From contig CAZQXN010000004.1 of the NCBI GenBank assembly GCA_964597545.1, positions 6,683 to 70,682 on the forward strand: a stretch of 64,000 bases of DNA, in the 5' to 3' direction. Origin of the DNA: an uncultured Planctomycetia bacterium. GTDB taxonomy: Bacteria; Omnitrophota; Gorgyraeia; 1-14-0-20-64-10. The notes under the pieces were generated by a model. That model worked only from the letters and a program-made list of their open reading frames with translations. It was not told the origin of the DNA and ran no database searches. The position numbers and the translations under genes are program-made. Each line of letters opens with the position of its first letter. Within the stretch, counting starts at the first letter, position 1. Of this stretch, positions 1-64,000 are shown in pieces.

Positions 1-821
1 TCGATCGCTCCAAACAGCTTCCGATGGTGGTGGCCTCCCAGGAAGGGGGTGTTTCGATCGAGGAAACAGCGGTCTCCCGCCCCGAGGCGATTCTCACCAC
101 CCCCTTTGATCCTTTGCTGGGTCTCTATCCCTATCAGGCGCGTCGGATTATCAAAGGACTCAAGCTTCCAAAGGAGTATGAGTCTGCGGCCATCCAACAG
201 CTGGTTACACTTTCCCGCGGATTCTTCTCCAGCGATGCCTCGCTGGTAGAGATCAACCCCTGGGCGTTAACGAAGGAGCTGGGGCTGGTGGCACTGGATG
301 CCAAGCTGACCTTAGATGACAACGGCCTCTTTCGCCATCCAGAGTGGAACGAGCACAAAACCGCAGATGCCGACAGCCCCATCGAGGCCAAAGCCCGAGA
401 GATTGGCATCAACTACGTGGGATTGGAGGGAGCAGTGGGCTGCATGGTCAACGGTGCTGGGCTTGCGATGGCCACGATGGATTTGATCAAGCTGCACGGT
501 GGAGAGCCGGCCAATTTTTTGGATGTCGGGGGCGGCGCAGATGTCCATCAGGTTCGGGAGGCCTTCAAGCTGATCTTGGCCGATTCCAAGGTGAAGTCCG
601 TCCTCATCAATATCTTTGGCGGGATCATGCAGTGCGATGTAATTGCCCAAGGAATTGTTGAGGCTGCCAGCACGATCAAAGTCCAAGTTCCCTTGGTGGT
701 TCGCCTGGAGGGAACAAATGTTGAGCAAGGCCGCAAGCTTCTGGAGCAGTCCAAGCTTGGGCTCATCACTGCCGCTGACATGGATGAGGCTGCTCGGAAG
801 GTGGTGGAGGCGGCCCGATGA
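1..821 (+). CDS. sucC: Succinyl-CoA synthetase beta subunit, C-terminal part (gene continues upstream of window)
   Basis: Translation (...[23 protein letters not shown]...[22 protein letters not shown]...[14 protein letters not shown]...) matches the SucC CoA-ligase C-terminal domain. Stop overlaps the sucD start (ATGA at 818-821). Confidence 0.85.
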
Positions 822-1738
822 GTGTTTTCCTGGATAAGACCACTCGGGTTATCGTTCAGGGGATTACCGGCAGGGCCGGTTCGTTCCACGCGACCCAGAT
901 GCTGGAGTATGGCACGCAGATTGTTGGGGGTGTTACCCCAGGGCGAGGCGGACAGCAGTGGGGGGAGCTTCCGATCTTTGATACCGTTGAGGAGGCGGTG
1001 GAAAAAACAGGCGCCACCGCCACCGCCATCTTTGTCCCTGCCCCACTGGGAGCCGATGCCATCTTAGAGGCCGTAGAGTCCAAGGTGAATCTGATTGTTG
1101 TCATCACTGAAGGTATCCCGGCACAAGAGATGCTTAAGGTCAAAGCGGTGCTTAAAAACAAAAGGGGTCAGACCCCCAAAGAGAAGGGGTCAGACCCTGT
1201 GATCATCGGTCCCAACGGCCCTGGGATCATTACCCCGGGCGAGGCTAAAATCGGCATCATGCCCGGCTACATCCACCGCCCAGGTTCCATCGGGGTGGTA
1301 TCTCGCTCCGGCACCTTAACCTATGAGGCAGTTTGGCAGTTGACCCAACTGGAGTTAGGACAATCCACCTGTATTGGCGTTGGTGGGGATACCCTCCCTG
1401 GAACCGGCTTTGTTGAGATTTTGGAATGTTTTGAGGCTGATCCTGCCACGCGCGCCATAGTTCTGATCGGTGAGATCGGAGGCTCTGCCGAAGAAGAGGC
1501 CGCTCGTTTCATCCGCGCCCGTGTTCATAAGCCGGTCGTTGCTTTTGTAGCCGGAGCTACCGCACCCGCGGAAAAGCGCATGGGTCATGCCGGCGCGGTG
1601 ATTGCCCAGGGGAAGGGGACCCATGCCTCCAAGATTGAGGCTCTAACTCAAGCCGGTGTCACCGTGGCCCAGAACCCTGCCCTCATTGGAAAGACCCTTG
1701 CCGAATGCCTTGCCGGACACAAGAAGCATGTAGGATGA
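818..1738 (+). CDS. sucD: Succinyl-CoA synthetase alpha subunit, with an unusual in-frame insert at about 1141-1200
   Basis: [45 protein letters not shown]...[41 protein letters not shown] is a canonical SucD. Translationally coupled to sucC. Confidence 0.9.
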
Positions 1739-3678
1739 ACAAGCGCTGCCGGTTCTGGCTCTTGATCTGCGCAGCGGGCGCGGGTCTTGCGCTTGTTCGC
1801 TGGGTCTGGGCTGAGACTGCGGAGTTCATTACCTACTACCCCACCGCAGCCGGCATTGCCGCAACCAACACAGACAGCCTTGCCATCGGCTCTGCCTACT
1901 CCGGCCAGGTCCCTCCGGACGGCTCCCTCTGGGTAGCCGACAGAATCGGGATAGGCACCACAAGCCCCCAGGGCATCCTTCATGCAGTGGGTGTGGATGA
2001 TGCGACAAGCCTCGTCATCTTCAAAGAGGGCACAGATACCGCAGCCACAGGCGCCCCAGCAATCCGTGTTGGAATCGGCACAGACAGCCCGACCAAACAG
2101 TTGAGCTTAACCGGCAACCTGAGACTCCCCCCAACCACTGCAACCTCAGGCGTTCCAGATGGCGGGGCGATCTATCTTGGCACCAACCCCTTCATCCACG
2201 CCTACGGCACCGACAATACCTTTGCCGGTGCCAATGCCGGCAATTTCACCTTGACCACAGCAGAGGCCGCCCAAAACACCGGCATCGGCACCTCAGCCCT
2301 AGCGGGCCTTACCACAGGCAGCGACAACACAGCCGTAGGCTACCAGGCCCTAAACGCCAACACCACAGGGGCGCACAACGTTGCCGTGGGATCCGAGGCG
2401 ATGCTCGAGAACACCACCGGATCCTACAACGTCGCCGCTGGCGGCGAGGCCTTAGAGAGCAACACCACTGGAGAACACAACGTTGCAGTCGGCCGGCAGG
2501 CCCTTCAGGCCAGCCAAACAGCAGACGCCAATGTTGCTGTTGGCAGCGAGGCGCTTACCGTCAATACCACAGGGACCCTCAATGTTGCCGTGGGTTACCA
2601 GGCGCTGCACTCGAATACCACCGGCAACTACAATGTTGCCATAGGCGCAGAAGCGCTCCAATCCAACGTCACCGGGGAGCACAACACCGCTGTCGGTACT
2701 CAGGCGCTCTTAGCGAATACCGCAAGCAACAATACCGCTTTCGGCCACCGGGCCTTAGCCGCCAATACCACCGGCGTCAACAATTCTGCTTTTGGTGCGC
2801 AGGCCCTGATGAGCAACACCACCGGAAGCAACAACACCGCTTTTGGCGCCTATGCTCTTGAGAGTAACACCACCGGAAGCAACAACGTTGCCGTTGGGGT
2901 CCAAGCACTCTACAACAACGATGCTGACGGTAATGTTGCCGTGGGCCGCTCCGCTCTGCAGGCCAATGTCGCAGGGACCCACAATGTTGCAGTGGGCTAC
3001 TATGCAGGGGCCAATGCTACCGGAAACGGCAATGTTTTTGTTGGATATTCCGCAGGCCCTACCAGTGCGTCATCCGACTCTAACAGGCTTTACATCGACA
3101 ACTCTGCTTCCGACACCCCCTTGATCTACGGCGACTTCACCGATGGAAGTGAGCTCGCTGCCGTAAACGGCAACCTGGGTGTCGGTACCTCCACCTTTGG
3201 TACCGGTGCCGTTGGCGTGCTCGCCATCGCAGAGGGCACCATCCCCACCTCAAGCTCGGCCAACCAAATCCAGCTTTACGCGCAGAAGGTTACCGGAAAA
3301 GCAGAGCTCAAAGTCCTAGACGAAGCCGGCAACATTACCACACTCTCCCCCCACAACTTCACGCTCATCCCCCAAGGCCCCAGCGAACCTCTCGCCTGGT
3401 CCTTCTACTCCGAGCGAGGAGAGGCCGCCATCAACGTAGATCTGCTCAAAGCCATCCGCTTAGTCGAGCATCTCACCGGCGAACAGATCGCATATTTTAA
3501 AACACAGCAACCCACCCCCCTCCAACAGCATGACAAACCCAGTTTAAGAGAGATCCGTAACCAGATCACCGCCCTGAAAACCCACAACCGCCTGCTTCAA
3601 CAGCGGTTGGATACCGGGGAAAGACAGCTTTCTCTTCTTGAAGAAACACTTCACCGCCTGCGGGAGGAGATACAGTGA
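1735..3678 (+). CDS. Secreted beta-helix repeat protein, paralog A (tail-fibre-like N-[TV]-A-[VI]-G...N-T-T-G 17-residue repeats)
   Basis: - ATG at 1735 overlaps the sucD stop (ATGA).
- Signal-peptide-like N-terminus ([26 protein letters not shown]).
- About 17 tandem repeats of the type NVAVGxxALxxNTTGxx.
- Conserved C-terminal module ([14 protein letters not shown]...[26 protein letters not shown]) plus a coiled-coil tail. Confidence 0.7.
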
Positions 3679-5606
3679 TCCCCCGCCTTAGAACCGGACG
3701 CAAGGTCTCCTTCTTGCTGGCGGGGCTCTTCCTAGTTCGTTTGGCGTGGGCCGAGACCGTAGAGTTGGTCACCTCTTACCCCACCACCGCAGGAGGAGGA
3801 ATCATCAACACCGACAGCCTTGCCGTCGGTTCTGACTACTCCGGCCAAACCCCCCCTGACGGCACCCTCTTAGTTGCCGACAAGGTCGCTATCGGTACCA
3901 CCACCCCTGCCGGCCCCCTCCATGCAGTGGGTGTGGATGACGCAGCGAGTCTCGTCATCTTCGAGGAGGGCACCGACACCGCAGCCACAGGCACCCCAGA
4001 GATCCGCTTAGGGTTAGGCACAGACACCCCCCAAGAACAGCTTCACTTAACCGGTAACCTCATTCTCCCCAAGACCACCGCCACCTCTGGAGCTATTTAT
4101 CTTGGCGCCGACCCCTTTATCCACGGCTATCATGACGCCTACAACAACCTCTTTGTGGGTGCCCAGGCAGGCAACTTTACGATGGACAGCTCTGCCAGCT
4201 GCAACATCGGCATAGGGGCCCTTGCACTCAATGGTTTAACTGAAGAGGGGCAGAATACCGGTGTCGGCTACAAAACCTTCTTTTCCACCACAGAGGGGAA
4301 TAGGAGCGTTGCCGTGGGCAGCAAGGCTCTCAGCAGCCACATGACCGGAGATATGCAGGTTGCCATCGGCGCAGATGCTATGTTGGCGGATGAAGCGGGG
4401 TTCGGAAGCGTTGCCGTAGGATGCGCAGCGTTGTCAGAGCATACCTTCGTTGCAAATAATGTCGCTATTGGGTACGGGGTCATGAACGAACTTACCGCAA
4501 ACAGCAGCGTTGCTGTGGGGTACTTTGCCATGCACGCTTCCGTCAACCCCATAGCCCCCGTTGCCATCGGAGCGCATGCGCTTGAAAACATGGAAAGCGG
4601 ACATTATCAAAATGCTGTGGGCGCCTTAGCCCTATCTTCGAGCACCGCTGCCGACTACAACACCGCTGTAGGCTTCTCTGCCTTGCAGAACAACACAATC
4701 GGTGAGGCCAACGATGCTTTTGGGGCGTATGCGCTTAACGACAACACCACCATGGACAGCAATATTGCCATAGGCACGTATGCTCTGATGCACAATACTG
4801 TTGGGATACAAAACCTTGCTGTTGGGGTCGAGGCTGTCCGCAATTCCAGTAACCACCGCAACCTTGCATTGGGCAGGTCTGCTTTACGAGACAGCACAAC
4901 AGGGCGGAATAATGTTGTGATCGGTTTTGAAGCAGGGGTCAGTGCAACCGGAAATTACAACGTCTTTATTGGTTCGCAGGCCGGCAGCAATGAGACCGGC
5001 GACAACACCCTCTACATCGAAAACTCCGCTTCCTCCACCCCCTTGATCTACGGTGAGTTTGACAACGATCTGATCGCCATCAACGGCAACCTGGGTGTCG
5101 GTACCTCCACCTTTGGCACCGGTGCCGTTGGCGTGCTCGCCATCGCAGAGGGCACCATCCCCGGCTCAAGCCCGGCCAACCAAATCCAGCTCTACGCAGA
5201 AGAGGTCTCCTCCAGCTCAGAGCTCAAGGTCCGCGATGAAGGTGGCACCATCACCACACTCTCCCCCCACAACTTTACGCTCATCCCCCAAGGCCCCAGC
5301 GAGCCGATGGCTTGGTCCTTTTACTCCAAGCGGGGAACCCAGGCCATCAACGCCGACATACTCAAAACAGTTCGCCTCATCGAAAAGCTTTCCGGCGAGC
5401 AGCTTGTCTGGATCAAGAGCCTAAGCAGCCCACAGCCCCCTCCATCCCAGACAGCAACAGAGCCTTCCGCCTTACTCCTTGTCCAGCAGGAGCTCGAAAC
5501 CCTCAAGGCCCAGAATCAAATCCTCAGGCAGCGCCTCAAGCAACAGAGAGGGCGCATCCAATCCTTTCAAGGAGCCCTTCAGCAGCTTAAGGAGCTCCTC
5601 CGATGA
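3675..5606 (+). CDS. Secreted beta-helix repeat protein, paralog B
   Basis: - GTG start overlaps the stop of paralog A (GTGA).
- Same architecture as A: signal peptide, ETVELVTSYPTTAGG N-module, degenerate NxAxG repeats, conserved [27 protein letters not shown]-module, coiled-coil tail. Confidence 0.7.
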   Translation: MIPRLRTGRKVSFLLAGLFLVRLAWAETVELVTSYPTTAGGGIINTDSLAVGSDYSGQTPPDGTLLVADKVAIGTTTPAGPLHAVGVDDAASLVIFEEGTDTAATGTPEIRLGLGTDTPQEQLHLTGNLILPKTTATSGAIYLGADPFIHGYHDAYNNLFVGAQAGNFTMDSSASCNIGIGALALNGLTEEGQNTGVGYKTFFSTTEGNRSVAVGSKALSSHMTGDMQVAIGADAMLADEAGFGSVAVGCAALSEHTFVANNVAIGYGVMNELTANSSVAVGYFAMHASVNPIAPVAIGAHALENMESGHYQNAVGALALSSSTAADYNTAVGFSALQNNTIGEANDAFGAYALNDNTTMDSNIAIGTYALMHNTVGIQNLAVGVEAVRNSSNHRNLALGRSALRDSTTGRNNVVIGFEAGVSATGNYNVFIGSQAGSNETGDNTLYIENSASSTPLIYGEFDNDLIAINGNLGVGTSTFGTGAVGVLAIAEGTIPGSSPANQIQLYAEEVSSSSELKVRDEGGTITTLSPHNFTLIPQGPSEPMAWSFYSKRGTQAINADILKTVRLIEKLSGEQLVWIKSLSSPQPPPSQTATEPSALLLVQQELETLKAQNQILRQRLKQQRGRIQSFQGALQQLKELLR

Positions 5607-7690
5607 CCTTGCGATCAATCCGACACTGGGCCCTCTTGTTCTTGGCAGTTGCCTCCTTTACCTGGCTGGCCCGGGCAGACACCGTGGAATTCACCATCTA
5701 CCACCCGGTCTCAACCGGTGCCGGAGGAACACACGCCGATGAACTGGCCATCGGATCTACCTACTCCAGCGAGACCCCCGGCGACGGCAGCTTAATCGTC
5801 GCCGACCGCTTAGGGATAGGGACCACCAGCCCCGCAGGCCCCCTCCATGTGGTAGGTGTGGACGACACAACCAGCTACGTCATCTTCAAGGAAGGGGCCA
5901 ACACCGCAGCTGCCGGCACCCCGGAGATCCGCGTAGGACTCGGCACCGACGACCCCCAAGAACAACTTCACTTAACCGGTAACCTCAGACTCCCCCCAAC
6001 CACCGTTGACTACGGCTACAAAGCTGGAGTCATCTATACCGACCCCGAAGGTTCCCTGAACCACTATATTCACGGTGATGGTGTTTCAGGAACCTTTATT
6101 GGAAGAGGAGCGGGCAATCTGGTGGTTGATTCCGCGATTGCCCGAAACGTTGGTATCGGCCGATCTGCCCTTTGTGATCCGGACTATACCGGATCAGACA
6201 ATACGGCTGTGGGGGGCAGCGCCTTAAGCTTCAATGAAGATGGGCAGTGGAATGTGGTTGTTGGAGATAGTGCGATGGCTTACAATCTTTCCGGGACTTC
6301 AAATACCGCTTTGGGCCTTTCTGCACTCAATAGCAACACAACCGGCAACTCCAACGTTGCTCTGGGATACAACGCTTTGGTTCAGAACACGACAGGGAGT
6401 TTTAACACTGCTGTTGGGGTGCGCACTTTAACTCAAAGTGCCGACGGCGAAAGGAATGTGGCCGTTGGAGCCAACGCCCTCAGGGACAATCAGGCTGTCG
6501 GCAGCAATGTGGCAGTCGGCGCTGGAGCGCTTGCATCAAATACTACCGGAGAGGGAAATGTTGCCGTAGGCATTGCCTGCCTCGGGCGAAATAGTACCGC
6601 AGATCACAATACGGGCATAGGTCGCTTTGCGCTGTGGGAAAACACCACAGGCTCAGAAAATTCGGTTTTGAGCGGATGGGAGGGTGGCAAAGACAACACA
6701 ACCGGAAGCAGTAACACCGGCGCAGGGTGTAGGGTTCTCTACAGGAATACAACAGCGAGCGACCAAGTTGCGCTGGGTGGGATGGCGCTTGGTAACAGTG
6801 CTCTTGGGGACGGCAGCGTTGGGATTGGCCAATCCGCACTTGCCGCAGATCAGGCAGGGCCCAACAACGTTGTCATTGGCTATGAGGCGGGAAAGTTAGC
6901 TTGCGGTGCCGGCTGCGTCTTTATCGGAAACTGGGTTGGTAGAAGCGAGATGGATAGCGAACAACTCCACATCGATAACTCCTCCACAGACACCCCCTTG
7001 ATCTGCGGTGAGTTCACCGATGGCAGCGAGCTCGTCACCGTAAACCACAACTTAGGTGTTGGCACCGCCACCTTTGGCACCGGTGCCGTTGGCGTGCTCG
7101 CCATCGCCAACGGCGCTATCCCCACCTCAAGCCCGGCCGACCAGATCCAGCTCTACGCTCAGGATGTGGATCAAGGAGGCGGCACCATGCGCTCAGAGCT
7201 TTATGTCCGGGACGAAGCCGGCAATCCGCCCACAAAGCTCTCGGATCCACCCCTGGTGGCAGCTCGCCTCACACCCGGGATCCCGGAGGATTGCAGCAAT
7301 GTGACTGCACTCTCCCCCCATAACTTCTCCCTGATCCCTGGGGGTCCCAGTGAACCGATGGCCTGGTCCTTCTACTCTGAACGTGGAGATACCGCCATCA
7401 ACGTAGACATGCTCAGAGTCGTCCGCTTGGTGGAGCAGATCTCTGGTGAGCACCTCGTCTACCTCAAAGATCTCAAAGCCGGTCAATATTTCCTGCAGCT
7501 GGCCGACATGAAAGAGCTTCCCAGCATAAAACAGTTGAGCGAGCAGGTCGCCACCGTCGGCGCTGAGCAGCGTGCTTTCGAACAGGAGTTGGCAGCGCAG
7601 GAGGAAGATCTGCGCCTCATCCAAGAAATGCTAACCGGGGACGGTCCATTTGGGGACACACCGTGGTCGGCCATTGCGAAAAGGCAGTAG
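5603..7690 (+). CDS. Secreted beta-helix repeat protein, paralog C
   Basis: - ATG overlaps the stop of paralog B (ATGA).
- Signal peptide, conserved N- and C-modules ([26 protein letters not shown]), divergent repeat core.
- 3' end overlaps the left inverted repeat of the RAYT cassette. Confidence 0.7.
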   Translation: MTLRSIRHWALLFLAVASFTWLARADTVEFTIYHPVSTGAGGTHADELAIGSTYSSETPGDGSLIVADRLGIGTTSPAGPLHVVGVDDTTSYVIFKEGANTAAAGTPEIRVGLGTDDPQEQLHLTGNLRLPPTTVDYGYKAGVIYTDPEGSLNHYIHGDGVSGTFIGRGAGNLVVDSAIARNVGIGRSALCDPDYTGSDNTAVGGSALSFNEDGQWNVVVGDSAMAYNLSGTSNTALGLSALNSNTTGNSNVALGYNALVQNTTGSFNTAVGVRTLTQSADGERNVAVGANALRDNQAVGSNVAVGAGALASNTTGEGNVAVGIACLGRNSTADHNTGIGRFALWENTTGSENSVLSGWEGGKDNTTGSSNTGAGCRVLYRNTTASDQVALGGMALGNSALGDGSVGIGQSALAADQAGPNNVVIGYEAGKLACGAGCVFIGNWVGRSEMDSEQLHIDNSSTDTPLICGEFTDGSELVTVNHNLGVGTATFGTGAVGVLAIANGAIPTSSPADQIQLYAQDVDQGGGTMRSELYVRDEAGNPPTKLSDPPLVAARLTPGIPEDCSNVTALSPHNFSLIPGGPSEPMAWSFYSERGDTAINVDMLRVVRLVEQISGEHLVYLKDLKAGQYFLQLADMKELPSIKQLSEQVATVGAEQRAFEQELAAQEEDLRLIQEMLTGDGPFGDTPWSAIAKRQ

Positions 7691-7742
7691 TTAATAGAGG
7701 GCGCGATAGAGAAGAAGCAAGTTTCCTATTTCTGACATAATA

Positions 7743-7772
7743 TTGATAATATGCAAAATCTTGTGGTATGCT
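7743..7772 (+). promoter_or_regulatory. Putative sigma70-type promoter for the RAYT gene (TTGATA - 18 nt - TATGCT, with TG upstream)
   Basis: TTGATA at 7743-7748 and TATGCT at 7767-7772 in an AT-rich gap upstream of the ATG at 7792. Shares an ATATGCAA motif with two other promoter-like sites. Confidence 0.35.
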
Positions 7773-7791
7773 GTCGATCGGGTAATAAAAC

Positions 7792-8388
7792 ATGCCACGA
7801 GTTGCAAGACAAGCCAGTGCGGCGGGATATTATCATGTTGTAGCCAGAGGGCATAACCGTCAGGCCATCTTCCGGGATTCCCAAGACTACCAACAATACC
7901 TCATCTATTTGTCACGTTTTAAAGAAGCGCCATCCTGTCGCTGTTACCATTTCTGCCTTATGCCGAATCATCTCCATTTGTTGCTTGGGATGGATTCTGT
8001 GCGTTCTCTCACTGGGATGATGCGACGAGTGCAGCAGGCATACCAGTTTCATTGGCGTCGTCGCTATGATCTCGTAGGCAATCTTTGGCAGGGAAGGTTT
8101 AAGAGTATTCCGGTTGATCAAGACGAGTACTTATTGGAGGCCAGTCGCTATATTGAACGGAATCCCGTCCGGGCGAAATTATGCGTTCTTCCTGAAGACT
8201 ATCCGTGGTCGAGCGCTCACCTTTACCTTAAGGAGCGAAGCAAAGGGTGCGGTTTGCTTGATTTGAGCCCGGCGTACTTGATGTTAGGTTCCAGCGAAGA
8301 GAAGAGACGGCAACGGTACCGGGAACACATAATGCAAGTACGGCCATATGACCAATTGGTTGACGCACAGATGGAGCGACTGATTTGA
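7792..8388 (+). CDS. REP-associated tyrosine transposase (RAYT), IS200/IS605 TnpA-like HUH Y1 transposase
   Basis: N-terminal YHVVARGHNRQAIF and HUH motif LMPNHLHLLL are typical of Tnp_REP / Y1 transposases. 198 aa. Confidence 0.8.
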   Translation: MPRVARQASAAGYYHVVARGHNRQAIFRDSQDYQQYLIYLSRFKEAPSCRCYHFCLMPNHLHLLLGMDSVRSLTGMMRRVQQAYQFHWRRRYDLVGNLWQGRFKSIPVDQDEYLLEASRYIERNPVRAKLCVLPEDYPWSSAHLYLKERSKGCGLLDLSPAYLMLGSSEEKRRQRYREHIMQVRPYDQLVDAQMERLI

Positions 8389-8450
8389 TGTGCAACGAGG
8401 ACACCTTCCCGGTCAAGGTGATGTAGGTGTGTCCCCAAATGGACCGTCCC

Positions 8451-9809
8451 CTATTGGGTTTGGCCGGTAAAGGTAAAGTCCTTCAACAGCACAGCCGGGG
8501 TGACCACCGAGGTAGCGCCTGAGATCGGATCGGCCACCAGACGAACCTCCTCGGAAAGGGCCTGGATTTTTGAGAAGGCCTGAAGAATCGACTGCGTAAA
8601 CCGTAAATTCTTCACAGCGCTCACCACCCTACCTCTCTCCACCAGAAAGGTTCCGTCTCGAGTCAACCCCGTCATCAAGGCCTGCTGTGTGTCGAGCAGC
8701 CCGTTGACGTAGTGGAAGCGAGTAATCCATAGCCCTCGATCCATACATTGAAGCATTTGGTGATGCGGTACCTTACCCGGGGCCACACAGAGATGGGCGG
8801 CCCCGGGCCCTTCGGCGGCTTCGTCAAAGGCAGGGGCATGCCCGGTGGAGTGGCGGTGGTACAGCTTGGCGTATTGGCTGTCAAAGACCACCCCGCGGGC
8901 CCGTCCCCCCTCAACCAGCGGTACGCGCCTCTTCGGGATCCCTTCAAAATCAAAGGGAGTTGCCAGCCCGCGGGTATCGGTACCGTCATCCCAGATCGAC
9001 AGCGTTGGATGCATGAGTTGCTCTCCCATGCGGCCTGCAAAACAGCTGGTTCGCTCATGCAGCTGTTTGGCCCCAAAGGCGATGGTGGAAAGCCACTCCA
9101 CCAATTCCGCCACCGCCTCGGGCTCAAGCAGGACATTGTACTTCCCCAACCGGATGGTTTTGGAGTTCCTGTTATGCCTGCAGTGGTCCAGGGCTTGCTG
9201 TAGAAGGGACTGTGGGTTGAGGGTCTTGGGGTCGCGAACAGCCCCTGCTGCAAAGCCAGAAGCCTTGCCTTGGGTGGGAATCAATCTTAAGCCCGTGGTT
9301 GAGAAGGGCTGATACTGCGCAAGCCCCCCAGAGCCTACCACGCAGAACTCCTCCTCTCCTGTTGCAAAGGAGCCGGCCAAGTCCATTCCAGCGCGGTGGG
9401 TTTGTTGGGAGAGCTCTCGGATCATTCGGATGTTCTTGGTCAGGTTCTGGCGGTGATCCACTGGGAAGTGCGTCTTGATGGGGGCGGGTTTTTCGCGGGG
9501 TGGATGCGCGCTGAAGGCCGGTGCAGTCTGCTTGCTGGGGAGCCGTGCAATTTGAAGCGCAGAGGCAATCGCGCAAGTGAGTGCACGGTCGCTCAGTGAA
9601 GATGTGGTGGCAACCCCGGCGCGCCCCTCTGCCGCTACCTTGACCCAGACGGTGACATCCTCCTCATGGAAATTTTGATGAATGGCACCCCCGGCAAAGC
9701 GCAGGGTAGTCTTGGCGCCCCGCTGTACGGTTAAAAGGGTCTCATCGGCCGGTGATCTCTTTGCCGCCTCCTTAAGTACAGTCACCATGCGGGATTTACC
9801 CAGGAGCAT
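8451..9809 (-). CDS. pmbA: TldE/PmbA-family metalloprotease-associated protein
   Basis: 452-aa protein with TldD/PmbA-family layout. Start overlaps the stop of the tldD-like gene upstream on the minus strand. Confidence 0.75.
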   Translation of the reverse strand: MLLGKSRMVTVLKEAAKRSPADETLLTVQRGAKTTLRFAGGAIHQNFHEEDVTVWVKVAAEGRAGVATTSSLSDRALTCAIASALQIARLPSKQTAPAFSAHPPREKPAPIKTHFPVDHRQNLTKNIRMIRELSQQTHRAGMDLAGSFATGEEEFCVVGSGGLAQYQPFSTTGLRLIPTQGKASGFAAGAVRDPKTLNPQSLLQQALDHCRHNRNSKTIRLGKYNVLLEPEAVAELVEWLSTIAFGAKQLHERTSCFAGRMGEQLMHPTLSIWDDGTDTRGLATPFDFEGIPKRRVPLVEGGRARGVVFDSQYAKLYHRHSTGHAPAFDEAAEGPGAAHLCVAPGKVPHHQMLQCMDRGLWITRFHYVNGLLDTQQALMTGLTRDGTFLVERGRVVSAVKNLRFTQSILQAFSKIQALSEEVRLVADPISGATSVVTPAVLLKDFTFTGQTQ

Positions 9810-11266
9810 CAGCCTTTCCTCCCGACCAAGACCTTCTCAAAGCGGGCTGGGGAGGTTCCGTGTCCCACGTGCATGGACTGAACCGGTTCCCCCTTGCCGC
9901 AATTGGGCACCCCAAAGAGCTGCCACTCTCCTTTGCCGGTGACCGCAGAGCAGGAACGCCAAAATTCCGGCGTGATTCCGGTATAGACCGGGTTTTTAAG
10001 TATCCGGCCGATGCGGCCCTGCCGAATCTCCCAGGCGATCTCGGTTCCGAACTGAAAGTTGAGGCGGCGGTCATCGATCGACCAACTTTTATTAGTGGCC
10101 ATGAGGATTCCCCGCTGGGTGTCGCGGATCAACTGAGCCAATGTTCCGGTACCGGGTTCGAGGTTCACGTTGGTCATCCGGATGATCGGAATGGCATTCC
10201 AGCCGTCGGCACGCATCGCCCCAGACGACATCCGGCCGATCTGGGGTGCGCTCTCCCGGGAGCTTAAGTATCCTACGAATTTTCCCTCTCGGATGATCGG
10301 CACCCGCTGGGCCTCAACCCCCTCGTCGTCATAACCGAAGGTGCCGCACCCCTGTGGTGTAGTGGCATCGGCCGTGATGTTGACAAGCTTAGAGCCGTAC
10401 CGGAACCTACCAAGCTTCTCCGGCGTCAAAAAGCTACCTCCTGCAAAGGAGAGTTCCAATCCCAATGCCCGGTCCAGCTCAACCGGGTGTCCGCACGACT
10501 CGTGAAGCTGAAGAATCAGCTGGTCCGGCATGAGGATGAGGGAGGTGGTTTGATGCGGGCAGGCCTTGGCTCGCAGCAGGGCCACGGCCTCTTTGCGGAT
10601 TCGAGGGGCATGCCCGACAAAATCAAGAGCTTTGACATGCTCATAGCCGGCTTGAGCCAGAGCGGCTGCGTTGGCTGAGGGGTAGGAGCGACGCTGCACC
10701 TCATGGTCCAGGACAGCGGTGGCTTCCAACTGTCCGCCGGATTCTGTGATCTCCTGCTCAATCCAGGAGCCCTCGGTGGAGCAGAAGAACTTCTCTGTTC
10801 GGTAGAACTCCAAAGCTGCCTTGGCGGTCTTAATGCTGGGGTGGTCTTTTAAAAGCCGGGATGCCCAAAGGAGATAATCCAGCTTTTTGGAAAGTTCCAC
10901 CTCAAAGGGGTCCACCTCCAAGGGGGTTCGGTAGTGAGCGCGGACCGGTTCTACCGGGTGGAGCTTGACCTTGGTGTGGGATTCCTGGGCAACGGCCCGG
11001 GCCATTGTGAGGGCGGTTTCAACGGTGTGAGTCAATCCCACTCGATCCAATCGGCTGGAGGCAGCATGCCCCCATGCGCCCCGGTACAGCGCCCGAATGG
11101 AGATCCCTTCAGAGGTGGCGTGGCTGGCCTGCTTGACCTGAAGATTCTGGACCACCAGATCTTCTTCGGTTTGCTTGACCCAGCGCAGGTCTGCATAATC
11201 TACCCCGCGCCGCTTGAGGGCCTTGACCGTGTCGGTGGCGATATTTTTGATCTTGGGGGAAACCAT
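9809..11266 (-). CDS. tldD: TldD-family zinc metalloprotease
   Basis: HESCGHPVE (HExxxH) motif within a TldD-like sequence. Proposed start at the internal Met (MVSPKIKNIATDTVKALKRRGVDYADLRW), giving 486 aa. The ORF-track start at 11497 is probably an upstream run-on. Confidence 0.75.
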   Translation of the reverse strand: MVSPKIKNIATDTVKALKRRGVDYADLRWVKQTEEDLVVQNLQVKQASHATSEGISIRALYRGAWGHAASSRLDRVGLTHTVETALTMARAVAQESHTKVKLHPVEPVRAHYRTPLEVDPFEVELSKKLDYLLWASRLLKDHPSIKTAKAALEFYRTEKFFCSTEGSWIEQEITESGGQLEATAVLDHEVQRRSYPSANAAALAQAGYEHVKALDFVGHAPRIRKEAVALLRAKACPHQTTSLILMPDQLILQLHESCGHPVELDRALGLELSFAGGSFLTPEKLGRFRYGSKLVNITADATTPQGCGTFGYDDEGVEAQRVPIIREGKFVGYLSSRESAPQIGRMSSGAMRADGWNAIPIIRMTNVNLEPGTGTLAQLIRDTQRGILMATNKSWSIDDRRLNFQFGTEIAWEIRQGRIGRILKNPVYTGITPEFWRSCSAVTGKGEWQLFGVPNCGKGEPVQSMHVGHGTSPARFEKVLVGRKG

Positions 11267-11538
11267 GATTGCACTTACCCTACGGTGTTTGATCTCCCCT
11301 GTCAACCTACACCCACCAGCCGAAGGGCAAGCTGGAGACGGGGCCCTTGTGACGGGGTGGCCCGAACGCGCACCGTTGGAAGGCCGTGCGGGCATGGTGT
11401 CCCTGGCGCTGCATCTTATCGGGGACGAGCACGGCCGAACACCGGAGCGAGGATTGCCTCGCTGGGGCAATCCGAGCGGTGCGCGGCGGACCAACACGGC
11501 GCAGGGGTGTCTCCAGCTTGCACGGGAGGTCTGCTATA

Positions 11539-12960
11539 ATGCGGCTCATGAGGTATACACCGGTTCGTGCCATGGAGGCGGTCAATGCTGCCTTCCTCAG
11601 GATTCCCAGGGCGAAGATCCTCAAGATTCTCTCCAGGAAAGAGCCCCTCTTTCTTAAGGAAGGCATGGCCATGCTCTCGGATGAAGGCAAGCGCAAGCTC
11701 ATCGATGTTCAGCTGCGCCCCTGGGTGTTCAGCAGGGCCCAATACCGTTTCTTCTACCAGGCCTGCAGGCTGCTGCAGAGCGCACTCCACCGAGTGATGG
11801 CTCTTTATGTCACCGCTCCCCGCGTCCAGCAGATCGTGCCTCTTGATCGCAGGGAGCATGATTGGATGATGGCCGTCAATGCCGGAGGCATCCAAAAACC
11901 CCAGGCGATCATTGACCGGTTGGATGCCACCGCCACCTTTACCCCCTCGGACTGGCGGGAGAATTTCTTCTTCTTAGAGCCCAACTGCGTTGGCATTGGC
12001 GGCGTCCATTACATTCCTGCGACCTGCCTGTTGACCAACAAGTGGGTCCTTCCTACACTCAAGAAGCATCTTCCTGACCTCACCTTTCAGTACCCGGATG
12101 ACATTCGGGAGCTGATGCTCAAACTCTTTACCCGGCATGCCAAGGCGATCGGCAGGAGACTGCGGCGCATCGCCTTACTGGAGGATCGATCGGCCGAAGG
12201 AGGAACCGACGAGTTTGGGGTGCTGGCTCAGTATTACAAAGGCCAGGGACTGCCGGCTGTGGTGGCTGATCCCCGTGAGATTGTAATTCGTAAAGGAGAG
12301 GTGAGCGTCAAGGGCAAGCCGGTGGACATCATTTACCGTGATACGGAGCTCAGAGAAATCATCCCCTTGGTGGCCCAGGGGACGAAACGCACCCCCTGCG
12401 GCATCCGAGAAGCCTTTTTGCGCAACCAAGTGGTCTCTTCCATGGCAGGGGAGTTTGACCACAAATCGGTTTGGGAGCTCTTCACCAATCCGGAGTTTGA
12501 CCGTTACTTCACCCTGCGCCAGCGCAGGCTCTTCCAAAAGCATCTGCTGTGGACCCGTTTGATTTGGGAACGCAAGACAACCTCTCCGGCCGGCAAGGCG
12601 GTAGATCTGGCTCGTTATACCCGGCGCAACCGGGAATCCCTCATGATCAAGCCGAATCGAGCCTTTGGTGGGGAGGGGGTGGTCTTTGGGCACCAGTGCG
12701 CCCAGGCGGTCTGGGAGCGCGTGTTGGCCAAGGCCTTAAAGCGTCCCGGCTCCCATGTGGTTCAGCGCGCCGAGGCGGTCCGGGCAGAACTGTTTCCCTC
12801 GGCAGACAAGCGGGGTAGGGTACGGCTGGAGTCGTATCATGCTGTGACCGGCTTTGCTGCCACCCAAGATGGGATGGCGGTTCTGGGCCGCTCCTCGAGA
12901 GAGCGGGTGGTCAACGTCTCCCGGCGCGGAGGCTTAATCGCCATCTGGCAGCTCGGTTAA
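11539..12960 (+). CDS. ATP-grasp-like amidoligase (glutathionylspermidine-synthase / circularly-permuted ATP-grasp-like), putative
   Basis: LMIKPNRAFGGEGVVFG resembles the GspS / ATP-grasp nucleotide-binding motif. Start chosen at the ATG just after a TATAAT-like box; the ORF-track start at 11386 overlaps tldD. Confidence 0.45.
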   Translation: MRLMRYTPVRAMEAVNAAFLRIPRAKILKILSRKEPLFLKEGMAMLSDEGKRKLIDVQLRPWVFSRAQYRFFYQACRLLQSALHRVMALYVTAPRVQQIVPLDRREHDWMMAVNAGGIQKPQAIIDRLDATATFTPSDWRENFFFLEPNCVGIGGVHYIPATCLLTNKWVLPTLKKHLPDLTFQYPDDIRELMLKLFTRHAKAIGRRLRRIALLEDRSAEGGTDEFGVLAQYYKGQGLPAVVADPREIVIRKGEVSVKGKPVDIIYRDTELREIIPLVAQGTKRTPCGIREAFLRNQVVSSMAGEFDHKSVWELFTNPEFDRYFTLRQRRLFQKHLLWTRLIWERKTTSPAGKAVDLARYTRRNRESLMIKPNRAFGGEGVVFGHQCAQAVWERVLAKALKRPGSHVVQRAEAVRAELFPSADKRGRVRLESYHAVTGFAATQDGMAVLGRSSRERVVNVSRRGGLIAIWQLG

Positions 12961-13008
12961 TCGTTAACCTGAGGACTGCCTCTGGTTTTGCCTGCCTGCA
13001 AGAAAAGA

Positions 13009-16000
13009 TTATGCTCCTGTTGCCAGTTCCTCCAGCCCCACCATGAAGGCGGGCAATTCTGTGGCAAGGAGGTGTTGGTCAACCCCCATGCGTTCAAAAA
13101 TATACTGAATCATTGCCGCTGCGTTTGCTGCTGCCGCCCGGACGACTGTTCCTGTAATGCCGGCATACTCCGCCAAGCTGAACAACAGGTCCGTCTCCTC
13201 CAGGCCGCCCAGCGCCCGAAAAGAGCGGGCATCTAAGGCAACGAGCTGGGTAACGACTCCTGCCGGATCAGTTCCATCATGAATCAGAGCTCTATCCTCA
13301 AGCCCGGCAAAAGCTCTTACAACCGGATCTTCCGCCAGATCTCCTCCAATCACAAAGAAGGAGTTGGGGTGGGTAGCAGAGCGATGGAGTCGCTCCAGTC
13401 GCCCCTCAATAGAGACCGGCCAAGAAACTGCTTCCTCCAGGCCTGTAGCGGGTCCACCAATGAGGTATGGCTCAAGATTCATCTGCAAGCCTGCATCTTT
13501 CTTGGGAAGGTTTTCCCATACCTTAACAATCTGATCTGCGGGAATCTCTAAAACGCGTTCTAGAATCGATAAATGGACCTCTGGAGTATCTTCCCTGGCG
13601 CCAAAGAGCCTGAGGGTGTCCACCTTGTTGCGATTGGAAAGGTATCGGAAGGGGATGACGTTTTCATCTGGCCGAACATTCACAGCGGCAACCCGAGCAT
13701 AGGGAAAATCCACGTATTGGTGTACGGTTTCTGGGGGATGTCCTGTAAAATCAAATTCAGCCAGGACGGCGTCAGATCGGTTACCTCTTGTTGCATAGCT
13801 CATCGCATGCTCTGGGATCTGCGTGATATTAGCATCTGAGCCAAACGGGGTTTCGTAATAGGGCAGCCCTCCATGCTCCAGGAGCTTCCATTTAAAGCTC
13901 TCCCAATTAGCTCCGTGCAACCAAACGTGACCGATCCACTGCGATCTTTCATCTTCGGTTGTCTCTCTAAAATATGCTTGTCCGCTTTCATTGGTGTCCA
14001 TCGTGACTTCGAAGCGCACAATGGCTTCATTTGCGCCCTGATAATTTAGCTCGCCGCCACTTCCATCCGCGGATTGATACGAGAGGTTTTGCTTTCCCCC
14101 TCCCTGCGCTGCAAGACGAGTTGCGCTTTTGATGGATCGAAATAGCTCCAGTCGGGTTGCCATGATCTTTGACCGCTCTCGCCATTCAATGCCCTCATCA
14201 GTTGTTACAAATTTGATGTCGCCAGCATCAACCTTTGCCAAAATAGCCTTTGTGAGCATGATGGCTGCCCAGGGACTAACGATGTCATCTTCGTTAATTG
14301 AGATTTTCGCCTTATCTCTAAATACCAGACGATGCGATTGGTCAGACCATCGGATATCGGGAAATACCGGCACATAATGAGGCTCGTGCATTGAAATGAT
14401 CAGCGGAGACTGCGCCTGAATAGACCCGGCTAACCCCTCGACTTTCTGTATGGTTCGTAGGTCTAATTCCTCCAAGCCTGTAGCGGGCTTCAGATCCAGT
14501 AACTCCACTATCTGCCTGGCTGAGCGCAGATAAGCATCAAACGCACTTTTGGATGAATAAGTAGAAGGGGTCGTTCTCATCTCTGCAGCGGACAGCTCTC
14601 CGGTTACAAACTGAGCAAGCCTATGGGCATCTGCCAGATGCAACCGTCTTGCGCCGCTGTCTGTCCCGAGATGCAGATCGTAATACCTCACAGCATCGGA
14701 GAACCGTGTCGGGTTGGGCATCGCTCCAAACCAAACTGCCAGCAAAAGCTGAACAACATGTTTGGGCTCCTTGAAACTAAAGCTATCTGAGGCTGGAAGC
14801 TCTTTCTCTAATACTTGGCGGGCAGCGGAGAAGGAGAGCTTGCCAGCCAAGAACTCTGGCAAGATATGCTGCGCTTCCTGGCGAAGTTTTAACAAGGTGT
14901 GCCAGGGGACGACAGTTTGATCGATAACATCCGGTGTATGAATGGGGTGTGCTTTGCCCGGGACCCACCCTTTGTAATCCAGATCAACGTCGAAAAGCAG
15001 ATCGGTCACTCCCTGCGGAATCTGTTCGGTATGCGCACGGTTGGCCGCCTCTTCGAACATCGCAGGAGGGATCCCCTGGAGATCCAGAACAATCAAGGTA
15101 TCTGTTCCGACACCAAGCAAAATCTGCTCCCCTCGTTTCGACATCACCTCCAGAATTGCCAGGATGGGGTGGGCTTCTGGGATCTTTGAGTCGAAGAAGT
15201 CGGTTTCCAAATAGACAATGTCGGGCCATCCCCAGCGGTAATGGATGTGCTCCAACAACAACTGGGCAGGTGCGCCAGAAAGCATATACGGAATTGCTTG
15301 AATCCACTTTTCTAACCCTTCGGGGGTTTGAATCGGGTGAAACCGTTCAAGCTCATGGATAGTGATCCGTAGATTTGATTTCTTATCTTCAATGATTTTG
15401 GGGTCAGCCGAGGGGGCATTGGGATCAGGCAAGTCAAGATAAGGTTTTTGCTGCCTTCGGTAATGGCTCGACTTATCAAACAAAAGCTGGCGAACACCTT
15501 GAGGAACTCGGGAAAAATGGGCCCGTTTTTTCATCTCCTCGAAGACCACCCGATCATCCGGGCCGGCCTCGATTCCTTCGCTATCCACAACCACCAACTC
15601 ACCGGAGCCGACTGCTACCACAACCTCTTTGGGCCGCTGGGCTACCTGATCTAGCGCATGGGAGATGCTCAATGCTGAGGCAGCCCTGTCTCTCCAGAAG
15701 CTCTCTGCGACAAGATAGGCAACCACTTCGTTTGGCCACTGATCATCAATGTATTGCAAAAGTTGTTGGGCCGCCCGCTCAGAAAGAATTTCCCACTTGG
15801 CCGATAAAGCCGAAAAAGCTTCTGGTTCTCGCAGAAGATTCATTATTGGCACATTGTTCAAAAACGGCGGCTGCTCCTCTATCCCGGCAGCAGCTGTGGG
15901 ACTCAATGCTTCCTTGAGTTGGAGGGTGACAGGGGACCCCTCTTCCATCCCTGCATTTAAGGGTCGCAACGCCCAGGCAGCGGGGGTGGGCAAAGCTAGG

Positions 16001-16053
16001 CCAGCGCTTAGCAGAAACATTAGGATTCTGTAGATGACCGGCTGCCTTTTCAT
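13009..16053 (-). CDS. Large secreted protein of unknown function (1015 aa from proposed start), with an internal duplication and recurrent A-x-G-L-E-E motifs
   Basis: - Signal peptide MKRQPVIYRILMFLLSAGLALPTPAAWA.
- Two internal roughly 100-aa repeats (...WP..V.YL....F...........LVV.D..GI......RAH....PQGV..LLFD).
- No recognisable enzymatic motif.
- ORF opens at 16113. Confidence 0.6.
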   Translation of the reverse strand: MKRQPVIYRILMFLLSAGLALPTPAAWALRPLNAGMEEGSPVTLQLKEALSPTAAAGIEEQPPFLNNVPIMNLLREPEAFSALSAKWEILSERAAQQLLQYIDDQWPNEVVAYLVAESFWRDRAASALSISHALDQVAQRPKEVVVAVGSGELVVVDSEGIEAGPDDRVVFEEMKKRAHFSRVPQGVRQLLFDKSSHYRRQQKPYLDLPDPNAPSADPKIIEDKKSNLRITIHELERFHPIQTPEGLEKWIQAIPYMLSGAPAQLLLEHIHYRWGWPDIVYLETDFFDSKIPEAHPILAILEVMSKRGEQILLGVGTDTLIVLDLQGIPPAMFEEAANRAHTEQIPQGVTDLLFDVDLDYKGWVPGKAHPIHTPDVIDQTVVPWHTLLKLRQEAQHILPEFLAGKLSFSAARQVLEKELPASDSFSFKEPKHVVQLLLAVWFGAMPNPTRFSDAVRYYDLHLGTDSGARRLHLADAHRLAQFVTGELSAAEMRTTPSTYSSKSAFDAYLRSARQIVELLDLKPATGLEELDLRTIQKVEGLAGSIQAQSPLIISMHEPHYVPVFPDIRWSDQSHRLVFRDKAKISINEDDIVSPWAAIMLTKAILAKVDAGDIKFVTTDEGIEWRERSKIMATRLELFRSIKSATRLAAQGGGKQNLSYQSADGSGGELNYQGANEAIVRFEVTMDTNESGQAYFRETTEDERSQWIGHVWLHGANWESFKWKLLEHGGLPYYETPFGSDANITQIPEHAMSYATRGNRSDAVLAEFDFTGHPPETVHQYVDFPYARVAAVNVRPDENVIPFRYLSNRNKVDTLRLFGAREDTPEVHLSILERVLEIPADQIVKVWENLPKKDAGLQMNLEPYLIGGPATGLEEAVSWPVSIEGRLERLHRSATHPNSFFVIGGDLAEDPVVRAFAGLEDRALIHDGTDPAGVVTQLVALDARSFRALGGLEETDLLFSLAEYAGITGTVVRAAAANAAAMIQYIFERMGVDQHLLATELPAFMVGLEELATGA

Positions 16054-16270
16054 AAGGTCCGTATTCATACTACAAGTATGGCACATTGGAGAAAAAATAG
16101 ACAAGTTCAGCAATCTAAAATTGGTACGATTAACTCATTGGGGGAGGGTGGTGGATTCAAGCGACGGTCGGAAAGCAGCCAAGACAGGTTCAGGGACCAA
16201 AGAGCAGTTTGTTAACCTTGCATAGAAAACTGGTTGACATTTACTCCTCCCGTAAGGGATAACGGTACTC

Positions 16271-16362
16271 TCAAGCTTTTCCGAGAATGTCATCCTCGCC
16301 GAAGCGAGGATCCTCGATCGAGTCGAGGATAGCGTTCGATTCCCGCTTGCGCGGGAATGACA
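16271..16362. repeat. Cluster of three consecutive perfect hairpins nested in an outer TGTCAT/ATGACA inverted repeat, in the bioB 5' region
   Basis: TCCTCGCcgaaGCGAGGA, TCCTCGAtcgagTCGAGGA and TTCCCGCttgcGCGGGAA, flanked by gaaTGTCATcc ... ggaATGACAcc. Confidence 0.5.
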
Positions 16363-16382
16363 CCCAATAAAGGGATTCTTGC

Positions 16383-17363
16383 ATGAGGTACCAGGTCCAA
16401 ACCATTGCCGAGCGGATCCTTGAGGGCAAAGGTTCTATTGCCTTTGACGAGGCAGAGGGGCTCATTGCCCTGGAGGCTTGGCCTGAGATCCTGGAGCTGG
16501 CGGCATGGGCCTTGAGGATCAGGGAGAAGTTCACCGGCCAGCAAGCCGACACTTGCTCCCTGATCAACGCCAAATCCGGCAGATGCCCTGAGGACTGCGC
16601 ATTTTGCAGTCAGTCGGGCCGCGCCGATACCGATATCCCCACCTATCCGCTGGTGGACCCCGAGCAGATTGTCCAGCGCGCAAAAGAGGCCAAGGCCTTT
16701 GGGGCCCAGCGCTTCTGCATCGTCACCGCCACCGGTTCTGTCTCGGACAAAGACCTTCCGGTCTATTGCGAGGCGATCCGGCGCTTAAAAGAAGAGGTGG
16801 GTATTGTACCGGAATGTTCCCTCGGGTTCTTGACAGAAGAGCAGCTCCTGCGCCTCAAAGCGGCCGGCATGGTCCGATACAACCACAATTTAGAGACCGC
16901 CCAGAGCCATTTCCCTAAGATCTGCACCACCCACACCTACCAGCAGAGGCGCGAGATTATCCAGATGCTCAAGCGCCATGGTGTGGAGGCCTGCTGCGGC
17001 GGCATCTTGGGGCTAGGAGAGTCCAGGCGGCAGAGGTTGGAGCTGGCCTTTGCCTTGGCCGAGCTGGAGGTGGAGTGCGCTCCGATCAATATCTTAAACT
17101 CCCGCGCCGGGACACCATTGGAGAGCAGCGCTCCACCTGCCCCTCAGGAGATCATCAAAACCATCGCCATCTTCCGTTTTATTCTGCCTCGGACCCAGAT
17201 CAAACTGGCAGGAGGGCGGGAGGCGGCCTTAAGAGAGTTTCAAACCATGGCCTTGCTGGCAGGGGCCAACGCCTTGATCATCGGAGGGTATCTCACCACC
17301 CAGGGCCGCGAGCCTTACGAGGATCTTCAGATGCTTGAGGAGGCGGGATTTACCGTCTCATGA
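16383..17363 (+). CDS. bioB: Biotin synthase (radical SAM)
   Basis: Cys triad CPEDCAFC, plus FCIVTATG...GGILGLGES, typical of BioB. Confidence 0.9.
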   Translation: MRYQVQTIAERILEGKGSIAFDEAEGLIALEAWPEILELAAWALRIREKFTGQQADTCSLINAKSGRCPEDCAFCSQSGRADTDIPTYPLVDPEQIVQRAKEAKAFGAQRFCIVTATGSVSDKDLPVYCEAIRRLKEEVGIVPECSLGFLTEEQLLRLKAAGMVRYNHNLETAQSHFPKICTTHTYQQRREIIQMLKRHGVEACCGGILGLGESRRQRLELAFALAELEVECAPINILNSRAGTPLESSAPPAPQEIIKTIAIFRFILPRTQIKLAGGREAALREFQTMALLAGANALIIGGYLTTQGREPYEDLQMLEEAGFTVS

Positions 17364-18085
17364 TCTCCCTGGCCGAGAAGCGGATATTGGTGATGGGGGC
17401 GACCGGTACAATCGGCCGGACCATCCTCGAGGAGGCCAAAGGGTACGGGGCATGGGTAGCTGGGTCCTACTGGCGCAGCGCAGATAAAGCTCGAGAGCTC
17501 CAGTCACAGGGTGTTTGGATGGTTCAGGCCGATTTGACTGACCGCTCCCAGGCACGCGCCTGTGTTCAACAGGTTTTGGCAGAGGCCGGGCACTTGGATG
17601 GTTTGGTCTACGCTGCCGGCAACGCAGCCGACCACACCCTGACAAAATTAAGCGAAGCGGATTGGGATCAAGTCTTCAAGCTGCACCTGGGTGGTTTGGT
17701 GGCTTGCGCTCAAGAGGTGCTGCCCAGCATGCGGCGCCGGGGCCGCGGCAAGATCATCGCACTCGGTTCCATGGCAGGCCAGACTGGTCGGATAGGGCAA
17801 GCCAATTACAGCGCTGCCAAGGGGGCGACAGTAGGCTTTATCAAGACCTTGGCCCGGGAGGCCGGCCGCTTCGGGGTGAGCGCCAATGTGATCTGTCCGG
17901 GCTTCGTTGAATCTGAGATGACTCGATCTGCCCCTCCCGCTGCCTGGGATCAGGCCCGAGCCGATTCGGTCCTAGGGACACTTTCCAGCGCTCAAGTGGT
18001 TGCCTCTTTTTCCGGTTGGCTCCTCTCAGATCTGTGTCAGGGTGTGACCGGCCAGGTCTTTCATCTCGACAGCCGAATCTTATAG
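17360..18085 (+). CDS. Short-chain dehydrogenase/reductase, FabG-like 3-oxoacyl-ACP reductase family
   Basis: Rossmann motif VMGATGTIGRTI and catalytic YSAAK (YxxxK); SDR fold. Coupled to bioB (ATGA). Confidence 0.75.
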   Translation: MISLAEKRILVMGATGTIGRTILEEAKGYGAWVAGSYWRSADKARELQSQGVWMVQADLTDRSQARACVQQVLAEAGHLDGLVYAAGNAADHTLTKLSEADWDQVFKLHLGGLVACAQEVLPSMRRRGRGKIIALGSMAGQTGRIGQANYSAAKGATVGFIKTLAREAGRFGVSANVICPGFVESEMTRSAPPAAWDQARADSVLGTLSSAQVVASFSGWLLSDLCQGVTGQVFHLDSRIL

Positions 18086-18087
18086 AG

Positions 18088-19284
18088 ATGATCTCTTTCG
18101 ATTCTCTCCGCACCGAGCTGGATGACCTCACCGCGCAAGGCCTTTATCGCAGTCCCCGAAAGGCAGAAGAGATCTGCGGCGGCCGCATTCGCGTGGGATC
18201 CAAGTGGTTGGTCCATCTGGCTTCCAATAATTACTTGGGGCTTACCGAACACCCCCGCGTTAAAGCTGCTGCTGCTGAGGCGGTAACGCGCTTCGGGACC
18301 GGGGCCGGCTCAGCACGGCTCATCGGCGGCAATCTCCCTTTGCATGAATCCCTGGAGGAGGGACTTGCCCGTTTTAAGCAGTCAGAGGCGGCGCTGGTTT
18401 TCTCAACCGGCTACATGGCTAATCTGGGGGCGGTGACCGCACTCGTGGGTTCAGGGGATCTGGTCATTGGAGATCGTTTCAACCATGCCAGCCTCATAGA
18501 TGCCTGCCGCCTCTCAAAAGCTACATTCCGAGTTTTTCCCCATCGGGATACAGCGTGCCTTGCCGCTGCCCTAAAACGTCATCGCGGTCAGCACCGACGG
18601 GCCCTGATCGTCACCGAAGGGGTCTTTTCGATGGATGGGGATTTGGCCCCTCTGCCGGAGATTGTAGAGGCGGCCCGGCAGTATGATGCATGGGTGCTGG
18701 TGGATGATGCCCATGGCACCGGTGTTTTGGGGGAGGGGGGCAGGGGGACTGTGTCCCATTTTGGGTTAAGCGGCATCTTGCAGATGGGGACCCTTTCGAA
18801 GGCTTTGGGTTCTTTGGGCGGATATGTTGCCGGCCCCAGCGCTGTCATTGAGCTTTTAAGGAACAAGGCACGTTCCTTTATCTACACCACTGCCCTGCCT
18901 CCGGCTTCGGCTGCCGCGGCTCAAGAGGCATTGCGCGTGATTGAGGCCGAGCCGATTTGGATTGAGCGGCTTTGGAAGAACACAGAACAGATGCGCGCCG
19001 GACTCACTGCCCTGGAGATTCCCCTGGTGGCACAGGAAAGCCCAATCCTTCCGGTACGCGTCGGGGATGCGCAGGAGGCGATGCGCCTGGCAGAAGAACT
19101 CCTGGCCGCCGGGGTTTATGCTCCAGGCATTCGCCCTCCCACGGTGCCGGCCGGATCGGCCTGCATCCGCATCTCGATGAGTGCTGTCCATACCCCTCGG
19201 GACATTGCCGCAGCCTTAAAGGCCTTTCAGGGGGTTTTTGTGGGTGAGGCCCATGCTGTCCAACAGAAAGTCTCCCAAAGATAA
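18088..19284 (+). CDS. bioF: 8-amino-7-oxononanoate synthase (KAPA synthase), PLP-dependent
   Basis: LASNNYLGLTEHPRVKAAA...FSTGYMANLGAVTALV...SKALGSLGGYVAG, class-II aminotransferase / BioF pattern. ATG at 18088 follows the SDR stop; the ORF-track start at 18016 overlaps. Confidence 0.85.
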   Translation: MISFDSLRTELDDLTAQGLYRSPRKAEEICGGRIRVGSKWLVHLASNNYLGLTEHPRVKAAAAEAVTRFGTGAGSARLIGGNLPLHESLEEGLARFKQSEAALVFSTGYMANLGAVTALVGSGDLVIGDRFNHASLIDACRLSKATFRVFPHRDTACLAAALKRHRGQHRRALIVTEGVFSMDGDLAPLPEIVEAARQYDAWVLVDDAHGTGVLGEGGRGTVSHFGLSGILQMGTLSKALGSLGGYVAGPSAVIELLRNKARSFIYTTALPPASAAAAQEALRVIEAEPIWIERLWKNTEQMRAGLTALEIPLVAQESPILPVRVGDAQEAMRLAEELLAAGVYAPGIRPPTVPAGSACIRISMSAVHTPRDIAAALKAFQGVFVGEAHAVQQKVSQR

Positions 19285-19295
19285 GGAGCATTGTA

Positions 19296-20723
19296 ATGGT
19301 TTCTTCTGATTTACAGACTCGTTACCTCAAGGCACAATTGGCCTTTCTGGATGGCCAGATGCTTATGGACCCCAGCGTCAATGATCAAGTCGGATTTGAT
19401 TTTCAAGGTCTAAGGCGCAGCTACTTTGATGACCCAAAGCACGGGCAGTCCAAGTTTGTCGCGCACTCAGGGCGTGTCTGGATCTATGACGTGGCCCTAT
19501 CGATCTACGCAGACCTTAAATCCAAACGGTTCCAGCAGGCTGTCCATCAGGCTGATCGGGTGGTCCAGCTGGCGCAGAGGGAAGAGGAGCGAGGTTTCCA
19601 GGGGCTGTGGCACTTTTCCTACAACACGAAAGAGGACAGCTTCATCGATCCGCGTGGGCCCACCGGCGCCAATGCCTGGTGCTTGAATGCCCTCTACGCC
19701 TGCGCGCTGGAACGCGGGGATAGGGCGCTGTTGGCTTGGCTGAACCAGAAGGTAGAGAGCTACCTCTTTGGCGAGCAGGTGATCAACCGCAAAGATCCAC
19801 GCCACGGCCTCATTCGATCTGGGCGCTACAACGCCGATGACCTCGCTCGGGAAGATTCCATGGGATATGACGTGTACAGAGGAGACCTGAATCATTCCTA
19901 CGAACACGTTATTTTGGAACATTGCGCCGATGCTGCCGGAACATTCCGGCTGGCCTTCCGGGCCAACCGGCGGTTGGATCCAAAGAACAAACCGTTTCTC
20001 GAGATCCTCATCGAGCGTCATGACTGGCTCATTCAGGGGATGCGGCGCTGTTTCTGGCAGGGGGATCATTTTGTTTCTGCCCTGGATGGCCAAGGGCAAT
20101 TGTACCGGGGAAGAGACGGTCAGCCCAGCGTTGCCGTGGACAACAACACCTGGTCAGCCCACATCTTTGTGCCCTATGACTTAGAGCTAGCCCGTTCGGC
20201 AGCTCGCTACGTGGAGGATCGGTTCATCACCCAGGTCCCTCCGGCTATGCTGGAAGATCTTCCATCTGACTCCACGCAGGCAGGTTCCGTGCAGGAGGGG
20301 CTGGAGGGGTTGTATTACTTCCCGGACACCTTTGCCGATCCCTTTGTCCAGATTCCTGACCAGAGACGTGAAAAAGTAGAAAAACTTCTCCACCCGGAGG
20401 CTGCCTTGGGGTTTGTTCTGTTCCTCCTCGGTTTGGCCGATCACCTCTCGGGTTCGGAGCAAGAACGCTTGCGCCAACGAGCACTGAAGCTCTACGAGGA
20501 TACCGCCAATCTCCAGGGACTCTACGGTGCGCACGCCGCCCCTTACGCAAGCGTCAACATTCCTCCGATCTTCTCCACCCTCCACTCTGTGACGACGGCT
20601 GCATGCGGAGTGATTACCACTAGGATCCTGCAGGGGGCACCCAGCGATGATTTCATCGGGGTGATGCCGCCCAAGGAGATGACAGTTGCAGGTCAAGCGC
20701 CTGCCCGCTCCATTGATGACTAG
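19296..20723 (+). CDS. Hypothetical protein within the bio operon (475 aa), unknown function
   Basis: Intact ORF between bioF and bioD-bioA. No diagnostic motif recognised; composition is alpha-helical and enzyme-like. Confidence 0.5.
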   Translation: MVSSDLQTRYLKAQLAFLDGQMLMDPSVNDQVGFDFQGLRRSYFDDPKHGQSKFVAHSGRVWIYDVALSIYADLKSKRFQQAVHQADRVVQLAQREEERGFQGLWHFSYNTKEDSFIDPRGPTGANAWCLNALYACALERGDRALLAWLNQKVESYLFGEQVINRKDPRHGLIRSGRYNADDLAREDSMGYDVYRGDLNHSYEHVILEHCADAAGTFRLAFRANRRLDPKNKPFLEILIERHDWLIQGMRRCFWQGDHFVSALDGQGQLYRGRDGQPSVAVDNNTWSAHIFVPYDLELARSAARYVEDRFITQVPPAMLEDLPSDSTQAGSVQEGLEGLYYFPDTFADPFVQIPDQRREKVEKLLHPEAALGFVLFLLGLADHLSGSEQERLRQRALKLYEDTANLQGLYGAHAAPYASVNIPPIFSTLHSVTTAACGVITTRILQGAPSDDFIGVMPPKEMTVAGQAPARSIDD

Positions 20724-22827
20724 AGGTCTTTTTGTTACCGGTACCGGAACAGAGGTAGGAAAAACCGTTGTAACGGCGGCCCTGGCCCATGCCTTCCTTA
20801 GACAGGGAGTGAATGTTGGGGTTGTCAAGCCTATAGCGACCGGCTGCCAGCGGCGCGGCGGCAAACTTATCTCATCGGATGCCGAGAAGCTTCTCCGGGC
20901 AAGCGGCGCTGGGGACCCCACGGAATGGGTCTGTCCCTATCGCTTCAGGCCTCCGGTTGCTCCTTCAGTTGCGGCAGGCAAACAGGGCATCTCCTTCTCT
21001 CGAATCGATCAGGCCATGGAGCGCTTGAGCAGCCGCCATGATCTTCTTTTGGTTGAGGGGATCGGCGGGCTTCTGGTGCCCCTGGATGCCCGCCGCACCG
21101 TTGTGGATCTGGCAGCGCACCTGAAGCTTCCCCTGCTTGTGGTGGCCCATGCGGGGCTAGGGACCCTGAATCATACCCTCCTTACCCTTGAGGCGGCTCG
21201 ATCCAGGAACCTTGAAGTAGCTGGCATTGTCTTGAATCAGCGCAGTCCCACTCCCTCTCTGGCAGAGCAGACCAATCCAGCGGTATTGCGCAAATTGGGT
21301 CAGGTGCCGGTTCTAGGGGTAATCCCTCACCTGAGATTCCCCTCCCCAGAGCAGGTAGCCGGCTACCTTAAGGCCAAAAAGATCTTTCAGAAAATCGGTA
21401 CCAGGTACCAAACCCAAACCCCTTGTACAAAAGGGTCAGACCCTTTCGTACAGCGCCTACGGAGCGGTCACGTACGAAAAGTTCAGACCCTGAGCCATCG
21501 GTACCTGGTACCAAAGGCCGTACCAAAGGCTCAAGCGAAGCGTTTGATCCAGAGCGACCGCAAGCGGCTGTGGCACCCCTTTACCCAGATGCAGGATTGG
21601 GAAAAGGAGGAGTCGCTGATCATCCGCTCTGCCCGCGGGGTGTGGCTTACCGACATCCACGGCCGTCGCTATCTCGATGGTGTCTCCTCCCTCTGGGTCA
21701 ATCTCCACGGCCACCGCCATCCGGCCCTGGACCAGGCCTTAAAACAGCAGGTTGATCGAGTGGCCCACTCCACCCTTTTGGGGGCAGCCAACATTCCCTC
21801 CATCGAGCTGGCAGAGGAGATCTTGCGGGTGGCCCCCAAGAATCTCACACGCGTTTTCTACTCCGACAGCGGCTCTACTGCTGTTGAAATTGCACTCAAG
21901 ATGGCTTTTCAGTACTGGCAGCAAAACGGCCGCCCGCGCCGCCGTCGCTTTGTCCACTTTGTCGATGCCTACCATGGGGATACGGTGGGCTCTGTCTCGG
22001 TCGGCGGGATCGACCTGTTTCATCAGGTGTACAAGCCCCTGCTCTTTAAGGGGTTCAAGGTTCCCTTGAACAAGATTAAGCCCTTTGAGGAGACCCTGCG
22101 CAAGCACCACCCCGAGATTGCCGGTGTCGTGGTAGAGCCCTTGGTGCAAGGGGCGGCTGGGATGGCGACCCAACCCAAAGGGTGGCTCAAGCAGGTAGAA
22201 AGGCTCTGCCGCCGCTACGGACTGCTGCTGATTGCTGATGAGGTGGCAGTAGGTTTCGGGAGAACCGGCACGATGTTTGCCTGCGAGCAGGAGAAGGTGC
22301 GTCCAGATCTGCTCTGTTTGGCCAAGGGGTTAAGCGGCGGCTACCTTCCTCTGGCGGCGACCCTGGCCTCTGAGCGAATTTACAAAGGGTTTTTGGGCTC
22401 CTATGCCTCCAAGCGGACCTTTTTTCATGGGCACAGCTACACCGGAAATCCCTTGGCCTGCGCGGTTGCTTTAGAGAGCCTGCGTCTTTTCCGCCGCGAG
22501 AAGGTGCTGCAGAGACTTAAGCCTAAAATCCGGCTCTTTACACAGGAGCTCAAACGCTTCTGGGAACTTCCCCATGTAGGAGATGTGCGCCAGCAGGGGC
22601 TGATGGCTGGCATCGAGCTAACCCAAGATAAAGCAAAAGGCACCCCTTATCCCTGGGAAACCAAGATGGGGATTCAAGTCTGCAGTGCGCTCAGAGCCGA
22701 GGGCATTCTCTTGAGACCCCTGGGCAACGTGGTGGTGCTCATGCCCCCTCTGGTCATCTCCCGAGAGGAGCTTAACTTTCTTTGCCGCAAGACCTATACT
22801 GCTGTGGATCGAGTGACTGGCATTTGA
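20716..22827 (+). CDS. bioDA: Dethiobiotin synthetase fused in-frame to adenosylmethionine-8-amino-7-oxononanoate aminotransferase (BioD-BioA), linker encoded by a MITE-like repeat
   Basis: - N-terminal GTGTEVGKTVVTAAL P-loop (BioD).
- C-terminal WHPFTQMQ...YSDSGSTAVEIALKMA class-III aminotransferase (BioA).
- Single ORF with no stop between them.
- A possible internal TTG at 21544 could also start bioA independently. Confidence 0.8.
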   Translation: MTRGLFVTGTGTEVGKTVVTAALAHAFLRQGVNVGVVKPIATGCQRRGGKLISSDAEKLLRASGAGDPTEWVCPYRFRPPVAPSVAAGKQGISFSRIDQAMERLSSRHDLLLVEGIGGLLVPLDARRTVVDLAAHLKLPLLVVAHAGLGTLNHTLLTLEAARSRNLEVAGIVLNQRSPTPSLAEQTNPAVLRKLGQVPVLGVIPHLRFPSPEQVAGYLKAKKIFQKIGTRYQTQTPCTKGSDPFVQRLRSGHVRKVQTLSHRYLVPKAVPKAQAKRLIQSDRKRLWHPFTQMQDWEKEESLIIRSARGVWLTDIHGRRYLDGVSSLWVNLHGHRHPALDQALKQQVDRVAHSTLLGAANIPSIELAEEILRVAPKNLTRVFYSDSGSTAVEIALKMAFQYWQQNGRPRRRRFVHFVDAYHGDTVGSVSVGGIDLFHQVYKPLLFKGFKVPLNKIKPFEETLRKHHPEIAGVVVEPLVQGAAGMATQPKGWLKQVERLCRRYGLLLIADEVAVGFGRTGTMFACEQEKVRPDLLCLAKGLSGGYLPLAATLASERIYKGFLGSYASKRTFFHGHSYTGNPLACAVALESLRLFRREKVLQRLKPKIRLFTQELKRFWELPHVGDVRQQGLMAGIELTQDKAKGTPYPWETKMGIQVCSALRAEGILLRPLGNVVVLMPPLVISREELNFLCRKTYTAVDRVTGI
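21393..21517. mobile_element. MITE/REP-like hairpin element with terminal inverted repeats AATCGGTACCAGGTACCAAACCC / CCTTTGGTACCAGGTACCGATG, inserted in-frame in the bioD-bioA linker
   Basis: - Terminal GGTACCnGGTACC units are in inverted orientation.
- Internal GGGTCAGACCCTTTCGTAC / GTACGAAAAGTTCAGACCC inverted pair.
- The same 19-mer recurs at 57034-57052. Confidence 0.6.
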
Positions 22828-22903
22828 GAGCGACTCTCCTTTGAAGGAGGCCAAGTCAAAGGATCAGTTTTGTGGTAAGGTGAGGCGGTAAGATTAATCT
22901 CAA

Positions 22904-23308
22904 GTGTCTACGATTCGTTTTCCGTATAAACGCTACCGGGATCAAGCGGCACCCGTGATTCCCATCAGGGTGCTGGCTAACGGGCGCTGGCGCCGGGTTG
23001 TGGCCTACGTGGATTCAGGGGCAGCCTACAGTGTGCTGACCGTACGAGAGGCCAAGCGCCTGGGGCTGCTCAAGATCAAGGCCAGGCGGGTGGCGGTCAC
23101 CACCAGCGGAGGCCGCGCCAACAAGATCTCGCTTCACCGGCTGTGGGCGCGCCTAGGCAAGAAGCGCCTCTCAATTACCTTCGGAGTTCCTCGGGATTTT
23201 GATGTCGACTTTAACCTCCTTGGACGCAGGGACCTCTTTGGACGATTCGAAGTCTGCTTCAATGACGCCCAAAGCGTCCTTACCCTCATCGAACACCGAA
23301 AACAGTAA
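22904..23308 (+). CDS. Retropepsin-like (clan AA) aspartic protease domain protein
   Basis: YVDSGAAYSVL contains the D-S-G-A aspartyl protease signature. 134 aa single domain. Confidence 0.65.
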   Translation: MSTIRFPYKRYRDQAAPVIPIRVLANGRWRRVVAYVDSGAAYSVLTVREAKRLGLLKIKARRVAVTTSGGRANKISLHRLWARLGKKRLSITFGVPRDFDVDFNLLGRRDLFGRFEVCFNDAQSVLTLIEHRKQ

Positions 23309-24005
23309 AGAGGTTTTTGTCCACCGGCTGTTCGATGCGATTGCATCCAGGTATGATCTCTTCTGCCGGCTTTCCAGCTTTGGCCTAGACGCTTCTTTGC
23401 GCCGCAGGACTGTCCAAAGTTTGCGTTTGGCCCCTGGGATGCGGGTGCTGGATTCGGCCAGCGGCAGCGGCGGCTTGGCGATTGAGGCAGTCCGGGAGAT
23501 TCTGCCCTTAGGTCAGGTCATCGCCAGTGACCTCTCCGCTCCCATGCTGGCTCAGGCCCGCCGCAGGCTTGCTCGCCACCCCGTGGCCGGCTGGCATATC
23601 CAGATGAGCTTAAACCGCGCTGAGGTGCTGTCATTTAAGACAGGCTCCTTTGATGCGGCCGCCATGGGGTTTGCGCTGCGCAATGTCTCTGATCTTAAGA
23701 ACACCTTCCAGGAGTTGGCTCGAGTGATTCGCCCGGGAGGGCGGGTGGGATTGCTGGAGTTTTCCAGGCCCCAGCATCCGGTGCTGCGCTGGGGGTTTAA
23801 GCTGTGGCTGACGGTTGTCAGCCCCCTCCTGGGCATTCTTTCCACCGGAAAGCTCTGGCCCTTCCTGTATCTGCGCCGCTCTGTCCTACAGTTTATTCCC
23901 TCAGAAGAGGTCATCCGGTGCCTGGAGGGGGCCGGTTTTCAAGAGGTGCGCAAGGCCGCTCTCGCCGGAGGGTGTGTCGCGCTGTATCAGGGGGTGAGGA
24001 GCTGA
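23262..24005 (+). CDS. ubiE: Demethylmenaquinone / ubiquinone C-methyltransferase (class I SAM MTase)
   Basis: VLDSASGSGGLA SAM-binding motif, UbiE/MenG-like N-terminus (VFVHRLFDAIASRYD). Start set at the internal ATG; the ORF-track start at 23199 overlaps the previous gene. Confidence 0.75.
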   Translation: MTPKASLPSSNTENSKEVFVHRLFDAIASRYDLFCRLSSFGLDASLRRRTVQSLRLAPGMRVLDSASGSGGLAIEAVREILPLGQVIASDLSAPMLAQARRRLARHPVAGWHIQMSLNRAEVLSFKTGSFDAAAMGFALRNVSDLKNTFQELARVIRPGGRVGLLEFSRPQHPVLRWGFKLWLTVVSPLLGILSTGKLWPFLYLRRSVLQFIPSEEVIRCLEGAGFQEVRKAALAGGCVALYQGVRS

Positions 24006-25489
24006 TGGCTTGGCGCAATCTTCAGGCCTTTATGACTGCCCTGGAAAAATCAGGCCAGCTCAAGCGCATTCACGCTCAAGTCGATCCCCACCTTGAGATC
24101 ACTGAGATTGCCGACCGCGTTATGAAGCAGGGGGGGCCGACCTTGCTCTTTGAGCAGGTCAAGGGCTCTGTGATCCCCTTGGTGATCAATTGCTTTGGTA
24201 CCGAAGATCGTATGGCCTCAGCGCTCGGGGTGAAGCGTTTGGATGAAGTGGCCGAACGCCTCCAGTCTCTCCTGGAGGTCCCTGCAGGAGGGAGTCTTAA
24301 AGAGAAGCTCAAGCTTATTCCAAAGCTGGCCGAGGCTGCGCAGTTTCCTCCCAAGGTTGTTTCCAAGGCACCCTGCCAAGAGGTGGTGGTCACTCAGAGT
24401 CCCTCGCTCTCGAGCTTGCCGATTCTCCAGTGCTGGCCGCATGATGCCGGCCGCTACATTACCTTTGGAAGTGTTATTACCCGTGACCCCATCACACACA
24501 GGCGCAATGTGGGTCTGTACCGGCTTCAGGTGGTGGATGATCAGACTCTGCTCATGCACTGGCAGATTCACAAGGATGCAGCCGAGCATTACCGAAAACA
24601 AAGAGCTGCCTCCGACACACCTTCAAGCAGCCATTCCCACGGCACCCCCCCTGCCGCCATGCCGGTGGCAATCGCTATTGGGGCAGATCCTGCCACCCTG
24701 TATGCTGCCTCTGCCCCCTTGCCTGAGGGAATCGATGAGCTGCTCTTTGCCGGTTTCTTGCGCAAGGAAGCTGTCCCTGTGGTCAAGGGGGTAACCGTTG
24801 ATCTGGAGGTTCCGGCAGAGGCAGAGATTGTGATTGAAGGCTTCGTGGATCTGGACGCGGCCCCGCAGATGGAGGGGCCCTTTGGGGATCACACCGGTTA
24901 CTACTCTTTACCCGAGCCTTATCCGGCCATGAAGGTGACCGCCATCACCCACCGCAAAGCCCCGATCTATTTGACCACGATCGTGGGTCGCCCCCCCATG
25001 GAGGACCTGTGGCTCGGCAAGGCCACCGAGAGGATATTCTTACCCCTCATCCGGAAGATAGTGCCGGAGATTGTGGACATGAATTTTCCGGCCGAAGGGG
25101 TCTTCAACAATGCGGTCATTGTCTCCGTAAAGAAATCCTTCCCCGGCCAGGGGCGCAAGGTGGCCCATGCCCTCTGGGGATTGGGGCAGATGAGCTTCAC
25201 CAAGGTGCTGATTTTGGTGGATGAATGGGTCAATGTCCAGGATGTGAGCGAAGTCGCTTGGGTGGTTTTCATGAATACCGATCCCAAGCGGGACTGCTTT
25301 TTTGTGGAAGGGTCGGTCGATACCCTCAACCACGCTTCTCCGCAGTTTAATTACGGCTCCAAGATGGGGATTGATGCGACCGGCAAGCTTCCCGGAGAGG
25401 GCCACCCACGCCCCTGGCCGGAGGCGATTGCGATGTCCCCTAAGATCCAGGAGCAGGTAAGCCGTCGCTGGGCTGAGTATGGTCTGTAG
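24005..25489 (+). CDS. ubiD: UbiD-family prenyl-FMN-dependent decarboxylase
   Basis: MAWRNLQAFMTALEKSGQLKRIHAQVDPHLEITEI is UbiD-family N-terminus. Start ATG overlaps the ubiE stop (TGATG). The ORF-track start at 23804 is a run-on. Confidence 0.8.
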   Translation: MAWRNLQAFMTALEKSGQLKRIHAQVDPHLEITEIADRVMKQGGPTLLFEQVKGSVIPLVINCFGTEDRMASALGVKRLDEVAERLQSLLEVPAGGSLKEKLKLIPKLAEAAQFPPKVVSKAPCQEVVVTQSPSLSSLPILQCWPHDAGRYITFGSVITRDPITHRRNVGLYRLQVVDDQTLLMHWQIHKDAAEHYRKQRAASDTPSSSHSHGTPPAAMPVAIAIGADPATLYAASAPLPEGIDELLFAGFLRKEAVPVVKGVTVDLEVPAEAEIVIEGFVDLDAAPQMEGPFGDHTGYYSLPEPYPAMKVTAITHRKAPIYLTTIVGRPPMEDLWLGKATERIFLPLIRKIVPEIVDMNFPAEGVFNNAVIVSVKKSFPGQGRKVAHALWGLGQMSFTKVLILVDEWVNVQDVSEVAWVVFMNTDPKRDCFFVEGSVDTLNHASPQFNYGSKMGIDATGKLPGEGHPRPWPEAIAMSPKIQEQVSRRWAEYGL

Positions 25490-25522
25490 CGTTAGGAGTT
25501 ATCAAGATTTAGATATGCAACA

Positions 25523-25552
25523 TTGACATTTTTAGCTTTGAGCAGGTATAAT
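25523..25552 (+). promoter_or_regulatory. Near-consensus sigma70 promoter (TTGACA - 18 nt - TATAAT)
   Basis: TTGACA at 25523-25528 and TATAAT at 25547-25552, in a low-GC islet. Confidence 0.5.
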
Positions 25553-25576
25553 TGCTATGGTAAAGGAAACCAATCG

Positions 25577-25951
25577 ATGGAAAATAAAGGACATTACCCT
25601 CCAAAAAAGAAAGGGTTGGAAGCTTCTTGGATCTGCCCTGAGTGCATGCGTCTGGTAGGGGTGACGCTGTGCGATCCTCCCTCCTATGTGCGGCGTCTGC
25701 GTAGAATGGAAAAGAATTTTTTCTCTAGAATATTGGCACTTTTCATATTACTACCATTAAGTTTCTTTGCCACTGTCTTCTTTGTGCAGCAGTCGGATAC
25801 AAGGATTCTTCCTGCGACCTCCTCCTCGACGATTCGGCAGCAAAACCCTGCAGACTCTGAGGAGCTGTTGGATTCTTTGCATGAGGATTTGCTTAAGGAG
25901 CCCGAGGAGCAGGATCTATCAGAGGAGCCTCCTGCCAAAGTTTCGGTTTAA
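25577..25951 (+). CDS. Small hypothetical membrane-anchored protein with an N-terminal CxxC...C zinc-ribbon-like motif
   Basis: MENKGHYPPKKKGLEASWICPECMRLVGVTLC..., one hydrophobic helix (ILALFILLPLSFFATVFFV), acidic tail. RBS AAAGGAA precedes the ATG at 25577. The ORF-track start at 25523 lies inside the promoter. Confidence 0.45.
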   Translation: MENKGHYPPKKKGLEASWICPECMRLVGVTLCDPPSYVRRLRRMEKNFFSRILALFILLPLSFFATVFFVQQSDTRILPATSSSTIRQQNPADSEELLDSLHEDLLKEPEEQDLSEEPPAKVSV

Positions 25952-25999
25952 GGGTTGAGCGCTAAGGGGGTGACCCCCTTAGCCGCTTAAGCACCGCCT

Positions 26000-26028
26000 G
26001 CGCCTCTCGCCTCCAAGAGGCGCTTTTG
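26000..26028 (+). terminator. Hairpin plus T-run (candidate intrinsic terminator); a second perfect 10-bp hairpin lies at 25961-25983
   Basis: GCGCCTCTcgcctccaAGAGGCGC followed by TTTTG. Upstream GCTAAGGGGGtgaCCCCCTTAGC. Confidence 0.45.
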
Positions 26029-26041
26029 CTATACTCGCGAC

Positions 26042-26923
26042 ATGCCTCGCTTCCCTTTAAGCTGGTTTCGCGACTGCTCCCAGGCGCTCAAGCTCGAGCA
26101 CACAGTCTTTGCGCTCCCCTTTGCTTATCTGGCCCTTTGGGTTGCCGCCGAGGGAAGCCCCAGCTGGGCAGTGGTCGGATGGGTCACCCTCGCTGTAATC
26201 GCAGCTCGCACCGCAGGGATGTGCCTCAACCGCGTTATCGACCTTCCCATGGACCGGATCAACCCCAGGACAAAGGAGTGGCCGGTTTCCTCCGGAAGAA
26301 TTTCCACGCGCTGGCTCTTAGCGCTGGCCGCCGTGGCTTGCGGACTTTTTTTCTTCTCGGCAGCACAGCTCAACCCCCTCTGCTTTAAGCTGGCTCCGGC
26401 GGCCCTCGTCCTTTTGGCCTTCTATCCGGCGACCAAGCGCTTCACCTGGAGCTGTCACTTTTGGCTGGGATTGGCCCTGGCCGCGGCTCCCCTGGGGGGA
26501 TGGTTTGCCGTTACCGGCAGATTGGAGGCGGCGGTGCTTCCCCTTGCCGTTGGGGTGCTCTTTTGGGTGGCTGGTTTTGATATCCTGTATGCCCTGCTCG
26601 ATCTTGACTTTGATCGGACGCACGGCGTATATTCGATTCCACAACGTTTTGGCCTTAAAAGATCCCTAACCCTCTCCGGCATATGCCACAGCTGTGCCCT
26701 GGCAGGCATTGGGTGGTTTGGGCTGGAGGCAGGTTTGGGTCTGTGGTTCTGGCTTGGCCTGGCAGGGGTGGCCGGGCTTCTCTTCTACGAACACCGTTTA
26801 GTTACACCGCAGCACTTGGATCGAATCAACCGAGCTTTTTTCGTTGTCAACGGATGGGTGAGCGTTACCCTGTTTGGATTCACGCTCCTCGATCTTAAAT
26901 TCCCTGGAATACCGACTGGATGA
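26042..26923 (+). CDS. UbiA-family aromatic prenyltransferase (MqnP-like)
   Basis: UbiA-family Asp-rich motifs (NRVIDLPMDRIN, LYALLDLDFD) and multiple TM helices. Confidence 0.8.
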   Translation: MPRFPLSWFRDCSQALKLEHTVFALPFAYLALWVAAEGSPSWAVVGWVTLAVIAARTAGMCLNRVIDLPMDRINPRTKEWPVSSGRISTRWLLALAAVACGLFFFSAAQLNPLCFKLAPAALVLLAFYPATKRFTWSCHFWLGLALAAAPLGGWFAVTGRLEAAVLPLAVGVLFWVAGFDILYALLDLDFDRTHGVYSIPQRFGLKRSLTLSGICHSCALAGIGWFGLEAGLGLWFWLGLAGVAGLLFYEHRLVTPQHLDRINRAFFVVNGWVSVTLFGFTLLDLKFPGIPTG

Positions 26924-27006
26924 CCCCGCCCCTGATCCACCCAGGCGTGGGTTGCGTATCACGCGCATTCGGAAGATCGCATGCTGAGGGTTGAGATGAA
27001 GACACT

Positions 27007-27624
27007 GTGGACTGGAGGGGCGGGGTGAAGCACCCCATTATTGCCATCACCGGCGCCTCCGGCACCTGCTATGCTGTCCGACTGCTGGAGGCATTGATTG
27101 CCCAGCGCCTAGAGCCCTATGTCATCATCTCCCAGGCTGGGCGGCAGGTCATGGGGTTGGAGCTGGGCACCACGGATCTTAAGGCGTTGCTGGGTTCTGA
27201 CGGCTGGCGCGAAGAAGCAGTGGAGGATTTGGGCTCCCCGTTGGCCAGCGGTTCCTTTCCAACCATGGGCATGGTGGTGGCGCCCTGTTCAACCGGAAGC
27301 TTGGGGGCGATGGCCAATGGCGTCAGCTCCAATCTGATTCACCGGGCTGCAGAGGTGACCTTGAAGGAAAGGCGCCGGCTCATTGTTGTCCCTCGAGAGA
27401 CCCCGGTGTCTCAGATTGCCCTCAAGAATCTACTCGCCCTCTCCCAGGCCGGCGCTGATATTGTTCCGGCCTGTCCGGGTTTCTACCACAACCCGAAGAC
27501 CATTCAGGATCTGGTAGATTTTGTGGTGGCCCGGATCCTGGATTTGATGCAAGTTCCGCACGAGCTTTCCCGGCGGTGGAGCGGTACACCCGCACCTGAA
27601 GATGCTCTCGACCGTCCAAGCTGA
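27007..27624 (+). CDS. ubiX: Flavin prenyltransferase UbiX/Pad1
   Basis: IIAITGASGTCYAVRLLEAL...VVAPCSTGSLGAMANG is the UbiX signature. True start may be the GTG at 27025 (MKHPIIAITGASG). Confidence 0.85.
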   Translation: MDWRGGVKHPIIAITGASGTCYAVRLLEALIAQRLEPYVIISQAGRQVMGLELGTTDLKALLGSDGWREEAVEDLGSPLASGSFPTMGMVVAPCSTGSLGAMANGVSSNLIHRAAEVTLKERRRLIVVPRETPVSQIALKNLLALSQAGADIVPACPGFYHNPKTIQDLVDFVVARILDLMQVPHELSRRWSGTPAPEDALDRPS

Positions 27625-28780
27625 CTTCTCTGAGATTGCCGAGAAGGTCGCAGCGGGTGAGCGCCTAGACCGCCAAGAGGGGATCCGCCTTTTCGAGGCC
27701 GACCTCTTTACTTTGGGTGCCCTGGCCACTGAAATCCGGGAGCGCCTGCACGGAGAGCGCGCCTACTACACCCACACCCTAGGGTTGACCTATTCCAATG
27801 CCTGCGTTCTTTCCTGCGGGATGTGCGCCTTCCACCGTTCGCCGGGTCATGCCGAGGCCTACACCCTTTCCCTGGAGCAGATAGAAAAGAAAACCCAGAC
27901 TGCGGCCCGGGCCGAGGTCCGCGAATTTCACATTACCGGCGCCTTGAATTCGCAGCTGCCCCTGGAATATTTTGTGGAGCTGTTTAGAACCTTAAAGCGT
28001 GCGGTGCCCACTGCGACCCTCAAGGCCTTTACCTCGGTTGAGATCGATTTCTTTTCCAAGCGTTTCGGTCTGTCGGTGGAGGAGCTTTTCACGCGCTTCA
28101 AGGCTGTTGGCATGGATTGTATGCCGGGCGGAGGAGCCGAGATCTTGTCCGAGCGGGCGCGCTCCCTCCTCTGTCCCCAGAAGATTTCAGGGGAGCGCTG
28201 GTTGGAGGTTCAGGCCCTTGCTCATGCCAGCGGCATCCCCACCAATGCCACCATGCTTTACGGCCATGTAGAGACGATCCCTGAACGGATTGACCACATG
28301 CTGGCCATCCGTGCCCTGCAGGATAAGACCGGTGGTATTCAAGCCTTTGTTCCCCTGAGCTATCATGCCGAGGGGACAGCCTTTGCGGATTTGGCCCCCA
28401 CCACCGGCATTGAGGATTTAAAGGTCTATGCGGTGTCCCGGCTCATGCTGGACAACGTCCCGCACATCAAGCTTCTCTGGACCTATGTGGGGATTAAGAT
28501 GATTCAGGCGGCGCTGGCCTTTGGTGTGGATGATGTGGGCTCCACACACCTGGAGGAGCGGATTGTCCGCGCCGCCGGAGCCAACCACTTTGATGCCCCC
28601 ACCGCGACAGAGTTGGCCCAGATGATTATCCAAGCTGGGCGCATTCCAAAACTGGTCGATTCACTCTACCGCAATGACTCATCGACTGTTGTCCCCGCAC
28701 GTCATCCCCGCGAAAGCGGGGATCAGATCCGTCCTCACGGAAGTGAGGATCAAATCGGGGATGACAGGAGGCCGCAATGA
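27602..28780 (+). CDS. Radical-SAM menaquinone (futalosine pathway) enzyme, MqnC/MqnE family
   Basis: Cys motif CVLSCGMCAF in an MqnC/MqnE-like sequence, adjacent to mqnA. Confidence 0.75.
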   Translation: MLSTVQADFSEIAEKVAAGERLDRQEGIRLFEADLFTLGALATEIRERLHGERAYYTHTLGLTYSNACVLSCGMCAFHRSPGHAEAYTLSLEQIEKKTQTAARAEVREFHITGALNSQLPLEYFVELFRTLKRAVPTATLKAFTSVEIDFFSKRFGLSVEELFTRFKAVGMDCMPGGGAEILSERARSLLCPQKISGERWLEVQALAHASGIPTNATMLYGHVETIPERIDHMLAIRALQDKTGGIQAFVPLSYHAEGTAFADLAPTTGIEDLKVYAVSRLMLDNVPHIKLLWTYVGIKMIQAALAFGVDDVGSTHLEERIVRAAGANHFDAPTATELAQMIIQAGRIPKLVDSLYRNDSSTVVPARHPRESGDQIRPHGSEDQIGDDRRPQ

Positions 28781-29622
28781 CTCGTCGACTCGGTGACATC
28801 AAGTTCCTAAACTCCTGGCCGGTCACCTATGCCCTGCGCGCCGGCCGGGTCAGAGCTCCCTTCCAGGTGGTTTCTGGCATTCCGGCTATCCTCAACCGCA
28901 GGCTCCTGACCGGTGAACTGGATGCCTCGGCTGTCTCCTCTGTGTTGTACCTGCGCCATCAAGACGAACTGGTGCCGGTGCCGGGGTTCTGTATCCGTTC
29001 CGAGGGCGGAGTGGCCTCAGTCCTTGTGGTCAGCCGATCCCCCTTGGAACAGCTTAGGGTTAAGACCATCGGTGTCAGCAATCAAGGAGCGACCACGCCG
29101 GCACTGCTTAAACTGCTGCTCAAACGGCACAAGCTTCCCATGGAGCTTGAGGTGACCCCCCTGCGTTACCCCGAGATCCTCACCCACTATCCTACAGCCC
29201 TTTTAATCGGAGATGAGGCGCTGAAGGCCAGTCACGCAGAAGAGGGTTTGTTTGCATGGGATCTGGGAGAGGCTTGGACCGATTGGACACAGGCCCCGTC
29301 GGTTTATGCCCTCTGGGTGATTCGCCGGCAGGCAGCAGAACGCTGCCCCGAATTGCTGGATCAAGTGCAGGAGGCACTCCGGCGTTCCTTTGCTTGGGGC
29401 CAGAGTCATCCGGAAGCCTTAATGGCCGCCATGCAGGAGGCCTTTCCCTGCGAGGAGCAATTCCTCAAGCGGTATCTGGCTGGGTTGTCGTATGCATTGG
29501 ATGACAAGGCTTGGGAGGGGCTTACGCGCTTCGCTGAGGAAGCCGAGGCTGAGGGTCTCATCCCTCAGCATTGCGCCAGGACGCTTCCCTCCCGGCGGGA
29601 TGCGCTGGTGGCTGTCGGATGA
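28777..29622 (+). CDS. mqnA: Chorismate dehydratase MqnA (futalosine pathway)
   Basis: MTRRLGDIKFLNSWPVTYAL... is MqnA / DUF178-like, periplasmic-binding-protein fold. Coupled (ATGA) to flanking radical-SAM genes. Confidence 0.75.
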   Translation: MTRRLGDIKFLNSWPVTYALRAGRVRAPFQVVSGIPAILNRRLLTGELDASAVSSVLYLRHQDELVPVPGFCIRSEGGVASVLVVSRSPLEQLRVKTIGVSNQGATTPALLKLLLKRHKLPMELEVTPLRYPEILTHYPTALLIGDEALKASHAEEGLFAWDLGEAWTDWTQAPSVYALWVIRRQAAERCPELLDQVQEALRRSFAWGQSHPEALMAAMQEAFPCEEQFLKRYLAGLSYALDDKAWEGLTRFAEEAEAEGLIPQHCARTLPSRRDALVAVG

Positions 29623-30740
29623 GCCATTCCATCGAAAGGATTTTGGGTCGTGCCGCCTGCGGACAGTGCTTAAGCCGCGAGGAGGGAATCCTTCTGCACG
29701 AGGAGGCTCCGCTGATTGCCTTGGGGCGTGCCGCAGACGAACGCCGCCGCCAGCTTCACCCAGAGAACCTGGGCACCTTTGTGGTGGATCGAAACATCAA
29801 CATTACCAATGTGTGCGTAACCGGATGCACCTTCTGCGCCTTCTACCGAAGACCCGGGCATCCCGAGGCATACCGCCTCCCCACCGAGGAGATCCTGCGT
29901 CGCGTGGGCGAGTTGGTGGATGCCGGCGGAACCCAGGTCCTGCTCCAGGGGGGATTGGACCCGAAGCTGTCTTTGGCCTATTACGAGGAGCTCTGCCGCG
30001 CGATTAAGCAGCATTACCCTGCAGTGACCCTCCACTCTTTTTCTGCGCCGGAAATTGGTATGATGGTTGAGGCCGAAGGTCTTTCTGTTGAGGCTGTCTT
30101 GATCCGTTTGCGGGAAGCGGGTTTGGACTCTCTGCCGGGCGGAGGAGCCGAGATCCTCTCGGATTCGCACAAACAGGTTGTCTCACCCAAAAAGATGAAG
30201 AGTGCCGACTGGTTGGCTGTCCATCGAGCAGCGCATGCCATCGGCATGAAATCCACCGCCACCATGACGTTCGGCATGGAGGAGACAGCGGGTGAGCGGA
30301 TCGATCATCTGATTAAACTTAGACAACTTCAGGACGAAACCAAAGGGTTTACCGCCTTTATCCCCTGGAGTTTTCAGCGGGGCCACACCACGTTAAGCAT
30401 TGCCCCTGCCGGCGGGATGGAGTACCTCAAGATTGTGGCGCTGGCAAGGCTCCTGCTGGATAACGTCATCAACCTCCAGGCCGGTTGGGTCACGGAGGGG
30501 CCGAAGCTGTGTCAGTTGGCTTTGTGCTTTGGGGCCAACGACTTCGGAGGCATCCTGATCGATGAGGTCGTGGTGGGAGCGACCGGAATGGTTTACCGGG
30601 TAGACCGAGGAGAGGCCATCCGGATCATTCGCGCAGCAGGGCGCATTCCAGCACAGCGCAATACCCAATATGAAATCTTAAAGACCGGTGATCACCATGA
30701 CACTCGACGCCATCTATCAACCGATTCAATCACAGCTTAA
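29619..30740 (+). CDS. Radical-SAM menaquinone (futalosine pathway) enzyme, MqnE/MqnC family (paralog of 27602..28780)
   Basis: CVTGCTFCAF Cys motif. ATG at 29619 overlaps the mqnA stop (ATGA). The ORF-track start at 29571 is a run-on. Confidence 0.75.
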   Translation: MSHSIERILGRAACGQCLSREEGILLHEEAPLIALGRAADERRRQLHPENLGTFVVDRNINITNVCVTGCTFCAFYRRPGHPEAYRLPTEEILRRVGELVDAGGTQVLLQGGLDPKLSLAYYEELCRAIKQHYPAVTLHSFSAPEIGMMVEAEGLSVEAVLIRLREAGLDSLPGGGAEILSDSHKQVVSPKKMKSADWLAVHRAAHAIGMKSTATMTFGMEETAGERIDHLIKLRQLQDETKGFTAFIPWSFQRGHTTLSIAPAGGMEYLKIVALARLLLDNVINLQAGWVTEGPKLCQLALCFGANDFGGILIDEVVVGATGMVYRVDRGEAIRIIRAAGRIPAQRNTQYEILKTGDHHDTRRHLSTDSITA

Positions 30741-31725
30741 AGCCGCTGAGGAGCTCTTCATCCAGGCGTTGGCCGTGGATCGCGGCCTGCTGGGTGAGAT
30801 GACTCGCTATGTCACTCAGATGCCGGGCAAGAAGATCCGTCCAGTTCTGGCCCTGCTGGGTTCGGCCCTGATTGAGACCAATGGCTCGACTTCCACGGGA
30901 CGCGAAACACCTCAGGAGCGCTGCGGTCCCGGGCAGGCCTCGACCATTCGATTGGCGGCTGCGGTCGAGATGATTCATACCGCCTCGCTCCTGCATGACG
31001 ATGTGATCGATGAAGCCGTACTGCGCCGGGGACTGCCCACGCTCCATGCCAAATGGGGAGATGCCCTCTCGGTACTCTCCGGGGATTATCTCTACGCCAA
31101 GGCATTTTGCCTTTTGAGTGATACGGGAGATCCTCGGATTTTGAGCTTGATGTCCAATACCGCCCGGATTGTCTGCGAAGGAGAGGTGACTCAGATTCAA
31201 CGCCGGTTTGATCTGAGCTTAAGCCGCGATCAATACCTCCAGATCATTCAGCGCAAGACCGCTTCTCTGATGGCAGCCGCTGCCGAGGCCGGGGCCCTCC
31301 TGGGTGGAGCTTCTTCTGCGCAGGCGAATCGCCTCAATGCTTTTGGGCTCAACTTCGGTATCGCCTTCCAGATCTTGGATGACATACAGGACTTGATCGG
31401 CGAGGAGACAGCGCAGGGCAAATCACTGGGGACTGATCTAACGCTTGGGCAAATGACCCTGCCGCTCATTTGCCTGAAAGAGACGGCCGATTCCAAAACC
31501 CAAGAGGTCCTCTCACGCTGTTTCAGTGGAGATGGCAATGGGTCTGGAGCGCCTGAACAGCATCTGGATTTCTTAAAGGCGCAGGCCATTCATTACCAGG
31601 TGCCGGAACGCTGCCGGCAGGTCGCCCAGGAGCATCTGAATCAGGCCAGGGCTGCCCTGGAGGTTTTTGGGGCCTCCCCCCACAAGCGCTCTCTCGAAGG
31701 ATTGGCCAACTACCTGGTGCAGTAA
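30697..31725 (+). CDS. Long-chain trans-polyprenyl diphosphate synthase (IspB/HepT-like), with a Gly/Ser/Thr-rich insert
   Basis: First and second Asp-rich motifs (LLHDDVIDEA and FQILDDIQD). ORF opens at the GTG at 30688. Confidence 0.85.
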   Translation: MTLDAIYQPIQSQLKAAEELFIQALAVDRGLLGEMTRYVTQMPGKKIRPVLALLGSALIETNGSTSTGRETPQERCGPGQASTIRLAAAVEMIHTASLLHDDVIDEAVLRRGLPTLHAKWGDALSVLSGDYLYAKAFCLLSDTGDPRILSLMSNTARIVCEGEVTQIQRRFDLSLSRDQYLQIIQRKTASLMAAAAEAGALLGGASSAQANRLNAFGLNFGIAFQILDDIQDLIGEETAQGKSLGTDLTLGQMTLPLICLKETADSKTQEVLSRCFSGDGNGSGAPEQHLDFLKAQAIHYQVPERCRQVAQEHLNQARAALEVFGASPHKRSLEGLANYLVQ

Positions 31726-31808
31726 AGGCAGCCGGATCTCCCCGGAAGAGCGCTGGGTTCCCCAGGGCGGCTGCCAGACTCCTTAGGTTCGCTGCCGATC
31801 ATTTCCCC

Positions 31809-31854
31809 TTGACGGTGCACCCCCCACCTGAGAAAATGAGACTCAATCTCAATT
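31809..31854 (+). promoter_or_regulatory. Putative promoter (TTGACG - 17 nt - GAAAAT) overlapping a Fur-box-like imperfect palindrome AATGAGActcaATCTCAaTT
   Basis: Located immediately upstream of fur. Confidence 0.3.
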
Positions 31855-31857
31855 ACA

Positions 31858-32370
31858 ATGCGACACACACCCGACATCACATTACTGCCTCAACGTGCTG
31901 GTAGACAGACGCATCTCAAGGAACGGGGGGATTCCATTCGAAGAACCTTCCGAACCTACTTGAGCCGCCGGGGTTTAAGCTTCACCCGGCAGCGTGAAGC
32001 GGTTCTGACCTGTTTCATCTCGGCAGGGGTGCACTTAGAGACCGAGCAGGTCTATGCCCGCCTTAAAATCAACAAGCCCTCGGTCGGCCGCGCCACTGTC
32101 TTTCGAACAGTACGGCTTCTCCAGGAGTGCGGATTGCTTACCGAGATCAGCCTCACAGATGGCCGCTCCCGGTATGAGCTCAAGGCCGACCGCCCCCATC
32201 ACGATCACTTGATCTGCGTGGGGTGCGGCCGGATCATCGAGTTTCAAAGTCCGGCCATGGAGCGCTCTCAAAACAGTGCCATTCGCCAGCACGGTTTCTC
32301 GGCCCTGTGGCACCGACATGAGATATTTGGGCAGTGCAAGGGATGTCAGAGAAGGGAATTGCACTCATGA
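31858..32370 (+). CDS. fur: Fur-family metalloregulator
   Basis: HHDHLICVGCGRIIEF and a C-terminal CKGC match Fur/Zur/PerR family metal sites. Confidence 0.85.
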   Translation: MRHTPDITLLPQRAGRQTHLKERGDSIRRTFRTYLSRRGLSFTRQREAVLTCFISAGVHLETEQVYARLKINKPSVGRATVFRTVRLLQECGLLTEISLTDGRSRYELKADRPHHDHLICVGCGRIIEFQSPAMERSQNSAIRQHGFSALWHRHEIFGQCKGCQRRELHS

Positions 32371-33458
32371 CGCAGGATCACGAGGGACTTCCGATTTCCC
32401 CTGCTCAGGCGCCCGGCTGGAACATCGCGGTACTGGGTTTGAATCATCGCACTGCCCCTGTGGCGCTTAGAGAGCAGCTCTACTTTGAACCAGAGCAACT
32501 GCCAGTGGCCTTCAAGGCGCTCCGGGGAGAGTTGGGTTTGAGTGAGTGCGCTGTGCTCTCGACCTGCAACCGAGTGGAACTCTACGCCCTCTTGCCCCAG
32601 CCGAACGGTGCGCAGGCAAGGCTCAAGAACTTTCTGGCCCGATTTCACCGCGTGAATGTGCAAGGCTTAAACGAAGCGCTCTATTGGCACCTCCAACCCG
32701 ATTCTGTTCGGCACCTCTTTCGAGTTGCGGCAGGCTTGGATTCTATGGTGCTGGGAGAGTCGGAGATCTTGGGGCAGGTGAAGTCCGCTTATGCGGATGC
32801 GGTGACGCACAGCTCCGTGGGGCCGGTTTTCCACACACTCTTTCAAGCGGCCATTCGGGCGGGCAAGCAGGTGCGCGCTCAAACCCGCATCGGCCAGGGA
32901 GCGACCTCTGTCAGCTCCGTGGCGGTGGAGTTGGCTCGACAGATCTTCCAGGATCTAAGCACCAAGACCATTTTGATTTTGGGTGCCGGAGAGATGGTTG
33001 AGGCGACCCTCCATGCCCTTCGGGGGCAGGGGACAGGGTCGATCCTGGTTGCAAACCGCTCCGAAAAGAGGGCCCTCCCTCTGGCGGAGTCGGTGGGCGG
33101 ACACGTGGTTGCCTTAGACGCGCTGGATGCCACGCTGCCCCGGGCCGACATCGTCATCTGCTCCACCTCGGCCCGCACCTTTCTGCTGGAGAAGGAGCAG
33201 GTGTGTCGCGCCAGCGCAGCCCGAGGCAACCAGCCTCTCTTTCTTATCGACATCTCGGTTCCACGCAACCTCGACCCGGCGATCCGGCAGCTTGAGAATG
33301 TTCATCTGTATGACATCGATGATTTGGACGACATCGCCTCCTCCAACCGAAAGATGCGTTTGGGCGAGATGGATCGGTGTGCAGAGATCATTGAGCGCGA
33401 GACAGACTGCTTCTTGAGCCGTTTTCAACTTCGAGAGAGGGTGCCCCTCCTTGCATGA
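32367..33458 (+). CDS. hemA: Glutamyl-tRNA reductase
   Basis: NIAVLGLNHRTAPVALRE...LSTCNRVELY is the HemA signature. ATG overlaps the fur stop (ATGA). Confidence 0.85.
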   Translation: MTQDHEGLPISPAQAPGWNIAVLGLNHRTAPVALREQLYFEPEQLPVAFKALRGELGLSECAVLSTCNRVELYALLPQPNGAQARLKNFLARFHRVNVQGLNEALYWHLQPDSVRHLFRVAAGLDSMVLGESEILGQVKSAYADAVTHSSVGPVFHTLFQAAIRAGKQVRAQTRIGQGATSVSSVAVELARQIFQDLSTKTILILGAGEMVEATLHALRGQGTGSILVANRSEKRALPLAESVGGHVVALDALDATLPRADIVICSTSARTFLLEKEQVCRASAARGNQPLFLIDISVPRNLDPAIRQLENVHLYDIDDLDDIASSNRKMRLGEMDRCAEIIERETDCFLSRFQLRERVPLLA

Positions 33459-35433
33459 GTCGATGAACCCGGCCCCTGAGCCGCAGGACAAGACAACTTC
33501 ACTGGTTGTGACCGGCAACCCGAATGTAGGCAAGAGCGTCCTCTTTCAGCTCCTCACCGGACGCTACGTGACGGTTTCCAACTATCCGGGCACTACCGTT
33601 ATGACCTCTCGAGGCAGCGCTGTATTCGGGGGTGAGACTTTCTCTGTCTTCGATACCCCCGGCATGAACAGCCTCAGTGCCTCCTCAGAAGATGAGCTGG
33701 TTGCCAGGCAGCTTCTGCTGCACCGGCATACCAGGAGCGAGACGGTGCTTCAGGTGGGGGATGCCAAGAATCTGCTGCGCGTGCTCACCTTAACTTTGGA
33801 ATTGGCCGAGGCCGGCCTGCCGATGACCTTAGCCCTTAACATGATTGATGAGGCCAGAGAGCGCAGGCTCCAAATTAATGTTGAGAAGCTCTCCGAGCTT
33901 CTGGGTATTCCCGTGGTGGCTACGATTGCAATCCAGAGGCGGGGTGTGGATCGGCTCAAACGTGCCATCCCTCACGCGCGGTCAGCCAAAGCTTCTGTTC
34001 ACTACCCGACCGTGGTTGAAGAGGCAGCTGCCAAGATCGAATCCCTGTTTCCTGCTTCATTCTTTGGAAGGCGAGCGCTGGCGCTCCTGTGGCTTTCCGG
34101 TGATCAGGCGTTGATGGAAGAGATGCGCAAAGCGCTTCCTCCCGCGACCACAGAGGCAATCCATCGGTTGGTTGAGGAGGCCCAGCAGCGCTCTTCGACG
34201 CCACTGAAGGTCTTGATTGCGCGGGCACGGATTCGCCAAGCCCGACAGCTGACCGGCAAGGTCATGACCACGGCTTCTGCGCAAGGCGCGCCCAGGCTGC
34301 AGCCGCTCGGAGATCTTGCGATGCATCCGGTGTGGGGCCTCTTTGTTTTAGGCGCTGTATTGGCCGTTATGTACTATCTGGTCGGGGATTTGGCAGCTGG
34401 GCGTGCGGTTGATTTCTTAGAGAGTGTCGTCTTTGGGCGTTTCTTAATTCCGCTCCTTGAAGGGGGGATTCAGAGGGTCATTCCCTGGGTATGGCTTCAG
34501 GATTTCTTGGTCGGTGAGTATGGCGTATTCACCATGGCTTTGCCCTATGCCTTTGCGATCATCCTGCCCATTGTGGGGATGTTTTTCTTGTTTTTTGGTT
34601 TTATTGAAGATGTGGGCTATCTTCCAAGGCTTGCAGTGATGTCGAATCGGTTCTGCAGGCTTTTGGGTCTCAACGGCAAGGCGGTCCTGCCCCTTGTCCT
34701 GGGGTTGGGGTGCGATACCATGGCGACCATGACCGCGCGGATCCTCGATTCAAAGCGGGACCGCTTCCTGGTCACCCTGATCTTGGCGCTTGGCATCCCC
34801 TGCTCTGCGCAGTTGGGCGTGATCCTCGCGATGCTGGCGAGCCTGTCCCCTCTGGCCCTTTGGATCTGGGTCGGTGTTTTGCTGGCGGTGATCGTTGCAG
34901 TCGGCCAGACCGCGGCCCGGCTTGTTCCTGGAGAGGGGAGTCCCTTCTTGTATGAGATTCCACCCCTGCGCAGGCCCAAACTCTCCAACATTGTCATCAA
35001 AACCTTGGGCCGGTTGGAGTGGTATCTGAGGGAGGCAGTTCCGCTCTTTTTCTTGGGAACGTGTATACTGTTTTTTCTGGATGCCTTTGGGTGGTTGGCG
35101 CAGTTGGAGCGATTCGCAGCTCCCTTGGTGGTCTCTTGGCTGGGGCTCCCACCCGAGGCGACCGAAGCGTTCCTGGTTGGTTTCCTGCGGCGGGACTTCG
35201 GCGCGGCGGGCCTGTTTGCCCTTCAGCGTGACGGCATGCTCAGCGGCATTCAGGTCGTTGTCAGCCTCGTCACCATCACGCTCTTTGTGCCCTGCATTGC
35301 ACAGTTTTTCATGATGGCCAAGGAGCAGGGCTGGAAACGGGCAGTTGGCATTGCCCTCTTTGTCTTTGGGGTTGCTTTCTTGGTGGGGGGAGTGCTCTCC
35401 CGCTTGCTGACAACGCTTCAGATATCGCTGTGA
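33451..35433 (+). CDS. feoB: Ferrous iron transporter FeoB (G-protein domain plus permease)
   Basis: GNPNVGKS G1 motif, DTPG G3 motif, long polytopic C-terminus. Confidence 0.9.
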   Translation: MHESMNPAPEPQDKTTSLVVTGNPNVGKSVLFQLLTGRYVTVSNYPGTTVMTSRGSAVFGGETFSVFDTPGMNSLSASSEDELVARQLLLHRHTRSETVLQVGDAKNLLRVLTLTLELAEAGLPMTLALNMIDEARERRLQINVEKLSELLGIPVVATIAIQRRGVDRLKRAIPHARSAKASVHYPTVVEEAAAKIESLFPASFFGRRALALLWLSGDQALMEEMRKALPPATTEAIHRLVEEAQQRSSTPLKVLIARARIRQARQLTGKVMTTASAQGAPRLQPLGDLAMHPVWGLFVLGAVLAVMYYLVGDLAAGRAVDFLESVVFGRFLIPLLEGGIQRVIPWVWLQDFLVGEYGVFTMALPYAFAIILPIVGMFFLFFGFIEDVGYLPRLAVMSNRFCRLLGLNGKAVLPLVLGLGCDTMATMTARILDSKRDRFLVTLILALGIPCSAQLGVILAMLASLSPLALWIWVGVLLAVIVAVGQTAARLVPGEGSPFLYEIPPLRRPKLSNIVIKTLGRLEWYLREAVPLFFLGTCILFFLDAFGWLAQLERFAAPLVVSWLGLPPEATEAFLVGFLRRDFGAAGLFALQRDGMLSGIQVVVSLVTITLFVPCIAQFFMMAKEQGWKRAVGIALFVFGVAFLVGGVLSRLLTTLQISL

Positions 35434-35645
35434 AATGCCCCCTCTGCGGATTTGCTTTGGATGCCGGAAAAGGTACCCCTTGGGCGTGTCAGCACTGTCC
35501 GCTGAATCGAGGCTGCGGGCTGCTGCGCTGCCCGAAATGCGGGTATGAATGGGCGGAGCAATCCGGGCTTGTCTGTTGGTTGCAACGTGTTGCGTATCGG
35601 TTAAGGAGACTCTTGGGTCATGGCCCTTCGCGAAGAAGAGATTGA
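35430..35645 (+). CDS. Small Cys-rich (zinc-ribbon-like) protein downstream of feoB
   Basis: Has CPLCG...CQHCP...CPKCG motifs. ATGA overlap with the feoB stop. Confidence 0.45.
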   Translation: MKCPLCGFALDAGKGTPWACQHCPLNRGCGLLRCPKCGYEWAEQSGLVCWLQRVAYRLRRLLGHGPSRRRD

Positions 35646-36315
35646 AGAAGTATTGGAGTTGTGTTGGGTATCGGCGGAGAACAACCAAGAATGGTTGGAG
35701 CGCCAGCAGCTGCCCGAGCAGCTGTTGTGCTATATGCCACAGCCCATGAGGTCCGATATGGGCATGGCGCAGGAGGCCATTGATCATGCCATTCAACAAG
35801 GCCTGATCGAGCAGAAGGGCGATCGCGTCCGCTTAAGCCCCACCGGCTCCAAGCAGGCTCACCAGATTGTTCGCCGCCATCGCCTCACCGAGGTCTTGCT
35901 CCACAACATCCTGGATGTTTCTGCAGAGTCGATGGAGACCACTGCATGCCAGGTGGAGCATGTCCTCAACGATGAGGTGACCGATGCGGTCTGCACCTTC
36001 CTGGGGCATCCGCCAACTTGTCCCCATGGCTGCCCCATCCCCAAGGGGAAATGCTGCCAGTCAGCGCGCTCGACACTCAAGCCCCTGATTGTTCCTGTGA
36101 TGCAGTTGGCTGTTGGAGAGAAGGGAACCGTTGCCTTTGTTCATACCAAACGGCACAATTACCTCCAGCGCCTTGGGGCCCTGGGGCTGGTTCCCGGGGC
36201 GTCTCTGTGCCTGAGGCAGACCGCCCCCACGCTGGTCATGGAGCTTGGAGAAACCGAATTGGCATTGGACCGTCAGGCAGGAGAGGAGATCTTTGTCAGG
36301 CGCCGCCCCTCCTAA
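35620..36315 (+). CDS. DtxR/IdeR-family metal-dependent repressor with C-terminal SH3-like (FeoA-type) domain
   Basis: RRHRLTEVLLHNILDVS...VEHVLNDEV (DtxR metal-binding and dimerisation region). C-terminal VGEKGTVAFVHT...LGLVPGASL FeoA-like domain. Confidence 0.7.
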   Translation: MALREEEIEEVLELCWVSAENNQEWLERQQLPEQLLCYMPQPMRSDMGMAQEAIDHAIQQGLIEQKGDRVRLSPTGSKQAHQIVRRHRLTEVLLHNILDVSAESMETTACQVEHVLNDEVTDAVCTFLGHPPTCPHGCPIPKGKCCQSARSTLKPLIVPVMQLAVGEKGTVAFVHTKRHNYLQRLGALGLVPGASLCLRQTAPTLVMELGETELALDRQAGEEIFVRRRPS

Positions 36316-36369
36316 AAGAGGGTGCGTGGTATACTGGATGCCTGCAGATAATCAAGCGAGACCCATACC

Positions 36370-36819
36370 ATGACACTCACTGAACAGATCGATCAAGACT
36401 TAAAGGGCGCACTCAAAGCCAAAGAGGCCCTCAAGCTCTCTGTTTTACGGATGCTCAAGGCCGCCGTCTCGAATCAACTGATTCAGAAGGGCGCAGAACG
36501 TCTGGAGGATTCCGAGGTGCTTGAGGTTGTTGCCAAACTCATCAAGCAGCGCGCAGAGTCCATCGAAGCTTTCACTCAGGGCAATCGTCCGGAGTTGGCC
36601 GAGAAAGAAAAACAGGAGGCCGAGATCCTCAAGGCTTATCTGCCTCCGCCCCTCCCCGAGGCGGAGCTGAAGGCCTTGATCCAGAAGGTCATTGAAGAGC
36701 TGGGGGCCAGCGGTCCCAAGGCGATGGGGCAGGTCATGAAGGCGGTCGTCCCCCAGGTGGCCGGCCGGGCCGACGGCAAGACCGTCAGCACCCTGGTCAA
36801 GACGCTGTTGTCCGCATGA
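36370..36819 (+). CDS. yqeY: GatB/YqeY-domain protein
   Basis: MTLTEQIDQDLKGALKAKEALKLSVLRMLKAAV... is typical YqeY. Confidence 0.8.
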   Translation: MTLTEQIDQDLKGALKAKEALKLSVLRMLKAAVSNQLIQKGAERLEDSEVLEVVAKLIKQRAESIEAFTQGNRPELAEKEKQEAEILKAYLPPPLPEAELKALIQKVIEELGASGPKAMGQVMKAVVPQVAGRADGKTVSTLVKTLLSA

Positions 36820-36989
36820 AGTGTGACACCTGCCACCGCGAGGTTCCAGAGGTCAGCCGAGTGGTGATCCATGTCGGCTACAACAAGGCTTTAACCAAAG
36901 CGATCTACAACTGTCCCGAGTGCTTTGCCAAGAAGGAACAAACCAAAGCGTATAACCAAGAGAAGTCGAGTGCCCAGCCCCCCCAGTAA
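36816..36989 (+). CDS. Small zinc-ribbon ORF (57 aa), absent from the ORF track
   Basis: [10 protein letters not shown]...[10 protein letters not shown] has two CxxC pairs. ATG overlaps the yqeY stop (ATGA). Ends 40 nt before the proposed dcd TTG start. Confidence 0.4.
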
Positions 36990-37029
36990 TCAGCCAGCAA
37001 CCCTTTCTGCATCCCCCTCAGCCACGGCG

Positions 37030-37599
37030 TTGGCCAAGAACAAACTGTTGATCGACCGCGAGATTAAGGCCTATGTGGAGAAGTACGACATGATCCGGCC
37101 TTTTTCCGACCGTCTCAACTCCGGAGGGATCATCTCCTGGGGGCTTTCTTCGATGGGCTACGACATCCGGGTGACGGACGAATTTAAAATCTTTACCAAC
37201 GCCTGGAACTCCATGGTGGACCCCAAACGTTTTGACGAACGCTCCTTCGTGACCTTCAAGGGGCCTGAGTGCGTCATCCCGCCCAACTCCTTTGTGCTGG
37301 CCCGCACCGTGGAGTATTTTAAGATCCCCAGAAATGTGCTTACTCTGTGCACCGGAAAATCGACCTATGCGCGCTGCGGGGTTATTGTCAACGTCACTCC
37401 TTTCGAACCGTCGTGGGAGGGCTATGCGGTCCTTGAGATCTCAAACACTGCCCCCTTGCCGGCCAAGATTTACGCCAATGAAGGGATTGCCCAGGTCCTT
37501 TTCTTCAGCGTCGAGGAGCCGTGCGAGATCTCTTACGGGGATCGCAAGGGCAAGTACCAGAAGCAGCAGTCAATCGTCCTGCCCAAAGTCCAGAAGTAA
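37030..37599 (+). CDS. dcd: dCTP deaminase
   Basis: [21 protein letters not shown]...[12 protein letters not shown]...GYAVLEISN is the Dcd family. Start proposed at the in-frame TTG at 37030. The ORF-track start at 36925 adds a non-homologous N-terminal extension. Confidence 0.75.
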
Positions 37600-37607
37600 A
37601 TCCAACA

Positions 37608-37655
37608 CCGGTACCGGGTACAATGTACCCGGTACAATGTACCCGGTACATTTTT
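37608..37655. repeat. GGTACC-family hairpin repeat (two CCGGGTACAaTGTACCCGG copies plus T-run), probable bidirectional terminator between dcd and gpmA
   Basis: ggtaccgggtacaatgtacccggtacaatgtacccggtacattttt. Confidence 0.55.
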
Positions 37656-37659
37656 GGGT

Positions 37660-38274
37660 TTATTGGAGGATGGTTTTGGAGGCGACCTTACCCTCAGGGG
37701 TAAAGTCGTAGCGGATTGGCACCCCGGTCGGAATCTCCAGGGCCACCACCTCTTCGGGGCTTAAGTGGTCTAACTCCATGACGATCGAGCGCAGCGAATT
37801 GCCGTGCGCTGAGACCAAAACATTCTTGCCGGCCGTAAGCTCAGGCAGGATCTTCGACTGAAAGTAGGGCAGGGTGCGTGCTGCGGTGTCTTTAAGGGCC
37901 TCGCCGCCCGGCGGAGCGACGTCATAGCTGCGCCGCCAGAGCTTTACCTGCTCTGCGCCGAACTTCTTGCGCATCTCATCCTTGTTGAGCCCCTGGAGAT
38001 TTCCATAATGCCGCTCATTCAGTGCTTGGTCTTTGAGGGTGGCGAGGTCCTGCTGGCCCAGGATCTTTAAAATGATCTCCAGCGTCTCAATGGCGCGGAT
38101 TAAGACCGAGGTGAAGGCCACATCAAAGACAAGACTCTCCCCTCGGATCGCTTCACCCCCCTGCTTGGCCTCTGCGCGGCCTGCCTCGGTCAAGGGGATG
38201 TCGATCCAACCGGTGAACTTATTCTCCAGGTTCCACTGGGACTGTCCGTGACGGACCAATACGAGGGTTGCCAT
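37660..38274 (-). CDS. gpmA: 2,3-bisphosphoglycerate-dependent phosphoglycerate mutase
   Basis: MATLVLVRHGQSQWNLENKFTGW has the RHG catalytic motif. Start set at this Met (CAT at 38272-38274). The ORF-track extension to 38595 is a run-on through the divergent promoter region. Confidence 0.85.
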   Translation of the reverse strand: MATLVLVRHGQSQWNLENKFTGWIDIPLTEAGRAEAKQGGEAIRGESLVFDVAFTSVLIRAIETLEIILKILGQQDLATLKDQALNERHYGNLQGLNKDEMRKKFGAEQVKLWRRSYDVAPPGGEALKDTAARTLPYFQSKILPELTAGKNVLVSAHGNSLRSIVMELDHLSPEEVVALEIPTGVPIRYDFTPEGKVASKTILQ

Positions 38275-38343
38275 AGGGCTTCTATTGTAAAGAGACAACC
38301 CCCCAGCTCCAATAAAAAATTTTCCTCTTTTTTGCCACAACCC

Positions 38344-38372
38344 TTGACATATGGGGAAGCGAGAGATATATT
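38344..38372 (+). promoter_or_regulatory. Consensus sigma70 promoter (TTGACA - 17 nt - TATATT)
   Basis: TTGACA at 38344-38349 and TATATT at 38367-38372. AAGGAGG RBS at 38452-38458 before the ATG at 38464. Confidence 0.5.
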
Positions 38373-38463
38373 CTTGTAATCTTTTTGGGTACCGTAGGTT
38401 GTGACAATAATAGTGCTTTAGGGTGGCTGGACTCCCCGGTGGCCCCCAAAGAAGGAGGCATGG

Positions 38464-39138
38464 ATGAACTGGATGCTTGGAACAGCAGCAGATTCTGTTA
38501 GAGCAGTGTTTGTCCGGGTGGGTAATTTCCTCCCAACTCTCTTCGGGGCGATTATCATACTCGTCATCGGTTGGGTGGTCGCCAGGATCGGTCAACGTCT
38601 CCTGGTGCAGTTCCTCAAAGCTGTCCGCCTGGATGATTTGTCACAGAAGGCGCGCATTTCTGATTTTCTCCAGAAGGGAGAAGTGAAGTATTCCCTCTCG
38701 GAGCTGCTCGGCGTCTTTCTGTATTGGTTGATTGTCTTGGCAACCCTTCTGGCCGCGCTCAACGCATTAGGTCTAACCGTTGCCGCAGAGCTCTTAGAGC
38801 GCGTTTTGGGCTATGTGCCCAGCGTCATGGCCGGCGTGATTGTACTGATCCTCGGGCTCTTTCTGGCAGCCCTGGTTGGCGGGATCGTGCAAACAGCGGC
38901 AGCCAACGTAGGCATAGCTCAAGCCAAAGGTTTGGGTCAGATTTCTCGAGTGGTTGTGATTATCTTTGCTGCGGCGATCGCACTGGAGAAGTTCTTCAGC
39001 TCCGTGATTATTCAGACAACATTTACGATCGTCGTGGGCGCCGTAGCCTTTGGTGCGGCTCTGGCGTTTGGCCTGGGATGTAAGGAGATCGCCGGAAAAG
39101 CGATCGCTGATTTCATCGAGAAGGTCAAGGGGAGGTAA
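38464..39138 (+). CDS. Membrane protein with conserved TM-helix repeats (mechanosensitive-channel N-terminal-like)
   Basis: Repeated hydrophobic helices of the type IIILVIGWVVARIGQRLL and VIVLILGLFLAALVGGIVQ. Confidence 0.5.
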   Translation: MNWMLGTAADSVRAVFVRVGNFLPTLFGAIIILVIGWVVARIGQRLLVQFLKAVRLDDLSQKARISDFLQKGEVKYSLSELLGVFLYWLIVLATLLAALNALGLTVAAELLERVLGYVPSVMAGVIVLILGLFLAALVGGIVQTAAANVGIAQAKGLGQISRVVVIIFAAAIALEKFFSSVIIQTTFTIVVGAVAFGAALAFGLGCKEIAGKAIADFIEKVKGR

Positions 39139-39176
39139 TCGACTCCAACCATTGAACGTTGAACTGAACAACAAAA

Positions 39177-39213
39177 AGGGGTTCCTCTAGCCGGAGGGAC
39201 CCCTTTTTTTCTT
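39177..39213 (+). terminator. Rho-independent terminator
   Basis: AGGGGTTCCTCtagccgGAGGGACCCCT followed by T9. Confidence 0.7.
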
Positions 39214-39322
39214 TGAGGGCACAACTTACGGAAGCTCGAAGAGCTTTCGTAAGTTGACCGCCCGAAAAGATCCCGGCCCGACCGACAGGGAGTGGTCGGG
39301 GTACATTTGAAGAGGAGCGTCG

Positions 39323-40360
39323 ATGCGTATCGGAATGACCTATGACCTGAGAACAAGCTACCTCTTCAGGTCTGGCGATCCCAAGGATGCCAACGCAGAG
39401 TTTGATCATCCAGACACCGTCCAAGTGATTGCAGATGCCCTGACGGCGCTCGGGCATGAGGTCATTCGCATTGGCAATGTCGAGCAGCTGCTCGCCCGAC
39501 TGGACCGCCTAGAAGCGGATCTGGTCTTCAACATTGCTGAAGGGTATGCCGGGCGCAACCGGGAATCCCAAGTGCCGATCCTGCTGGAGCTTCGTGGGTT
39601 TCCTTACGTCGGTTCCGACGGCCTCACCCAGGCGGCAACACTCGACAAGTTGGTGACCAAGCGGCTCCTCAAGGCGGAGGGCATCCCGACCCCCGACTTT
39701 TTCCAGATTCACGATCCCAACGAGCTCCTTCCCAAGAATCTCACCTTCCCCTTGATGGCCAAGCCCCGCTATGAAGGCTCCAGCAAGGGGCTCTCTGAGC
39801 AGTCGATTGTTCGCTCCGAAGAGGAGCTCAGATCGCAGGCGGCATGGATCATTGAAACCTATCATCAGCCGGCGCTGGTGGAGGCCTTCATCTGCGGCAC
39901 CGAGTACACCATTGCCCTCATCGGAAACAACACCCCCGAGACCCTGCCAACCGTCCAGATTCAGATCGACGGCAAACTCAAGCTCGGAGAGCTCTTTTAT
40001 ACCCATTCCAGAATCGCCGCGGGGGCAGATTACATCTGCCCGGCTCAGATCGATGCCAAGCTTGATGGGCGCCTCAAGGCTTTGGCGCAGGCCACCTACC
40101 GTGCGGTAGACTGCTTGGACTTCGGACGGGTTGATTTTCGAGTGGATGAAGCAGGCCGCCCCTATGTCCTGGAGCTCAATCCCTTACCGTCTCTCTCCAC
40201 CGAGGATGTCTTTATGATTGTGGCGAAGCAGATGGGATTGGGCTACGCCGACATGATTGGACGGATTGTGGATGCAGCGGTTACGCGCCAAGGGTTACAG
40301 GTTCTGTCCCGTCCGGAGAATGCACCGGCTGCAGTGGCTGTCACAGGGAGCGCTCGATGA
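39323..40360 (+). CDS. D-Ala-D-Ala-ligase-like ATP-grasp enzyme (L-amino-acid-ligase-like), paralog 1
   Basis: Ddl-family organisation: N-domain, LMAKPRYEGSSKG central motif, C-terminal RVDFRVDEAGRPYVLELNPLP. Confidence 0.7.
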   Translation: MRIGMTYDLRTSYLFRSGDPKDANAEFDHPDTVQVIADALTALGHEVIRIGNVEQLLARLDRLEADLVFNIAEGYAGRNRESQVPILLELRGFPYVGSDGLTQAATLDKLVTKRLLKAEGIPTPDFFQIHDPNELLPKNLTFPLMAKPRYEGSSKGLSEQSIVRSEEELRSQAAWIIETYHQPALVEAFICGTEYTIALIGNNTPETLPTVQIQIDGKLKLGELFYTHSRIAAGADYICPAQIDAKLDGRLKALAQATYRAVDCLDFGRVDFRVDEAGRPYVLELNPLPSLSTEDVFMIVAKQMGLGYADMIGRIVDAAVTRQGLQVLSRPENAPAAVAVTGSAR

Positions 40361-41586
40361 GAGTTGCCCTCATCCATAACGTCAAGCCCAAGAAGAAGCT
40401 TCCGGATCTGCCCTTTGATTACTATTCGGAGTGTGACAGCCCCGCAACAGTTTCCGCCATTGCCAAAGCACTCCGGCGCCAAAGATTCACTGTTTTACCG
40501 GTTGAGGCGAATCATCGTCTTCCGGCGTGGCTCAAGCGCAACCACGTGGATTTGGCCTTCAACATTGCCGAAGGTTTCTACGGCGATGCGCGGGAGGCCC
40601 GCGTGCCGGCCCTCCTGGAGTTGTTGGAGATTCCCTACACCGGTTCCGGGGTTCTTGCTTTGGTCTTGGCGTTGGACAAGAACAAGGCCAAGCATTTGTT
40701 CCGCTCGGCCGGGGTTCCGACCCCCAACTTCCAGCTCTTCCTCCATCCCGACGAACCGATCAAGCGCCAGCTGCAATTTCCGCTGATCGTCAAACCCAAC
40801 CGGGAAGGTTCCGGCAAAGGGATTTGGGCCTCCAGCGTGGTCCACGACGAGAAGGCTTTTCGGACCCAGCTGCGGTTGGTCCACGATCGCTATGCCCAGG
40901 AAGTCTTGGTTGAGGAGTACATTGAAGGGACGGAGTTGACGGTGGGCCTGCTGGGAGGCGATGAGGTCCTGCCGGTTCTGGAGGTGGATTTCAGCGGGTG
41001 CGAATCTTCAGGGGAATTCTTCTACTCCTGGCGGATGAAAGAGTTCCAGGGCAATCAGGAGATGGGGCTCACCCCCAGCTTCTGGTGCCCGGCACGCTTG
41101 GATCCCGGGATGACCCAAGCGGTCCAATCGGTGGCCTGGAGGGCTGCCCGGGCTCTGGGGGCCAATGAGTTGGCGCGGGTGGATATCCGCTTAAGCTCCG
41201 ACGGCATTCCCTATGTCCTGGAGGTCAATCCCCTCCCGGGGTTGGATCCGGCGGAGTCCAACCTGCCGCTGATGGCAAAGGCGGCGGGGATGTCGTACGA
41301 CACCCTGATTCAGCGAATCGTCACACTCGCCGTTTCGAATCGCACCCTGCGCTCTGGACGCATGGCACACTTAAAAGCCATTCCTCCGAAAGCGGGAGCT
41401 TCTTTATCTTCTCCATCTTCCCAGAAAGCTCACTCGACCCTGAGGCGCTCAAAGAAGCGCCCCCTGACGCCTGCCAAGAAAGGGTCGGGTTCCGCGGGAG
41501 AAGCTGTTGCGGTGCGCAGCACTTCAAGACGGCGCACCCTCTCCCCTCGGAAAACCCAAGCAAAGGAGGGACGCCTTGGACGATAG
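40357..41586 (+). CDS. D-Ala-D-Ala-ligase-like ATP-grasp enzyme, paralog 2, with a roughly 90-aa Ser/Arg/Lys-rich C-terminal tail
   Basis: LIVKPNREGSGKG and RVDIRLSSDGIPYVLEVNPLPG. ATGA overlap with paralog 1. Confidence 0.7.
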   Translation: MRVALIHNVKPKKKLPDLPFDYYSECDSPATVSAIAKALRRQRFTVLPVEANHRLPAWLKRNHVDLAFNIAEGFYGDAREARVPALLELLEIPYTGSGVLALVLALDKNKAKHLFRSAGVPTPNFQLFLHPDEPIKRQLQFPLIVKPNREGSGKGIWASSVVHDEKAFRTQLRLVHDRYAQEVLVEEYIEGTELTVGLLGGDEVLPVLEVDFSGCESSGEFFYSWRMKEFQGNQEMGLTPSFWCPARLDPGMTQAVQSVAWRAARALGANELARVDIRLSSDGIPYVLEVNPLPGLDPAESNLPLMAKAAGMSYDTLIQRIVTLAVSNRTLRSGRMAHLKAIPPKAGASLSSPSSQKAHSTLRRSKKRPLTPAKKGSGSAGEAVAVRSTSRRRTLSPRKTQAKEGRLGR

Positions 41587-42841
41587 CACTCGTCGCATCC
41601 CCCTCTGGAAGCATGTGCGCCCAGAGGATTGGGAAGACTGGCATTGGCAGTTGCGAAACCGCATCACCACGGTGGATCAATTACGCCGGATTGTCTCATT
41701 GACCCCCGAGGAAGAGTATGCGTGTGCCCAGCGAGAGGGCCGACTCGTCATGGCCATCCCCCCTTACTGGGCCTCTCTCATGGATCCGAAGGATCCCAAC
41801 TGTCCCGTCCGTTTGCAGACAGTACCCCTGGATCAGGAGTTTAATATTCGAGCGCACGACATGGAAGATCCCTGCGGTGAAGACGCCGACATGCCGGTGC
41901 CGGGGCTGGTGCATCGCTATCCCGACCGAGTGCTTTTCTTGGTTACCGAGCAGTGTGCGATGTACTGCCGCCACTGTACCCGCAGGCGTTTGGTGGGGGT
42001 GAATCACGGCCTGGCTTCCAGTCATGAGCGGGTCTACCAGTATCTTAAGGCGCACCCAGAGGTCCGGGATGTGCTGATCTCCGGCGGGGATCCCCTCATG
42101 ATGACCGATACCCGCCTCCATCAGATCTTGGGCCGGCTTCGGGAGATTCCCCACCTGGAGTTCATCCGAATTGGCTCTCGAACGCCGGTGACCATGCCGC
42201 AGCGCGTTACCCCGGAACTGTGTGAGATGCTTAAAGCGCATAAGCCGATCTGGATGAGCCTGCATTTCTGTCACCCCAAGGAGATTACACCGCGCGTCCA
42301 ACAGGCCTTGGAGATGCTGGCCGACAGCGGTGTCCCCTTAGGTTCGCAGACGGTGCTCTTAAAGGGGATCAACACGGATCCGGCGGTGATGAAGAAGCTG
42401 ATGCATGAGCTGCTCAAGGCGAGGGTCAAACCCTACTACATCTATCAGTGCGATATGGCGCAGGGGATCAGCCACTTTCGCACCAAGGTGGAGACAGGGG
42501 TTCGGATCATCGAGGCTCTGCGGGGACACACCTCAGGTTATGCCGTTCCGACCTTTGTGATTGACGGCCCCGGCGGAGAAGGAAAGGTTCCGATCCATCC
42601 CGACACCGTCATCTCCTATAAACGGGGGGTGATCAAGCTGCGCAATTATGCCGGCAAGCTCCTCACCTACCATGAGCCGGATGAGGTTGAGGAGGAAGAG
42701 GAGCTTTTGGTGCCGGTTCCGGTTCGATCCAACGGCAACGGCCACAGAAACGGCAACGGCCACAAGAATGGCAACGGCCACAAGAATGGCAACGGCTCTA
42801 AGGGGCGCGCAGCGGTTAAGGCCCGCACCAACGGCAACTAA
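41576..42841 (+). CDS. Lysine-2,3-aminomutase-like (KamA family) radical SAM enzyme, with a C-terminal NGNGH(K/R) repeat tail
   Basis: CAMYCRHCTRR radical-SAM motif, WQLRNRITT KamA N-motif. Start proposed at the TTG at 41576, 5 nt after AAGGAGGG. ORF opens at 41507. Confidence 0.7.
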   Translation: MDDSTRRIPLWKHVRPEDWEDWHWQLRNRITTVDQLRRIVSLTPEEEYACAQREGRLVMAIPPYWASLMDPKDPNCPVRLQTVPLDQEFNIRAHDMEDPCGEDADMPVPGLVHRYPDRVLFLVTEQCAMYCRHCTRRRLVGVNHGLASSHERVYQYLKAHPEVRDVLISGGDPLMMTDTRLHQILGRLREIPHLEFIRIGSRTPVTMPQRVTPELCEMLKAHKPIWMSLHFCHPKEITPRVQQALEMLADSGVPLGSQTVLLKGINTDPAVMKKLMHELLKARVKPYYIYQCDMAQGISHFRTKVETGVRIIEALRGHTSGYAVPTFVIDGPGGEGKVPIHPDTVISYKRGVIKLRNYAGKLLTYHEPDEVEEEEELLVPVPVRSNGNGHRNGNGHKNGNGHKNGNGSKGRAAVKARTNGN

Positions 42842-42868
42842 GATCTAAAATCTGGTACCGTAAAATCT

Positions 42869-42916
42869 GGTACCGGGTACACTTTTCAACAGTGTACCCG
42901 GTACCTTTGTTTTGTT
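42869..42916 (+). terminator. 15-bp perfect hairpin of the GGTACC repeat family followed by a T-rich run
   Basis: GGTACCGGGTACACTtttcaacAGTGTACCCGGTACC then TTTGTTTTGTT. Confidence 0.5.
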
Positions 42917-42954
42917 GACGGATCCCTTCCGTACCTGGTACCGTCTTTGTTGTC

Positions 42955-44061
42955 ATGGGATTTAGCTGCGGAATTGTAGGCCTGCCCAACGTGGGCAAAT
43001 CGACCCTCTTCAATGCGCTCGCTCGGACCGCCGTTGCTGCCGAGAGTTACCCCTTCTGCACCATTGAGCCCAATGTCGGGGTAGTTCCAGTGCCCGATCC
43101 CCGCCTGCAGGCTTTAGCTCAGATCGTCTCTCCCGAGAAGACCATACCCACCTCCATGCGCTTTGTTGACATTGCAGGCCTCGTTAAAGGGGCTTCACAG
43201 GGAGAAGGTTTGGGCAACCAGTTCTTAGGGCACATTGCCGAGGTGGAGGCCATCGCCCAGGTGGTTCGATGTTTCGAGGATCCCAACGTTGTTCATGTCT
43301 CAGGGGCTGTGGATCCCAAGCGGGATTTGGAGGTCATTGCGACTGAGCTTGCCCTGCGGGATCTCGAGACGGTAACTTCGGCCATCGCCCGACTTGAAAA
43401 GGTGGCCAAGTCCGGCGACAAGAAGGCCAAGGCGGCTGTGGAGGTCCTGCGCCTTGCGGAGAAACCTCTTCAAGAAGGCCGCCGGGTTGAGCCCATCCTG
43501 AAGGACCTTTCTGAAGCTGAGCTGGAGGCGTTGAAGGCCGTCAATCTCTTGACCGCCAAGCCGATGCTCTACGTCGCCAACATCGACGAGAAATCAATCT
43601 CGGGCGGGACACCCCATCTGGCGGCGCTTCAGGAAGCGGCCAAGGCAGAGGGGGTCCCAGTGGTGCCGATTTGCGGCGCCATTGAATCCCAGATCGCTGC
43701 TCTGGATACCGAGGCCGAGCGGGAGGAGTTCTTGAAAGCCGAGGGGCTCACCGAATCGGGACTCAACCGCTTGATTCGGGCAGGGCACGAGCTTTTAGGG
43801 CTCATTGTCTTTTTCACCGCTGTCGGCGGCAAGGAATGCCGTGCTTGGACCATTCGCCGGGGTGCAACCGCCCTGGAGGCAGCCGGCAAGGTTCACACCG
43901 ACATGGCACGCGGCTTCATTCGCGCCGAGGTGTCCGGCTTCGATGATTTTATCTCCTGCAAAGGGGAGGCCGCAGCCCGCAGCCAGGGGAAGCTTCGCCA
44001 GGAGGGTAAGGAGTACGTCATTGAGGACGGCGACGTGATCCACTTCCGCTTCTCGGTTTAG
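42955..44061 (+). CDS. ychF: Ribosome-binding ATPase YchF (Obg-family GTPase/ATPase)
   Basis: [18 protein letters not shown] plus a TGS C-terminal domain. Confidence 0.9.
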
Positions 44062-44107
44062 GCTCTCTCCGGTGTTCCACATTCGGGTGGTGTGATAAAA
44101 TACGGAT

Positions 44108-45649
44108 GTGATTCTTCCATCCCGACGAACATTCCGCACCCTTTCCCGCCTCAAACAGTGGGTCCCCGTCGCTGCATCGGTCCCGCTGGAATCAGAGGCT
44201 CAAACCCTTTTTGAGGTGCTGAAGACCTCTTCCCCCAGCATTCTGCTGGAATCTGCCCGCACCCATCCGGTGACCGGCCGCTACAGCTTGATCGCAGGCT
44301 CCCCCTCCGAGGTTCTCATGGCTAAGGGGGATCAGGTTGAGCTTGAGCAGGGAGGCAAAATCCGGCAGCTGCACAGCCACCCTCTCAAGGCACTTCAAGC
44401 CTGCCTTGCTGCTAAGCCGACCCTGCGCATCAAGGGACTGCCTCCCTTTGTGGGGGGTGCGGTTGGATTCTTGGGCTACGATCTCTATCGATCCTTAAAC
44501 GAGACTGTGCGCAGCGCCCTTGTCTCTGCTGTGGATGATCTGAACCTCCCAGATCTGGCTTTCCTCTTTTGTGATGAGGCTGTGGTTGTAGATCATCTGC
44601 TCCAGAAATTGTGGGTCATTGTTTTGGCCCCTCCGGGTGAGCGTCCGGACTCTGTTTATGCGCAGGCCGTGTCCAGAATCGATCAACAACTGGAGCGATT
44701 AAAGCGTTCCCCCGACCCGGTCCCGTCGCGTACTGCCGACTTCTTAGCAGGTGAAAGCGGGGCACAAAGCACACACACCCGCTCTGGTTTTCAGGCGATG
44801 GTACGTCAAGCCAAGGCATTCATTGCCGACGGTGAAATCTACCAAGCCAACCTTTCGCAGCGCTTCTCGATGGATCTGACAGCCGATCCTTGGGTCCTGT
44901 ACCGGCGCCTGGCAGAGGTGAACCCCTCCCCCTTTGCTGCCTTTGCTGATTTTCCAGCTCTTGGCCCTTGGGGAGGCCCCCTCCAGATTGTCTCAGCTTC
45001 TCCCGAGCGGTTTCTTAAGGTGACCGATCAAAAGGTGGAGACCCGTCCGATTGCAGGGACCCGACCTCGAGGGCACACGGCCGCAGAGACCACCCGGTTG
45101 CGGCGGGAATTGATCCTCAATGAGAAGGAGCGGGCCGAACATTTGATGCTGGTGGACTTAGAACGCAATGACTTAGGCCGCATCTGCCGCTATGGAACGG
45201 TTCGAGTGGATGATCCCATGGTTTTGGAAGAGTACTCCCACGTCATCCATATCGTCTCCAATGTTTCTGGGCTCCTTGAGCCCCAGGTTCAGGTGAAGGA
45301 TTTGATCGTCGCCACCTTCCCAGGGGGGACGATCAGCGGATGCCCCAAGATCCGCTCCTTGGAGATCATCGATGCGTTGGAACCTGTTCAGCGCCAGCTC
45401 TATACCGGCGCCTTGGGGTATATCAGCTACACCGGAGATATGGATCTGAATCTTCTGATTCGAACCGCCTTCGTGACAGGGGCCCAAGCTTTTGTGCAGG
45501 TGGGTTCCGGCATTGTGGCTGATTCCGATCCAGGCAGGGAATACGAAGAGACCCTTCACAAAGGCCAAGCCCTTATGGAGACCTTTAATGGCAGCGAGCA
45601 ATCAAGCCTTAAGCAGGTTGGAAGCCTCAGCGGTTCCGCCGCTGGTTGA
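44108..45649 (+). CDS. pabB: Aminodeoxychorismate (or anthranilate) synthase component I
   Basis: Chorismate-binding domain: SPERFLKV...PIAGTRPRG...LVDLERNDLGR...GGTISGCPKIRS...YTGALGY. Followed by pabC, so ADC synthase is more likely. Confidence 0.8.
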   Translation: MILPSRRTFRTLSRLKQWVPVAASVPLESEAQTLFEVLKTSSPSILLESARTHPVTGRYSLIAGSPSEVLMAKGDQVELEQGGKIRQLHSHPLKALQACLAAKPTLRIKGLPPFVGGAVGFLGYDLYRSLNETVRSALVSAVDDLNLPDLAFLFCDEAVVVDHLLQKLWVIVLAPPGERPDSVYAQAVSRIDQQLERLKRSPDPVPSRTADFLAGESGAQSTHTRSGFQAMVRQAKAFIADGEIYQANLSQRFSMDLTADPWVLYRRLAEVNPSPFAAFADFPALGPWGGPLQIVSASPERFLKVTDQKVETRPIAGTRPRGHTAAETTRLRRELILNEKERAEHLMLVDLERNDLGRICRYGTVRVDDPMVLEEYSHVIHIVSNVSGLLEPQVQVKDLIVATFPGGTISGCPKIRSLEIIDALEPVQRQLYTGALGYISYTGDMDLNLLIRTAFVTGAQAFVQVGSGIVADSDPGREYEETLHKGQALMETFNGSEQSSLKQVGSLSGSAAG

Positions 45650-46397
45650 CGCCTCCGGCGTTTTCGAAACCTGCCGAGTGAAGGCGGGCCGGGTGCTGCA
45701 CCTTGAAGCACACCTCCTTCGGCTTGGGGCTTCGCTCAAGACTGTGGGGATTGCAGCCAAGTCCCTTGCGGAGGTTAGACGCCAACTCAAACAATCCGCC
45801 CAGGGAATTCAAGACGGGTACGTACGTGTTGCGCTGCGCCGCACTTGGAATGCCCAAGGTGGACCTAAGATCCTGGTCCACCGACATCCAGGGGTTCCCT
45901 ATTCCAAGAAGAAGATCATGCGCGGGTTGGAGATCCGAACCGTTCCCACGCCCTGGCCCGCAGGTGAGCCGGCGCTGGCGCAGGTGAAGGGATCTGAGCG
46001 ATTAAGTGGTATCCTAGGACGGATAGAGGCCGGCGGCGCTACAGAGGCGCTGCGGCTGGGACCCTTAGGGCTGCTGACCGAAGGAACGGCCAGCAACCTC
46101 TTTCTCGTTAAAGCAGGAGTGCTGCTCACCCCTCCCCGTTGGGTTGGAGTGCTGGAGGGGGTGACCAGAGCCCAAGTCATGCAGACGGCACGGCGGTTAA
46201 AGATGACGGTTCGCGAGATGCCGATCACACGGCACGATCTTTTCAATGCAGAGGAAGCCTTTCTCACCAACGTACTGATGCCGGTTTTTCCTATTCGGTC
46301 GGTGGACGGTCGACGAATCGGCCAAGGGGTACCGGGTCCGGTGACACAGAAACTGATGCGGCTGATCGATCACCCCTCATTGCGGGAGCACAAGTGA
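45588..46397 (+). CDS. pabC: Aminodeoxychorismate lyase / class-IV aminotransferase
   Basis: GVFETCRV...EAFLTNVLMPVFPIRSVDGRRIG is the class-IV PLP fold. Start uncertain (ATG at 45588 overlaps pabB by 62 nt). Confidence 0.65.
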   Translation: MAASNQALSRLEASAVPPLVDASGVFETCRVKAGRVLHLEAHLLRLGASLKTVGIAAKSLAEVRRQLKQSAQGIQDGYVRVALRRTWNAQGGPKILVHRHPGVPYSKKKIMRGLEIRTVPTPWPAGEPALAQVKGSERLSGILGRIEAGGATEALRLGPLGLLTEGTASNLFLVKAGVLLTPPRWVGVLEGVTRAQVMQTARRLKMTVREMPITRHDLFNAEEAFLTNVLMPVFPIRSVDGRRIGQGVPGPVTQKLMRLIDHPSLREHK

Positions 46398-48001
46398 AGA
46401 AAACATCTCATATCCTCAGGGTCAAGCGGGCACTGGTTTCGGTTTCTGACAAGAGGGATTTGATTCCCTTCGTGGCGGAGCTCAAAAAACTCAAGGTGGA
46501 GGTGATCTCCACTGGAGGCACGGCAAAGCTCTTGAGGCAGGAAGGGATTGCGGTTCGTGAGATTTCAAAGGTGACCGGTTTTCCGGAGATCCTGGGGGGT
46601 CGGGTCAAGACCCTGCACCCCAAGGTCCAGGGCGGGATCCTGGCTGACCGCCGATCCGCCAAGCAGATGAGCCAAGCGCGCAAACTCAAACTGCCGCTCA
46701 TCGATCTGGTGGTGGTGAATCTCTACCCCTTCGAAGCGGCCGAGGCCAAGGAAGCGGCCCTCTCCAAGCTGATTGAGGAGATTGATATCGGAGGCGTTAC
46801 CTTGCTGCGGGCCGCAGCCAAGAACTTTCACTCCGTAGCCGTGGTGTCTCGGCCCGAGCAGTACCCTGAGGTGTTAAGCGAGCTGATCCGATCTGGGGCA
46901 AGGCTTTCTGAGGCGACCCGAAAGCGACTCGCTGTGGCTGCCTTTTCTCAGACCGCCTACTACGACACCCTCATTCACCAGACCCTTGCGCATCGGGGAA
47001 TCGGCCGCAAGCGGTCCTTGTCTGAGGCTTCGGCCCTGTGGCCTGATCACCTGGTCTTGGGATTGACCCGGCGGCAGATCTTACGCTATGGCGAGAACCC
47101 GCACCAGGCAGCGGCTTGGTACCAATGGCCGGCGCTGTGCGGTGGAGTAGGTGCGGGCCTGGCCGGAGGCCGCCAACTGCACGGCAAAGAGCTCTCCTTT
47201 AACAATCTTCTGGATTTGGAAGCAGCCATGCAGGTGACAACATATTTTCGTTCGCCCACCGCAGTTGTGATCAAACACAACAATCCTTGCGGGGTTGCTT
47301 CTTCCGGGTGCCTTCGCTCTGCTTTTGAACAGGCCTTTGCTTGTGATCCGGTCTCTGCCTTTGGCGGGATTGTGGGGCTTAACCGCAAGGTGGATGTAAG
47401 CACCGCTCGAGCCATTGCAGCCAGCGGGTTCCTGGAATGCTTGGTGGCGCCGGGCTACCAGGCAGCGGCCCTGAAGCTTCTTCAGAAGAAGAAAAACCTT
47501 CGCATCCTGGAAGTTCCCAGCATGAGCCAGGGCAAACTCTTTCGATGCCTGGATCTTAAACAGGCAGCCGGAGGCTTGTTGGTGCAGAGTCCGGATACGG
47601 CAGAAAAATCCCCCTCTCGTTGGCGACGGACAACCTCCCTTAAGCCCACCGCCGCACAGATGATCGACCTTGCGTTTGCCTGGAGGCTCACCCGTTTTGT
47701 CCGCTCAAACGCGATTGTGATTGTTAAAGGAGAAAGGACCGTTGGCATTGGTATGGGCCAGCCCAGCCGCGTTGACTCAGTGCGTCTGGCCCTTCGCCAG
47801 GCCGGTCCCAAGGCCAAAGGTGCGATCTTGGCCAGCGATGGTTTCTTCCCCAAGCCGGATGGACCCCGGATGGCCATCCGCGCCGGCATTCGGGCCATCG
47901 TCCAACCGGGCGGATCGGTTCGGGATGCGGAAGTCATCCGGGCAGCACAACAAGGAAGGATCCCCATGCTCCTCACCGGAGAGCGCCACTTCACCCATTA
48001 A
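46394..48001 (+). CDS. purH: Bifunctional AICAR transformylase / IMP cyclohydrolase
   Basis: - KRALVSVSDKRDLIPFVAELKKLKVEVISTGGTAKLL is the MGS-like domain.
- The AICARFT domain follows.
- GTG start at 46394 overlaps the pabC stop (GTGA).
- The ORF-track N-terminal extension from 46139 is non-homologous. Confidence 0.85.
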   Translation: MKKTSHILRVKRALVSVSDKRDLIPFVAELKKLKVEVISTGGTAKLLRQEGIAVREISKVTGFPEILGGRVKTLHPKVQGGILADRRSAKQMSQARKLKLPLIDLVVVNLYPFEAAEAKEAALSKLIEEIDIGGVTLLRAAAKNFHSVAVVSRPEQYPEVLSELIRSGARLSEATRKRLAVAAFSQTAYYDTLIHQTLAHRGIGRKRSLSEASALWPDHLVLGLTRRQILRYGENPHQAAAWYQWPALCGGVGAGLAGGRQLHGKELSFNNLLDLEAAMQVTTYFRSPTAVVIKHNNPCGVASSGCLRSAFEQAFACDPVSAFGGIVGLNRKVDVSTARAIAASGFLECLVAPGYQAAALKLLQKKKNLRILEVPSMSQGKLFRCLDLKQAAGGLLVQSPDTAEKSPSRWRRTTSLKPTAAQMIDLAFAWRLTRFVRSNAIVIVKGERTVGIGMGQPSRVDSVRLALRQAGPKAKGAILASDGFFPKPDGPRMAIRAGIRAIVQPGGSVRDAEVIRAAQQGRIPMLLTGERHFTH

Positions 48002-48032
48002 ATCGGTACCTAAATCGGTACCAGGTACCGAT
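48002..48032. repeat. GGTACC-family palindromic repeat (AATCGGTACCaGGTACCGATT)
   Basis: Perfect 10-bp-arm palindrome directly after the purH stop. Confidence 0.5.
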
Positions 48033-48097
48033 TGTTGTTGCAACTGCATGGCACTAGGGCGGTTGCAAGCTACCTGGCACCGATAGGTTTTCATGAG

Positions 48098-49429
48098 ATG
48101 AATTACCCAGAAGCCCTCCAATATCTCGATCGCTTCATTAATTATGAGCAGGCTGTGGCCTTTCGTTATCCAGAGGCCTTTTCTCTGGACCGGATCGCAG
48201 CACTTTTGAGGCGCTTGGGCAATCCTGAGCGCGACTTTCCTGTGCTGCATGTTGCCGGCACTAAGGGCAAAGGGTCTACCTGTGCCTTTGCCGCCTCCCT
48301 GCTCTCGGCTGCAGGGCTTAAAGTTGGCCTGTATACCTCGCCCCACTTAGCGTCCCTGCGGGAGCGGTTTCGGGTGGGGGGCTGCCCCATCTCCGAGGAG
48401 AAATTCGCCGAGGTGGTTTCCCGGATTAAGCCTTTTGCCAAGAAGGATCTGACCTACTTTGAAGTCACCACGGCATGCGCCTTTAGTTACTTCGCAGATC
48501 TTAAAGTGGATGCGGCAGTCATTGAGGTGGGGTTAGGAGGGAGGTTGGATGCCACCAACGTGGTGAGGCCTGATGTAACAGCCATCACCCCCATCAGCCT
48601 TGACCACATGGACAAGTTGGGTTTCTCCTTGGGCCGCATCGCTCATGAGAAGGCCGGCATCATCAAGCCGGATGTGCCGGTTGTCGTTGCTCGGCAAACC
48701 GCAGAGGTTACTGCACTCTTTGAAGCTGCTGCCCTCAACCAGCAGGCACCCCTGCATCGATTGGAGGAGCAGGCGCGCATCCGATGCCTTTCCTTAACAC
48801 CCCAGGGGTGCCGCTTCTTTCTGGAGACCCCAAAGCAGCTTTATTCAGATTTGTCGATTCCTCTGCTGGGACGGCATCAGGTTGACAATGCTGCTGTGGC
48901 CGTCCGCATGGTAGAGCTTTTTGCCGAGGCGCATCCCGAGAAGCTGCAGGTGACACCCGAAGTAGTCCGAAACGGTTTGAGCCGGGTCGTCTGGCCGGGT
49001 CGGTGTCAGTGGATAGCGGGTAAGCCTTCGATCCTGCTGGATGGAGCGCAGAACAGGGCTTCTGCCCAGGCGCTGCGCGAGACCGTCGACACTCTTTTTC
49101 CCGGTCAAAAGGTTTCGCTCATCTTCGGCGCTTCTCAAGGCAAGGACATTCGCGGCATGGCAGAGATCTGGGGGCCTTGGGCCGACCGCATTCTGGTCAC
49201 GCAGACCCAAAGCCCGCGCGCCGAATCCTCAGCGCACTTAAAAGAGATCTTTGCGGGCCGCGGCATTCACGCTGAGAGTGCCCCCTCTATTGCCTCGGCT
49301 TTAGAAACCGCACAGCAGAAGGCAGCGGCAAAGGATCTCATTGTTATAGCGGGATCACTCTTTGTGGCAGGAGAAGTTCTTAAGCTTCTTGGGCCGCGGA
49401 CCGCCGCTTCTTCCTGCGGCGTTGAGTAA
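48098..49429 (+). CDS. folC: Dihydrofolate synthase / folylpolyglutamate synthase
   Basis: HVAGTKGKGST P-loop, Mur-ligase fold. Start set at MNYPEALQYLDRF. Confidence 0.85.
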   Translation: MNYPEALQYLDRFINYEQAVAFRYPEAFSLDRIAALLRRLGNPERDFPVLHVAGTKGKGSTCAFAASLLSAAGLKVGLYTSPHLASLRERFRVGGCPISEEKFAEVVSRIKPFAKKDLTYFEVTTACAFSYFADLKVDAAVIEVGLGGRLDATNVVRPDVTAITPISLDHMDKLGFSLGRIAHEKAGIIKPDVPVVVARQTAEVTALFEAAALNQQAPLHRLEEQARIRCLSLTPQGCRFFLETPKQLYSDLSIPLLGRHQVDNAAVAVRMVELFAEAHPEKLQVTPEVVRNGLSRVVWPGRCQWIAGKPSILLDGAQNRASAQALRETVDTLFPGQKVSLIFGASQGKDIRGMAEIWGPWADRILVTQTQSPRAESSAHLKEIFAGRGIHAESAPSIASALETAQQKAAAKDLIVIAGSLFVAGEVLKLLGPRTAASSCGVE

Positions 49430-50348
49430 GAAACAGCGCCGCCCCCACCAACCCTGACAAGAGGGGAATGACCGCTGCGATCAAGGAGAGGGAAAGGGCT
49501 TCGGCTGATCCTATATTGATGCGGGAGAGTATCAAGATGACTGCCCCCTCTCGAATTCCCCAGCCGTTCAAGGAGATCGGTAGCTGCGCCACCGTGACCA
49601 CGATGGGGACCACCAGGATCATAAAAAGAAGGGGAATCGGCAGGTTCAATGCCTTGGCGACTGCTGCGAACATAAAGATGGTCAAGGTCTGCACCCCAAT
49701 ACTCACCCCAAAGGCGCGGGCCAACTGCTGGGGATGGCGCAGGTAGTTTAAGAGTGACTCTTGGAACTGCTTGGCGTGAGACTCAAGCTGCCCGAGCCCA
49801 ATGCGGCTGAAGGGCTTGAGCATCTTGTTGAGCACCTGGCGCGATCCCAGGATTGCAAAGGTTGCCGCAACAATCCCGCAGAATCCATAAAAGCCCATCC
49901 GCAACACCGGATCCTCGCGGGCCGGAGTGAAAATAATCCAGGCGCTCAGCCCAAAGGTCAGAAATCCCACCACCCCCAAAAGGCGGTCCATGAGGATCGA
50001 GGCCAAAGATTCCCGCCACTGACCGGTTGCCTTGATCATCTCGTAGCCCCGGATCACATCTCCCCCGACGGTAGTCGGCAGGATGGTGTTGAAGAATGAA
50101 GCGATAAAGAAGGTGCGGATCAAAAAGGGAGGGGTCACCGCCGGATGCTTTGGCACCAGCAGGCTCCACCGAAGGATGCAGACAAACTGCGAGACAAAAA
50201 AGACCACAATGCTCAGCGCCAGCCACGTAAGGTCCGCCGAGCGCAGCGCAGCGACTAAGGCTTGGGTGTCGACAGACTTCAAGACCCACCAGAAGGCAAA
50301 AAACGTAATGCCGGCTCGTATCAGAAAGGAGATTACCGTCCTGGGCAT
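49380..50348 (-). CDS. Flippase-like membrane protein (lysylphosphatidylglycerol-synthase TM-domain family, UPF0104)
   Basis: Polytopic protein; TILPTTVGGDVIRGY motif is typical of the family. Confidence 0.6.
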   Translation of the reverse strand: MPRTVISFLIRAGITFFAFWWVLKSVDTQALVAALRSADLTWLALSIVVFFVSQFVCILRWSLLVPKHPAVTPPFLIRTFFIASFFNTILPTTVGGDVIRGYEMIKATGQWRESLASILMDRLLGVVGFLTFGLSAWIIFTPAREDPVLRMGFYGFCGIVAATFAILGSRQVLNKMLKPFSRIGLGQLESHAKQFQESLLNYLRHPQQLARAFGVSIGVQTLTIFMFAAVAKALNLPIPLLFMILVVPIVVTVAQLPISLNGWGIREGAVILILSRINIGSAEALSLSLIAAVIPLLSGLVGAALFLTQRRRKKRRSAAQEA

Positions 50349-50395
50349 GGGGCGATTATACCATCCTTTGGTTTTGGGCGCGGGGTCACCGGAGC

Positions 50396-51184
50396 TTACT
50401 CCTTCTTGTTGATGTAGTCGTCGAAGGTGATCTTGCCTTCCGTGGTCTGACGAAGCATCCGGACCCGGTCGGCGTAGTAGGGATGGGTTCGAAAGTAAGA
50501 GAAGCGCCGGACCGGCTGGTCAAAGGAATATTCCCTCAGGCGCTCAATGAAGGTGATGGCCGCCTTGACATCGAAGCCCGCGGCTTTGAGATATTTGGCG
50601 CTCAAGCGGTCCGCCTCAAGCTCATCCCGCTGAGAGTAGGCGGTGAGGATCGAGGCAAAGGCCAAATCCATCCCCTGCCGGGCTCGGGCATCGGCCTTGC
50701 CTACACCGACGGCCAGGATCTGAAACAACTGCATCCCGACAGCCCCTTGGATCCTTTTGACTGCGTGCTTGGCCACGACGTGACCCACCTCGTGGGCGAT
50801 CACCGCGGCCAGCTCATCGTCGGTTTCGACCAGATCAAAAAGCCCGGAGGTAACATAGATGGGACCGCCGGGCAGGGCAAAGGCATTGGGAAGCTTCTCC
50901 TTGACGATGGTAAAGCGGAAGCCCAAATCCTTGCGGTCGGCCACAGCAGCGATCCGGCTGCTCACCCGGTCCAGCCGTTCCAGAAGCTCCGGGTTGTAGA
51001 CAATGTCAAATTCCTCTTCCACCTTGCGGGCAACCGACTCCCCCAAGCGGACCTCCCGTGCTGTGGAGATAAAGAGGGTCTCCTGCCGTTCTGTTGCGAC
51101 GTTATAGCTTGTGCTGGCCCCGCAGCCGGCTAGGGCCACTGCGATCATGAACCACAGCGTAAGCGTGTAAGCCCGCTTTATCAT
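50396..51184 (-). CDS. M48-family zinc metallopeptidase lipoprotein
   Basis: HEVGHVVAKH (HExxH) motif. Lipoprotein signal MIKRAYTLTLWFMIAVALAGC at the proposed start. The ORF-track extension to 51352 overlaps the divergent gene. Confidence 0.7.
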   Translation of the reverse strand: MIKRAYTLTLWFMIAVALAGCGASTSYNVATERQETLFISTAREVRLGESVARKVEEEFDIVYNPELLERLDRVSSRIAAVADRKDLGFRFTIVKEKLPNAFALPGGPIYVTSGLFDLVETDDELAAVIAHEVGHVVAKHAVKRIQGAVGMQLFQILAVGVGKADARARQGMDLAFASILTAYSQRDELEADRLSAKYLKAAGFDVKAAITFIERLREYSFDQPVRRFSYFRTHPYYADRVRMLRQTTEGKITFDDYINKKE

Positions 51185-51346
51185 GGCTCCAGTCTCCCAC
51201 ACGAGGACGAATCTCGCAAGGCAGGCAGGACCAAGGGGGTCATTACGCGTTGCGGCTCGCCAGAAAATTAATAGTAATACATAGTTAGTAATTATCTTTG
51301 AAAAAGGAGAGGATATCAGGTAGACTTGAAGCATTAGAGGAACTGC

Positions 51347-54300
51347 ATGCAAACACAGAAGTTAGCCTATCAACTCACAGCACTCATCCTATCGGCAGCT
51401 CTGACGCTGCCCCCTTCTGCGTACGCGCTGCGCCCGCAAGAGAAACAGGAAGCTTCCGGCCTAGAGGAGCTTACCAAGGCCCTGCGCTTAGGCAATCCAG
51501 ACGCTGCCCTCGACACCCTTGTTCAAAGTGTCGCTGAGCGCCTCACCCTACCTGTCCCAGCTACCGGCCAGGAGGAAGGACCGGCAGATAGGATAAGGAC
51601 CCTGCTGGAGAGATCCCCCAATACCGAAACCATCTTTCACATCATCGGTCGGGATCTTCTGAGCACCTACCCCGACCTGAGAGGGTTTCATGATCTCCAT
51701 TCCTCTTTTGCTGTCGAGGGAATATCTAATTCATCTTCGGACTTGATCAGGAGGCATGCTGGGCCAGGCCACCTAGAAGTTTGGTATCACTACCCACAGA
51801 AAGCTGTCTGGATCTCGTGGGAAGAGATGCAATATTCTGCAACGAATTCCAGACGCGGATTTCAGAGGAAAGTTTACCTCTCTACACCCGCCAGGGAGAG
51901 GTTAGGCGTAGAGGGATTCCTTCGGCACCTCCTTGGTCCAGGGCAACTCAATGTTCCCAGTGAACTTTGGGATGGCGATGAAGCAATGTTCCAGGTCCTT
52001 GAAGACCTGGCGACCCTCTCCTCCGCCGGCCAGGAGGAAGCGGAACAAATCCATCAATTCCCAAAAGACGTTATCTCTGAGGAAGAATTACACCTACTTC
52101 CAGCCCAGATATTTCTTTGGGGCATGTTTCGTTTCAATCAAGTGGTTGAGGACCGTTTTGTCGTAAGGCTGAAGAATCGAAGAAACAAAATAGAGATAAT
52201 CCCAGGAGATCCAGAAGATCTTCCAGAAGACGCAGCCATGATGCGCTTGGAGGTACAGGCTCAAGATACCGTGACCGTTACGGTAGAGGGAGCGGCATCT
52301 CCAGAGATTAGAGAGATGGCGGCGGATATCGTCTCGGATTGGCTGAGCAAAGTTTTCCAAGTCAACCAGGAGCTTAAAGCCAAGCAGGCCGAGCACGAGG
52401 GTTCTTTTAAAGATAAAGCCAACGCCATCAAGAGACGAGCTTGGGACGAGTTTTCTGAAAGCTTGACGCCGCTTAAAGCAGCCCTTTCCGCTGGCCAAGA
52501 GGAGGCGGCGCTGGATGAGATTGAGGCAGCCATCGAAACAAAAAGGAGCCTCGACTTCACGCCTACAACCATTCTAAAGCATGGCGATGTCCTGGGCCGT
52601 TTCCATGGAGCCAGGGGCGCTTCGGCCGATGTTTATGTGGAGGCAGATCACGTCCTAGGCAAAGTACTCAACTCCCCCTTCTTCCTGAGAATGGTCCTGG
52701 CACAGCATCTTGGCAAGACCATTGCCGGTGCCACTCCCCTTTCAGTGGATCGACATAGACCCCCCCCGGACAATGTCCGCTTTGCCCTGAATCTTCCCTA
52801 TAGGGATTATCTTGAGGCGATGGAGCCAAGCTTAGAAATGCTGGAGCGCTTAATTGACGATCCAGGGGAGATGGTAGAGGTAGTGGTAGTGGAACCGGCC
52901 CCTCATTCTGGAGGGGCTTGGGTCATTTATAAGGGAGGCCCAGGAGAGGCTTGGGTGCCCGGTTTCATCCCTACCCGCTTTGTGTTTGCCAAGAGTGTGC
53001 CGCATAGTGCAGCCCCTGGGAGATGGTGGCTGCACTCGAAGATCGGACAGACCATTCGCGTTAGGCCGGACAGTGTTAATCGGAGGGGCCATTTTCCGCA
53101 GGCAGTCTTTGCCGCGGACCAGTCCTTTAATGCGGTTCGACGAGAGATTCGCCTGGCCGAACGAGAACTTCAGCAGCGAGACAAAGAGCATATCCCAGTC
53201 CGAGTGATTCTCGTTCACGAAGCTCTGCAGGGAGTCGAGGTGATGTATCGGAGTCAAAACGGCGGGTGGATAAGCGGTTTTATCCCCCCCTCCCGCATCT
53301 CCTTTCATTCTAAAGGACGGCCTGTCGGAAGGTTGCCCCATCTGCTTGACCGCTTGGGTTGGTTCCTCTCCCGGGTTGGCCAGGATATTCCAGCGGATCT
53401 TATCGCGATTGACAGCAGCAGAGGGCTTCCCAGAGCCACCTTCTCTGTCCGCTTGTCTTTGGAGGAAGTGCTCCAGGAGATGCAGCCAGCCCTTGAGCGG
53501 TTAGGTCAGGCAGCGGCCAATCCGAACGATCGGGTTGATGTGGAGTTGGCCTTGTTGGGCAGTAGAGAGGATGCAAACAGTATGAGGTATAGCCATTGGA
53601 ACCAGACAAGCTGGGTTCCGGGCTTCATTCCTGCGAGCCTATTCCTGGATGATCCTCACCAGAAAGTGCATACCTCCATTATCCGCGCTTGGTTATGGCG
53701 GCACCGGCATGAAAAGATTCCGGTGGCCGTAAAAGATGTTACACACAATCGACACCTTCCCAGGGCAGCCTTCAGCCTTGGACTTACAATTGACCAACTT
53801 AAAGCGGAGATTGAGCCTGCAGCCGAGCAGTTGGAAGGCTTAGGCCCGGGAGAGCTTCAGGTTCCATGTGAGGTGATACCCGCTACTGTAGAGGCCGGAG
53901 CAGAGGTGTTGTATCGCGGGCCCAGAGGAACGTGGATCCCAGGTTTTATTCATAAGAGCTACATCCGCTTTTTAGATAGAACAGTAGCTCCTCATGCCCT
54001 TTGGAGTCAATGGCTGAAAAGGCAAGTTGGCCGCAAGATCAATGTTACGTTTAATCACATCAAGCGCAATGATCCCATCCCGTCCGCGCTTTTTTCGTTG
54101 ACTCTGCCTGAGGATGTCCGGCCCTCTTTCCGTCCGGGCAAGACAGCTTCCGCTGGCCAGGAGGAGTGGTCAGCGGATGTTTGGAATCGACTTCACGCCG
54201 TCGGGCTGCATGGGACAACTGGCCCCTTGCTCAAGGAAATCATCCAGTATTACTCCAGGCAGGGGGCCGACGCCGATTTCGAGGGTGTCCGGGAAAAATG

Positions 54301-57001
54301 GGAAGCAATTGCCCGGATCATCCCTGATGCTCCGAGTCTTTCCGGTGTGGCAGAGGGTGTTGTGAGCGGTTTTATAGAGCGGGAGCTTCCCCTTTGGAAA
54401 CTTTCCGGGGTCCTCCTTCGCCGAGGCAGGTATGGTGAGGGTCACGGTGTTCTGCTGATTGGAGACGCCCGGCATGCTACAGTGAAAGCGCCCCAGACCA
54501 TTCAAATCAACCGAGGTTTAACCGGCCTCGCTCTTTTCCTTGTGGGAGATCCGAATATGAGCTGGGTTAAGCCACCACCCAAAGCTCCGGATTGGCGGTT
54601 CCTTGCTCAAAACAATCTTGTTGGCTTCGTAAGCGATGGCCAGCTCATTGTTGGCTCCAATCCCACGACAGAGAACCCCTCTGGACTGCGCGCCAAGATA
54701 GGTTGGCGGGATGACGACGTACCCTTTGGGTCAACAAGAATCCAATCCAGAGGAGAGTTTATTCCTGTTGAGCGCATCATCAAACTGGAAATGAAGGATA
54801 CCAAACCCTCAAAGATTGAGGCGGTTTGGGTCGGCTCTTCGCACGTAGCAATTCCGGAAGCGTTGGTACAGATCCTTGAGAGAATCGACGCCATTCATTT
54901 GGAGATCCAAGAGGGGGATCGTTTGGGGCAGTACCGGGAGTATGCTGGGCGCCTGCATCGAGAGTATTTTGCCGGCCTGGAAGAGGTTCAAGACGAGGTG
55001 GTGCGGCAGGCATGGGACGAATTGCGTCGGATTGTTACCCTAGAAGAATTTCAGGTTGACGATGAGGAGGCTCTTGTTCGGTTTGGGAAATCCACAGGGG
55101 CTAAAGTGGTTAAGAAAACAATTACAGGACGCCCCATCGTTACTATTGGACCGGAAATGTTCCGGAAATTGACCGCTTTTCGCCAGACAGGCCAACTTCC
55201 GCCTGGTACCCCCGCCAAGCATTATGAAGAACTACGAAACAATGATGAAGTGAATGAACCTGGCGTTTATGTGAGTCCTACCGGACTGAAAATGGCGCAT
55301 CAGGAGTTGGCTGCCGCAGGCATTGATTTTCGTTATACGAAAGGAATCTTCTTTCATGAGGCGCTGGAGGAAGGGTTTGATGGTTCCGGAATCACTGACC
55401 CCATCTTGGCTCTATGTGAACAGCATACGGACCCAAGGGTGATCGAAGAGGAGCTTCTGGTCAATGCGTTAATCGGGGAAGAAAGCGTAGAGGCCTCACG
55501 GGCAGGTTATCAATTCGCCAAACAGAGAGTTGATCAAAACCTCAGCAATAGCCAGCGCTTCTTCGCGTTTGTTAAAGACCGTTACGAGAGCGGAGGCCGT
55601 TCTACCACATTTGATGAGATTGAAGCCTCGCTTGGCCCAACAAGCCGGTATTATCGAACACTCCAATGGGTTGTTGATACCCCGTACGACCAACTCCTCG
55701 CATTGGCCCAAAGACGCTGGGAAGGATCCGATTACTCCTCTGCCGTTCCTCTCGCAGCCGGCCTGGAGGAGGAGACAACCAGAGTCCTGGCTCCTACGCT
55801 GGAAGTTCCAATTGCTGCCCTGGAAGAGGGTAATCTAGAGCAAGCACTGCAAGGATCTGCCTATCTCCTGGAGCCTAAGCCGACAACAGATCAACTCGAA
55901 ACATCTTTTGTGCAATTCCCCGGTGAACTCTGGGCTGTTGGATTCAGGGATCGAGACAATATTCCGCATCTCGCTGTTGGAGCAGGAAACAGGGATCACG
56001 CTATTGGCATAACTGATTTCTTAACCAAGGCATACAGCGCGGCGCCCGTCAGCGTTGACGTCGTTCACAAGCATCCGGAGCCCCCCTTTCCTTCGAAGGG
56101 AGATTTTGATCTATTGAGAACCTGGAAGCTACGCCAGGGAGGGCGCGTAGGCCGACAGCGCAATTGGGTTGAGATTCGCCGAGATGGAGTGTGGCGACTC
56201 CTTGGGTACGGGAGAGATTATAAAGAGACGGCAGATTTCCAAAGAGAGATTCAGGTTCAGATTTGGAAAAGAGGCGAGAGGGCGCAGAACGAGTTCTATC
56301 TTCCAGGTACTGGAGGTTTACGCGTTGCGCTTGTCGCGGACCAAGAGGTTTTTGGCATCCCGGGCCTTGATTATTTCTATCAGTTGATCGACCAGCCTGA
56401 GACAACAGGGGTCAGGTTCGAAGATGCCGTTGGCCACTGGGTTCTCTGGAGGGCAGACAACACCTGGGAATCTATCTTCGAATCACAAGGCTATACTCGT
56501 TCTGCCACTAGCTTTTCGACAGCGAGCAGGGCAGGGCCGGTGGAAGCGGCAGGCGCGCTGCTTACGCGGTTGGCCCAAGCCGCAGAAGGCCAACCCGGCG
56601 TTTTGGTGCTCACCCCTGAGGCCATCCAGGATCCAGCCGGCCTAGAGGAGCTTATCAAGCGCCTCCCCCCAGAGCTCTTACGACGGACCATCTGGTTCAA
56701 CACAGGAGTTGCCCTGGCCGAATACCTGCACTCCCTTGAACCCACCCTCCAGATCATAAAGGACTACAACACCCAAGCCCTGGTCCTAAAACTCCTCAGC
56801 AGGGAAGAGGCAGAGAAGATCACCACCACCTCTAAAGATCTTGCCCTCTACCTCCAAGAAGTCCTCCCCATGACCGTCACCTACCTTAAGGTCCTCACCG
56901 TCAAGCTGATCCTGGCGGCCCTAGGGGTTCCCATCGAACAGCTCAACCAGATCGACCCCACCAAGCTCGAAGCCCTCTTCGCACCGCTGGTAGCCGCCTA
57001 A
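51347..57001 (+). CDS. Giant secreted protein (1884 aa), unknown function, with four W[VI]PGFIP-type internal repeats and recurrent A-x-G-(L/Q)-E-E motifs
   Basis: - Signal peptide MQTQKLAYQLTALILSAALTLPPSAYA.
- Repeats (GEAWVPGFIPTRF..., GGWISGFIPPSRI..., TSWVPGFIPASLF..., GTWIPGFIHKSYI...), each followed by a basic segment and L..A.FS..L.
- C-terminal 135-aa module is duplicated at 63200-63624. Confidence 0.7.
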   Translation: MQTQKLAYQLTALILSAALTLPPSAYALRPQEKQEASGLEELTKALRLGNPDAALDTLVQSVAERLTLPVPATGQEEGPADRIRTLLERSPNTETIFHIIGRDLLSTYPDLRGFHDLHSSFAVEGISNSSSDLIRRHAGPGHLEVWYHYPQKAVWISWEEMQYSATNSRRGFQRKVYLSTPARERLGVEGFLRHLLGPGQLNVPSELWDGDEAMFQVLEDLATLSSAGQEEAEQIHQFPKDVISEEELHLLPAQIFLWGMFRFNQVVEDRFVVRLKNRRNKIEIIPGDPEDLPEDAAMMRLEVQAQDTVTVTVEGAASPEIREMAADIVSDWLSKVFQVNQELKAKQAEHEGSFKDKANAIKRRAWDEFSESLTPLKAALSAGQEEAALDEIEAAIETKRSLDFTPTTILKHGDVLGRFHGARGASADVYVEADHVLGKVLNSPFFLRMVLAQHLGKTIAGATPLSVDRHRPPPDNVRFALNLPYRDYLEAMEPSLEMLERLIDDPGEMVEVVVVEPAPHSGGAWVIYKGGPGEAWVPGFIPTRFVFAKSVPHSAAPGRWWLHSKIGQTIRVRPDSVNRRGHFPQAVFAADQSFNAVRREIRLAERELQQRDKEHIPVRVILVHEALQGVEVMYRSQNGGWISGFIPPSRISFHSKGRPVGRLPHLLDRLGWFLSRVGQDIPADLIAIDSSRGLPRATFSVRLSLEEVLQEMQPALERLGQAAANPNDRVDVELALLGSREDANSMRYSHWNQTSWVPGFIPASLFLDDPHQKVHTSIIRAWLWRHRHEKIPVAVKDVTHNRHLPRAAFSLGLTIDQLKAEIEPAAEQLEGLGPGELQVPCEVIPATVEAGAEVLYRGPRGTWIPGFIHKSYIRFLDRTVAPHALWSQWLKRQVGRKINVTFNHIKRNDPIPSALFSLTLPEDVRPSFRPGKTASAGQEEWSADVWNRLHAVGLHGTTGPLLKEIIQYYSRQGADADFEGVREKWEAIARIIPDAPSLSGVAEGVVSGFIERELPLWKLSGVLLRRGRYGEGHGVLLIGDARHATVKAPQTIQINRGLTGLALFLVGDPNMSWVKPPPKAPDWRFLAQNNLVGFVSDGQLIVGSNPTTENPSGLRAKIGWRDDDVPFGSTRIQSRGEFIPVERIIKLEMKDTKPSKIEAVWVGSSHVAIPEALVQILERIDAIHLEIQEGDRLGQYREYAGRLHREYFAGLEEVQDEVVRQAWDELRRIVTLEEFQVDDEEALVRFGKSTGAKVVKKTITGRPIVTIGPEMFRKLTAFRQTGQLPPGTPAKHYEELRNNDEVNEPGVYVSPTGLKMAHQELAAAGIDFRYTKGIFFHEALEEGFDGSGITDPILALCEQHTDPRVIEEELLVNALIGEESVEASRAGYQFAKQRVDQNLSNSQRFFAFVKDRYESGGRSTTFDEIEASLGPTSRYYRTLQWVVDTPYDQLLALAQRRWEGSDYSSAVPLAAGLEEETTRVLAPTLEVPIAALEEGNLEQALQGSAYLLEPKPTTDQLETSFVQFPGELWAVGFRDRDNIPHLAVGAGNRDHAIGITDFLTKAYSAAPVSVDVVHKHPEPPFPSKGDFDLLRTWKLRQGGRVGRQRNWVEIRRDGVWRLLGYGRDYKETADFQREIQVQIWKRGERAQNEFYLPGTGGLRVALVADQEVFGIPGLDYFYQLIDQPETTGVRFEDAVGHWVLWRADNTWESIFESQGYTRSATSFSTASRAGPVEAAGALLTRLAQAAEGQPGVLVLTPEAIQDPAGLEELIKRLPPELLRRTIWFNTGVALAEYLHSLEPTLQIIKDYNTQALVLKLLSREEAEKITTTSKDLALYLQEVLPMTVTYLKVLTVKLILAALGVPIEQLNQIDPTKLEALFAPLVAA

Positions 57002-57024
57002 ACCCAAACCTAAAACCTGTACCC

Positions 57025-57053
57025 GGTACCAAGGGGTCAGACCCTTTCGTACC
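57025..57053. repeat. GGTACC / GGGTCAGACCC-family hairpin after the giant gene (contains the 19-mer GGGTCAGACCCTTTCGTAC also found at 21434)
   Basis: GGTACCAAGGGGTCaGACCCTTTCGTACC is an imperfect hairpin. Confidence 0.5.
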
Positions 57054-57081
57054 AGTATTTGATAAATATGCAACATATTTG

Positions 57082-57110
57082 TTGACATCGTTAACAGGGC
57101 GGTGTACCTT
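57082..57110 (+). promoter_or_regulatory. Putative promoter (TTGACA - 17 nt - TACCTT) preceded by an ATATGCAACAT motif
   Basis: TTGACA at 57082-57087. The motif TTGATAAATATGCAACAT resembles the RAYT promoter region. Confidence 0.3.
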
Positions 57111-57119
57111 AGTGCCCCC

Positions 57120-57680
57120 ATGGACACCAAGGTTTCCTGCGAAAGACTCCTCGCCAAGCAAGTTGAGCACCACATTCTCCTCATCCGGGGCCAGAAGGTG
57201 ATGTTGGATTCGGACCTGGCCGCGCTCTATGGCGTCAGCGTTGGAAGATTAAACGAGGCAGTCAAACGCCGGGTCAATCGGTTTCCCTCCGATTTCATGT
57301 TTCAGTTGACGCCTCAAGAGGCGCAATCTCTAAGGTCGCAAATTGCGACCTTAAACTTGAAATCGCAAATTGCGATATCAAGTTTAAATTGGGGTGGGCG
57401 GCGCCACCCCCCGTTTGCATTTACCGAGCAAGGTGTTGCTATGCTCTCCACCGTCCTTAACAGTGAGCGGGCGATTCGCATCAACGTTGCGATCATGCGG
57501 GCCTTCGTCAAGCTCCGGGAGATGCTTTCTGCACACAAGGCGCTGGCTCGGAAGCTGACTGAGCTGGAACGCAAACTCGAAGGGCATGATGCGCAAATTC
57601 ACTCACTCTTTGAAGCCATCCGGCAGCTTATGGCACCGCCCAAACGCGTTCGCCGGAAAATCGGGTTTCAGGCGGGGTAG
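57120..57680 (+). CDS. ORF6N-domain (KilA-N-like, phage-associated DNA-binding) protein, paralog 1
   Basis: HILLIRGQKVMLDSDLAALYGV...FMFQLT...PFAFTEQGVAMLSTVLNSERAIRINVAIMRAFVKLR is the ORF6N domain. Confidence 0.7.
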   Translation: MDTKVSCERLLAKQVEHHILLIRGQKVMLDSDLAALYGVSVGRLNEAVKRRVNRFPSDFMFQLTPQEAQSLRSQIATLNLKSQIAISSLNWGGRRHPPFAFTEQGVAMLSTVLNSERAIRINVAIMRAFVKLREMLSAHKALARKLTELERKLEGHDAQIHSLFEAIRQLMAPPKRVRRKIGFQAG

Positions 57681-57688
57681 CGGGTAGC

Positions 57689-59230
57689 GTGCTGGCCAAG
57701 GTTCATTCTGCAGCGCTCGTTGGCTTGACCGCCGTTCCGGTTGCGGTAGAGGCGGATGTCTCCAACGGTTTGCCCGGGGTGACTGTTGTGGGCCTGCCGG
57801 ATACCGCGGTTCGGGAGTCCAAGGTTCGCATCCGCTCAGCCATCAAAAACAGCCAGTACGACTGGCCCATGAGCCGGATGACGGTCAATCTCGCTCCTGC
57901 TGATGCTCGGAAAGAAGGTTCAGCCTTTGATTTTCCGATGGCGCTGGGGCTCTTGGCTGCCTCCGGCCAGATGGATCCGACTGCCTTGGCCGACACCGTC
58001 ATCTTGGGGGAGCTGGCGCTGGATGGCTCCTTAAGGCCGGTTCCAGGGATTCTGGCGGTTGCCTTAAGCCTTCAGGGCAAGGGCAAGCGCCTTCTTCTTC
58101 CGGCAGCCAATGCGGCTGAGGCAGCCATGGTTGAAGGGGTTGAAGCCTACCCCTTAAGCTGCCTTCCTCAAGCGATTCAGTTTCTGGAAGGGCGAGAGGA
58201 GGTCAGCCCGGCGCAGGTCGATTTGACAAAGCTTCTCCAGAATGATCCTGCGTCAGATGGCCTGGATTTTTCAGAGGTGAAGGGGCAGGTGACCGCCAAG
58301 CGAGCCATTGAGATTGCCGTTGTTGGAAGCCACAATCTGCTTTTGCTCGGTCCACCCGGTGCCGGCAAGACCATGCTGGCTGAGCGGATTCCAACAATCC
58401 TGCCGGAGATCTCAGCACCCGAGGCGTTGGAGACTACCTTAATCTACAGCGTAACCGGGCACCTGCAATTGAGTCGGCCCCTTCTGAATAAGCGGCCCTT
58501 TCGTTTTCCGCATCACACGGTATCCGACGTGGGGCTTGTCGGAGGCGGTTCCCCTCCCAAGCCAGGGGAGATCTCCCTGGCGCATCACGGGGTACTCTTC
58601 TTAGATGAACTGCCGGAGTTCCCCCGCTCAGTCTTAGAAAGCTTGCGCCAACCTTTGGAGGAGGGGAGGATCACGGTCTGTCGAGCCAGAGGAACCACCA
58701 CCTTCCCGGCTAAGTTCATGTTGGTTGCCGCCATGAATCCATGCCCGTGCGGTTTTGCCGGGGATGTCACCAAGAATTGTCTTTGCACCCCCAGCCAGTT
58801 CCTCAAGTACCGCTCCAGAGTCTCCGGCCCCTTGATGGACCGGATTGACCTCCACGTTGAGGTCCCGGCCCTTTCCTACAGCGAGCTGACTGAGGAAACT
58901 CCAGCAGAGTCCTCCACGGCTATCCGGATGCGAGTAACCCAGGCTCGTGCTCGTCAACAAAGGCGCTTTCAGGCTACCCCCAGCTGTTTTGCCAACGCCC
59001 AAATGCGCCACCGGCACCTCAAGCGCTTCTGTTCCCTCTCTGAGGAGAGCCGCCAGCTCCTCAAGGATGCCATCTCGGGCTTGGGTCTCTCTGCCCGCGC
59101 CTACCACAAGATCCTTAAAGTTGCCCGAACCATTGCTGACCTGGAAGCTGCCCCTGATATCGTTCCTCACCACCTGGCAGAGGCGATCCAATACCGCCTT
59201 CTGGACCGCTCCTATGCCGACTCCCTCTAA
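57689..59230 (+). CDS. comM: Mg-chelatase-like AAA+ ATPase YifB/ComM
   Basis: Lon-protease-like N-domain, Walker [21 protein letters not shown] Walker B, C-terminal ChlI-type domain. GTG start. Confidence 0.85.
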   Translation: MLAKVHSAALVGLTAVPVAVEADVSNGLPGVTVVGLPDTAVRESKVRIRSAIKNSQYDWPMSRMTVNLAPADARKEGSAFDFPMALGLLAASGQMDPTALADTVILGELALDGSLRPVPGILAVALSLQGKGKRLLLPAANAAEAAMVEGVEAYPLSCLPQAIQFLEGREEVSPAQVDLTKLLQNDPASDGLDFSEVKGQVTAKRAIEIAVVGSHNLLLLGPPGAGKTMLAERIPTILPEISAPEALETTLIYSVTGHLQLSRPLLNKRPFRFPHHTVSDVGLVGGGSPPKPGEISLAHHGVLFLDELPEFPRSVLESLRQPLEEGRITVCRARGTTTFPAKFMLVAAMNPCPCGFAGDVTKNCLCTPSQFLKYRSRVSGPLMDRIDLHVEVPALSYSELTEETPAESSTAIRMRVTQARARQQRRFQATPSCFANAQMRHRHLKRFCSLSEESRQLLKDAISGLGLSARAYHKILKVARTIADLEAAPDIVPHHLAEAIQYRLLDRSYADSL

Positions 59231-59741
59231 CCAGAAGATCATCGTTGATCAGGTAGAGCGCCGAATCCTTCTTATTCGAAGCCAGAAGGTAATGTTGGAC
59301 TCGGACCTGGCGAAACTCTACGGGATTGCAACGAAGAAATTGAACCAAACAGTCAGACGTCACATCAAACGCTTTCCACGGGATTTTATGTTGCAGCTGA
59401 CCTGGGAAGGGGTAGAGAAGCTTTCAAGGTCACAATTTGTGACCTTGAAACATGGGCAGAATATCAAATATCGGCCCTACGTTTTCACAGAACAGGGAGT
59501 AGCGATGCTCTCGTGTGTTCTGAACAGCGAGCGAGCCATTCAGGTTAACATCGCCATCATGCGGGTTTTTGTGAAGCTCCGGAAGATGTTGACCAACCAC
59601 AAAGGGTTGGCTCAGAAACTGGAAACGCTGGAAAAGCGATACGACGCGCAATTCAAAATAGTTTTTGACGCGATTCGCAAGCTCATGATACCCACCCATC
59701 GGCTTCGGCGTCGCATTGGGTTCCATTCACAGAAGCGTTAG
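59214..59741 (+). CDS. ORF6N-domain protein, paralog 2
   Basis: RILLIRSQKVMLDSDLAKLYGI...FMLQLT...PYVFTEQGVAMLSCVLNSERAIQVNIAIMRVFVKLR. Start at the internal Met overlapping the comM end. The ORF-track start at 58947 lies inside comM. Confidence 0.65.
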   Translation: MPTPSNQKIIVDQVERRILLIRSQKVMLDSDLAKLYGIATKKLNQTVRRHIKRFPRDFMLQLTWEGVEKLSRSQFVTLKHGQNIKYRPYVFTEQGVAMLSCVLNSERAIQVNIAIMRVFVKLRKMLTNHKGLAQKLETLEKRYDAQFKIVFDAIRKLMIPTHRLRRRIGFHSQKR

Positions 59742-59767
59742 ATGGATTCAGCGCAAAGGAGGAGAAG

Positions 59768-60049
59768 ATGATTAAACTTGTTACGTTGACTGTTGAGCGG
59801 ATGAACCGGTTCGAAGGAGAAGGGACCGCCCGCGCCTTCTGCGATGTGGCCATCGGCGGCTCCTTTCTCATCAAGGGGATTAAGGTCCTAGAGGGTAAGA
59901 AGGGCCTCTTTGTTAACATGCCCCGCGAGAAAGGAAAAGATGACCAATGGTACGGCACCGTCATCCCTTTAAGCAAAGAGGCCTACCAGCAGCTCTCGGA
60001 GACTGTCCTTACGGCCTACCACTCTGAAACCACCCCTTCCACCGAGTAA
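59768..60049 (+). CDS. spoVG: SpoVG-family protein
   Basis: RAFCDVAIGGSFLIKGIKVLEGKKGLFVNMPRE matches the SpoVG core. Confidence 0.8.
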   Translation: MIKLVTLTVERMNRFEGEGTARAFCDVAIGGSFLIKGIKVLEGKKGLFVNMPREKGKDDQWYGTVIPLSKEAYQQLSETVLTAYHSETTPSTE

Positions 60050-60385
60050 CCCACTGCAGCTCAATACGCAGGCGGCAGTCACTCGCACAACTCGCACTCG
60101 TGGGACGCTCACCAGGAGCGGCGGAATCGGGGCGGATTTGACGTAACTATTGATCAGGTATTAGGTTAACGAGATTTGTGCTTGCGGGCCCGGAACGCTG
60201 GGGGGCCGAAAAATTTGATGAAATTACCCCCTTGCAGCTTAGGAGATAGTGTATACTTTCTTACTGTAAGGAACAATATAGGTCTGAAAAAGGCAAACTA
60301 TCCGAAAGGGTAGGGCGTAACGCCATAGAGCCGTCAGGGTTATGTAATGTAACCCCCGGCAGTCGGTTGCCAGATCAAACGGTAA

Positions 60386-60424
60386 AAGCCCTAAGCTTTT
60401 GGATAAGTTTGGGGCTTTTTTTAT
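60386..60424 (+). terminator. Imperfect hairpin followed by T7 (intrinsic terminator)
   Basis: AAGCCCTAAGCTTttggatAAGTTTGGGGCTTTTTTT. Confidence 0.5.
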
Positions 60425-60502
60425 TTGTACACTAGCTTGATTCTTGGCGGAAGAAGATATGGTGGAATCTCAAAGGGATTGAAGGAAAAGGGGGTTGCGG
60501 GA

Positions 60503-61645
60503 ATGAAGAGCAAGATGAAATTGATTATAGGTATGATAATGGGATTTTCATTCTCGGTAGTGATGCTATGTATGGGGGGTAGTTCCATATATGCTGCCGA
60601 GCTTGAGGTGGATAAGGAGGAATTTAACGAAAAATGGCAGGAAACCTACAAGGAACTTCAGGAGATTGATCCTACAGCAGCCGAAGAATTTCGCGCTTTA
60701 ACTGTGGAGGAATTTGAAGTAGGAAATGTCGGATATGTTCCTGAAGAGAGAGGGGGGACTGAGGAAATAGGTCCTGGCCCTGCTCCCGGTCCTAGGCCTG
60801 GTCCGCATGTCGGTCCCCGTCCTGATCCCGTGGAAGCTTTGAAAGCAAAAGGAATAAGTGATGAGGATATTGGCAAGATTCGCAAGGCTGAGGAAGCATT
60901 AAGCGTGGAAAGCGAGAAGGTCGAATGGGATAAGCTGACTCCCGAGGAAGCAAGGAAGGTGGAGCAGTCCTTCGGAGAACGTTTCAAGGAAATGAGCGGG
61001 TATGATCCAAAAGATATTTTTGCCCCGCCTCCGGGAGACCACCACCCAGAAGGCCCATATCACGGGCCAGGACATGAGGGGCCTTACGCTGGTCCTCATC
61101 ATGAAGGGCCTTATGTCGGTCCTCGTCCGGAACCTGGCTTCATAGAGGGTCCATATCCTGGGCCAGGACATGAAGGACCTTACGCCGGTCCTCATCCAGA
61201 ACGTGGTTTTGAAGGTCCCGTGATGGGGGGGCCGATGCCTGAAGGTCCCGTGATGGGGGGGCCGATGCCTGAAGGTCCCATGATGGAGGGCCCGGCATTT
61301 GAGGGTCCTATGATGGGGGGGCCGATGCCTGAAGGTCCCATGATGGATAGGCCGATGTTTGAAGGTCCTATGATGGAGGGCCCGGCGTTTGAGGGTCCCA
61401 TGATGGAAGGGCCGGCATTTGAGGGTCCCATGATGGAGGGCCCGGCGTTTGAGGGCCCGGCATTTGAGGGCCCAGCGTTTGAGGGTCCGGCGTTTGAGGG
61501 CCCGGCATTTGAGGGTCCGGCGTTTGAGGGCCCGGCATTTGAGGGCCCAGCGTTTGAGGGTCCGGCATTTGAGGGCCCAGGAGAGGATATAGAGCATATC
61601 CATGATGAGAATATGCCACCACCTCCAGAAGAGAATAATCCGTAA
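60503..61645 (+). CDS. Secreted His/Pro/Gly-rich tandem-repeat protein (EGPYxGPxH, EGPMMEGP and EGPAFEGP repeats)
   Basis: Signal peptide MKSKMKLIIGMIMGFSFSVVMLCMGGSSIYA at the ATG at 60503. 15-nt and 30-nt periodic coding repeats at about 61020-61600. AT-rich context. Confidence 0.7.
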   Translation: MKSKMKLIIGMIMGFSFSVVMLCMGGSSIYAAELEVDKEEFNEKWQETYKELQEIDPTAAEEFRALTVEEFEVGNVGYVPEERGGTEEIGPGPAPGPRPGPHVGPRPDPVEALKAKGISDEDIGKIRKAEEALSVESEKVEWDKLTPEEARKVEQSFGERFKEMSGYDPKDIFAPPPGDHHPEGPYHGPGHEGPYAGPHHEGPYVGPRPEPGFIEGPYPGPGHEGPYAGPHPERGFEGPVMGGPMPEGPVMGGPMPEGPMMEGPAFEGPMMGGPMPEGPMMDRPMFEGPMMEGPAFEGPMMEGPAFEGPMMEGPAFEGPAFEGPAFEGPAFEGPAFEGPAFEGPAFEGPAFEGPAFEGPGEDIEHIHDENMPPPPEENNP

Positions 61646-61708
61646 GAAGGCTAGTGGCCTATACTGGAGAGTTGTGGGGTTTGAGGTAAGGTAGGTAACT
61701 GCAGAAAA

Positions 61709-61746
61709 GTAAAAGGCCTACTTCTTCAAAGAAGTAGGCCTTTTAC
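61709..61746. terminator. Bidirectional rho-independent terminator (16-bp perfect palindrome) between convergent genes
   Basis: GTAAAAGGCCTACTTCTTcaaaGAAGTAGGCCTTTTAC. Confidence 0.7.
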
Positions 61747-61758
61747 TATAGAGAAATA

Positions 61759-62862
61759 CTAGAAACTTACGTAGAGTCCTGCCAGGTGCGAAACCTGGTC
61801 GTAGTCGTAAACAGCATAGTTTGAGTCTGACTTCTTGTGCGTGAAGGTGTATGACAAGGTCCAGTCTTTCTTCAGCGTATAGTAGAAGTATAACTTCTGG
61901 GTATATACATCGTCGTATTCCATTTCAGCATATGATGCAGGTGAGCCCACCCTGCGCTTGCAGTAGTTCTTTCGTTCATAGGCCGAACTGGCTTTGGCAT
62001 ACAGTTTCTTTGTGAGGCTACGGCCAAGCTCTCCTGTCACCTTATAGGAATACAGGTCGTAGTACTCCCTGTAGTTGTCGTTGGAAGTTTCTGTGTAGAA
62101 CTTTTGCTTGATCTTAGCGTTGTTTTTGCCCAGGAGAGGAAAACCCAGGTTGTATTCAAAAGCATGTCTGTTTTTTTCCACCACCATTCCGGAAATAAAG
62201 TCAGTGCTGGTGTTTGTGCGTGGTCGCTTTTTATCGTACTCCTTAAAGGAGTACTCGTATTTACCATCGTGAGACCAGCGTTTCCAGAATCGGTGCTTGA
62301 ACTTCAGGAAGAGCTTATCCTCCGTATAAGAGGAGGTTCCGGCGTCAGGGTAATGGACGTACTGGCGTTCCCACCCTGGCTGTAACTCAAAGTAAGGTTT
62401 TCCGGTAGGGAAATATTTAAGGATGACTTTAAAGGCAGCGTCCAAGATGGTCGTATCCTGGTTGTCGAAGTAGATATCGGCATAATGCCACGGACCGATC
62501 TCTGCCCCAAAGTAATCGTTGAAGGTAGGAACCCAAGCAAAGGAAAAATACTGTTCGAAATATAGGTCTCCCCGTCGGTCAGAATTGGTATTGGCATTTT
62601 TGTCGTATCCAATGTGAAGACCGACTGTTCCTTTGGTGGCGCGCAGTTGTTCGCGTTGTTTCTCTTCCATCTTGCGCAAGGCGCGCTGCTTGAGCATCTC
62701 GATCAATTCCTCGGCAGAGCTTATAGCCGCGCCTCTGTCTTCCGCAAGCCCTTCCGCCAGGCGGTCCTCTCGGGCCTCTTCCGATTGGGCCCATCCCGGC
62801 GGCGGATTGATGAGTAGGGCTCCGACAATCAAGCTGAGCAGAAAGAGATCCTTTCTTGCCAT
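61759..62862 (-). CDS. Outer-membrane beta-barrel protein (porin-like), unknown specificity
   Basis: Signal peptide MARKDLFLLSLIVGALLINPPPGWA. Tyr/Lys/Asp-rich with alternating hydrophobic pattern. C-terminal ...LAGLYVSF aromatic terminus. AT-rich codon usage. Confidence 0.6.
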   Translation of the reverse strand: MARKDLFLLSLIVGALLINPPPGWAQSEEAREDRLAEGLAEDRGAAISSAEELIEMLKQRALRKMEEKQREQLRATKGTVGLHIGYDKNANTNSDRRGDLYFEQYFSFAWVPTFNDYFGAEIGPWHYADIYFDNQDTTILDAAFKVILKYFPTGKPYFELQPGWERQYVHYPDAGTSSYTEDKLFLKFKHRFWKRWSHDGKYEYSFKEYDKKRPRTNTSTDFISGMVVEKNRHAFEYNLGFPLLGKNNAKIKQKFYTETSNDNYREYYDLYSYKVTGELGRSLTKKLYAKASSAYERKNYCKRRVGSPASYAEMEYDDVYTQKLYFYYTLKKDWTLSYTFTHKKSDSNYAVYDYDQVSHLAGLYVSF

Positions 62863-62973
62863 TTTTTCTTCCCTCCCCCCTTAGTTAGAATTAAAAACAA
62901 CATACGCTTTTTGCAAACAGTTGTCTACATTTTTGTCAAGTTATTTTGGTGCAAATAACTGTCCCCCTAACAA

Positions 62974-63624
62974 GTGGCCGCTATCGAGATTGCGGTGGCC
63001 GGCTGCCACAACCTCCTCTTGATTGGCCCGCCCGGTGCCGGCAAGACCATGTTGGCTGAGCGGATTCCAACAATCCTGCCAGAGATCTCAGCACCCGAGG
63101 CATTGGACACCACCTTGATCTACAGCGTGACTGGGCATCTTCAGCTGAGTCGACTCCTGTTGAATAGACGGCCCTTTCGCTTCCCGCACCACCTTGCTCA
63201 AGAGGCAAAGGGCCGCTCCGGCATGCTGGTACTAACCCCGAAAGCCATCCAGGACCCAGCCGGCCTGGAGGAACTCGTTAAGCGCCTGCCTCCAGAGCTC
63301 TTGCAGCGGATCATCTGGTTCAACACAGGTGTTGCCCTGGCCAAACGCCTGCATGCCCTGGAACCCACCCTCCAGATCATAGAGGACTACAACACCCAAG
63401 CCCTGGTCCTAAAACTCCTAAGCCAGGAAGCAGCAGAAAAGATCTCCACCACCTCTGAATCCCTCACCCTCTACCTCCAAGAAGTCCTCCCCATGACCGT
63501 CACCTATCTGAAAGCCCTCACCGTCAAGCTGATCCTTGTCGCCTTAGGGGTCCCCATGGAGCAGCTCAACCAGATCGATCCCACCCAGCTAGAAACCCTC
63601 TTCGCACCGATTACCGCTGCTTAA
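62974..63624 (+). pseudogene. Chimeric duplicated fragment: internal comM segment (Walker A region) fused in-frame to a copy of the giant protein C-terminal module
   Basis: - Residues [42 protein letters not shown]...RPFRFPHH are about 85% identical to comM residues about 205-290.
- The following residues, ...[26 protein letters not shown]...LFAPITAA, are about 80% identical to giant-protein residues about 1750-1884.
- The fragment is followed by the same GGTACC repeat. Confidence 0.55.
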
Positions 63625-63690
63625 CCCTAAAATCGGTACCAGGTACCAAACCCACAAATCGGTACCTGGTACCAAGAGCTGGTACCAAAA
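63625..63690. repeat. GGTACC-family repeat (AATCGGTACCAGGTACCAAACCCAC ... AATCGGTACCTGGTACCAAG ... GGTACC)
   Basis: The same terminal unit as the bioD-bioA element; arms in opposite a/t-centre orientation. Confidence 0.55.
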
Positions 63691-63717
63691 CGGGCAAGGC
63701 TTTGCTAAAATACCTCT

Positions 63718-64000
63718 ATGCCAAGAGCTCCCCGGCTGGATTGGAAGCGCTTGCGGCGCTACAGCCTCACCGAACGGCCCAGCAAGGTTAATCAGAAGGC
63801 CTTTGCCAAGGCCACCCCTGCAGGTTCTTCTTTTCGAACCTTTACCGGAAATCTGCCTAACATACTGGCCTCAGAGAAGTTCCTGCGATTGGTAGAGGCG
63901 CTCGCCTCTGCTCACAAGCAGCGCAAACCGGTCCTGGCTTTCCTGGGGGCCCATGTCTTGAAGGTGGGTCTGTCTCCCCTGATCATTGATTTGATGGAGC
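63718..64000 (+). CDS. Partial ORF of unknown function running off the window end
   Basis: ATG at 63718, no stop within the window (MPRAPRLDWKRLRRYSLTERPSKVNQKAFAK...LAFLGAHVLKVGLSPLIIDLME). Confidence 0.3.
   Translation, partial: MPRAPRLDWKRLRRYSLTERPSKVNQKAFAKATPAGSSFRTFTGNLPNILASEKFLRLVEALASAHKQRKPVLAFLGAHVLKVGLSPLIIDLME

Follow-up and report, generated by a model that had tools for sequence, protein, structure and literature searches.

A GLEE motif marks module boundaries in a large, predicted Sec-exported protein and its relatives

Introduction

Modular exported proteins with common sorting elements are already known in general, and several well-described systems offer points of comparison for the protein studied here. 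MARTX proteins of Vibrio and its relatives are exported by type I secretion without a Sec signal peptide, and possess glycine-rich RTX repeats and, internally, a cysteine protease domain. Within a conserved frame, their modules form a mosaic that varies between strains, and the short linkers between the modules are processing sites. The signals recognized by sortase, exosortase and rhombosortase are single and C-terminal, precede a transmembrane helix and a basic tail, and are read by a dedicated enzyme. In type IX cargo, to our knowledge, there is neither an internal punctuation motif nor a conserved leader behind the signal peptide. The type IX C-terminal domain is described as an Ig-like beta-sandwich (PMC11285876). 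Finally, the giant proteins of Omnitrophota, with tens of thousands of residues, many transmembrane segments, and C39/S8 peptidase domains, have been suspected to be cleaved into several products at cut points unknown to the authors (bioRxiv 10.1101/2023.11.21.568195).

In this study, we analyzed p1, a protein encoded within a 64,000-nucleotide stretch of DNA, the whole of which is referred to as the window.

p1 gene: 13009..16053, minus strand; from the ORF list, 1014 aa plus the stop codon (13009-13011)

The original prediction, made from the DNA sequence, described p1 as a secreted protein of 1015 aa. Secretion is supported by the predicted signal peptide, whereas the length is 1014 aa plus the stop codon. 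The 1014-aa product is identical to a public protein (P0001) that comes from NCBI and lies on a contig of 92,222 bp, and the reading frame remains open upstream of the ATG as far as a TTG at 16113. Promoter and terminator scans gave background level. The window also contains PurH, whose homologues are 60-66% identical, and one PurH match, JACQCH01 (assembly GCA_016201735.1), has the same PabB-aminotransferase-PurH order as the window.

p1 shares some properties with each of the systems above, but differs from all of them. Like MARTX, its family comprises large exported proteins with several enzyme-like modules and a mosaic organization, seen in p2, its paralogue in architecture (versus L006:18330-20960), and between p1 and its relative P0003, but the resemblance is in behaviour only: Pfam scans of p1 and p2 show no RTX repeats or Peptidase_C80, and processing at its GLEE motifs is putative. 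Like type IX cargo of Bacteroidota, it combines a Sec signal peptide, variable cargo, and a conserved C-terminal domain of ~100-150 aa, which in type IX systems recurs on many proteins of a genome that are otherwise unrelated, but the p1 domain is alpha/beta in the structural model and has no Pfam or NCBIfam match at E up to 1, and the bacterial group is different. As with VENN of CdiA and PxxxxDPxGL of Rhs in polymorphic toxins, a short peptide bounds the exchangeable part and its coding DNA gives homology for replacing cassettes; in p1, however, the exchangeable part is internal with several junctions, and no immunity gene and no toxin or trafficking domain was detected. As with LPXTG, PEP-CTERM and GlyGly-CTERM signals, a very short motif is found on many exported proteins of one lineage, but GLEE occurs 4-9 times per protein, the C-terminal helix is amphipathic, and no NCBIfam sorting-signal model matches. 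The proteins of the p1 family are large, exported, and multi-domain like the Omnitrophota giants and probably belong to the same bacterial group, but p1 is without transmembrane segments or C39/S8 domains, and the report on the giants (bioRxiv 10.1101/2023.11.21.568195) is silent on GLEE.

Results

The N-terminal part of p1 consists of a signal peptide and a leader, both of which were compared with p2.

p1 signal peptide, aa 1-28, MKRQPVIYRILMFLLSAGLALPTPAAWA: 15970..16053, minus strand; read from the sequence (n, h and c regions, A-x-A)
p1 conserved leader, aa 29-62: 15868..15969, minus strand; aligns to p2, the relative's slot protein, and P0003
p2, 1884 aa, paralogue in architecture: 51347..57001, plus strand; carries a leader, eight G-[LQ]-E-E motifs, and a C-terminal domain of a separate type

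The N-terminus, MKRQ-VIYRILMFLLSAGLAL-PTPAAWA/LRP (slash, predicted cut), has the classic n/h/c layout with A-x-A and reads as a Sec-type signal peptide with a predicted signal peptidase I cut after A-W-A. Behind it the leader runs LRP, NAGMEE (aa 33-38), spacer, and AAGIEE (aa 55-60), reading ...AAWA/LRPLNAGMEE...AAAGIEE. A signal-peptide module common to p1 and p2 had been proposed, and the two N-termini indeed align with 35% identity over 80 columns (E 3e-4 for the full-length proteins, 7e-8 for the ends alone). The common module is longer than the signal peptide, as it also takes in LRP, GLEE, spacer, and GLEE, a point absent from the original prediction. The p1 leader is also 51% identical over 39 aa to that of the slot protein of a syntenic relative, and 50% identical to that of P0003 over aa 2-59. 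In all 11 leaders compared (p1 and 10 others), the signal peptide is followed by [AG]/LR[PQT], GLEE, spacer, and GLEE.

The repeated GLEE-type motifs that had been noticed in p1 and p2 are real. The pattern G[LIMQ]E[ED] occurs seven times in p1 versus 0.15 expected, and eight times in p2 versus 0.34 expected. This frequency is above that expected from composition, as none of 20,000 composition-preserving shuffles of p1 reached seven motifs (maximum, three). By comparison, just two motifs occur in 35 further ORFs of the window, which together make up 15,340 aa. A wider pattern, scanned over the 64 kb in all six frames, gave 21 matches, 16 of which belong to p1, p2, or a fragment derived from p2.

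Chimeric ORF, in which a ComM/Mg-chelatase gene fragment is joined to a p2-type C-terminal domain copy that contains PAGLEEL: 62974..63624, plus strand

Among 116 motif instances from 25 proteins, position -1 is A, T, G, S, or V, Leu is found in 88% and the last Glu in 97%, and the Gly and the first Glu are invariant only because the search pattern fixed both. Leu, Met, Ile, and Gln interchange at one position, and outside the five-residue core residue conservation is barely present. Leu and Glu codons within the motifs follow genome usage, which argues that selection acts mainly on the protein. Literature searches for the GLEE motif returned nothing relevant.

Between the leader and the C-terminal domain, p1 contains two cargo modules, A (aa 63-522) and B, and an internal duplication lies within module A.

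Repeat 1, aa 89-199, within cargo module A: 15457..15789, minus strand; pairwise BLASTP
Repeat 2, aa 257-361: 14971..15285, minus strand; pairwise BLASTP and two-copy HMM
Junction motif 1, P-A-T-G-L-E-E, aa 523-529: 14467..14487, minus strand; 5' member of a direct repeat of 21 nt
Cargo module B, aa 530-867: 13453..14466, minus strand; orphan, exhaustive search without a homologue
Junction motif 2, P-A-T-G-L-E-E, aa 868-874: 13432..13452, minus strand; 3' member of this direct repeat

The duplication of ~100 aa recognized in the original prediction could be confirmed: the two copies, in tandem and ~110 aa long, show 33% identity and 56% positives (pairwise BLASTP, E 3e-17), and the ending described for them, RAH....PQGV..LLFD, is present in both. 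An HMM of the two copies found no further copy in any sequence retrieved. The junction motifs on either side of module B are identical at 20 of 21 nt. Within the gene, GC is lowest in module B (0.49), where AlphaFold2 (AF2) confidence is also low, and GC3 of cargo modules is 0.48-0.62 (most 0.48-0.57) versus 0.68 +/- 0.04 for housekeeping genes. No homologue of the p1 cargo was found among 1.84 billion proteins in the exhaustive search. Because full-length p1 is modelled confidently only at the C-terminal domain and at helices ~380-440 (mean pLDDT 47), modules A and B are left without a fold assignment. p1 and p2 matched no Pfam, NCBIfam, PHROGs, or PADLOC model. With the motif above its expected frequency and no known family assigned, neither of the two outcomes named as refuting the original prediction occurred.

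The C-terminal domain directly follows junction motif 2 and contains three further motifs.

Conserved C-terminal domain, aa 875-1014: 13012..13431, minus strand; alpha/beta fold, tail ...LATGA-COOH
AGLED motif in this domain: 13294-13305, minus strand
GGLEE motif in this domain: 13195-13206, minus strand
VGLEE motif in this domain: 13027-13038, minus strand

The AF2 model of the p1-type domain (pLDDT 85.7) is a four-strand alpha/beta fold, in which the three motifs lie at a helix end, a strand-to-helix turn, and mid-helix; GGLEE occupies the turn, where LEE opens the helix, and the last motif is inside a helix. In this model, the placement would fit a structural or ligand-binding role equally with a recognition role. 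The C-terminus, ...ELPAFMVGLEELATGA, is an amphipathic helix that ends in Ala without a transmembrane stretch or basic tail; Ala is the final residue in 23 of 25 family proteins, and the p1 tail LATGA fits L-x-x-x-Ala-COOH. Searched against PDB sequences, the domain profile gave only marginal matches to designed alpha/beta proteins, and no solved structure for the family was found in this sequence-based search. Homology of the p1-type to the p2-type C-terminal domain was considered, but neither hhalign (probability 31% over 18 columns) nor BLAST (not significant) supports it. Because this homology is not demonstrable, the cohesion of the GLEE family, as judged from sequence, may rest on leader and motif alone.

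Comparison of the window with the syntenic relative L002 by blastn placed p1 in a region without counterpart.

Hypervariable slot: 12973..16159, no strand; blastn of the window versus L002

This slot is the sole part of 8452-22797 without nucleotide similarity to L002, and its flanks are 83-89% identical in nucleotide and 77-95% in protein sequence, with identities of flanking proteins to the relative spanning 77-97% overall. In the relative, the slot is occupied by an unrelated protein that has only the leader in common with p1. Likewise, p1 and P0003 have C-terminal domains that are 51% identical, whereas the 430-810 aa between leader and domain are unrelated. The mosaic of p2 was analyzed in one pair of close genomes, in which p2 and its counterpart (L006:18330-20960) retain three conserved blocks, aa 1-78, 936-1213, and 1737-1884. 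The first block ends at an ATGQEE motif (72-77), the middle block starts and ends on AGQEE and AGLEE, and the last block starts at SSGQEE of the relative, where the exact motif is missing in p2; all breakpoints thus lie on motifs or at most about seven residues away. Junctions within a single gene have 15-21 nt of near-identical DNA in common: the p2 motifs at aa 38 and 1765 are identical at 18 of 18 nt, including the Leu codon CTA (2% usage), and those at aa 383 and 937 at 18 of 19 nt. Cargo is replaced, inserted, or deleted at or near motif boundaries between close relatives, while leader and C-terminal domain are kept.

The GLEE motif is a marker of module boundaries, which had not been part of the original prediction, and it also brackets recognized domains in other members: GCV_T 104-493 lies between motifs at 89 and 528 in P0003, Metallophos 1093-1318 between 1030 and 1385 in the L106 protein, and an FtsJ-like methyltransferase 259-349 between 62 and 418 in P0005. 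The original prediction likewise contained neither the cargo-replacement breakpoints at module boundaries nor the C-terminal domain with its Ala tail.

An exhaustive search of 1.84 billion representative proteins returned five relatives of p1, aligned over the last ~145 residues only. The alignments begin at query aa 867-870 for P0003, P0004, and P0005, and those of the P0006 fragment and P0007 start deeper in the domain, at 892 and 906, respectively. A profile of the p1 C-terminal domain found 11 proteins, 10 of them new to the analysis, and the alignment of p1-type domains comprises 15 sequences. A three-motif DNA pattern was matched by 112 stretches, and four of these (L063, L088, L101, and L114) could be confirmed with an HMM; other pattern stretches in the same MAGs encode GLEE proteins with different C-terminal domains. 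By comparison, a word-index protein search with p1 returned only p1 itself, a scan of genome contigs with full-length p1 returned no relative, and a metagenome scan with the C-terminal domains of p1 and P0003 returned the P0003 contig alone. Exact-sequence look-ups of contigs with p1 and with BioB of the window gave no record. Genome matches of the family come from a small number of MAGs only, all with the label Omnitrophota or Planctomycetia, and the labels of the MAGs with members suggest that the family belongs to one of these lineages and would place the window itself there. The relatives carry the leader, the motif, and the C-terminal domain, in support of the lineage-specific family of large exported proteins initially proposed.

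Cargo differs entirely from member to member and includes a GcvT aminomethyltransferase, which is complete (E 6e-67), methyltransferases, a metallophosphatase, a PfkB-like piece, kinase-like domains, and HEAT repeats. Family genes are surrounded by housekeeping genes, no recurring partner gene was found in the neighbourhoods of family members, and neither a protease nor a sortase or receptor came to light. The p1 neighbours TldD/PmbA, ATP-grasp, and M48 peptidase were considered as partners and dropped, as they are conserved flanks and the neighbours of other members differ.

Discussion

Members of the family share a common architecture. A signal peptide is followed by L-R-[PQT] and, within the next ~10-60 residues, by two copies of [small]-G-L-E-E; then come at least one motif-bounded cargo module and, usually, an alpha/beta C-terminal domain with three GLEE motifs, and the protein ends in the tail L-x-x-x-Ala-COOH. 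The explanation that we favour, and to which we would give an even chance, is that p1 is a member of an undescribed, rare, lineage-restricted, fast-diversifying family of Sec-exported modular proteins whose GLEE junctions are both read and exchanged. In this scenario, a family protein would cross the inner membrane via Sec, and conserved cell machinery would read three elements, namely the leader, each junction marked by GLEE, and the Ala tail. The modules would then be released or positioned, most likely by an endoprotease or a sorting enzyme, which would make the protein an exported polyprotein, and the repeated junction sequence would provide in-frame microhomology permitting the exchange of cargo cassettes. 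The result would be a fast-diversifying exported set, probably of surface or effector proteins directed against other cells. The biochemical role of the family would be centred on a putative junction read by processing or sorting machinery. The stronger proposal, that GLEE, the LRP leader, and the Ala tail constitute a new dedicated export-and-processing pathway that cuts or attaches at the junctions, with these doubling as recombination points, would give them a role like that of sortase signals or the type IX C-terminal domain; it is tentative and in our view rather unlikely.

Two alternatives concern the motif itself. GLEE may be a helix-start or linker element derived from an ancestral linker and read by nothing, in which case these would be fast-evolving periplasmic or surface proteins acting at full length. 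The modelled position of GGLEE where a strand turns into a helix that starts with LEE, the location of the last motif within a helix, the hardly conserved flanks of the five-residue core, and the lack of a partner gene are all compatible with this. However, a helix cap needs no invariant Glu-Glu and 88% Leu at 116 sites in otherwise unalignable sequence; moreover, the motif positions are structurally non-equivalent, two copies are always at a fixed place behind the signal peptide, and the other proteins of the same genome are nearly motif-free (2 in 15,340 aa), and so we consider this explanation unlikely. Alternatively, the signal may reside in the DNA, in which case cassettes would be shuffled by recombination at the ~15-21-nt junction, and the peptide motif would be a by-product. 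Although the motif Leu and Glu codons are as variable as elsewhere in the genome, Leu, Met, Ile, and Gln are swapped at one position, distant members in genomes of other composition retain the peptide rather than the DNA, and no recombinase or reverse transcriptase was found near the locus, this possibility draws on the near-identical junction DNA within genes, with its rare codon and the 21-nt direct repeat around module B, on mosaic breakpoints that coincide with motifs, and on the skew of the motif Gly codon to GGC (11/15, p = 0.0014). On balance it seems quite improbable.

Two others concern the fate of the protein. The leader and the C-terminal domain might send ordinary enzymes, rather than effectors, to a membrane-bounded or extracellular compartment or vesicle of the cell's own. 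The cargo is indeed typical of cytoplasmic enzymes (the aminomethyltransferase, methyltransferases, PfkB-like piece, and metallophosphatase), and housekeeping genes surround the family genes; but wholesale replacement of housekeeping enzymes is unexpected where neighbouring proteins are about 90% identical, and the p1 cargo is without any homologue, which makes this reading slightly less probable still. It is very improbable that p1 is a contact-dependent or Rhs-like polymorphic toxin with GLEE in place of VENN or PxxxxDPxGL, even though a short conserved peptide edges a variable region that is swapped between close relatives. In p1 it is the centre that varies, whereas the C-terminus is conserved; toxin, pre-toxin, filamentous, and RHS domains were looked for and none was detected, and behind p1 there is no small immunity-like gene, the downstream neighbour, a conserved ATP-grasp gene, lying on the opposite strand.

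The family is tractable by experiment, as the five-residue motif predicts module boundaries, the conserved leader and tail should reveal every family member in a genome, and the comparison of close relatives provides direct evidence of cargo exchange at the motif. The family appears to be new, being covered by no Pfam, NCBIfam, PHROGs, or PADLOC model and not mentioned in the literature searched. If the stronger proposal of a dedicated pathway is correct, small and probably host-dependent bacteria could load interchangeable enzyme cargo into one delivery frame, and GLEE would for the first time allow processing sites to be predicted in the large exported proteins of this lineage. Omnitrophota, to which the MAG labels point, are poorly known and believed to live on other microbes. 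Provided that the lineage assignment is right, the family would supply defined candidate interaction proteins for this group, together with a concrete hypothesis on their processing.

p1 and the GLEE motif

The gene of p1 (13009-16053, minus strand, counted from ATG) encodes 1014 aa; the original prediction of a secreted-protein ORF here stands, and its size of 1015 aa does not. The open frame extends upstream to a TTG at 16113, and the product exactly matches a nameless public protein, which forms a singleton cluster and lies on a 92,222-bp NCBI contig. Its N-terminus (MKRQ, VIYRILMFLLSAGLAL, then PTPAAWA/LRP) reads as a standard Sec signal peptide with A-x-A. The signal-peptide module proposed to be common to p1 and p2, the 1884-aa protein at 51347-57001 (+), is borne out by an alignment of the two N-termini at 35% identity over 80 columns. 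So is the internal duplication of ~100 aa: aa 89-199 and 257-361 of p1 are 33% identical (pairwise E 3e-17), and each copy closes with RAH....PQGV..LLFD. No third copy was found among all sequences retrieved.

The A-x-G-L-E-E-type repeats reported from both proteins occur above expectation. Searched as G[LIMQ]E[ED], the GLEE motif (small residue-Gly-Leu-Glu-Glu) is found seven times in p1 (0.15 expected; 0 of 20,000 shuffles gave seven), eight times in p2 (0.34 expected) and twice in 35 other ORFs of the window (15,340 aa). A wider pattern matches 21 times when the window is read in all six frames, and 16 of these sites belong to p1, p2 or a fragment derived from p2 (62974-63624). This excess is not due to chance. 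Among 116 instances from 25 proteins, in which the search pattern itself sets Gly and the first Glu, Leu is present in 88% and the second Glu in 97%; the residue at position -1 is A (56%), T (13%), G (10%), S (9%) or V (9%), and there is almost no conservation beyond the five-residue core. Ala is the C-terminal residue in 23 of the 25 proteins, typically as L-x-x-x-A.

A rare family with a common frame

Homology searches assign p1 to no known family: p1 and p2 gave zero matches in Pfam, NCBIfam, PHROGs and PADLOC, and phmmer, run exhaustively with p1 over 1.84 billion representative proteins, retrieved only five others. These align to p1 solely over its last ~145 residues, three of them starting at aa 867-870, the GPATGLEE motif, and two deeper in the domain. 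The full-length relatives (P0003, P0004, P0005 and P0007) are built like p1, with a signal peptide, [AG]/LR[PQT] and two GLEE motifs, followed by a variable stretch and by a GLEE motif opening a conserved C-terminal domain, which contains three to four further motifs, the last ~8 residues before the terminus. Eleven leaders could be aligned as signal peptide, [AG]/LR[PQT], 0-8 residues, GLEE, 5-40 residues, GLEE. Relatedness of the p2-type and p1-type C-terminal domains was not demonstrable.

A C-terminal-domain profile retrieved 11 proteins, ten of them new and mostly fragments on short metagenome contigs. A DNA scan for three motifs with the spacing of this domain, in one genome per species, gave true members in two MAGs and in no other genome:

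Candidatus Omnitrophota bacterium NC_groundwater_94
uncultured Planctomycetia ERP125453_co1_275

Additional GLEE-rich proteins that have leaders or different C-terminal domains are present in the ERP125453_co1_275 MAG, its sister MAG and a second Omnitrophota-labelled MAG (L076). The suggested lineage-specific exported family is thus supported and extended, with genome hits confined to a few MAGs and a common leader, motif and C-terminal domain. As far as sampled, and with lineage (that of the window included) read from the labels of MAGs that carry the family, the family is rare and limited to one lineage, and its architecture is leader, junctions (motifs at module boundaries), C-terminal domain and tail.

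Cargo and module boundaries

Recognized domains bracketed by GLEE motifs in relatives
P0003, aa 104-493: complete aminomethyltransferase, GCV_T plus GCV_T_C (E 6e-67); motifs at 89 and 528
L106 protein, aa 1093-1318: metallophosphatase; motifs at 1030 and 1385
P0005, aa 259-349: FtsJ-like methyltransferase; motifs at 62 and 418

In another member (L101), the motif at aa 363 separates an upstream methyltransferase from downstream HEAT repeats. Identity between p1 and P0003 is 50% over the leader (aa 2-59) and 51% over the C-terminal domain (aa 870-1011); in between, the 810 orphan residues of p1 are unrelated to the GcvT of P0003. The motif marks module boundaries, and because recognized domains in relatives fall between motifs and p1 and P0003 have unrelated cargo within a common frame, p1 was divided at its motif positions.

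Module plan of p1
aa 1-62: leader
aa 63-522: module A, including the duplication
aa 523-529 (nt 14467-14487, minus strand): first PATGLEE junction
aa 530-867: module B
aa 868-874 (nt 13432-13452, minus strand): second PATGLEE junction
aa 875-1014: C-terminal domain

The P0003 gene (L001 1630-3642) places a glycine-cleavage-T-type enzyme between a signal-peptide GLEE leader and a p1-type C-terminal domain; this complete aminomethyltransferase inside a GLEE frame is therefore an apparently cytoplasmic enzyme with export signals. In two Planctomycetia-labelled MAGs (L106 63-7898 and L011 4177-7245), a GLEE protein ending in ...AYR[VA]GLEE.TLP...FA adjoins a gene resembling leucyl-tRNA synthetase by its N-terminal sequence, which may be a second conserved slot.

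Cargo replacement between close relatives

The window has a syntenic counterpart in a 75-kb JGI contig (Ga0118719_1000606, loci L002 and L006), with 83-91% nucleotide identity in the flanks and 77-97% identity in 14 flanking proteins. The p1 slot (12973-16159), flanked by an ATP-grasp-like gene and by bioB, is without nucleotide similarity to the relative, which there encodes a different 630-aa protein with its own GLEE motifs, having only the leader in common with p1 (51% over 39 aa). In the p2 slot, the relative encodes an 876-aa mosaic of p2.

Blocks common to p2 and its counterpart
p2 aa 1-78, relative aa 1-76: 74% identity
p2 aa 936-1213, relative aa 455-727: 57% identity
p2 aa 1737-1884, relative aa 729-876: 74% identity

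Outside these blocks the two proteins are unrelated or sequence is missing. The first block terminates on ATGQEE (p2 72-77), the middle one runs from AGQEE (p2 935-939) to AGLEE (p2 1209-1213), and the last opens at SSGQEE of the relative (aa 722-727), where p2 has no exact motif; in nucleotide sequence, 5' homology is detectable up to aa 67 of p2 and the middle block up to aa 1214. These comparisons show wholesale cargo replacement and mosaicism between close relatives, at or close to module boundaries.

A third copy of the p2-type C-terminal domain, with PAGLEEL, forms the last ~140 aa (71-81% identity) of a chimeric ORF at 62974-63624 (+), which begins with ~80 aa copied from part of the ComM/Mg-chelatase gene (57689-59230). 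This ORF is probably a rearrangement remnant, and the fusion of the domain to a ComM fragment shows that modules get copied about.

Nature of the junctions

One rival explanation is that GLEE is a purely structural linker. In an AlphaFold2 model of the C-terminal domain (15-sequence alignment, pLDDT 85.7, pTM 0.77), which has four strands interleaved with helices and ends in a long helix, the junction motif ahead of the domain is in a low-confidence segment, which is probably flexible. The internal motifs occupy non-equivalent sites (a helix end, a strand-to-helix turn and within the last helix), and conservation is highest at the Glu-Glu of the second internal motif. Full-length p1 gave a pLDDT of 47, with only the C-terminal domain modelled. 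Another rival is that GLEE is a DNA-only recombination signal. Module B of p1 is flanked by a 21-nt direct repeat, CCCGCTACAGGC[T/C]TGGAGGAA, identical at 20 of 21 nt between 14467-14487 and 13432-13452. Among the p2 motifs, the pair at aa 38 and 1765 has 18/18 nt in common, including the Leu codon CTA (2% usage), the pair at aa 383 and 937 has 18/19, and the pair at aa 74 and 228 has 15/15. Over all motifs, Leu and Glu codons match genome usage, and the Gly codon alone is biased (GGC in 11 of 15, p = 0.0014). We read these sequences as suggesting selection on the peptide, plus local copying or conversion of junction DNA, whose copies would provide in-frame microhomology for module deletion, insertion or exchange. 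Cargo (13453-15867 in p1, 51581-56554 in p2) is atypical in composition, with a GC3 of 0.48-0.62, mostly 0.48-0.57, as compared to 0.68 +/- 0.04 in housekeeping genes of the window. Leaders and C-terminal domains have an overall GC of 0.57-0.59, near that of the genome (0.587); GC3 of the p1 C-terminal domain is low (0.54).

Two further rivals concern the proteins themselves: that the family consists of ordinary enzymes targeted to a cell compartment, and that p1 is a polymorphic toxin. In behaviour, the closest analogues are MARTX toxins, type IX cargo with its C-terminal domain and, among polymorphic toxins, the VENN/Rhs junctions; p1 lacks the defining features of each and is therefore a member of none.

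Genomic context

The window is ordinary chromosome, with genes for succinyl-CoA ligase, TldD/PmbA, biotin synthesis, menaquinone synthesis (futalosine route), HemA, FeoB, PabB, PurH, FolC, an M48 peptidase and ComM. No recurrent partner gene was found; family members in other genomes adjoin unrelated housekeeping genes.

Other repeat or secreted proteins were also observed. Three tandem paralogues at 1705-7690 (+), of 657, 643 and 695 aa, are mutually 43-53% identical; a signal peptide is evident in the third, and the first and third, the two scanned, have no Pfam match. L002 holds related proteins of 647 and 638 aa, with nucleotide similarity greatest in the C-terminal parts. A 3.7-kb insertion in the relative (L002 16338-20094; absent at window 22797-22904) encodes a secreted repeat protein of 638 aa, a DUF4382-like protein and a beta-barrel of the intimin/invasin type (IAT_beta). 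Within p2, a ~110-aa unit containing W[VI][PS]GFI occurs four times in tandem at aa ~480-930, with 25-35% identity between copies. Two ORF6N-domain genes, at 57102-57680 and ~59300-59741 (+), lie either side of the ComM gene; in the relative, an ORF6N gene immediately follows the p2 counterpart (L006 21080 onward). The product of 60425-61645 (+), largely EGPAF/EGPMM-type proline-glycine repeats, is a probable secreted protein whose sole Pfam match is a weak, extensin-like one; long antisense ORFs there are probably repeat artefacts.

Implications

We infer that GLEE-family proteins would leave by Sec, and that a conserved machinery may read the leader, the GLEE junctions and the Ala tail, most likely processing or sorting an exported polyprotein. 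Junction DNA would promote in-frame cassette exchange. For large exported Omnitrophota proteins, cleavage points have been stated as unknown, and interactions with other cells have been proposed for this group (bioRxiv 10.1101/2023.11.21.568195). The family may act in such interactions, since this role fits both the diversification pattern and those proposals. The GLEE family falls within a known type of system, that of exported modular proteins with common sorting elements.

Follow-up and report, generated by a model that had tools for sequence, protein, structure and literature searches.

Palindromic repeats that lie in frame within protein-coding genes have been described in Rickettsia. The Rickettsia palindromic elements (RPEs) are about 100-150 bp long and encode a conserved peptide; they are found between genes and in frame in unrelated housekeeping genes, at sites compatible with the protein fold, where the peptide is translated (PMC10969869). 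REP/REPIN sequences consist of two inverted palindromic units with a short spacer that form a hairpin, are situated mostly just downstream of genes and persist at orthologous sites (PMC3337134; bioRxiv 10.1101/2022.05.22.493013); REPs are extragenic by definition. MITEs such as Correia, ERIC and BOX are small, non-coding, have inverted-repeat ends and occasionally form in-frame fusions with host ORFs (PMC10969869). DNA uptake sequences occur at about one motif per kb, with inverted pairs at terminators and a competence receptor. Concerning the host gene of the repeat described below, it has been stated that bacteria encode the biotin enzymes BioD and BioA separately and that the fusion is found only in plants and fungi (PMC10829540). 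The plant example is Arabidopsis BIO3-BIO1 (DTBS-DAPA aminotransferase), with BioD N-terminal and BioA C-terminal.

We analysed a 64-kb stretch of a metagenome-assembled Omnitrophota genome, referred to as the window. It contains a bioDA gene with a composite palindromic repeat between the two enzyme domains. The features of this gene are:

20686..22827, plus strand: bioDA open reading frame, fused dethiobiotin synthetase (BioD) and DAPA aminotransferase (BioA); 713 aa, uninterrupted
20722..21336, plus strand: BioD domain (Pfam AAA_26, residues 13-217, E = 1.7e-48)
21393..21531, plus strand: composite palindromic repeat, read as residues 237-281 of BioD-BioA
21394..21412, plus strand: left unit ATCGGTACCAGGTACCAAA, core GGTACC-A-GGTACC
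21424..21452, plus strand: inner hairpin TGTACAAAAGGGTC-A-GACCCTTTCGTACA with 14-nt arms; GGGTCAGACCC module, also at 57034 and 1165/1187
21472..21491, plus strand: degenerate second GTAC-RAAA-GGTCAGACCC module; direct repeat of 21425-21444 and inverted partner of 21432-21451
21497..21515, plus strand: right unit ATCGGTACCTGGTACCAAA, core GGTACC-T-GGTACC; 13 bp pairing with the left unit
21508..21530, plus strand: 12-nt tandem duplication GTACCAAAGGC x2, encoding VPKAVPKA; absent from the related locus L081
21541..22824, plus strand: BioA domain, beginning at RLIQSDRKRLWHPFT (Pfam Aminotran_3, residues 306-701, E = 5.9e-103)
21544..21546, plus strand: in-frame TTG (Leu of KRLIQ), earlier proposed as internal BioA start

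Translation is likely to start at 20716, with an ATG overlapping the stop codon of the upstream gene. The reading frame continues through the repeat with a Pfam domain on either side, as the sequence-only reading had proposed, and IGTRYQTQTPCTKGSDPFVQRLRSGHVRKVQTLSHRYLVPK, the translated repeat, makes up residues 237-277. Just 3' of the element, the BioA part begins at RLIQSDRKRLWHPFT, opposite residue 4 of B. subtilis BioA (3DOD), and it can be aligned with this protein from end to end. Two complete domains are present in one ORF with BioD N-terminal. The order and the two consecutive steps are the same as in BIO3-BIO1, which is eukaryotic, whereas the Omnitrophota fusion is bacterial and clade-wide. 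In an AlphaFold2 model both domains are ordered and residues 243-276 have a pLDDT below 50. The element lengthens the protein by about 36 residues of probably disordered peptide between intact catalytic domains. The product with the element would still be a bifunctional BioD-BioA, and the extra linker peptide would be functionally neutral.

The composite repeat is built from two GGTACC-W-GGTACC units bracketing GGGTCAGACCC hairpins and comprises 125-139 nt; the tandem duplication GTACCAAAGGC x2 carries it past the end given previously. The predicted inverted organisation was confirmed. The outer units GGTACCAGGTACC (21397-21409) and GGTACCTGGTACC (21500-21512) are 100% complementary over 13 nt and the inner arms (21432-21451 and 21472-21491) are 85% complementary over 20 nt. 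Since the core is itself palindromic, the 19-mers ATCGGTACCWGGTACCAAA comprising the units and their flanks are also direct repeats (95%). As RNA the element folds with -56.9 kcal/mol (z = -6.1).

In the window the 13-mer was observed 6 times (0.04 expected), the 19-mer family 5 times (0.01 expected) and GGTACC 34 times (7.8 expected), the expected counts being taken from shuffled sequence. Six GGTACC clusters are present in the 64 kb; five of them are intergenic, and each of these five begins 0-15 nt past a stop codon. The copies outside bioDA are:

1160..1200, plus strand: two GGGTCAGACCC units in sucD, in frame; 10-aa insertion relative to E. coli SucD
37610..37650, no strand assigned: intergenic GGTACCGGGTACA-ATGTACCCGGTACA repeats and a T-run, between convergent genes
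42846..42942, no strand assigned: intergenic array with AAAATCTGGTACC x2, a 15-bp hairpin GGTACCGGGTACAC...GTGTACCCGGTACC followed by TTTGTTTT (terminator-like), then CGTACCTGGTACC
48002..48035, no strand assigned: intergenic copy between purH and folC, AAATCGGTACC x2 and inverted GGTACCGATT; the purH stop codon TAA lies within the unit flank
57001..57053, no strand assigned: intergenic copy 3' of a gene for 1884 aa, with AAACCCAAACC leader, degenerate doublet TGTACCCGGTACC and GGGTCAGACCC hairpin
63629..63686, no strand assigned: intergenic copy with A-unit, 13-nt spacer, T-unit and a third GGTACC, 5 nt after a stop codon

The recurrence of the terminal unit at 63625-63690 and 48002-48032 and of the 19-mer at 57034-57052, noted before, was found again as shared modules far above chance. 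The copy at 63629 opens with 26 nt (63629-63654) that match the left end of the bioDA element without a difference; identical stretches of 19 nt lie at 57034-57052 and of 18 nt both at 48012 and at 63658. The full 125-nt composite has no second copy within the window; only its modules recur.

Copies were also found in relatives. Doublets of an A-unit, a spacer of 5-13 nt and a T-unit are present in at least eight copies in five genomes. A metagenome scan for TCGGTACCWGGTACC gave mostly lone chance matches, with about 15 contigs carrying paired units among the matches listed. In-frame copies are situated in the BioD loop and in the linker of L082 and L203, as well as in mutS (L160), gatB (L121) and the tail of tsaE (L117); across relatives, no fewer than five different inserts derived from repeats are found in the BioD loop. 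All simple copies of 39-45 nt that were checked are free of stop codons in six frames. A literature search on palindromic repeats of Omnitrophota gave nothing relevant. The element is a member of an undescribed family of small Omnitrophota hairpin repeats.

How does this family compare with the described systems? The label MITE-like, given from the sequence alone, holds for the small size and the inverted terminal repeats (13-nt cores, 100%). Beyond this the label is loose: MITEs are typically far longer, no target-site duplication was recognised here, and neither a parent IS or transposase nor a RAYT was found among the about 40 ORFs of the window. The element is closer to a REPIN-type hairpin. 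With REPINs it shares the inverted palindromic units, the short spacer and the hairpin, the position downstream of genes (for five of the six clusters in the window) and the persistence at orthologous sites; in contrast to REPs, several copies are intragenic, and no RAYT was found in the 64-kb window. Like RPEs, the repeats are found in frame at permissive sites (bioDA linker and loop, mutS, gatB, tsaE, sucD), translation being read from sequence here. They have no sequence relation to RPEs, come from Omnitrophota instead of Rickettsia and match no Rfam family; they are built from a basic hairpin of 39-45 nt that combines two 13-nt palindromes and is read in all three frames. DNA uptake sequences are comparable in the inverted pairs behind genes, which here reach only about 0.1 per kb. 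Overall, the family resembles RPEs in behaviour and REPINs in anatomy.

The reading we favour, and consider likely, is that bioDA is an ancestral Omnitrophota fusion whose linker was colonised by two lineage-specific families of short palindromic repeats, the GGTACC-W-GGTACC doublet hairpins and the GGGTCAGACCC hairpins. Such repeats usually lie just 3' of stop codons. An intragenic copy would survive only if its length preserves the frame, if it is free of stop codons and if it is placed in a surface loop or linker; in bioDA the element would merely lengthen an already permissive linker. The frame is kept although the interiors differ: the two units are separated by 90 nt here and by 39 nt in L081, and with the 12-nt tandem duplication found only in the window, its linker exceeds that of L081 by 21 aa (63 nt). 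The unit conservation and the hairpin fold detailed below count for this reading too. The copies may have spread by a hairpin-recognising (REPIN/RAYT-like) or a recombinational mechanism. Against this reading speak the negative search for a transposase or RAYT among the about 40 window ORFs, the failure to recognise a target-site duplication, the single occurrence of the full composite in the window, and the restriction of the doublets to bioDA in the L081, L082 and L203 loci. Other readings have to be weighed against this one.

First, the hairpin could be kept in bioDA for a function, namely ribosome pausing, processing or internal BioA initiation at TTG 21544, or as a protein-binding DNA site. 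The conservation of the units argues for it. Between the window and L081 38/38 nt of the units are kept, compared with 85.5% identity overall and 72% at third positions; between L082 and L203 it is 38/39, compared with 78% overall and 62% at third positions. Conservation so far beyond the background at orthologous positions makes it unlikely that the units are junk in decay. The fold is strong, and when eight copies were compared, 96% of the cells were paired and two pairs were compensatorily flipped in L205. Doublets recur in the same bioDA linker in two separate clades (window/L081 and L082/L203), and in the L081, L082 and L203 loci (16-22 kb each) they are found only inside bioDA. This recurrence exceeds what random insertion predicts and hints at a site preference, long persistence or function. 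The TTG at 21544 aligns with Leu5 of B. subtilis BioA. However, no convincing or conserved Shine-Dalgarno sequence precedes it (L081 has AAAAGC at that place), most fused relatives lack any such element, identical units are present in unrelated genes and intergenic DNA, and the insertion points of the two clades are about seven codons apart. The hairpin also matches no Rfam family, and gene conversion among the copies could equally explain the conservation. We infer that the doublets are held intact either by a constraint at the DNA or RNA level or by gene conversion, and regard a function in bioDA as unlikely. We give equally little credence to a wider proposal, in which the hairpins would form an actively maintained Omnitrophota-wide system (REPIN/RAYT-like or with another conserved protein) whose copies remain at orthologous coding positions and evolve compensatorily and in concert; the bioDA copy may then have been co-opted as an interdomain pause or as a signal for separate BioA.

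Second, the repeats could have been born where they lie, through slippage or duplication within a linker of low complexity and subsequent gene conversion, without mobile insertion. The 12-nt tandem duplication at 21508-21530 and the mosaic, variable arrangements of the intergenic copies are consistent with this, as is the failure to find a target duplication at the mutS site or a transposase among the window ORFs. The mutS site itself speaks against it. Here, 13 aa (39 nt) are present in L160 and L205 and exactly missing from P0123 and P0124 (82-83% identity), a clean presence/absence among relatives of 82-85% identity. Comparing the filled sites (L160/L205) with an empty one (L204) showed no recognisable target duplication, the sequences being only about 82% identical. 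Judging by the 39-nt difference, the mutS copy is a true insertion. Moreover, identical modules of 26 and 19 nt lie tens of kb apart, and the 13-mer is found in unrelated genes of other Omnitrophota. An origin in place is therefore quite improbable.

Third, the repeat could have inserted itself between neighbouring bioD and bioA genes, erased the stop and start signals and so created the fusion; the sequence-only reading had held that the element forms the linker and mediated the fusion. The position of the element exactly between both domains fits this, as do the statement that the bacterial enzymes are separate (PMC10829540) and the separate adjacent genes of several other phyla. The comparison with relatives, which the same reading had named as able to refute it, decided the matter. 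The best 120 protein clusters (47-85% identity), mostly named Omnitrophica or Omnitrophota, nearly all have PF13500 and PF00202 in one protein of 650-757 aa, and an ORF check showed bioDA as a single ORF at 14 genome loci. Most relatives, including deeper-branching fused ones (47-66% identity), have a linker that is free of repeats and always spans 71 aa between ERTNP and WHPFT; this distance is longer in the window (107 aa), P0002 (86), P0042 (82) and P0010 (75). The 13-mer is absent from L001-L080. Only about 12 residues in the centre of the conserved linker are replaced by the element and the flanks YLKxxxIxxxI ... RLxxxDRKRLWHPFT are kept. Since most relatives of the clade are fused with a fixed-length repeat-free linker, the fusion is older than the element, and we consider its creation by the repeat very unlikely. 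Taking the reading frames as found, the fusion is clade-wide in the Omnitrophota group holding this genome. The view that it is unusual in bacteria has to be restricted accordingly: bioD and bioA are separate genes in cultured Firmicutes and in the checked Latescibacterota loci, and the fusion is common to the Omnitrophota clade. Apparent fusions in Latescibacterota and in the cultured genera Desulfofundulus, Pelotomaculum and Neomoorella were dropped because the ORF check showed separate adjacent genes that had been merged by tblastn.

Finally, that a misassembled repeat wrongly joins two genes is most improbable of all, for although the genome is metagenome-assembled and repeats misassemble easily, in L081, a JGI assembly made independently, these units also stand in frame at this site, the L082 and L203 assemblies have in-frame units in their own linkers, and the fusion is present in more than 100 independent clusters.

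Some further ideas were rejected. The GGTACC units were considered as a BirA operator; a canonical-looking TGTTAACC-N14-GGTTGACA is present upstream of bioB and conserved in three relatives. At the bioB start codon (16387) there is a near-doublet that L081 does not share. A known RNA family was discarded for want of an Rfam match, and a phage origin was dismissed with just two single matches in viral contigs. Translational bypass of the hairpin was rejected as well: the simple copies that were checked contain no stop codons, and copies read in frame leave the reading frame intact. From unit to unit it is 103 nt in the window, against 52 nt for L081 and 25 nt for the simple elements; all three distances are 1 modulo 3, and therefore a hop or deletion between units would shift the frame. 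Nor does each genome keep to one unit variant, as L117 has both the CAG/CTG and the GAC/GTC variants.

Under the favoured reading, an ancestral fusion with a later colonised linker, the attractive story of a repeat that fused two biotin genes is corrected. In-frame palindromic repeats of the Rickettsia type are documented in an uncultured phylum, with several independent examples and one clean filled/empty site. They reveal protein positions that tolerate inserts, namely the BioD-BioA linker and a surface loop of BioD. Although at least one paper restricts the BioD-BioA fusion to plants and fungi, it is the norm in this clade of bacteria. For the annotation of Omnitrophota genomes, peptides encoded by repeats are to be expected and should not be called frameshifts or novel domains.

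The bioDA open reading frame (20686..22827, + strand) encodes 713 aa with no interruption. It likely starts at ATG 20716, overlapping with the stop codon of the upstream gene. A Pfam search placed two domains on the protein:

Residues 13-217 of bioDA: BioD domain, AAA_26, E = 1.7e-48
Residues 306-701 of bioDA: BioA domain, Aminotran_3, E = 5.9e-103

The sequence-only reading had the palindromic repeat translated in frame between BioD and BioA, and this is borne out by the uninterrupted 713-aa frame with both domains. The element-encoded peptide IGTRYQ...RYLVPK comprises residues 237-277. In a comparison with solved structures, 'RLIQSDRKRLWHPFT' is where the BioA part begins to align, matching residue 4 of B. 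subtilis BioA (3DOD); the stretch from the last BioD helix to 'RLIQSDRKRLWHPFT' is therefore the linker. In an AF2 model of the full-length protein (mean pLDDT 75) the domains are confident, and residues 243-276 have a pLDDT below 50. The TTG at 21544, a candidate internal start for BioA, corresponds to Leu5 of B. subtilis BioA in the alignment; the AAAGG upstream of it is 14 nt off and is not conserved in the related locus L081.

It had also been proposed that the element made the BioD-BioA fusion. Nearly all of the best 120 protein clusters (47-85% identity) carry both Pfam domains in one protein of 650-757 aa, and their named members are almost all Candidatus Omnitrophica/Omnitrophota. A single bioDA frame was confirmed by an ORF check in 14 genome loci, belonging to Omnitrophota and to MAGs labelled Planctomycetia, Nitrospinota, Firmicutes UBA4049, and Eubacteriales. 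Fusions in Latescibacterota, Desulfofundulus, Pelotomaculum, Neomoorella, and Frackibacter were rejected: the genes are separate and adjacent, and tblastn had joined them. The 13-mer core of the repeat (GGTACC-W-GGTACC, W being A or T) is absent from all of the relatives' loci L001-L080. From ERTNP in BioD to WHPFT in BioA most relatives have 71 aa, compared with 107 in the window, 86 in P0002, 82 in P0042, and 75 in P0010, and the linker flanks are conserved among relatives. The element has thus swapped about 12 central linker residues for 48. As most relatives are fused by a repeat-free linker of constant length, the repeat-mediated fusion is wrong; the fusion is ancestral and older than the element, and the feature is a translated palindromic repeat within the permissive linker of this ancestral fusion.

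The outer units of the element, GGTACCAGGTACC and GGTACCTGGTACC, are perfectly complementary and enclose a hairpin (21424-21452) and a 20-nt arm pair with 85% complementarity; a 12-nt tandem duplication (21508-21530) follows them. Since the 13-mer core is itself palindromic, the 19-mers (units with flanks) are also direct repeats (95%). As RNA, the region folds with -56.9 kcal/mol (z = -6.1). In the window the 13-mer occurs 6 times (0.04 expected), the 19-mer family 5 times (0.01 expected), and GGTACC 34 times (7.8 expected). The claimed recurrence of the element holds for its modules, found at 63629 (26 nt), 57034 (19 nt), and 48012 and 63658 (18 nt each), but the complete composite has no second copy in the window. 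An Rfam search gave no family match for the repeat. The remaining clusters are located as follows:

37610, 42854, 48005, 57025, and 63635: five other GGTACC clusters, each starting at most about 15 nt past a stop codon

One of these five looks like a textbook terminator, a hairpin with a T-run after it.

The closest bioDA relative, L081 (protein P0002), shares 85% aa identity with the window and a syntenic bio operon. It carries the same two units at the same place of bioDA, with an interior of 39 nt versus 90 nt in the window. The two 19-nt units are identical at 38/38 positions and the interior is unalignable, whereas identity between the genes is 85.5% overall and 72% for third codon positions. 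A second clade, P0010/L082 and P0042/L203, shares about 65% aa identity with the window. Its members have GGTACC doublet pairs in the linker as well as in a surface loop of BioD; between the two, the loop element matches at 38/39 positions, versus 78% overall and 62% for third positions. Because the two clades are not sisters in a neighbour-joining tree, which is star-like, and their linker insertion points lie about 7 codons apart, separate insertion events are tentatively favoured. Across relatives, at least five kinds of repeat-derived insert are present in the BioD loop that follows PYRFEPPVAP, and in P0003-P0046 the peptides LRQAQGER...VRGELVEP, GLSPKGTVP, NRYDVPK, and RGLTLLAQKGSDPF recur. 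Such recurrent motifs are typical of translated palindromic repeats and mark the loop as an insertion hot spot across Omnitrophota.

A passive passenger does not fully explain that two clades carry the repeat in the same linker and that the units are perfectly conserved. Eight copies from five genomes were aligned for pairing: 96% of the cells are paired, 10 of the 14 pairs do not vary, and two have changed on both sides, both of them in the mutS locus L205 (C-G to G-C, G-C to C-G). This value was reached by 8/500 shuffles, and slid controls pair at 12-38%. The GAC/GTC variant recurs in L117 and, as judged from the peptide, in the BioD loops of P0013 and P0014, and is therefore a subfamily and not a private mutation. 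Pairing and excess unit conservation at orthologous sites point to gene conversion or to constraint at the DNA or RNA level.

In a metagenome scan the matches listed were mostly chance singles, and the contigs with paired units were examined. Among the matches listed, in-frame copies were found in mutS (L160, 'ENRYQVPNRQSVPGT') and in gatB (L121, with three GGGGTCAGACCCC units past the stop), and a copy in a tsaE-like gene (L117) is read as a C-terminal tail. The mutS relatives are named Omnitrophota: a variant element is present in P0122/L205 (85% identity), and P0123 and P0124/L204 (82-83% identity) are without exactly 13 aa, so that the mutS site is filled in some genomes and empty in others, with a clean difference of 39 nt. 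In sucD of the window (1160-1200) two GGGTCAGACCC units in frame add 10 aa compared with E. coli SucD, and the TEGIP-to-GPN spacing is 29 aa versus 19-25 aa in 88 representatives. The in-frame repeat phenomenon is general in this lineage. The 13-mer may have spread beyond the 57-68% GC lineage studied, because A-unit/T-unit doublet hairpins are present on two metagenome contigs of GC 0.38 (L093 and L156).

The simple hairpins of 39-45 nt are free of stop codons in all six frames; three frames are open in the window composite. The unit is preceded by CTAAAATC in intergenic copies versus GAAAATC in coding copies. Unit-to-unit distances (103 nt in the window, 52 nt in L081, 25 nt in simple elements) are all 1 modulo 3, so deletion or a ribosomal hop between units would shift the frame. 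This argues against ribosomal bypass of the element; the spacing may trap the element in place.

Neither a transposase nor a RAYT was found among about 40 window ORFs, no target-site duplication was recognisable, and the repeat is not enriched on viral contigs. The bioDA repeat resembles Rickettsia palindromic elements (PMC10969869) in behaviour and REPINs (PMC3337134) in anatomy. A literature search found nothing on palindromic repeats in Omnitrophota; the family is undescribed in the literature searched.

Further features of the window were observed:

16210-16239: BirA-operator-like inverted repeat TGTTAACC-N14-GGTTGACA upstream of bioB, conserved in L081, L082, and L203
16280-16360: further short GC-rich hairpins upstream of bioB, GTCATCCTCGCCGAAGCGAGGATC (conserved in L081) and TCCCGCTTGCGCGGGAATGAC
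19296-20723 (+): conserved 475-aa protein between bioF and bioDA, no Pfam match, stop overlapping the bioDA ATG
57102-57680 and ~59250-59741 (+): two paralogous ORF6N-domain genes flanking comM
60282-60374 (+): c-di-GMP-I riboswitch, 51.4 bits (gathering score 35), upstream of ORF 60425-61645
62974-63624 (+): chimeric ORF

The inverted repeat appears to resemble known bioO sites, and the GC-rich hairpins may be a further repeat family. The 475-aa protein has 79 homologs, almost all Omnitrophota 'hypothetical', and its gene holds an equivalent operon position in L081, L082, and L203. Its confident AF2 model (pLDDT 94.9) is an (alpha/alpha)6 barrel with mannose isomerase and AGE/cellobiose 2-epimerase folds as best PDB matches (TM 0.55-0.59, 10-13% identity); it and the SDR at 17360-18085 may be part of an uncharacterised biotin (pimelate) synthesis route. 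The protein of ORF 60425-61645 has an N-terminal segment that is hydrophobic, and contains long repeats (EGPAF, EGPMM) rich in Pro, Gly, Glu, and Met. Further ORF6N genes are found near mutS, in L204 and on the P0123 contig. Compared with 57689-59230 and 51347-57001, the first ~80 residues of the chimera copy a comM/Mg-chelatase-like gene and the remainder the C-terminus of a 1884-aa gene, a sign of segmental duplication or rearrangement. Immediately downstream of the two paralogous 3' ends the repeats differ, one having a degenerate doublet and a GGGTCAGACCC hairpin, the other two clean doublets.

The BioD-BioA fusion has been stated to exist only in plants and fungi (PMC10829540); the Omnitrophota data contradict this.

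Follow-up and report, generated by a model that had tools for sequence, protein, structure and literature searches.

A candidate three-gene operon of Omnitrophota for a beta-lysine-derived peptide

Why would two ligases resembling D-Ala-D-Ala ligase (Ddl) be encoded together with a KamA-family aminomutase in an Omnitrophota genome? The question is raised by positions 39323-42841 of a 64,000-nt stretch of DNA (the window, by which we mean the whole stretch analysed), for which an earlier note had proposed the synthesis of beta-lysine or another beta-amino acid and its ligation into a peptide. The core of that idea stands, namely the type of the aminomutase, the non-Ddl nature of the ligases and the linkage of the genes, whereas for the size of the product we infer a dipeptide or oligopeptide. 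We consider it probable, if well short of certain, that the three genes form an operon for a beta-lysine-derived peptide. Most likely the product is a still undescribed small beta-lysine-containing peptide, made by a unit common to several microbial phyla. No paper that describes this L1-L2-kamA module was found in the literature.

The region holds three open reading frames on the forward (+) strand, placed as in the earlier note: L1 (39323-40360), a 345-aa ATP-grasp ligase of Ddl-family sequence; L2 (40357-41586), a 409-aa ATP-grasp ligase of Ddl fold; and kamA (41576-42841), a 421-aa radical SAM/PLP enzyme of the lysine 2,3-aminomutase type. L1 and L2 overlap by the 4 nt ATGA (40357-40360) and L2 and kamA by 11 nt, and the last codons of L2 also overlap the ribosome-binding site of kamA, a GGAGG (41565-41569, + strand) 6 nt before the TTG at 41576. 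The ATGA coupling, the second overlap and the strong ribosome-binding site had all been recognized before. That TTG, and not the first TTG of the open reading frame (41507), was taken as the start because homologues begin MDDSYRRIPLW, and an identical 11-nt overlap is called in the relative L001. Judged by the two overlaps, the three genes are predicted to be translationally coupled.

In this genome the trio is flanked by two strong terminators, both of which had been noted. Both are hairpins that resemble intrinsic terminators, and they bound the unit at its 5' and 3' ends. The upstream one (39173-39208, + strand; 16 pairs and a T run) ends an MscS-like gene and has an equivalent immediately 5' of L1 in relatives, and the downstream one (42869-42905, + strand; 15 pairs and a T run) lies past kamA. 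The MscS-like gene is directly upstream of the trio both in the window and in close relatives. Two stable hairpins occupy 39211-39302 (+ strand; core stems 39225-39255 and 39272-39302), and the leader 39209-39322 folds into them at -56.5 kcal/mol (z = -6.6). Both had been predicted, but the second, with CCCGACC at 39277-39283 and GGTCGGG at 39294-39300, lies about 8 nt upstream of the position first given. Their proposed membership of the system did not hold up, given that they match no Rfam family and are not present upstream of L1 in the relatives L001, L010, L013 and L014. The hairpins are real and lineage-specific, and any functional role is putative.

L1 and L2 are 36% identical paralogues that match Pfam Dala_Dala_lig_C (PF07478) at E values of 3e-31 and 2e-32, and KamA matches Radical_SAM and LAM_C, in agreement with the original description of two paralogous Ddl-like ATP-grasps and a KamA-family enzyme. 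Both ligases score below every Ddl and Van cut-off, with 166.8 bits for L1 and 201.1 for L2 on NF002378 (cut-off 243) and 138.5 and 171.2 on TIGR01205 (cut-off 245.65). The AlphaFold model of L2 (pLDDT 86.6) has the three-domain fold of Ddl (Foldseek target TM 0.84-0.88, 29% identity), and the protein is 33% identical to E. coli DdlB over 302 residues. Equivalents of Ddl K97, K144, E180, R255, D257, E270 and N272 are invariant across 119 L1 and 109 L2 orthologues. In all 228 of these, His63 of the D-Ala1 site is replaced by Glu (E72 in L2); Tyr216 is Glu (E229) in L2 and deleted in L1, where the omega loop is shortened, and the Val152 position is Lys in the ligases. L2 has a longer omega loop of its own, SGEFFYSWRMKEFQGN (41008-41055), which is invariant, and keeps the equivalents of S150, K215, R255 and S281. 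Of the Glu15-Ser150-Tyr216 triad, Ser150 is thus kept and Tyr216 is not; Glu15 was left out because its region aligns poorly. With His63 and Tyr216 changed and sub-cut-off scores, a grouping with genuine peptidoglycan Ddl, which the earlier note had set against its own proposal, fails.

We infer that the extra invariant Glu, at the His63 position in the donor pocket, would suit a cationic side chain. L2 may still use a D-Ala-like acceptor, because of its identity to DdlB and the four equivalents that it keeps. L1 and L2 are both nearer to the KamA-linked than to the GNAT-linked type of related ligases (see below), and therefore the chemistry in Omnitrophota may differ from that of the four-gene module. 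An assignment as L-amino-acid ligases of the BacD/YwfE or BL00235 type was rejected, given that Ddl sequences are far closer (E 1e-31 to 1e-36, against 2e-7 to 3e-7 for BL00235, 3VOT). The PDB sequence matches with E values of 1e-5 or lower include no PylC chain.

Lysine 2,3-aminomutase binds PLP through Lys337 and substrate through Arg134, Asp293 and Asp330; the epsilon-amino group is bound by Asp293 and Asp330, in whose place glutamate 2,3-aminomutase has Lys and Asn. All four residues align identically between KamA and 2A5H (E 4e-140), with Asp293 in YQCD (42443-42454) and Asp330 and Lys337 in FVIDGPGGEGK (42554-42586); these three have the same numbers in the 421-aa KamA as in 2A5H. The CxxxCxxC and WQLRNRITT motifs reported before are both present, the former as CAMYCRHC (residues 127-134, 41954-41977), which aligns with C125, C129 and C132 of 2A5H. 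KamA is without the C-terminal part of LAM_C and without the Zn-site cysteines of 2A5H. It scores 496 bits on the AblA model, 436 on the glutamate type, 412 on the arginine type and 246 on EpmB. The AblA equivalog TIGR03820 is narrowly missed (cut-off 525.4) and the subfamily model TIGR00238 is passed (361 against 199). An EpmB assignment, the other grouping that had been set against the proposal, fails (TIGR03821, 245.7 against 369.3; the window and 88 loci gave no match to efp), and so does one as glutamate 2,3-aminomutase (TIGR04368, 436 against 650; both Asp residues kept). By model scores and residues, the aminomutase appears to be of the lysine type, with AblA as best model, and neither EpmB-type nor glutamate-type. 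Conversion of L-lysine to beta-lysine is the best reading of its conserved catalytic and substrate residues.

All three proteins had been credited with basic low-complexity tails, those of L2 and KamA with a suggested nucleic-acid- or metal-binding character; only part of this survives. L1 has an acidic core (pI 4.9) and neither a long nor a basic tail; its last 25 or so residues are ordinary and include 3 K+R. The core of L2 spans approximately residues 1-340. Its Ser/Arg/Lys-rich tail (residues 331-409, 41347-41583, + strand) has the expected composition (21 K+R, 18 S+T, 2 D+E, pI 12) and a length of 79, that is about 80 and not about 90, residues; residues 354-409 have pLDDT < 50. Close relatives have L2 tails of 50-90 residues with the short common motifs SSIPSS, ALPGS, PAVAVR and KEENLGR, and many other Omnitrophota L2 orthologues (336-367 aa) have none. 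The L2 tail therefore appears to be real, disordered and lineage-specific; the second ligase in Anaerolineae also has a basic disordered tail. The KamA tail contains NGNGH[RK] three times, with NGNGSK as the fourth unit, encoded by an 18-nt tandem repeat (42731-42796, + strand; 3.7 copies, 93% matches), and is neutral overall (8 K+R, 8 D+E), since the acidic run EPDEVEEEEE comes before the repeats. In relatives a shorter (NG)n motif is followed by FHxxPDYIP or EPSYALIQ, and the repeat is a recent, lineage-specific tandem expansion of an NG motif. With no tail on L1, an often missing one on L2 and a recent expansion in KamA, the binding role finds no support.

The neighbourhood was expected to be informative, and it is. 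The order L1-L2-kamA is the same in all Omnitrophota loci that are long enough (about 70 loci; L2 identity 49-76%), and the trio persists while its flanks vary between clades. Housekeeping genes make up these flanks (EF-G paralogue, YchF, PurH, FolC, MnmE, PabBC); transporters or stress genes were not found among them. In the largest clade the gene next after kamA, and close to it (about 40 nt apart in L047), encodes the EF-G paralogue; one for a protein with the YchF C-terminal domain comes next, and that for MnmE lies farther downstream. A search 8 kb to each side gave no GNAT homologue, either in the window or in the Omnitrophota loci.

In Anaerolineae, other bacteria and one probable archaeon, related ligase and KamA genes occur in other orders, usually with a GNAT. 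Five Anaerolineae loci read KamA-Lig-Lig, with a GNAT next in four and a weak GNAT match in the fifth. Other arrangements are KamA::Lig-Lig-GNAT (L090), KamA::Lig plus Lig::GNAT (L093), KamA-Lig-Lig::GNAT (L094) and, in the probable archaeon, Lig-KamA-Lig::GNAT (L096). Fusions include KamA::ligase (P0402, P0414, P0500), ligase::KamA (P0496) and ligase::GNAT (P0460, P0510), and of the 150 best family representatives about one third join two ligases (ligase::ligase). Asp293, Asp330 and Lys337 are kept in the separate KamAs of L094 and L096 and, with sequences read by eye, in the fused KamAs except P0496. Neighbourhood conservation and natural KamA::ligase fusions tie the genes functionally. Fused double ligases of Myxococcota and Bdellovibrionota have no KamA close by; the tie of the ligase pair to beta-lysine is therefore not universal. 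Beside L093 lie genes for a Na+/H+ exchanger and TrkA_N; together with the MscS-like neighbour of the trio they are weak hints of an osmotic role.

In the proposed pathway, KamA (radical SAM and PLP) would move the alpha-amino group of L-lysine to C3 and yield beta-lysine, a step based on its conserved catalytic and substrate residues. L1 and L2 would probably act paired, as Ddl works as a dimer. In each, ATP would phosphorylate a carboxylate and an amine would then attack the acyl phosphate, as the chemistry of the family and the intact catalytic residues suggest. Beta-lysine would be at least one of the substrates, because related ligases are naturally fused to KamA. Two amide bonds would result, and with them a small di- or tripeptide, or isopeptide, that contains beta-lysine. 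Outside Omnitrophota the GNAT of the module would N-acetylate the product, which brings to mind two compatible solutes, N-epsilon-acetyl-beta-lysine and N-acetylglutaminylglutamine amide. In Omnitrophota, with no GNAT nearby, the product would retain free amines, and a comparison with acetylated osmolytes carries less weight for the window, given that no GNAT lies within 8 kb on either side. Candidate roles for the product include an osmolyte, a polyamine-like cation or other.

Instead, the two ligases might join many beta-lysine units, with or without a second amino acid, into a polycation of oligomer or polymer size; such a product, which we regard as unlikely, would be a storage or polyamine-like polymer (compare cyanophycin and the ATP-grasp oligomerases RimK and RizB). 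Repeated addition of a single cationic monomer would fit two ligases that are both KamA-linked in type and have an acidic donor-pocket signature in common. A Peptidase_S58 (DmpA family) gene adjoins related fused double ligases, as in a pairing of synthesis and degradation, and L2 weakly matches the ATP-grasp domain of cyanophycin synthetase (E 4e-6). However, the nearest fold is that of Ddl, an enzyme that has a lid and forms dipeptides; the conserved neighbours of the Omnitrophota trio include neither a peptidase nor an exporter; and capping by a GNAT, as in other phyla, points to a small, defined product. The fold of a lidded small-molecule enzyme, with its invariant longer omega loop, also argues against attachment of beta-lysine to a macromolecule, whether this were a translation protein, in an ATP-grasp counterpart of the EpmA-type beta-lysylation of EF-P, or a precursor of peptidoglycan or the envelope. 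We judge this improbable, given too that the aminomutase is AblA-like and not EpmB-like, that efp was not found within 8 kb on either side of any locus, that the trio is constant while its flanks change and that many orthologues are without the L2 tail. It draws on the genes that come after kamA in the largest clade (EF-G paralogue, YchF-like protein, MnmE), the glycosyltransferase and Wzy genes beside some loci, the basic disordered tails (L2 and the second Anaerolineae ligase), which could dock on an acidic partner, and the existence of ATP-grasp enzymes that modify proteins (RimK and TTL). If beta-lysine were added stepwise by ATP-grasp enzymes to a translation factor, ribosomal protein or envelope precursor, a version to which we give little credence, the ligases would be a non-homologous replacement of EpmA, the L2 tail a docking element, and the downstream genes in most Omnitrophota a reflection of that role.

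A divergent peptidoglycan D-Ala-D-Ala ligase, L2 or L1, that adjoins kamA by synteny with no common pathway seems very unlikely. The identity of L2 to DdlB, its best models (Ddl subfamilies), its frequent annotation as Ddl in the sources and the place of the trio within a long syntenic housekeeping block would all suit such an enzyme; the scores under all Ddl and Van cut-offs, the universal Glu for His63 and the loss of Tyr216 would not, and linkage to kamA is seen again in other phyla with the genes differently ordered, and also as fusions of both orientations. KamA is also the first enzyme of lysine fermentation, but a role in fermentation or catabolism as in Clostridium and Fusobacterium, with the ligases unrelated, is scarcely credible: none of the later enzymes (beta-lysine 5,6-aminomutase, 3,5-diaminohexanoate dehydrogenase, 3-keto-5-aminohexanoate cleavage enzyme) is among the conserved neighbours.

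Compared with known systems, the favoured beta-lysine peptide pathway combines familiar parts. L1 and L2 resemble Ddl and Van enzymes in their three-domain fold and in their ATP/Mg and catalytic residues, but differ in sub-cut-off scores, in His63, Tyr216, Val152 and the omega loop, and in linkage or fusion to KamA and GNAT and not to mur or fts genes. In EpmB/EpmA, which act on EF-P, a KamA-family aminomutase likewise feeds beta-lysine to an adjacent ATP-dependent ligase; the module ligases, however, are ATP-grasp enzymes and not class II aminoacyl-tRNA synthetase paralogues, and no efp is nearby. In pyrrolysine synthesis by PylB/PylC/PylD, a radical SAM enzyme, neither of the KamA family nor PLP-dependent, isomerises L-lysine, and the product is then linked to another amino acid through an amide bond by an ATP-grasp ligase, much as proposed here, but the module has two ligases instead of one and no PylD-like dehydrogenase. 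Ngg, a GNAT plus ATP-grasp protein that makes the N-acetylated dipeptide osmolyte N-acetylglutaminylglutamine amide, may be compared with the ligase::GNAT fusions P0460 and P0510; the domain order and ATP-grasp subfamily differ, and its substrates are glutamine/glutamate and not a beta-amino acid. With AblA/AblB of methanogens, which make N-epsilon-acetyl-beta-lysine, the module has in common an AblA-type lysine 2,3-aminomutase as first enzyme. Every KamA of the module scores best on the AblA model, whose cut-off the Anaerolineae KamA passes (543.6 against 525.4). A GNAT is in the cluster too outside Omnitrophota, generic (RimI- or PseH-like) and not matching the AblB model, whereas the Omnitrophota version has none nearby. 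What sets the module apart from AblA/AblB is its two Ddl-fold ATP-grasp ligases between aminomutase and acetyltransferase.

Three ORFs on one strand make up window positions 39323-42841. The window belongs to a Candidatus Omnitrophota genome: in a homologue search of all three proteins the nearest relatives came from Omnitrophota assemblies. Two Ddl-like ATP-grasp ligases, L1 (39323-40360, 345 aa) and L2 (40357-41586, 409 aa), share 36% identity, match Pfam Dala_Dala_lig_C and overlap in an ATGA. The third ORF opens at 41507 and encodes an aminomutase (kamA; Pfam Radical_SAM and LAM_C), for which we take the TTG at 41576, 6 nt past a GGAGG, as the true start, given that homologues begin there with MDDSYRRIPLW and that an equal 11-nt overlap is called in one relative; the gene ends at 42841. 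The region's two best terminator-like hairpins (39173-39208 and 42869-42905) flank the trio, and a sigma-70 promoter scan gave no match. The operon had been described before from the sequence alone, and its coordinates, overlaps, gene families and terminators stand; of the low-complexity basic tails ascribed to each protein, L1 has none and that of L2 spans about 80 residues, not the length first reported, and the second of two leader hairpins sits about 8 nt upstream of its reported position. The kamA-ychF spacer (42842-42954) also holds a perfect 15-nt direct repeat in two copies (TAAAATCTGGTACCG, 42846-42875), overlapping the terminator stem, and several more GGTACC motifs.

KamA scores 496 bits against the NCBIfam model for AblA lysine 2,3-aminomutase (cut-off 525), compared with 436 bits for glutamate 2,3-aminomutase (cut-off 650), 412 for arginine 2,3-aminomutase (cut-off 600) and 246 for EpmB (cut-off 369); the general KamA subfamily model is matched at 361 bits (cut-off 199). 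Aligned with 2A5H, the solved Clostridium lysine 2,3-aminomutase (E 4e-140), it has identical residues at the three cluster cysteines, Arg134, Asp293, Asp330 and Lys337. Asp293 and Asp330 bind the epsilon-ammonium group of the lysine substrate, and the glutamate enzyme has other residues in their place. The alignment ends at residue 368 and includes no counterpart of the 2A5H Zn-site cysteines; Omnitrophota orthologues generally are without this C-terminal Cys cluster, which binds Zn in 2A5H, and carry an NG-rich tail and a short terminal motif instead. The Anaerolineae KamA proteins retain a CxxCxxxC stretch at the C-terminus and pass the AblA equivalog cut-off (543.6 against 525.4). Between the lysine, glutamate and EpmB types, model scores and 2A5H residues alike point to the first: judged by sequence, KamA is a 2,3-aminomutase of the lysine type whose C-terminus is altered, rather than EpmB.

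A genome scan with one genome per species yielded 80 loci. Conservation of the neighbourhood holds for the trio itself, which has the order L1-L2-kamA in every sufficiently long Omnitrophota locus (about 70; L2 identity 49-76%), with flanks that vary by clade. Clustering of 1028 neighbouring ORFs resolved several clade-specific flank types around an unchanged trio. In the window and its close relatives, YqeY, dCTP deaminase, a phosphoglycerate-mutase-like gene and an MscS-like gene lie upstream and PabB, PabC, PurH and FolC downstream, with YchF inserted ahead of PabB in some of these loci, the window included. The largest clade has an M20 deacylase, PAC2 and HAD upstream, and an EF-G paralogue, a YchF C-domain protein, PurH, FolC and MnmE downstream. 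Conserved accessory genes were sought in the same clustering and abandoned as candidates, given that only clade-specific housekeeping synteny emerged; no transporter, peptidase or GNAT (acetyltransferase family) is conserved among these ORFs. An M20 (ArgE/DapE) gene does occur 4-6 genes upstream in 25 loci and is not close to the M20 adjoining an Anaerolineae cluster. Linkage to efp was looked for at the loci and none was found.

Several other features were observed in passing. The EF-G paralogue (651 aa, all five EF-G domains) lies closely 3' of kamA in L016, L022-L024, L027, L028, L047 (spacing about 40 nt), L050 and about 20 further Omnitrophota loci, and is followed by a 233-aa protein consisting of the YchF C-terminal domain only. 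Downstream of the trio region, the window carries a very long ORF (51347-57001, plus strand, 1884 aa) and a c-di-GMP-I riboswitch aptamer (60282-60374, plus strand), which scores 51.4 bits on Rfam RF01051, where the gathering score is 35; a 406-aa ORF (60425-61645) starts about 50 nt after it. In the relative L004, positions 1-2351 hold a ribonucleotide reductase gene with an intein bearing a LAGLIDADG endonuclease domain.

Outside Omnitrophota the same enzymes recur in other arrangements. Five Anaerolineae loci have the order KamA-Lig-Lig, followed in four by a small GNAT and in the fifth by a weak match to one. Searching all representative proteins brought out natural gene fusions (::), namely KamA::ligase (P0402, P0414, P0500), ligase::KamA (P0496) and ligase::GNAT (P0460, P0510), and ligase::ligase fusions account for about one-third of the best 150 family matches. 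Individual loci read KamA::Lig-Lig-GNAT (L090), KamA::Lig then Lig::GNAT (L093, adjoining Na+/H+ exchanger and TrkA_N genes), KamA-Lig-Lig::GNAT (L094) and Lig-KamA-Lig::GNAT (L096); the last contig is probably archaeal, given its neighbours Trm1, a TFIIB/Elf1-like zinc ribbon and aldehyde:ferredoxin oxidoreductase. The lysine residues are kept in the separate KamA proteins of L094 and L096 and, on reading the sequences, in the fused ones except P0496, in which Asp293 is Gln and the substrate may be a different amino acid. Such shuffling of gene order, combined with fusion in either orientation, strongly indicates that the aminomutase and the two ligases, joined outside Omnitrophota by the acetyltransferase, share one pathway. 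As to surroundings, P0496 (L091, 7171-9258) adjoins an aminotransferase gene and the L096 module an amino-acid permease gene. Fused double ATP-grasp proteins of the same clade (about 700 aa) also occur with no KamA nearby in L005-L008 (Myxococcota), L082, L085 and L087; those of L005-L008 are followed by a Peptidase_S58 (DmpA family) gene and preceded by a divergent Nt_Gln_amidase gene, and those of L082 and L087 by a downstream gene for a protein of 900-1050 aa without a Pfam match.

The tails and leader structures have a more local character. The last 56 residues of L2 are predicted to be disordered, and the tails of close relatives (50-90 residues) have a few short motifs in common (SSIPSS, ALPGS, PAVAVR); the tail is missing from more distant Omnitrophota L2 proteins (336-367 aa). 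L2 orthologues share a C-terminal KEENLGR, encoded where the Shine-Dalgarno and start codon of kamA overlap L2 (41560-41586), and constraints on the nucleotide sequence probably account for this apparent motif. The window tail is unusually basic (21 K+R against 2 D+E), and the second Anaerolineae ligase likewise ends in an Arg-rich stretch, so that a basic extension recurs; speculatively, it could tether L2 within a complex, given the acidic L1 core (pI 4.9). In relatives, the KamA tail passes from a conserved NG-rich motif into FHxxPDYIP or EPSYALIQ. The KamA tail of the window has lost this terminal motif and contains an 18-nt unit amplified to 3.7 copies, which looks like repeat slippage and not the metal-binding extension that the earlier note had in mind. 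The two leader hairpins exist and are very stable (z = -6.6). A riboswitch or leader role as part of the system was dropped: Rfam gave no match to them at gathering or permissive thresholds, and relatives lack them, the L1 start following the upstream terminator there within about 20 nt.

The nearest solved relative of both ligases is Ddl (E 1e-31 to 1e-36), and all three domains of an AlphaFold model of L2 (pLDDT 86.6) superpose on Ddl structures (target-normalised TM 0.84-0.88, 29% identity). No curated Ddl or Van cut-off is reached, the best scores being 167 for L1 and 201 for L2 against a cut-off of 243. Positions of E. coli DdlB were mapped onto orthologues of L1 (119) and L2 (109), the Anaerolineae pair and the two halves of the fused forms. 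The ATP/Mg and catalytic residues K97, K144, E180, R255, D257, E270 and N272 are invariant, so every mapped protein is expected to be an active ligase. Glu replaces His63 of the D-Ala1 pocket throughout; Tyr216 is replaced by Glu in L2 and by Ser, Trp, Asn or Gln in the others, and is deleted in L1; Lys replaces Val152 in L1, L2 and the fused forms; and the omega loop of L2 is longer and invariant (FYSWRMKEFQG). On these residues the proteins are a distinct clade inside the Ddl superfamily, marked by greater acidity of the donor pocket and comprising 1100 clusters (50% identity) at E <= 1e-30 against L2, and we regard it as much less likely that one of the two ligases is a divergent true Ddl. 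If they are not Ddl, the frequent label D-alanine--D-alanine ligase would need correcting; it can falsely imply a capacity for peptidoglycan synthesis in metagenome-assembled genomes. The idea that L1 and L2 are the fused double ligases in split form was rejected: both are nearer the C-terminal half, and no simple one-to-one match resulted.

The pathway that we propose builds on what can be read from the genes: a lysine-type aminomutase, two catalytically intact Ddl-fold ligases, translational coupling and pathway linkage. KamA would form beta-lysine, and each ligase would form an acyl phosphate and then an amide bond. At least one of the substrates would be beta-lysine, and the outcome a small beta-lysine-containing peptide or isopeptide that would be N-acetylated where GNAT is present. 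Both Omnitrophota ligases are nearer the KamA-linked than the GNAT-linked type, hence two units may be added there by similar chemistry, with amines kept free. Less probably, the ligases would produce oligo- or poly-beta-lysine, or would modify a protein or an envelope precursor. For a small peptide, the most economical guess would be an osmolyte-like or polyamine-like role, by likeness to N-epsilon-acetyl-beta-lysine and N-acetylglutaminylglutamine amide; the MscS-like neighbour in the window and the cation transporters beside L093 hint weakly at the former.

The known fates of beta-lysine are few: it is used as an osmolyte after acetylation, attached to EF-P, fermented and incorporated into antibiotics. 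If the proposal is true, ATP-grasp ligation into a peptide would be a further, widespread and undescribed fate, in a module found throughout Omnitrophota, an uncultured phylum, and common to Chloroflexota, other bacteria and probably archaea. The natural fusions narrow the system to three or four enzymes, so that heterologous expression and reconstitution in vitro could test the proposal directly. The full-text literature covered, which excludes most subscription journals, yielded no description of a KamA and ATP-grasp module, and we rate it as an apparently undescribed, widely distributed combination of known enzyme families. It belongs to neither of two systems that it recalls: it works like AblA/AblB but has two ligations inserted, and it shares with PylB/PylC the logic of a radical SAM lysine isomerase feeding an ATP-grasp ligase.
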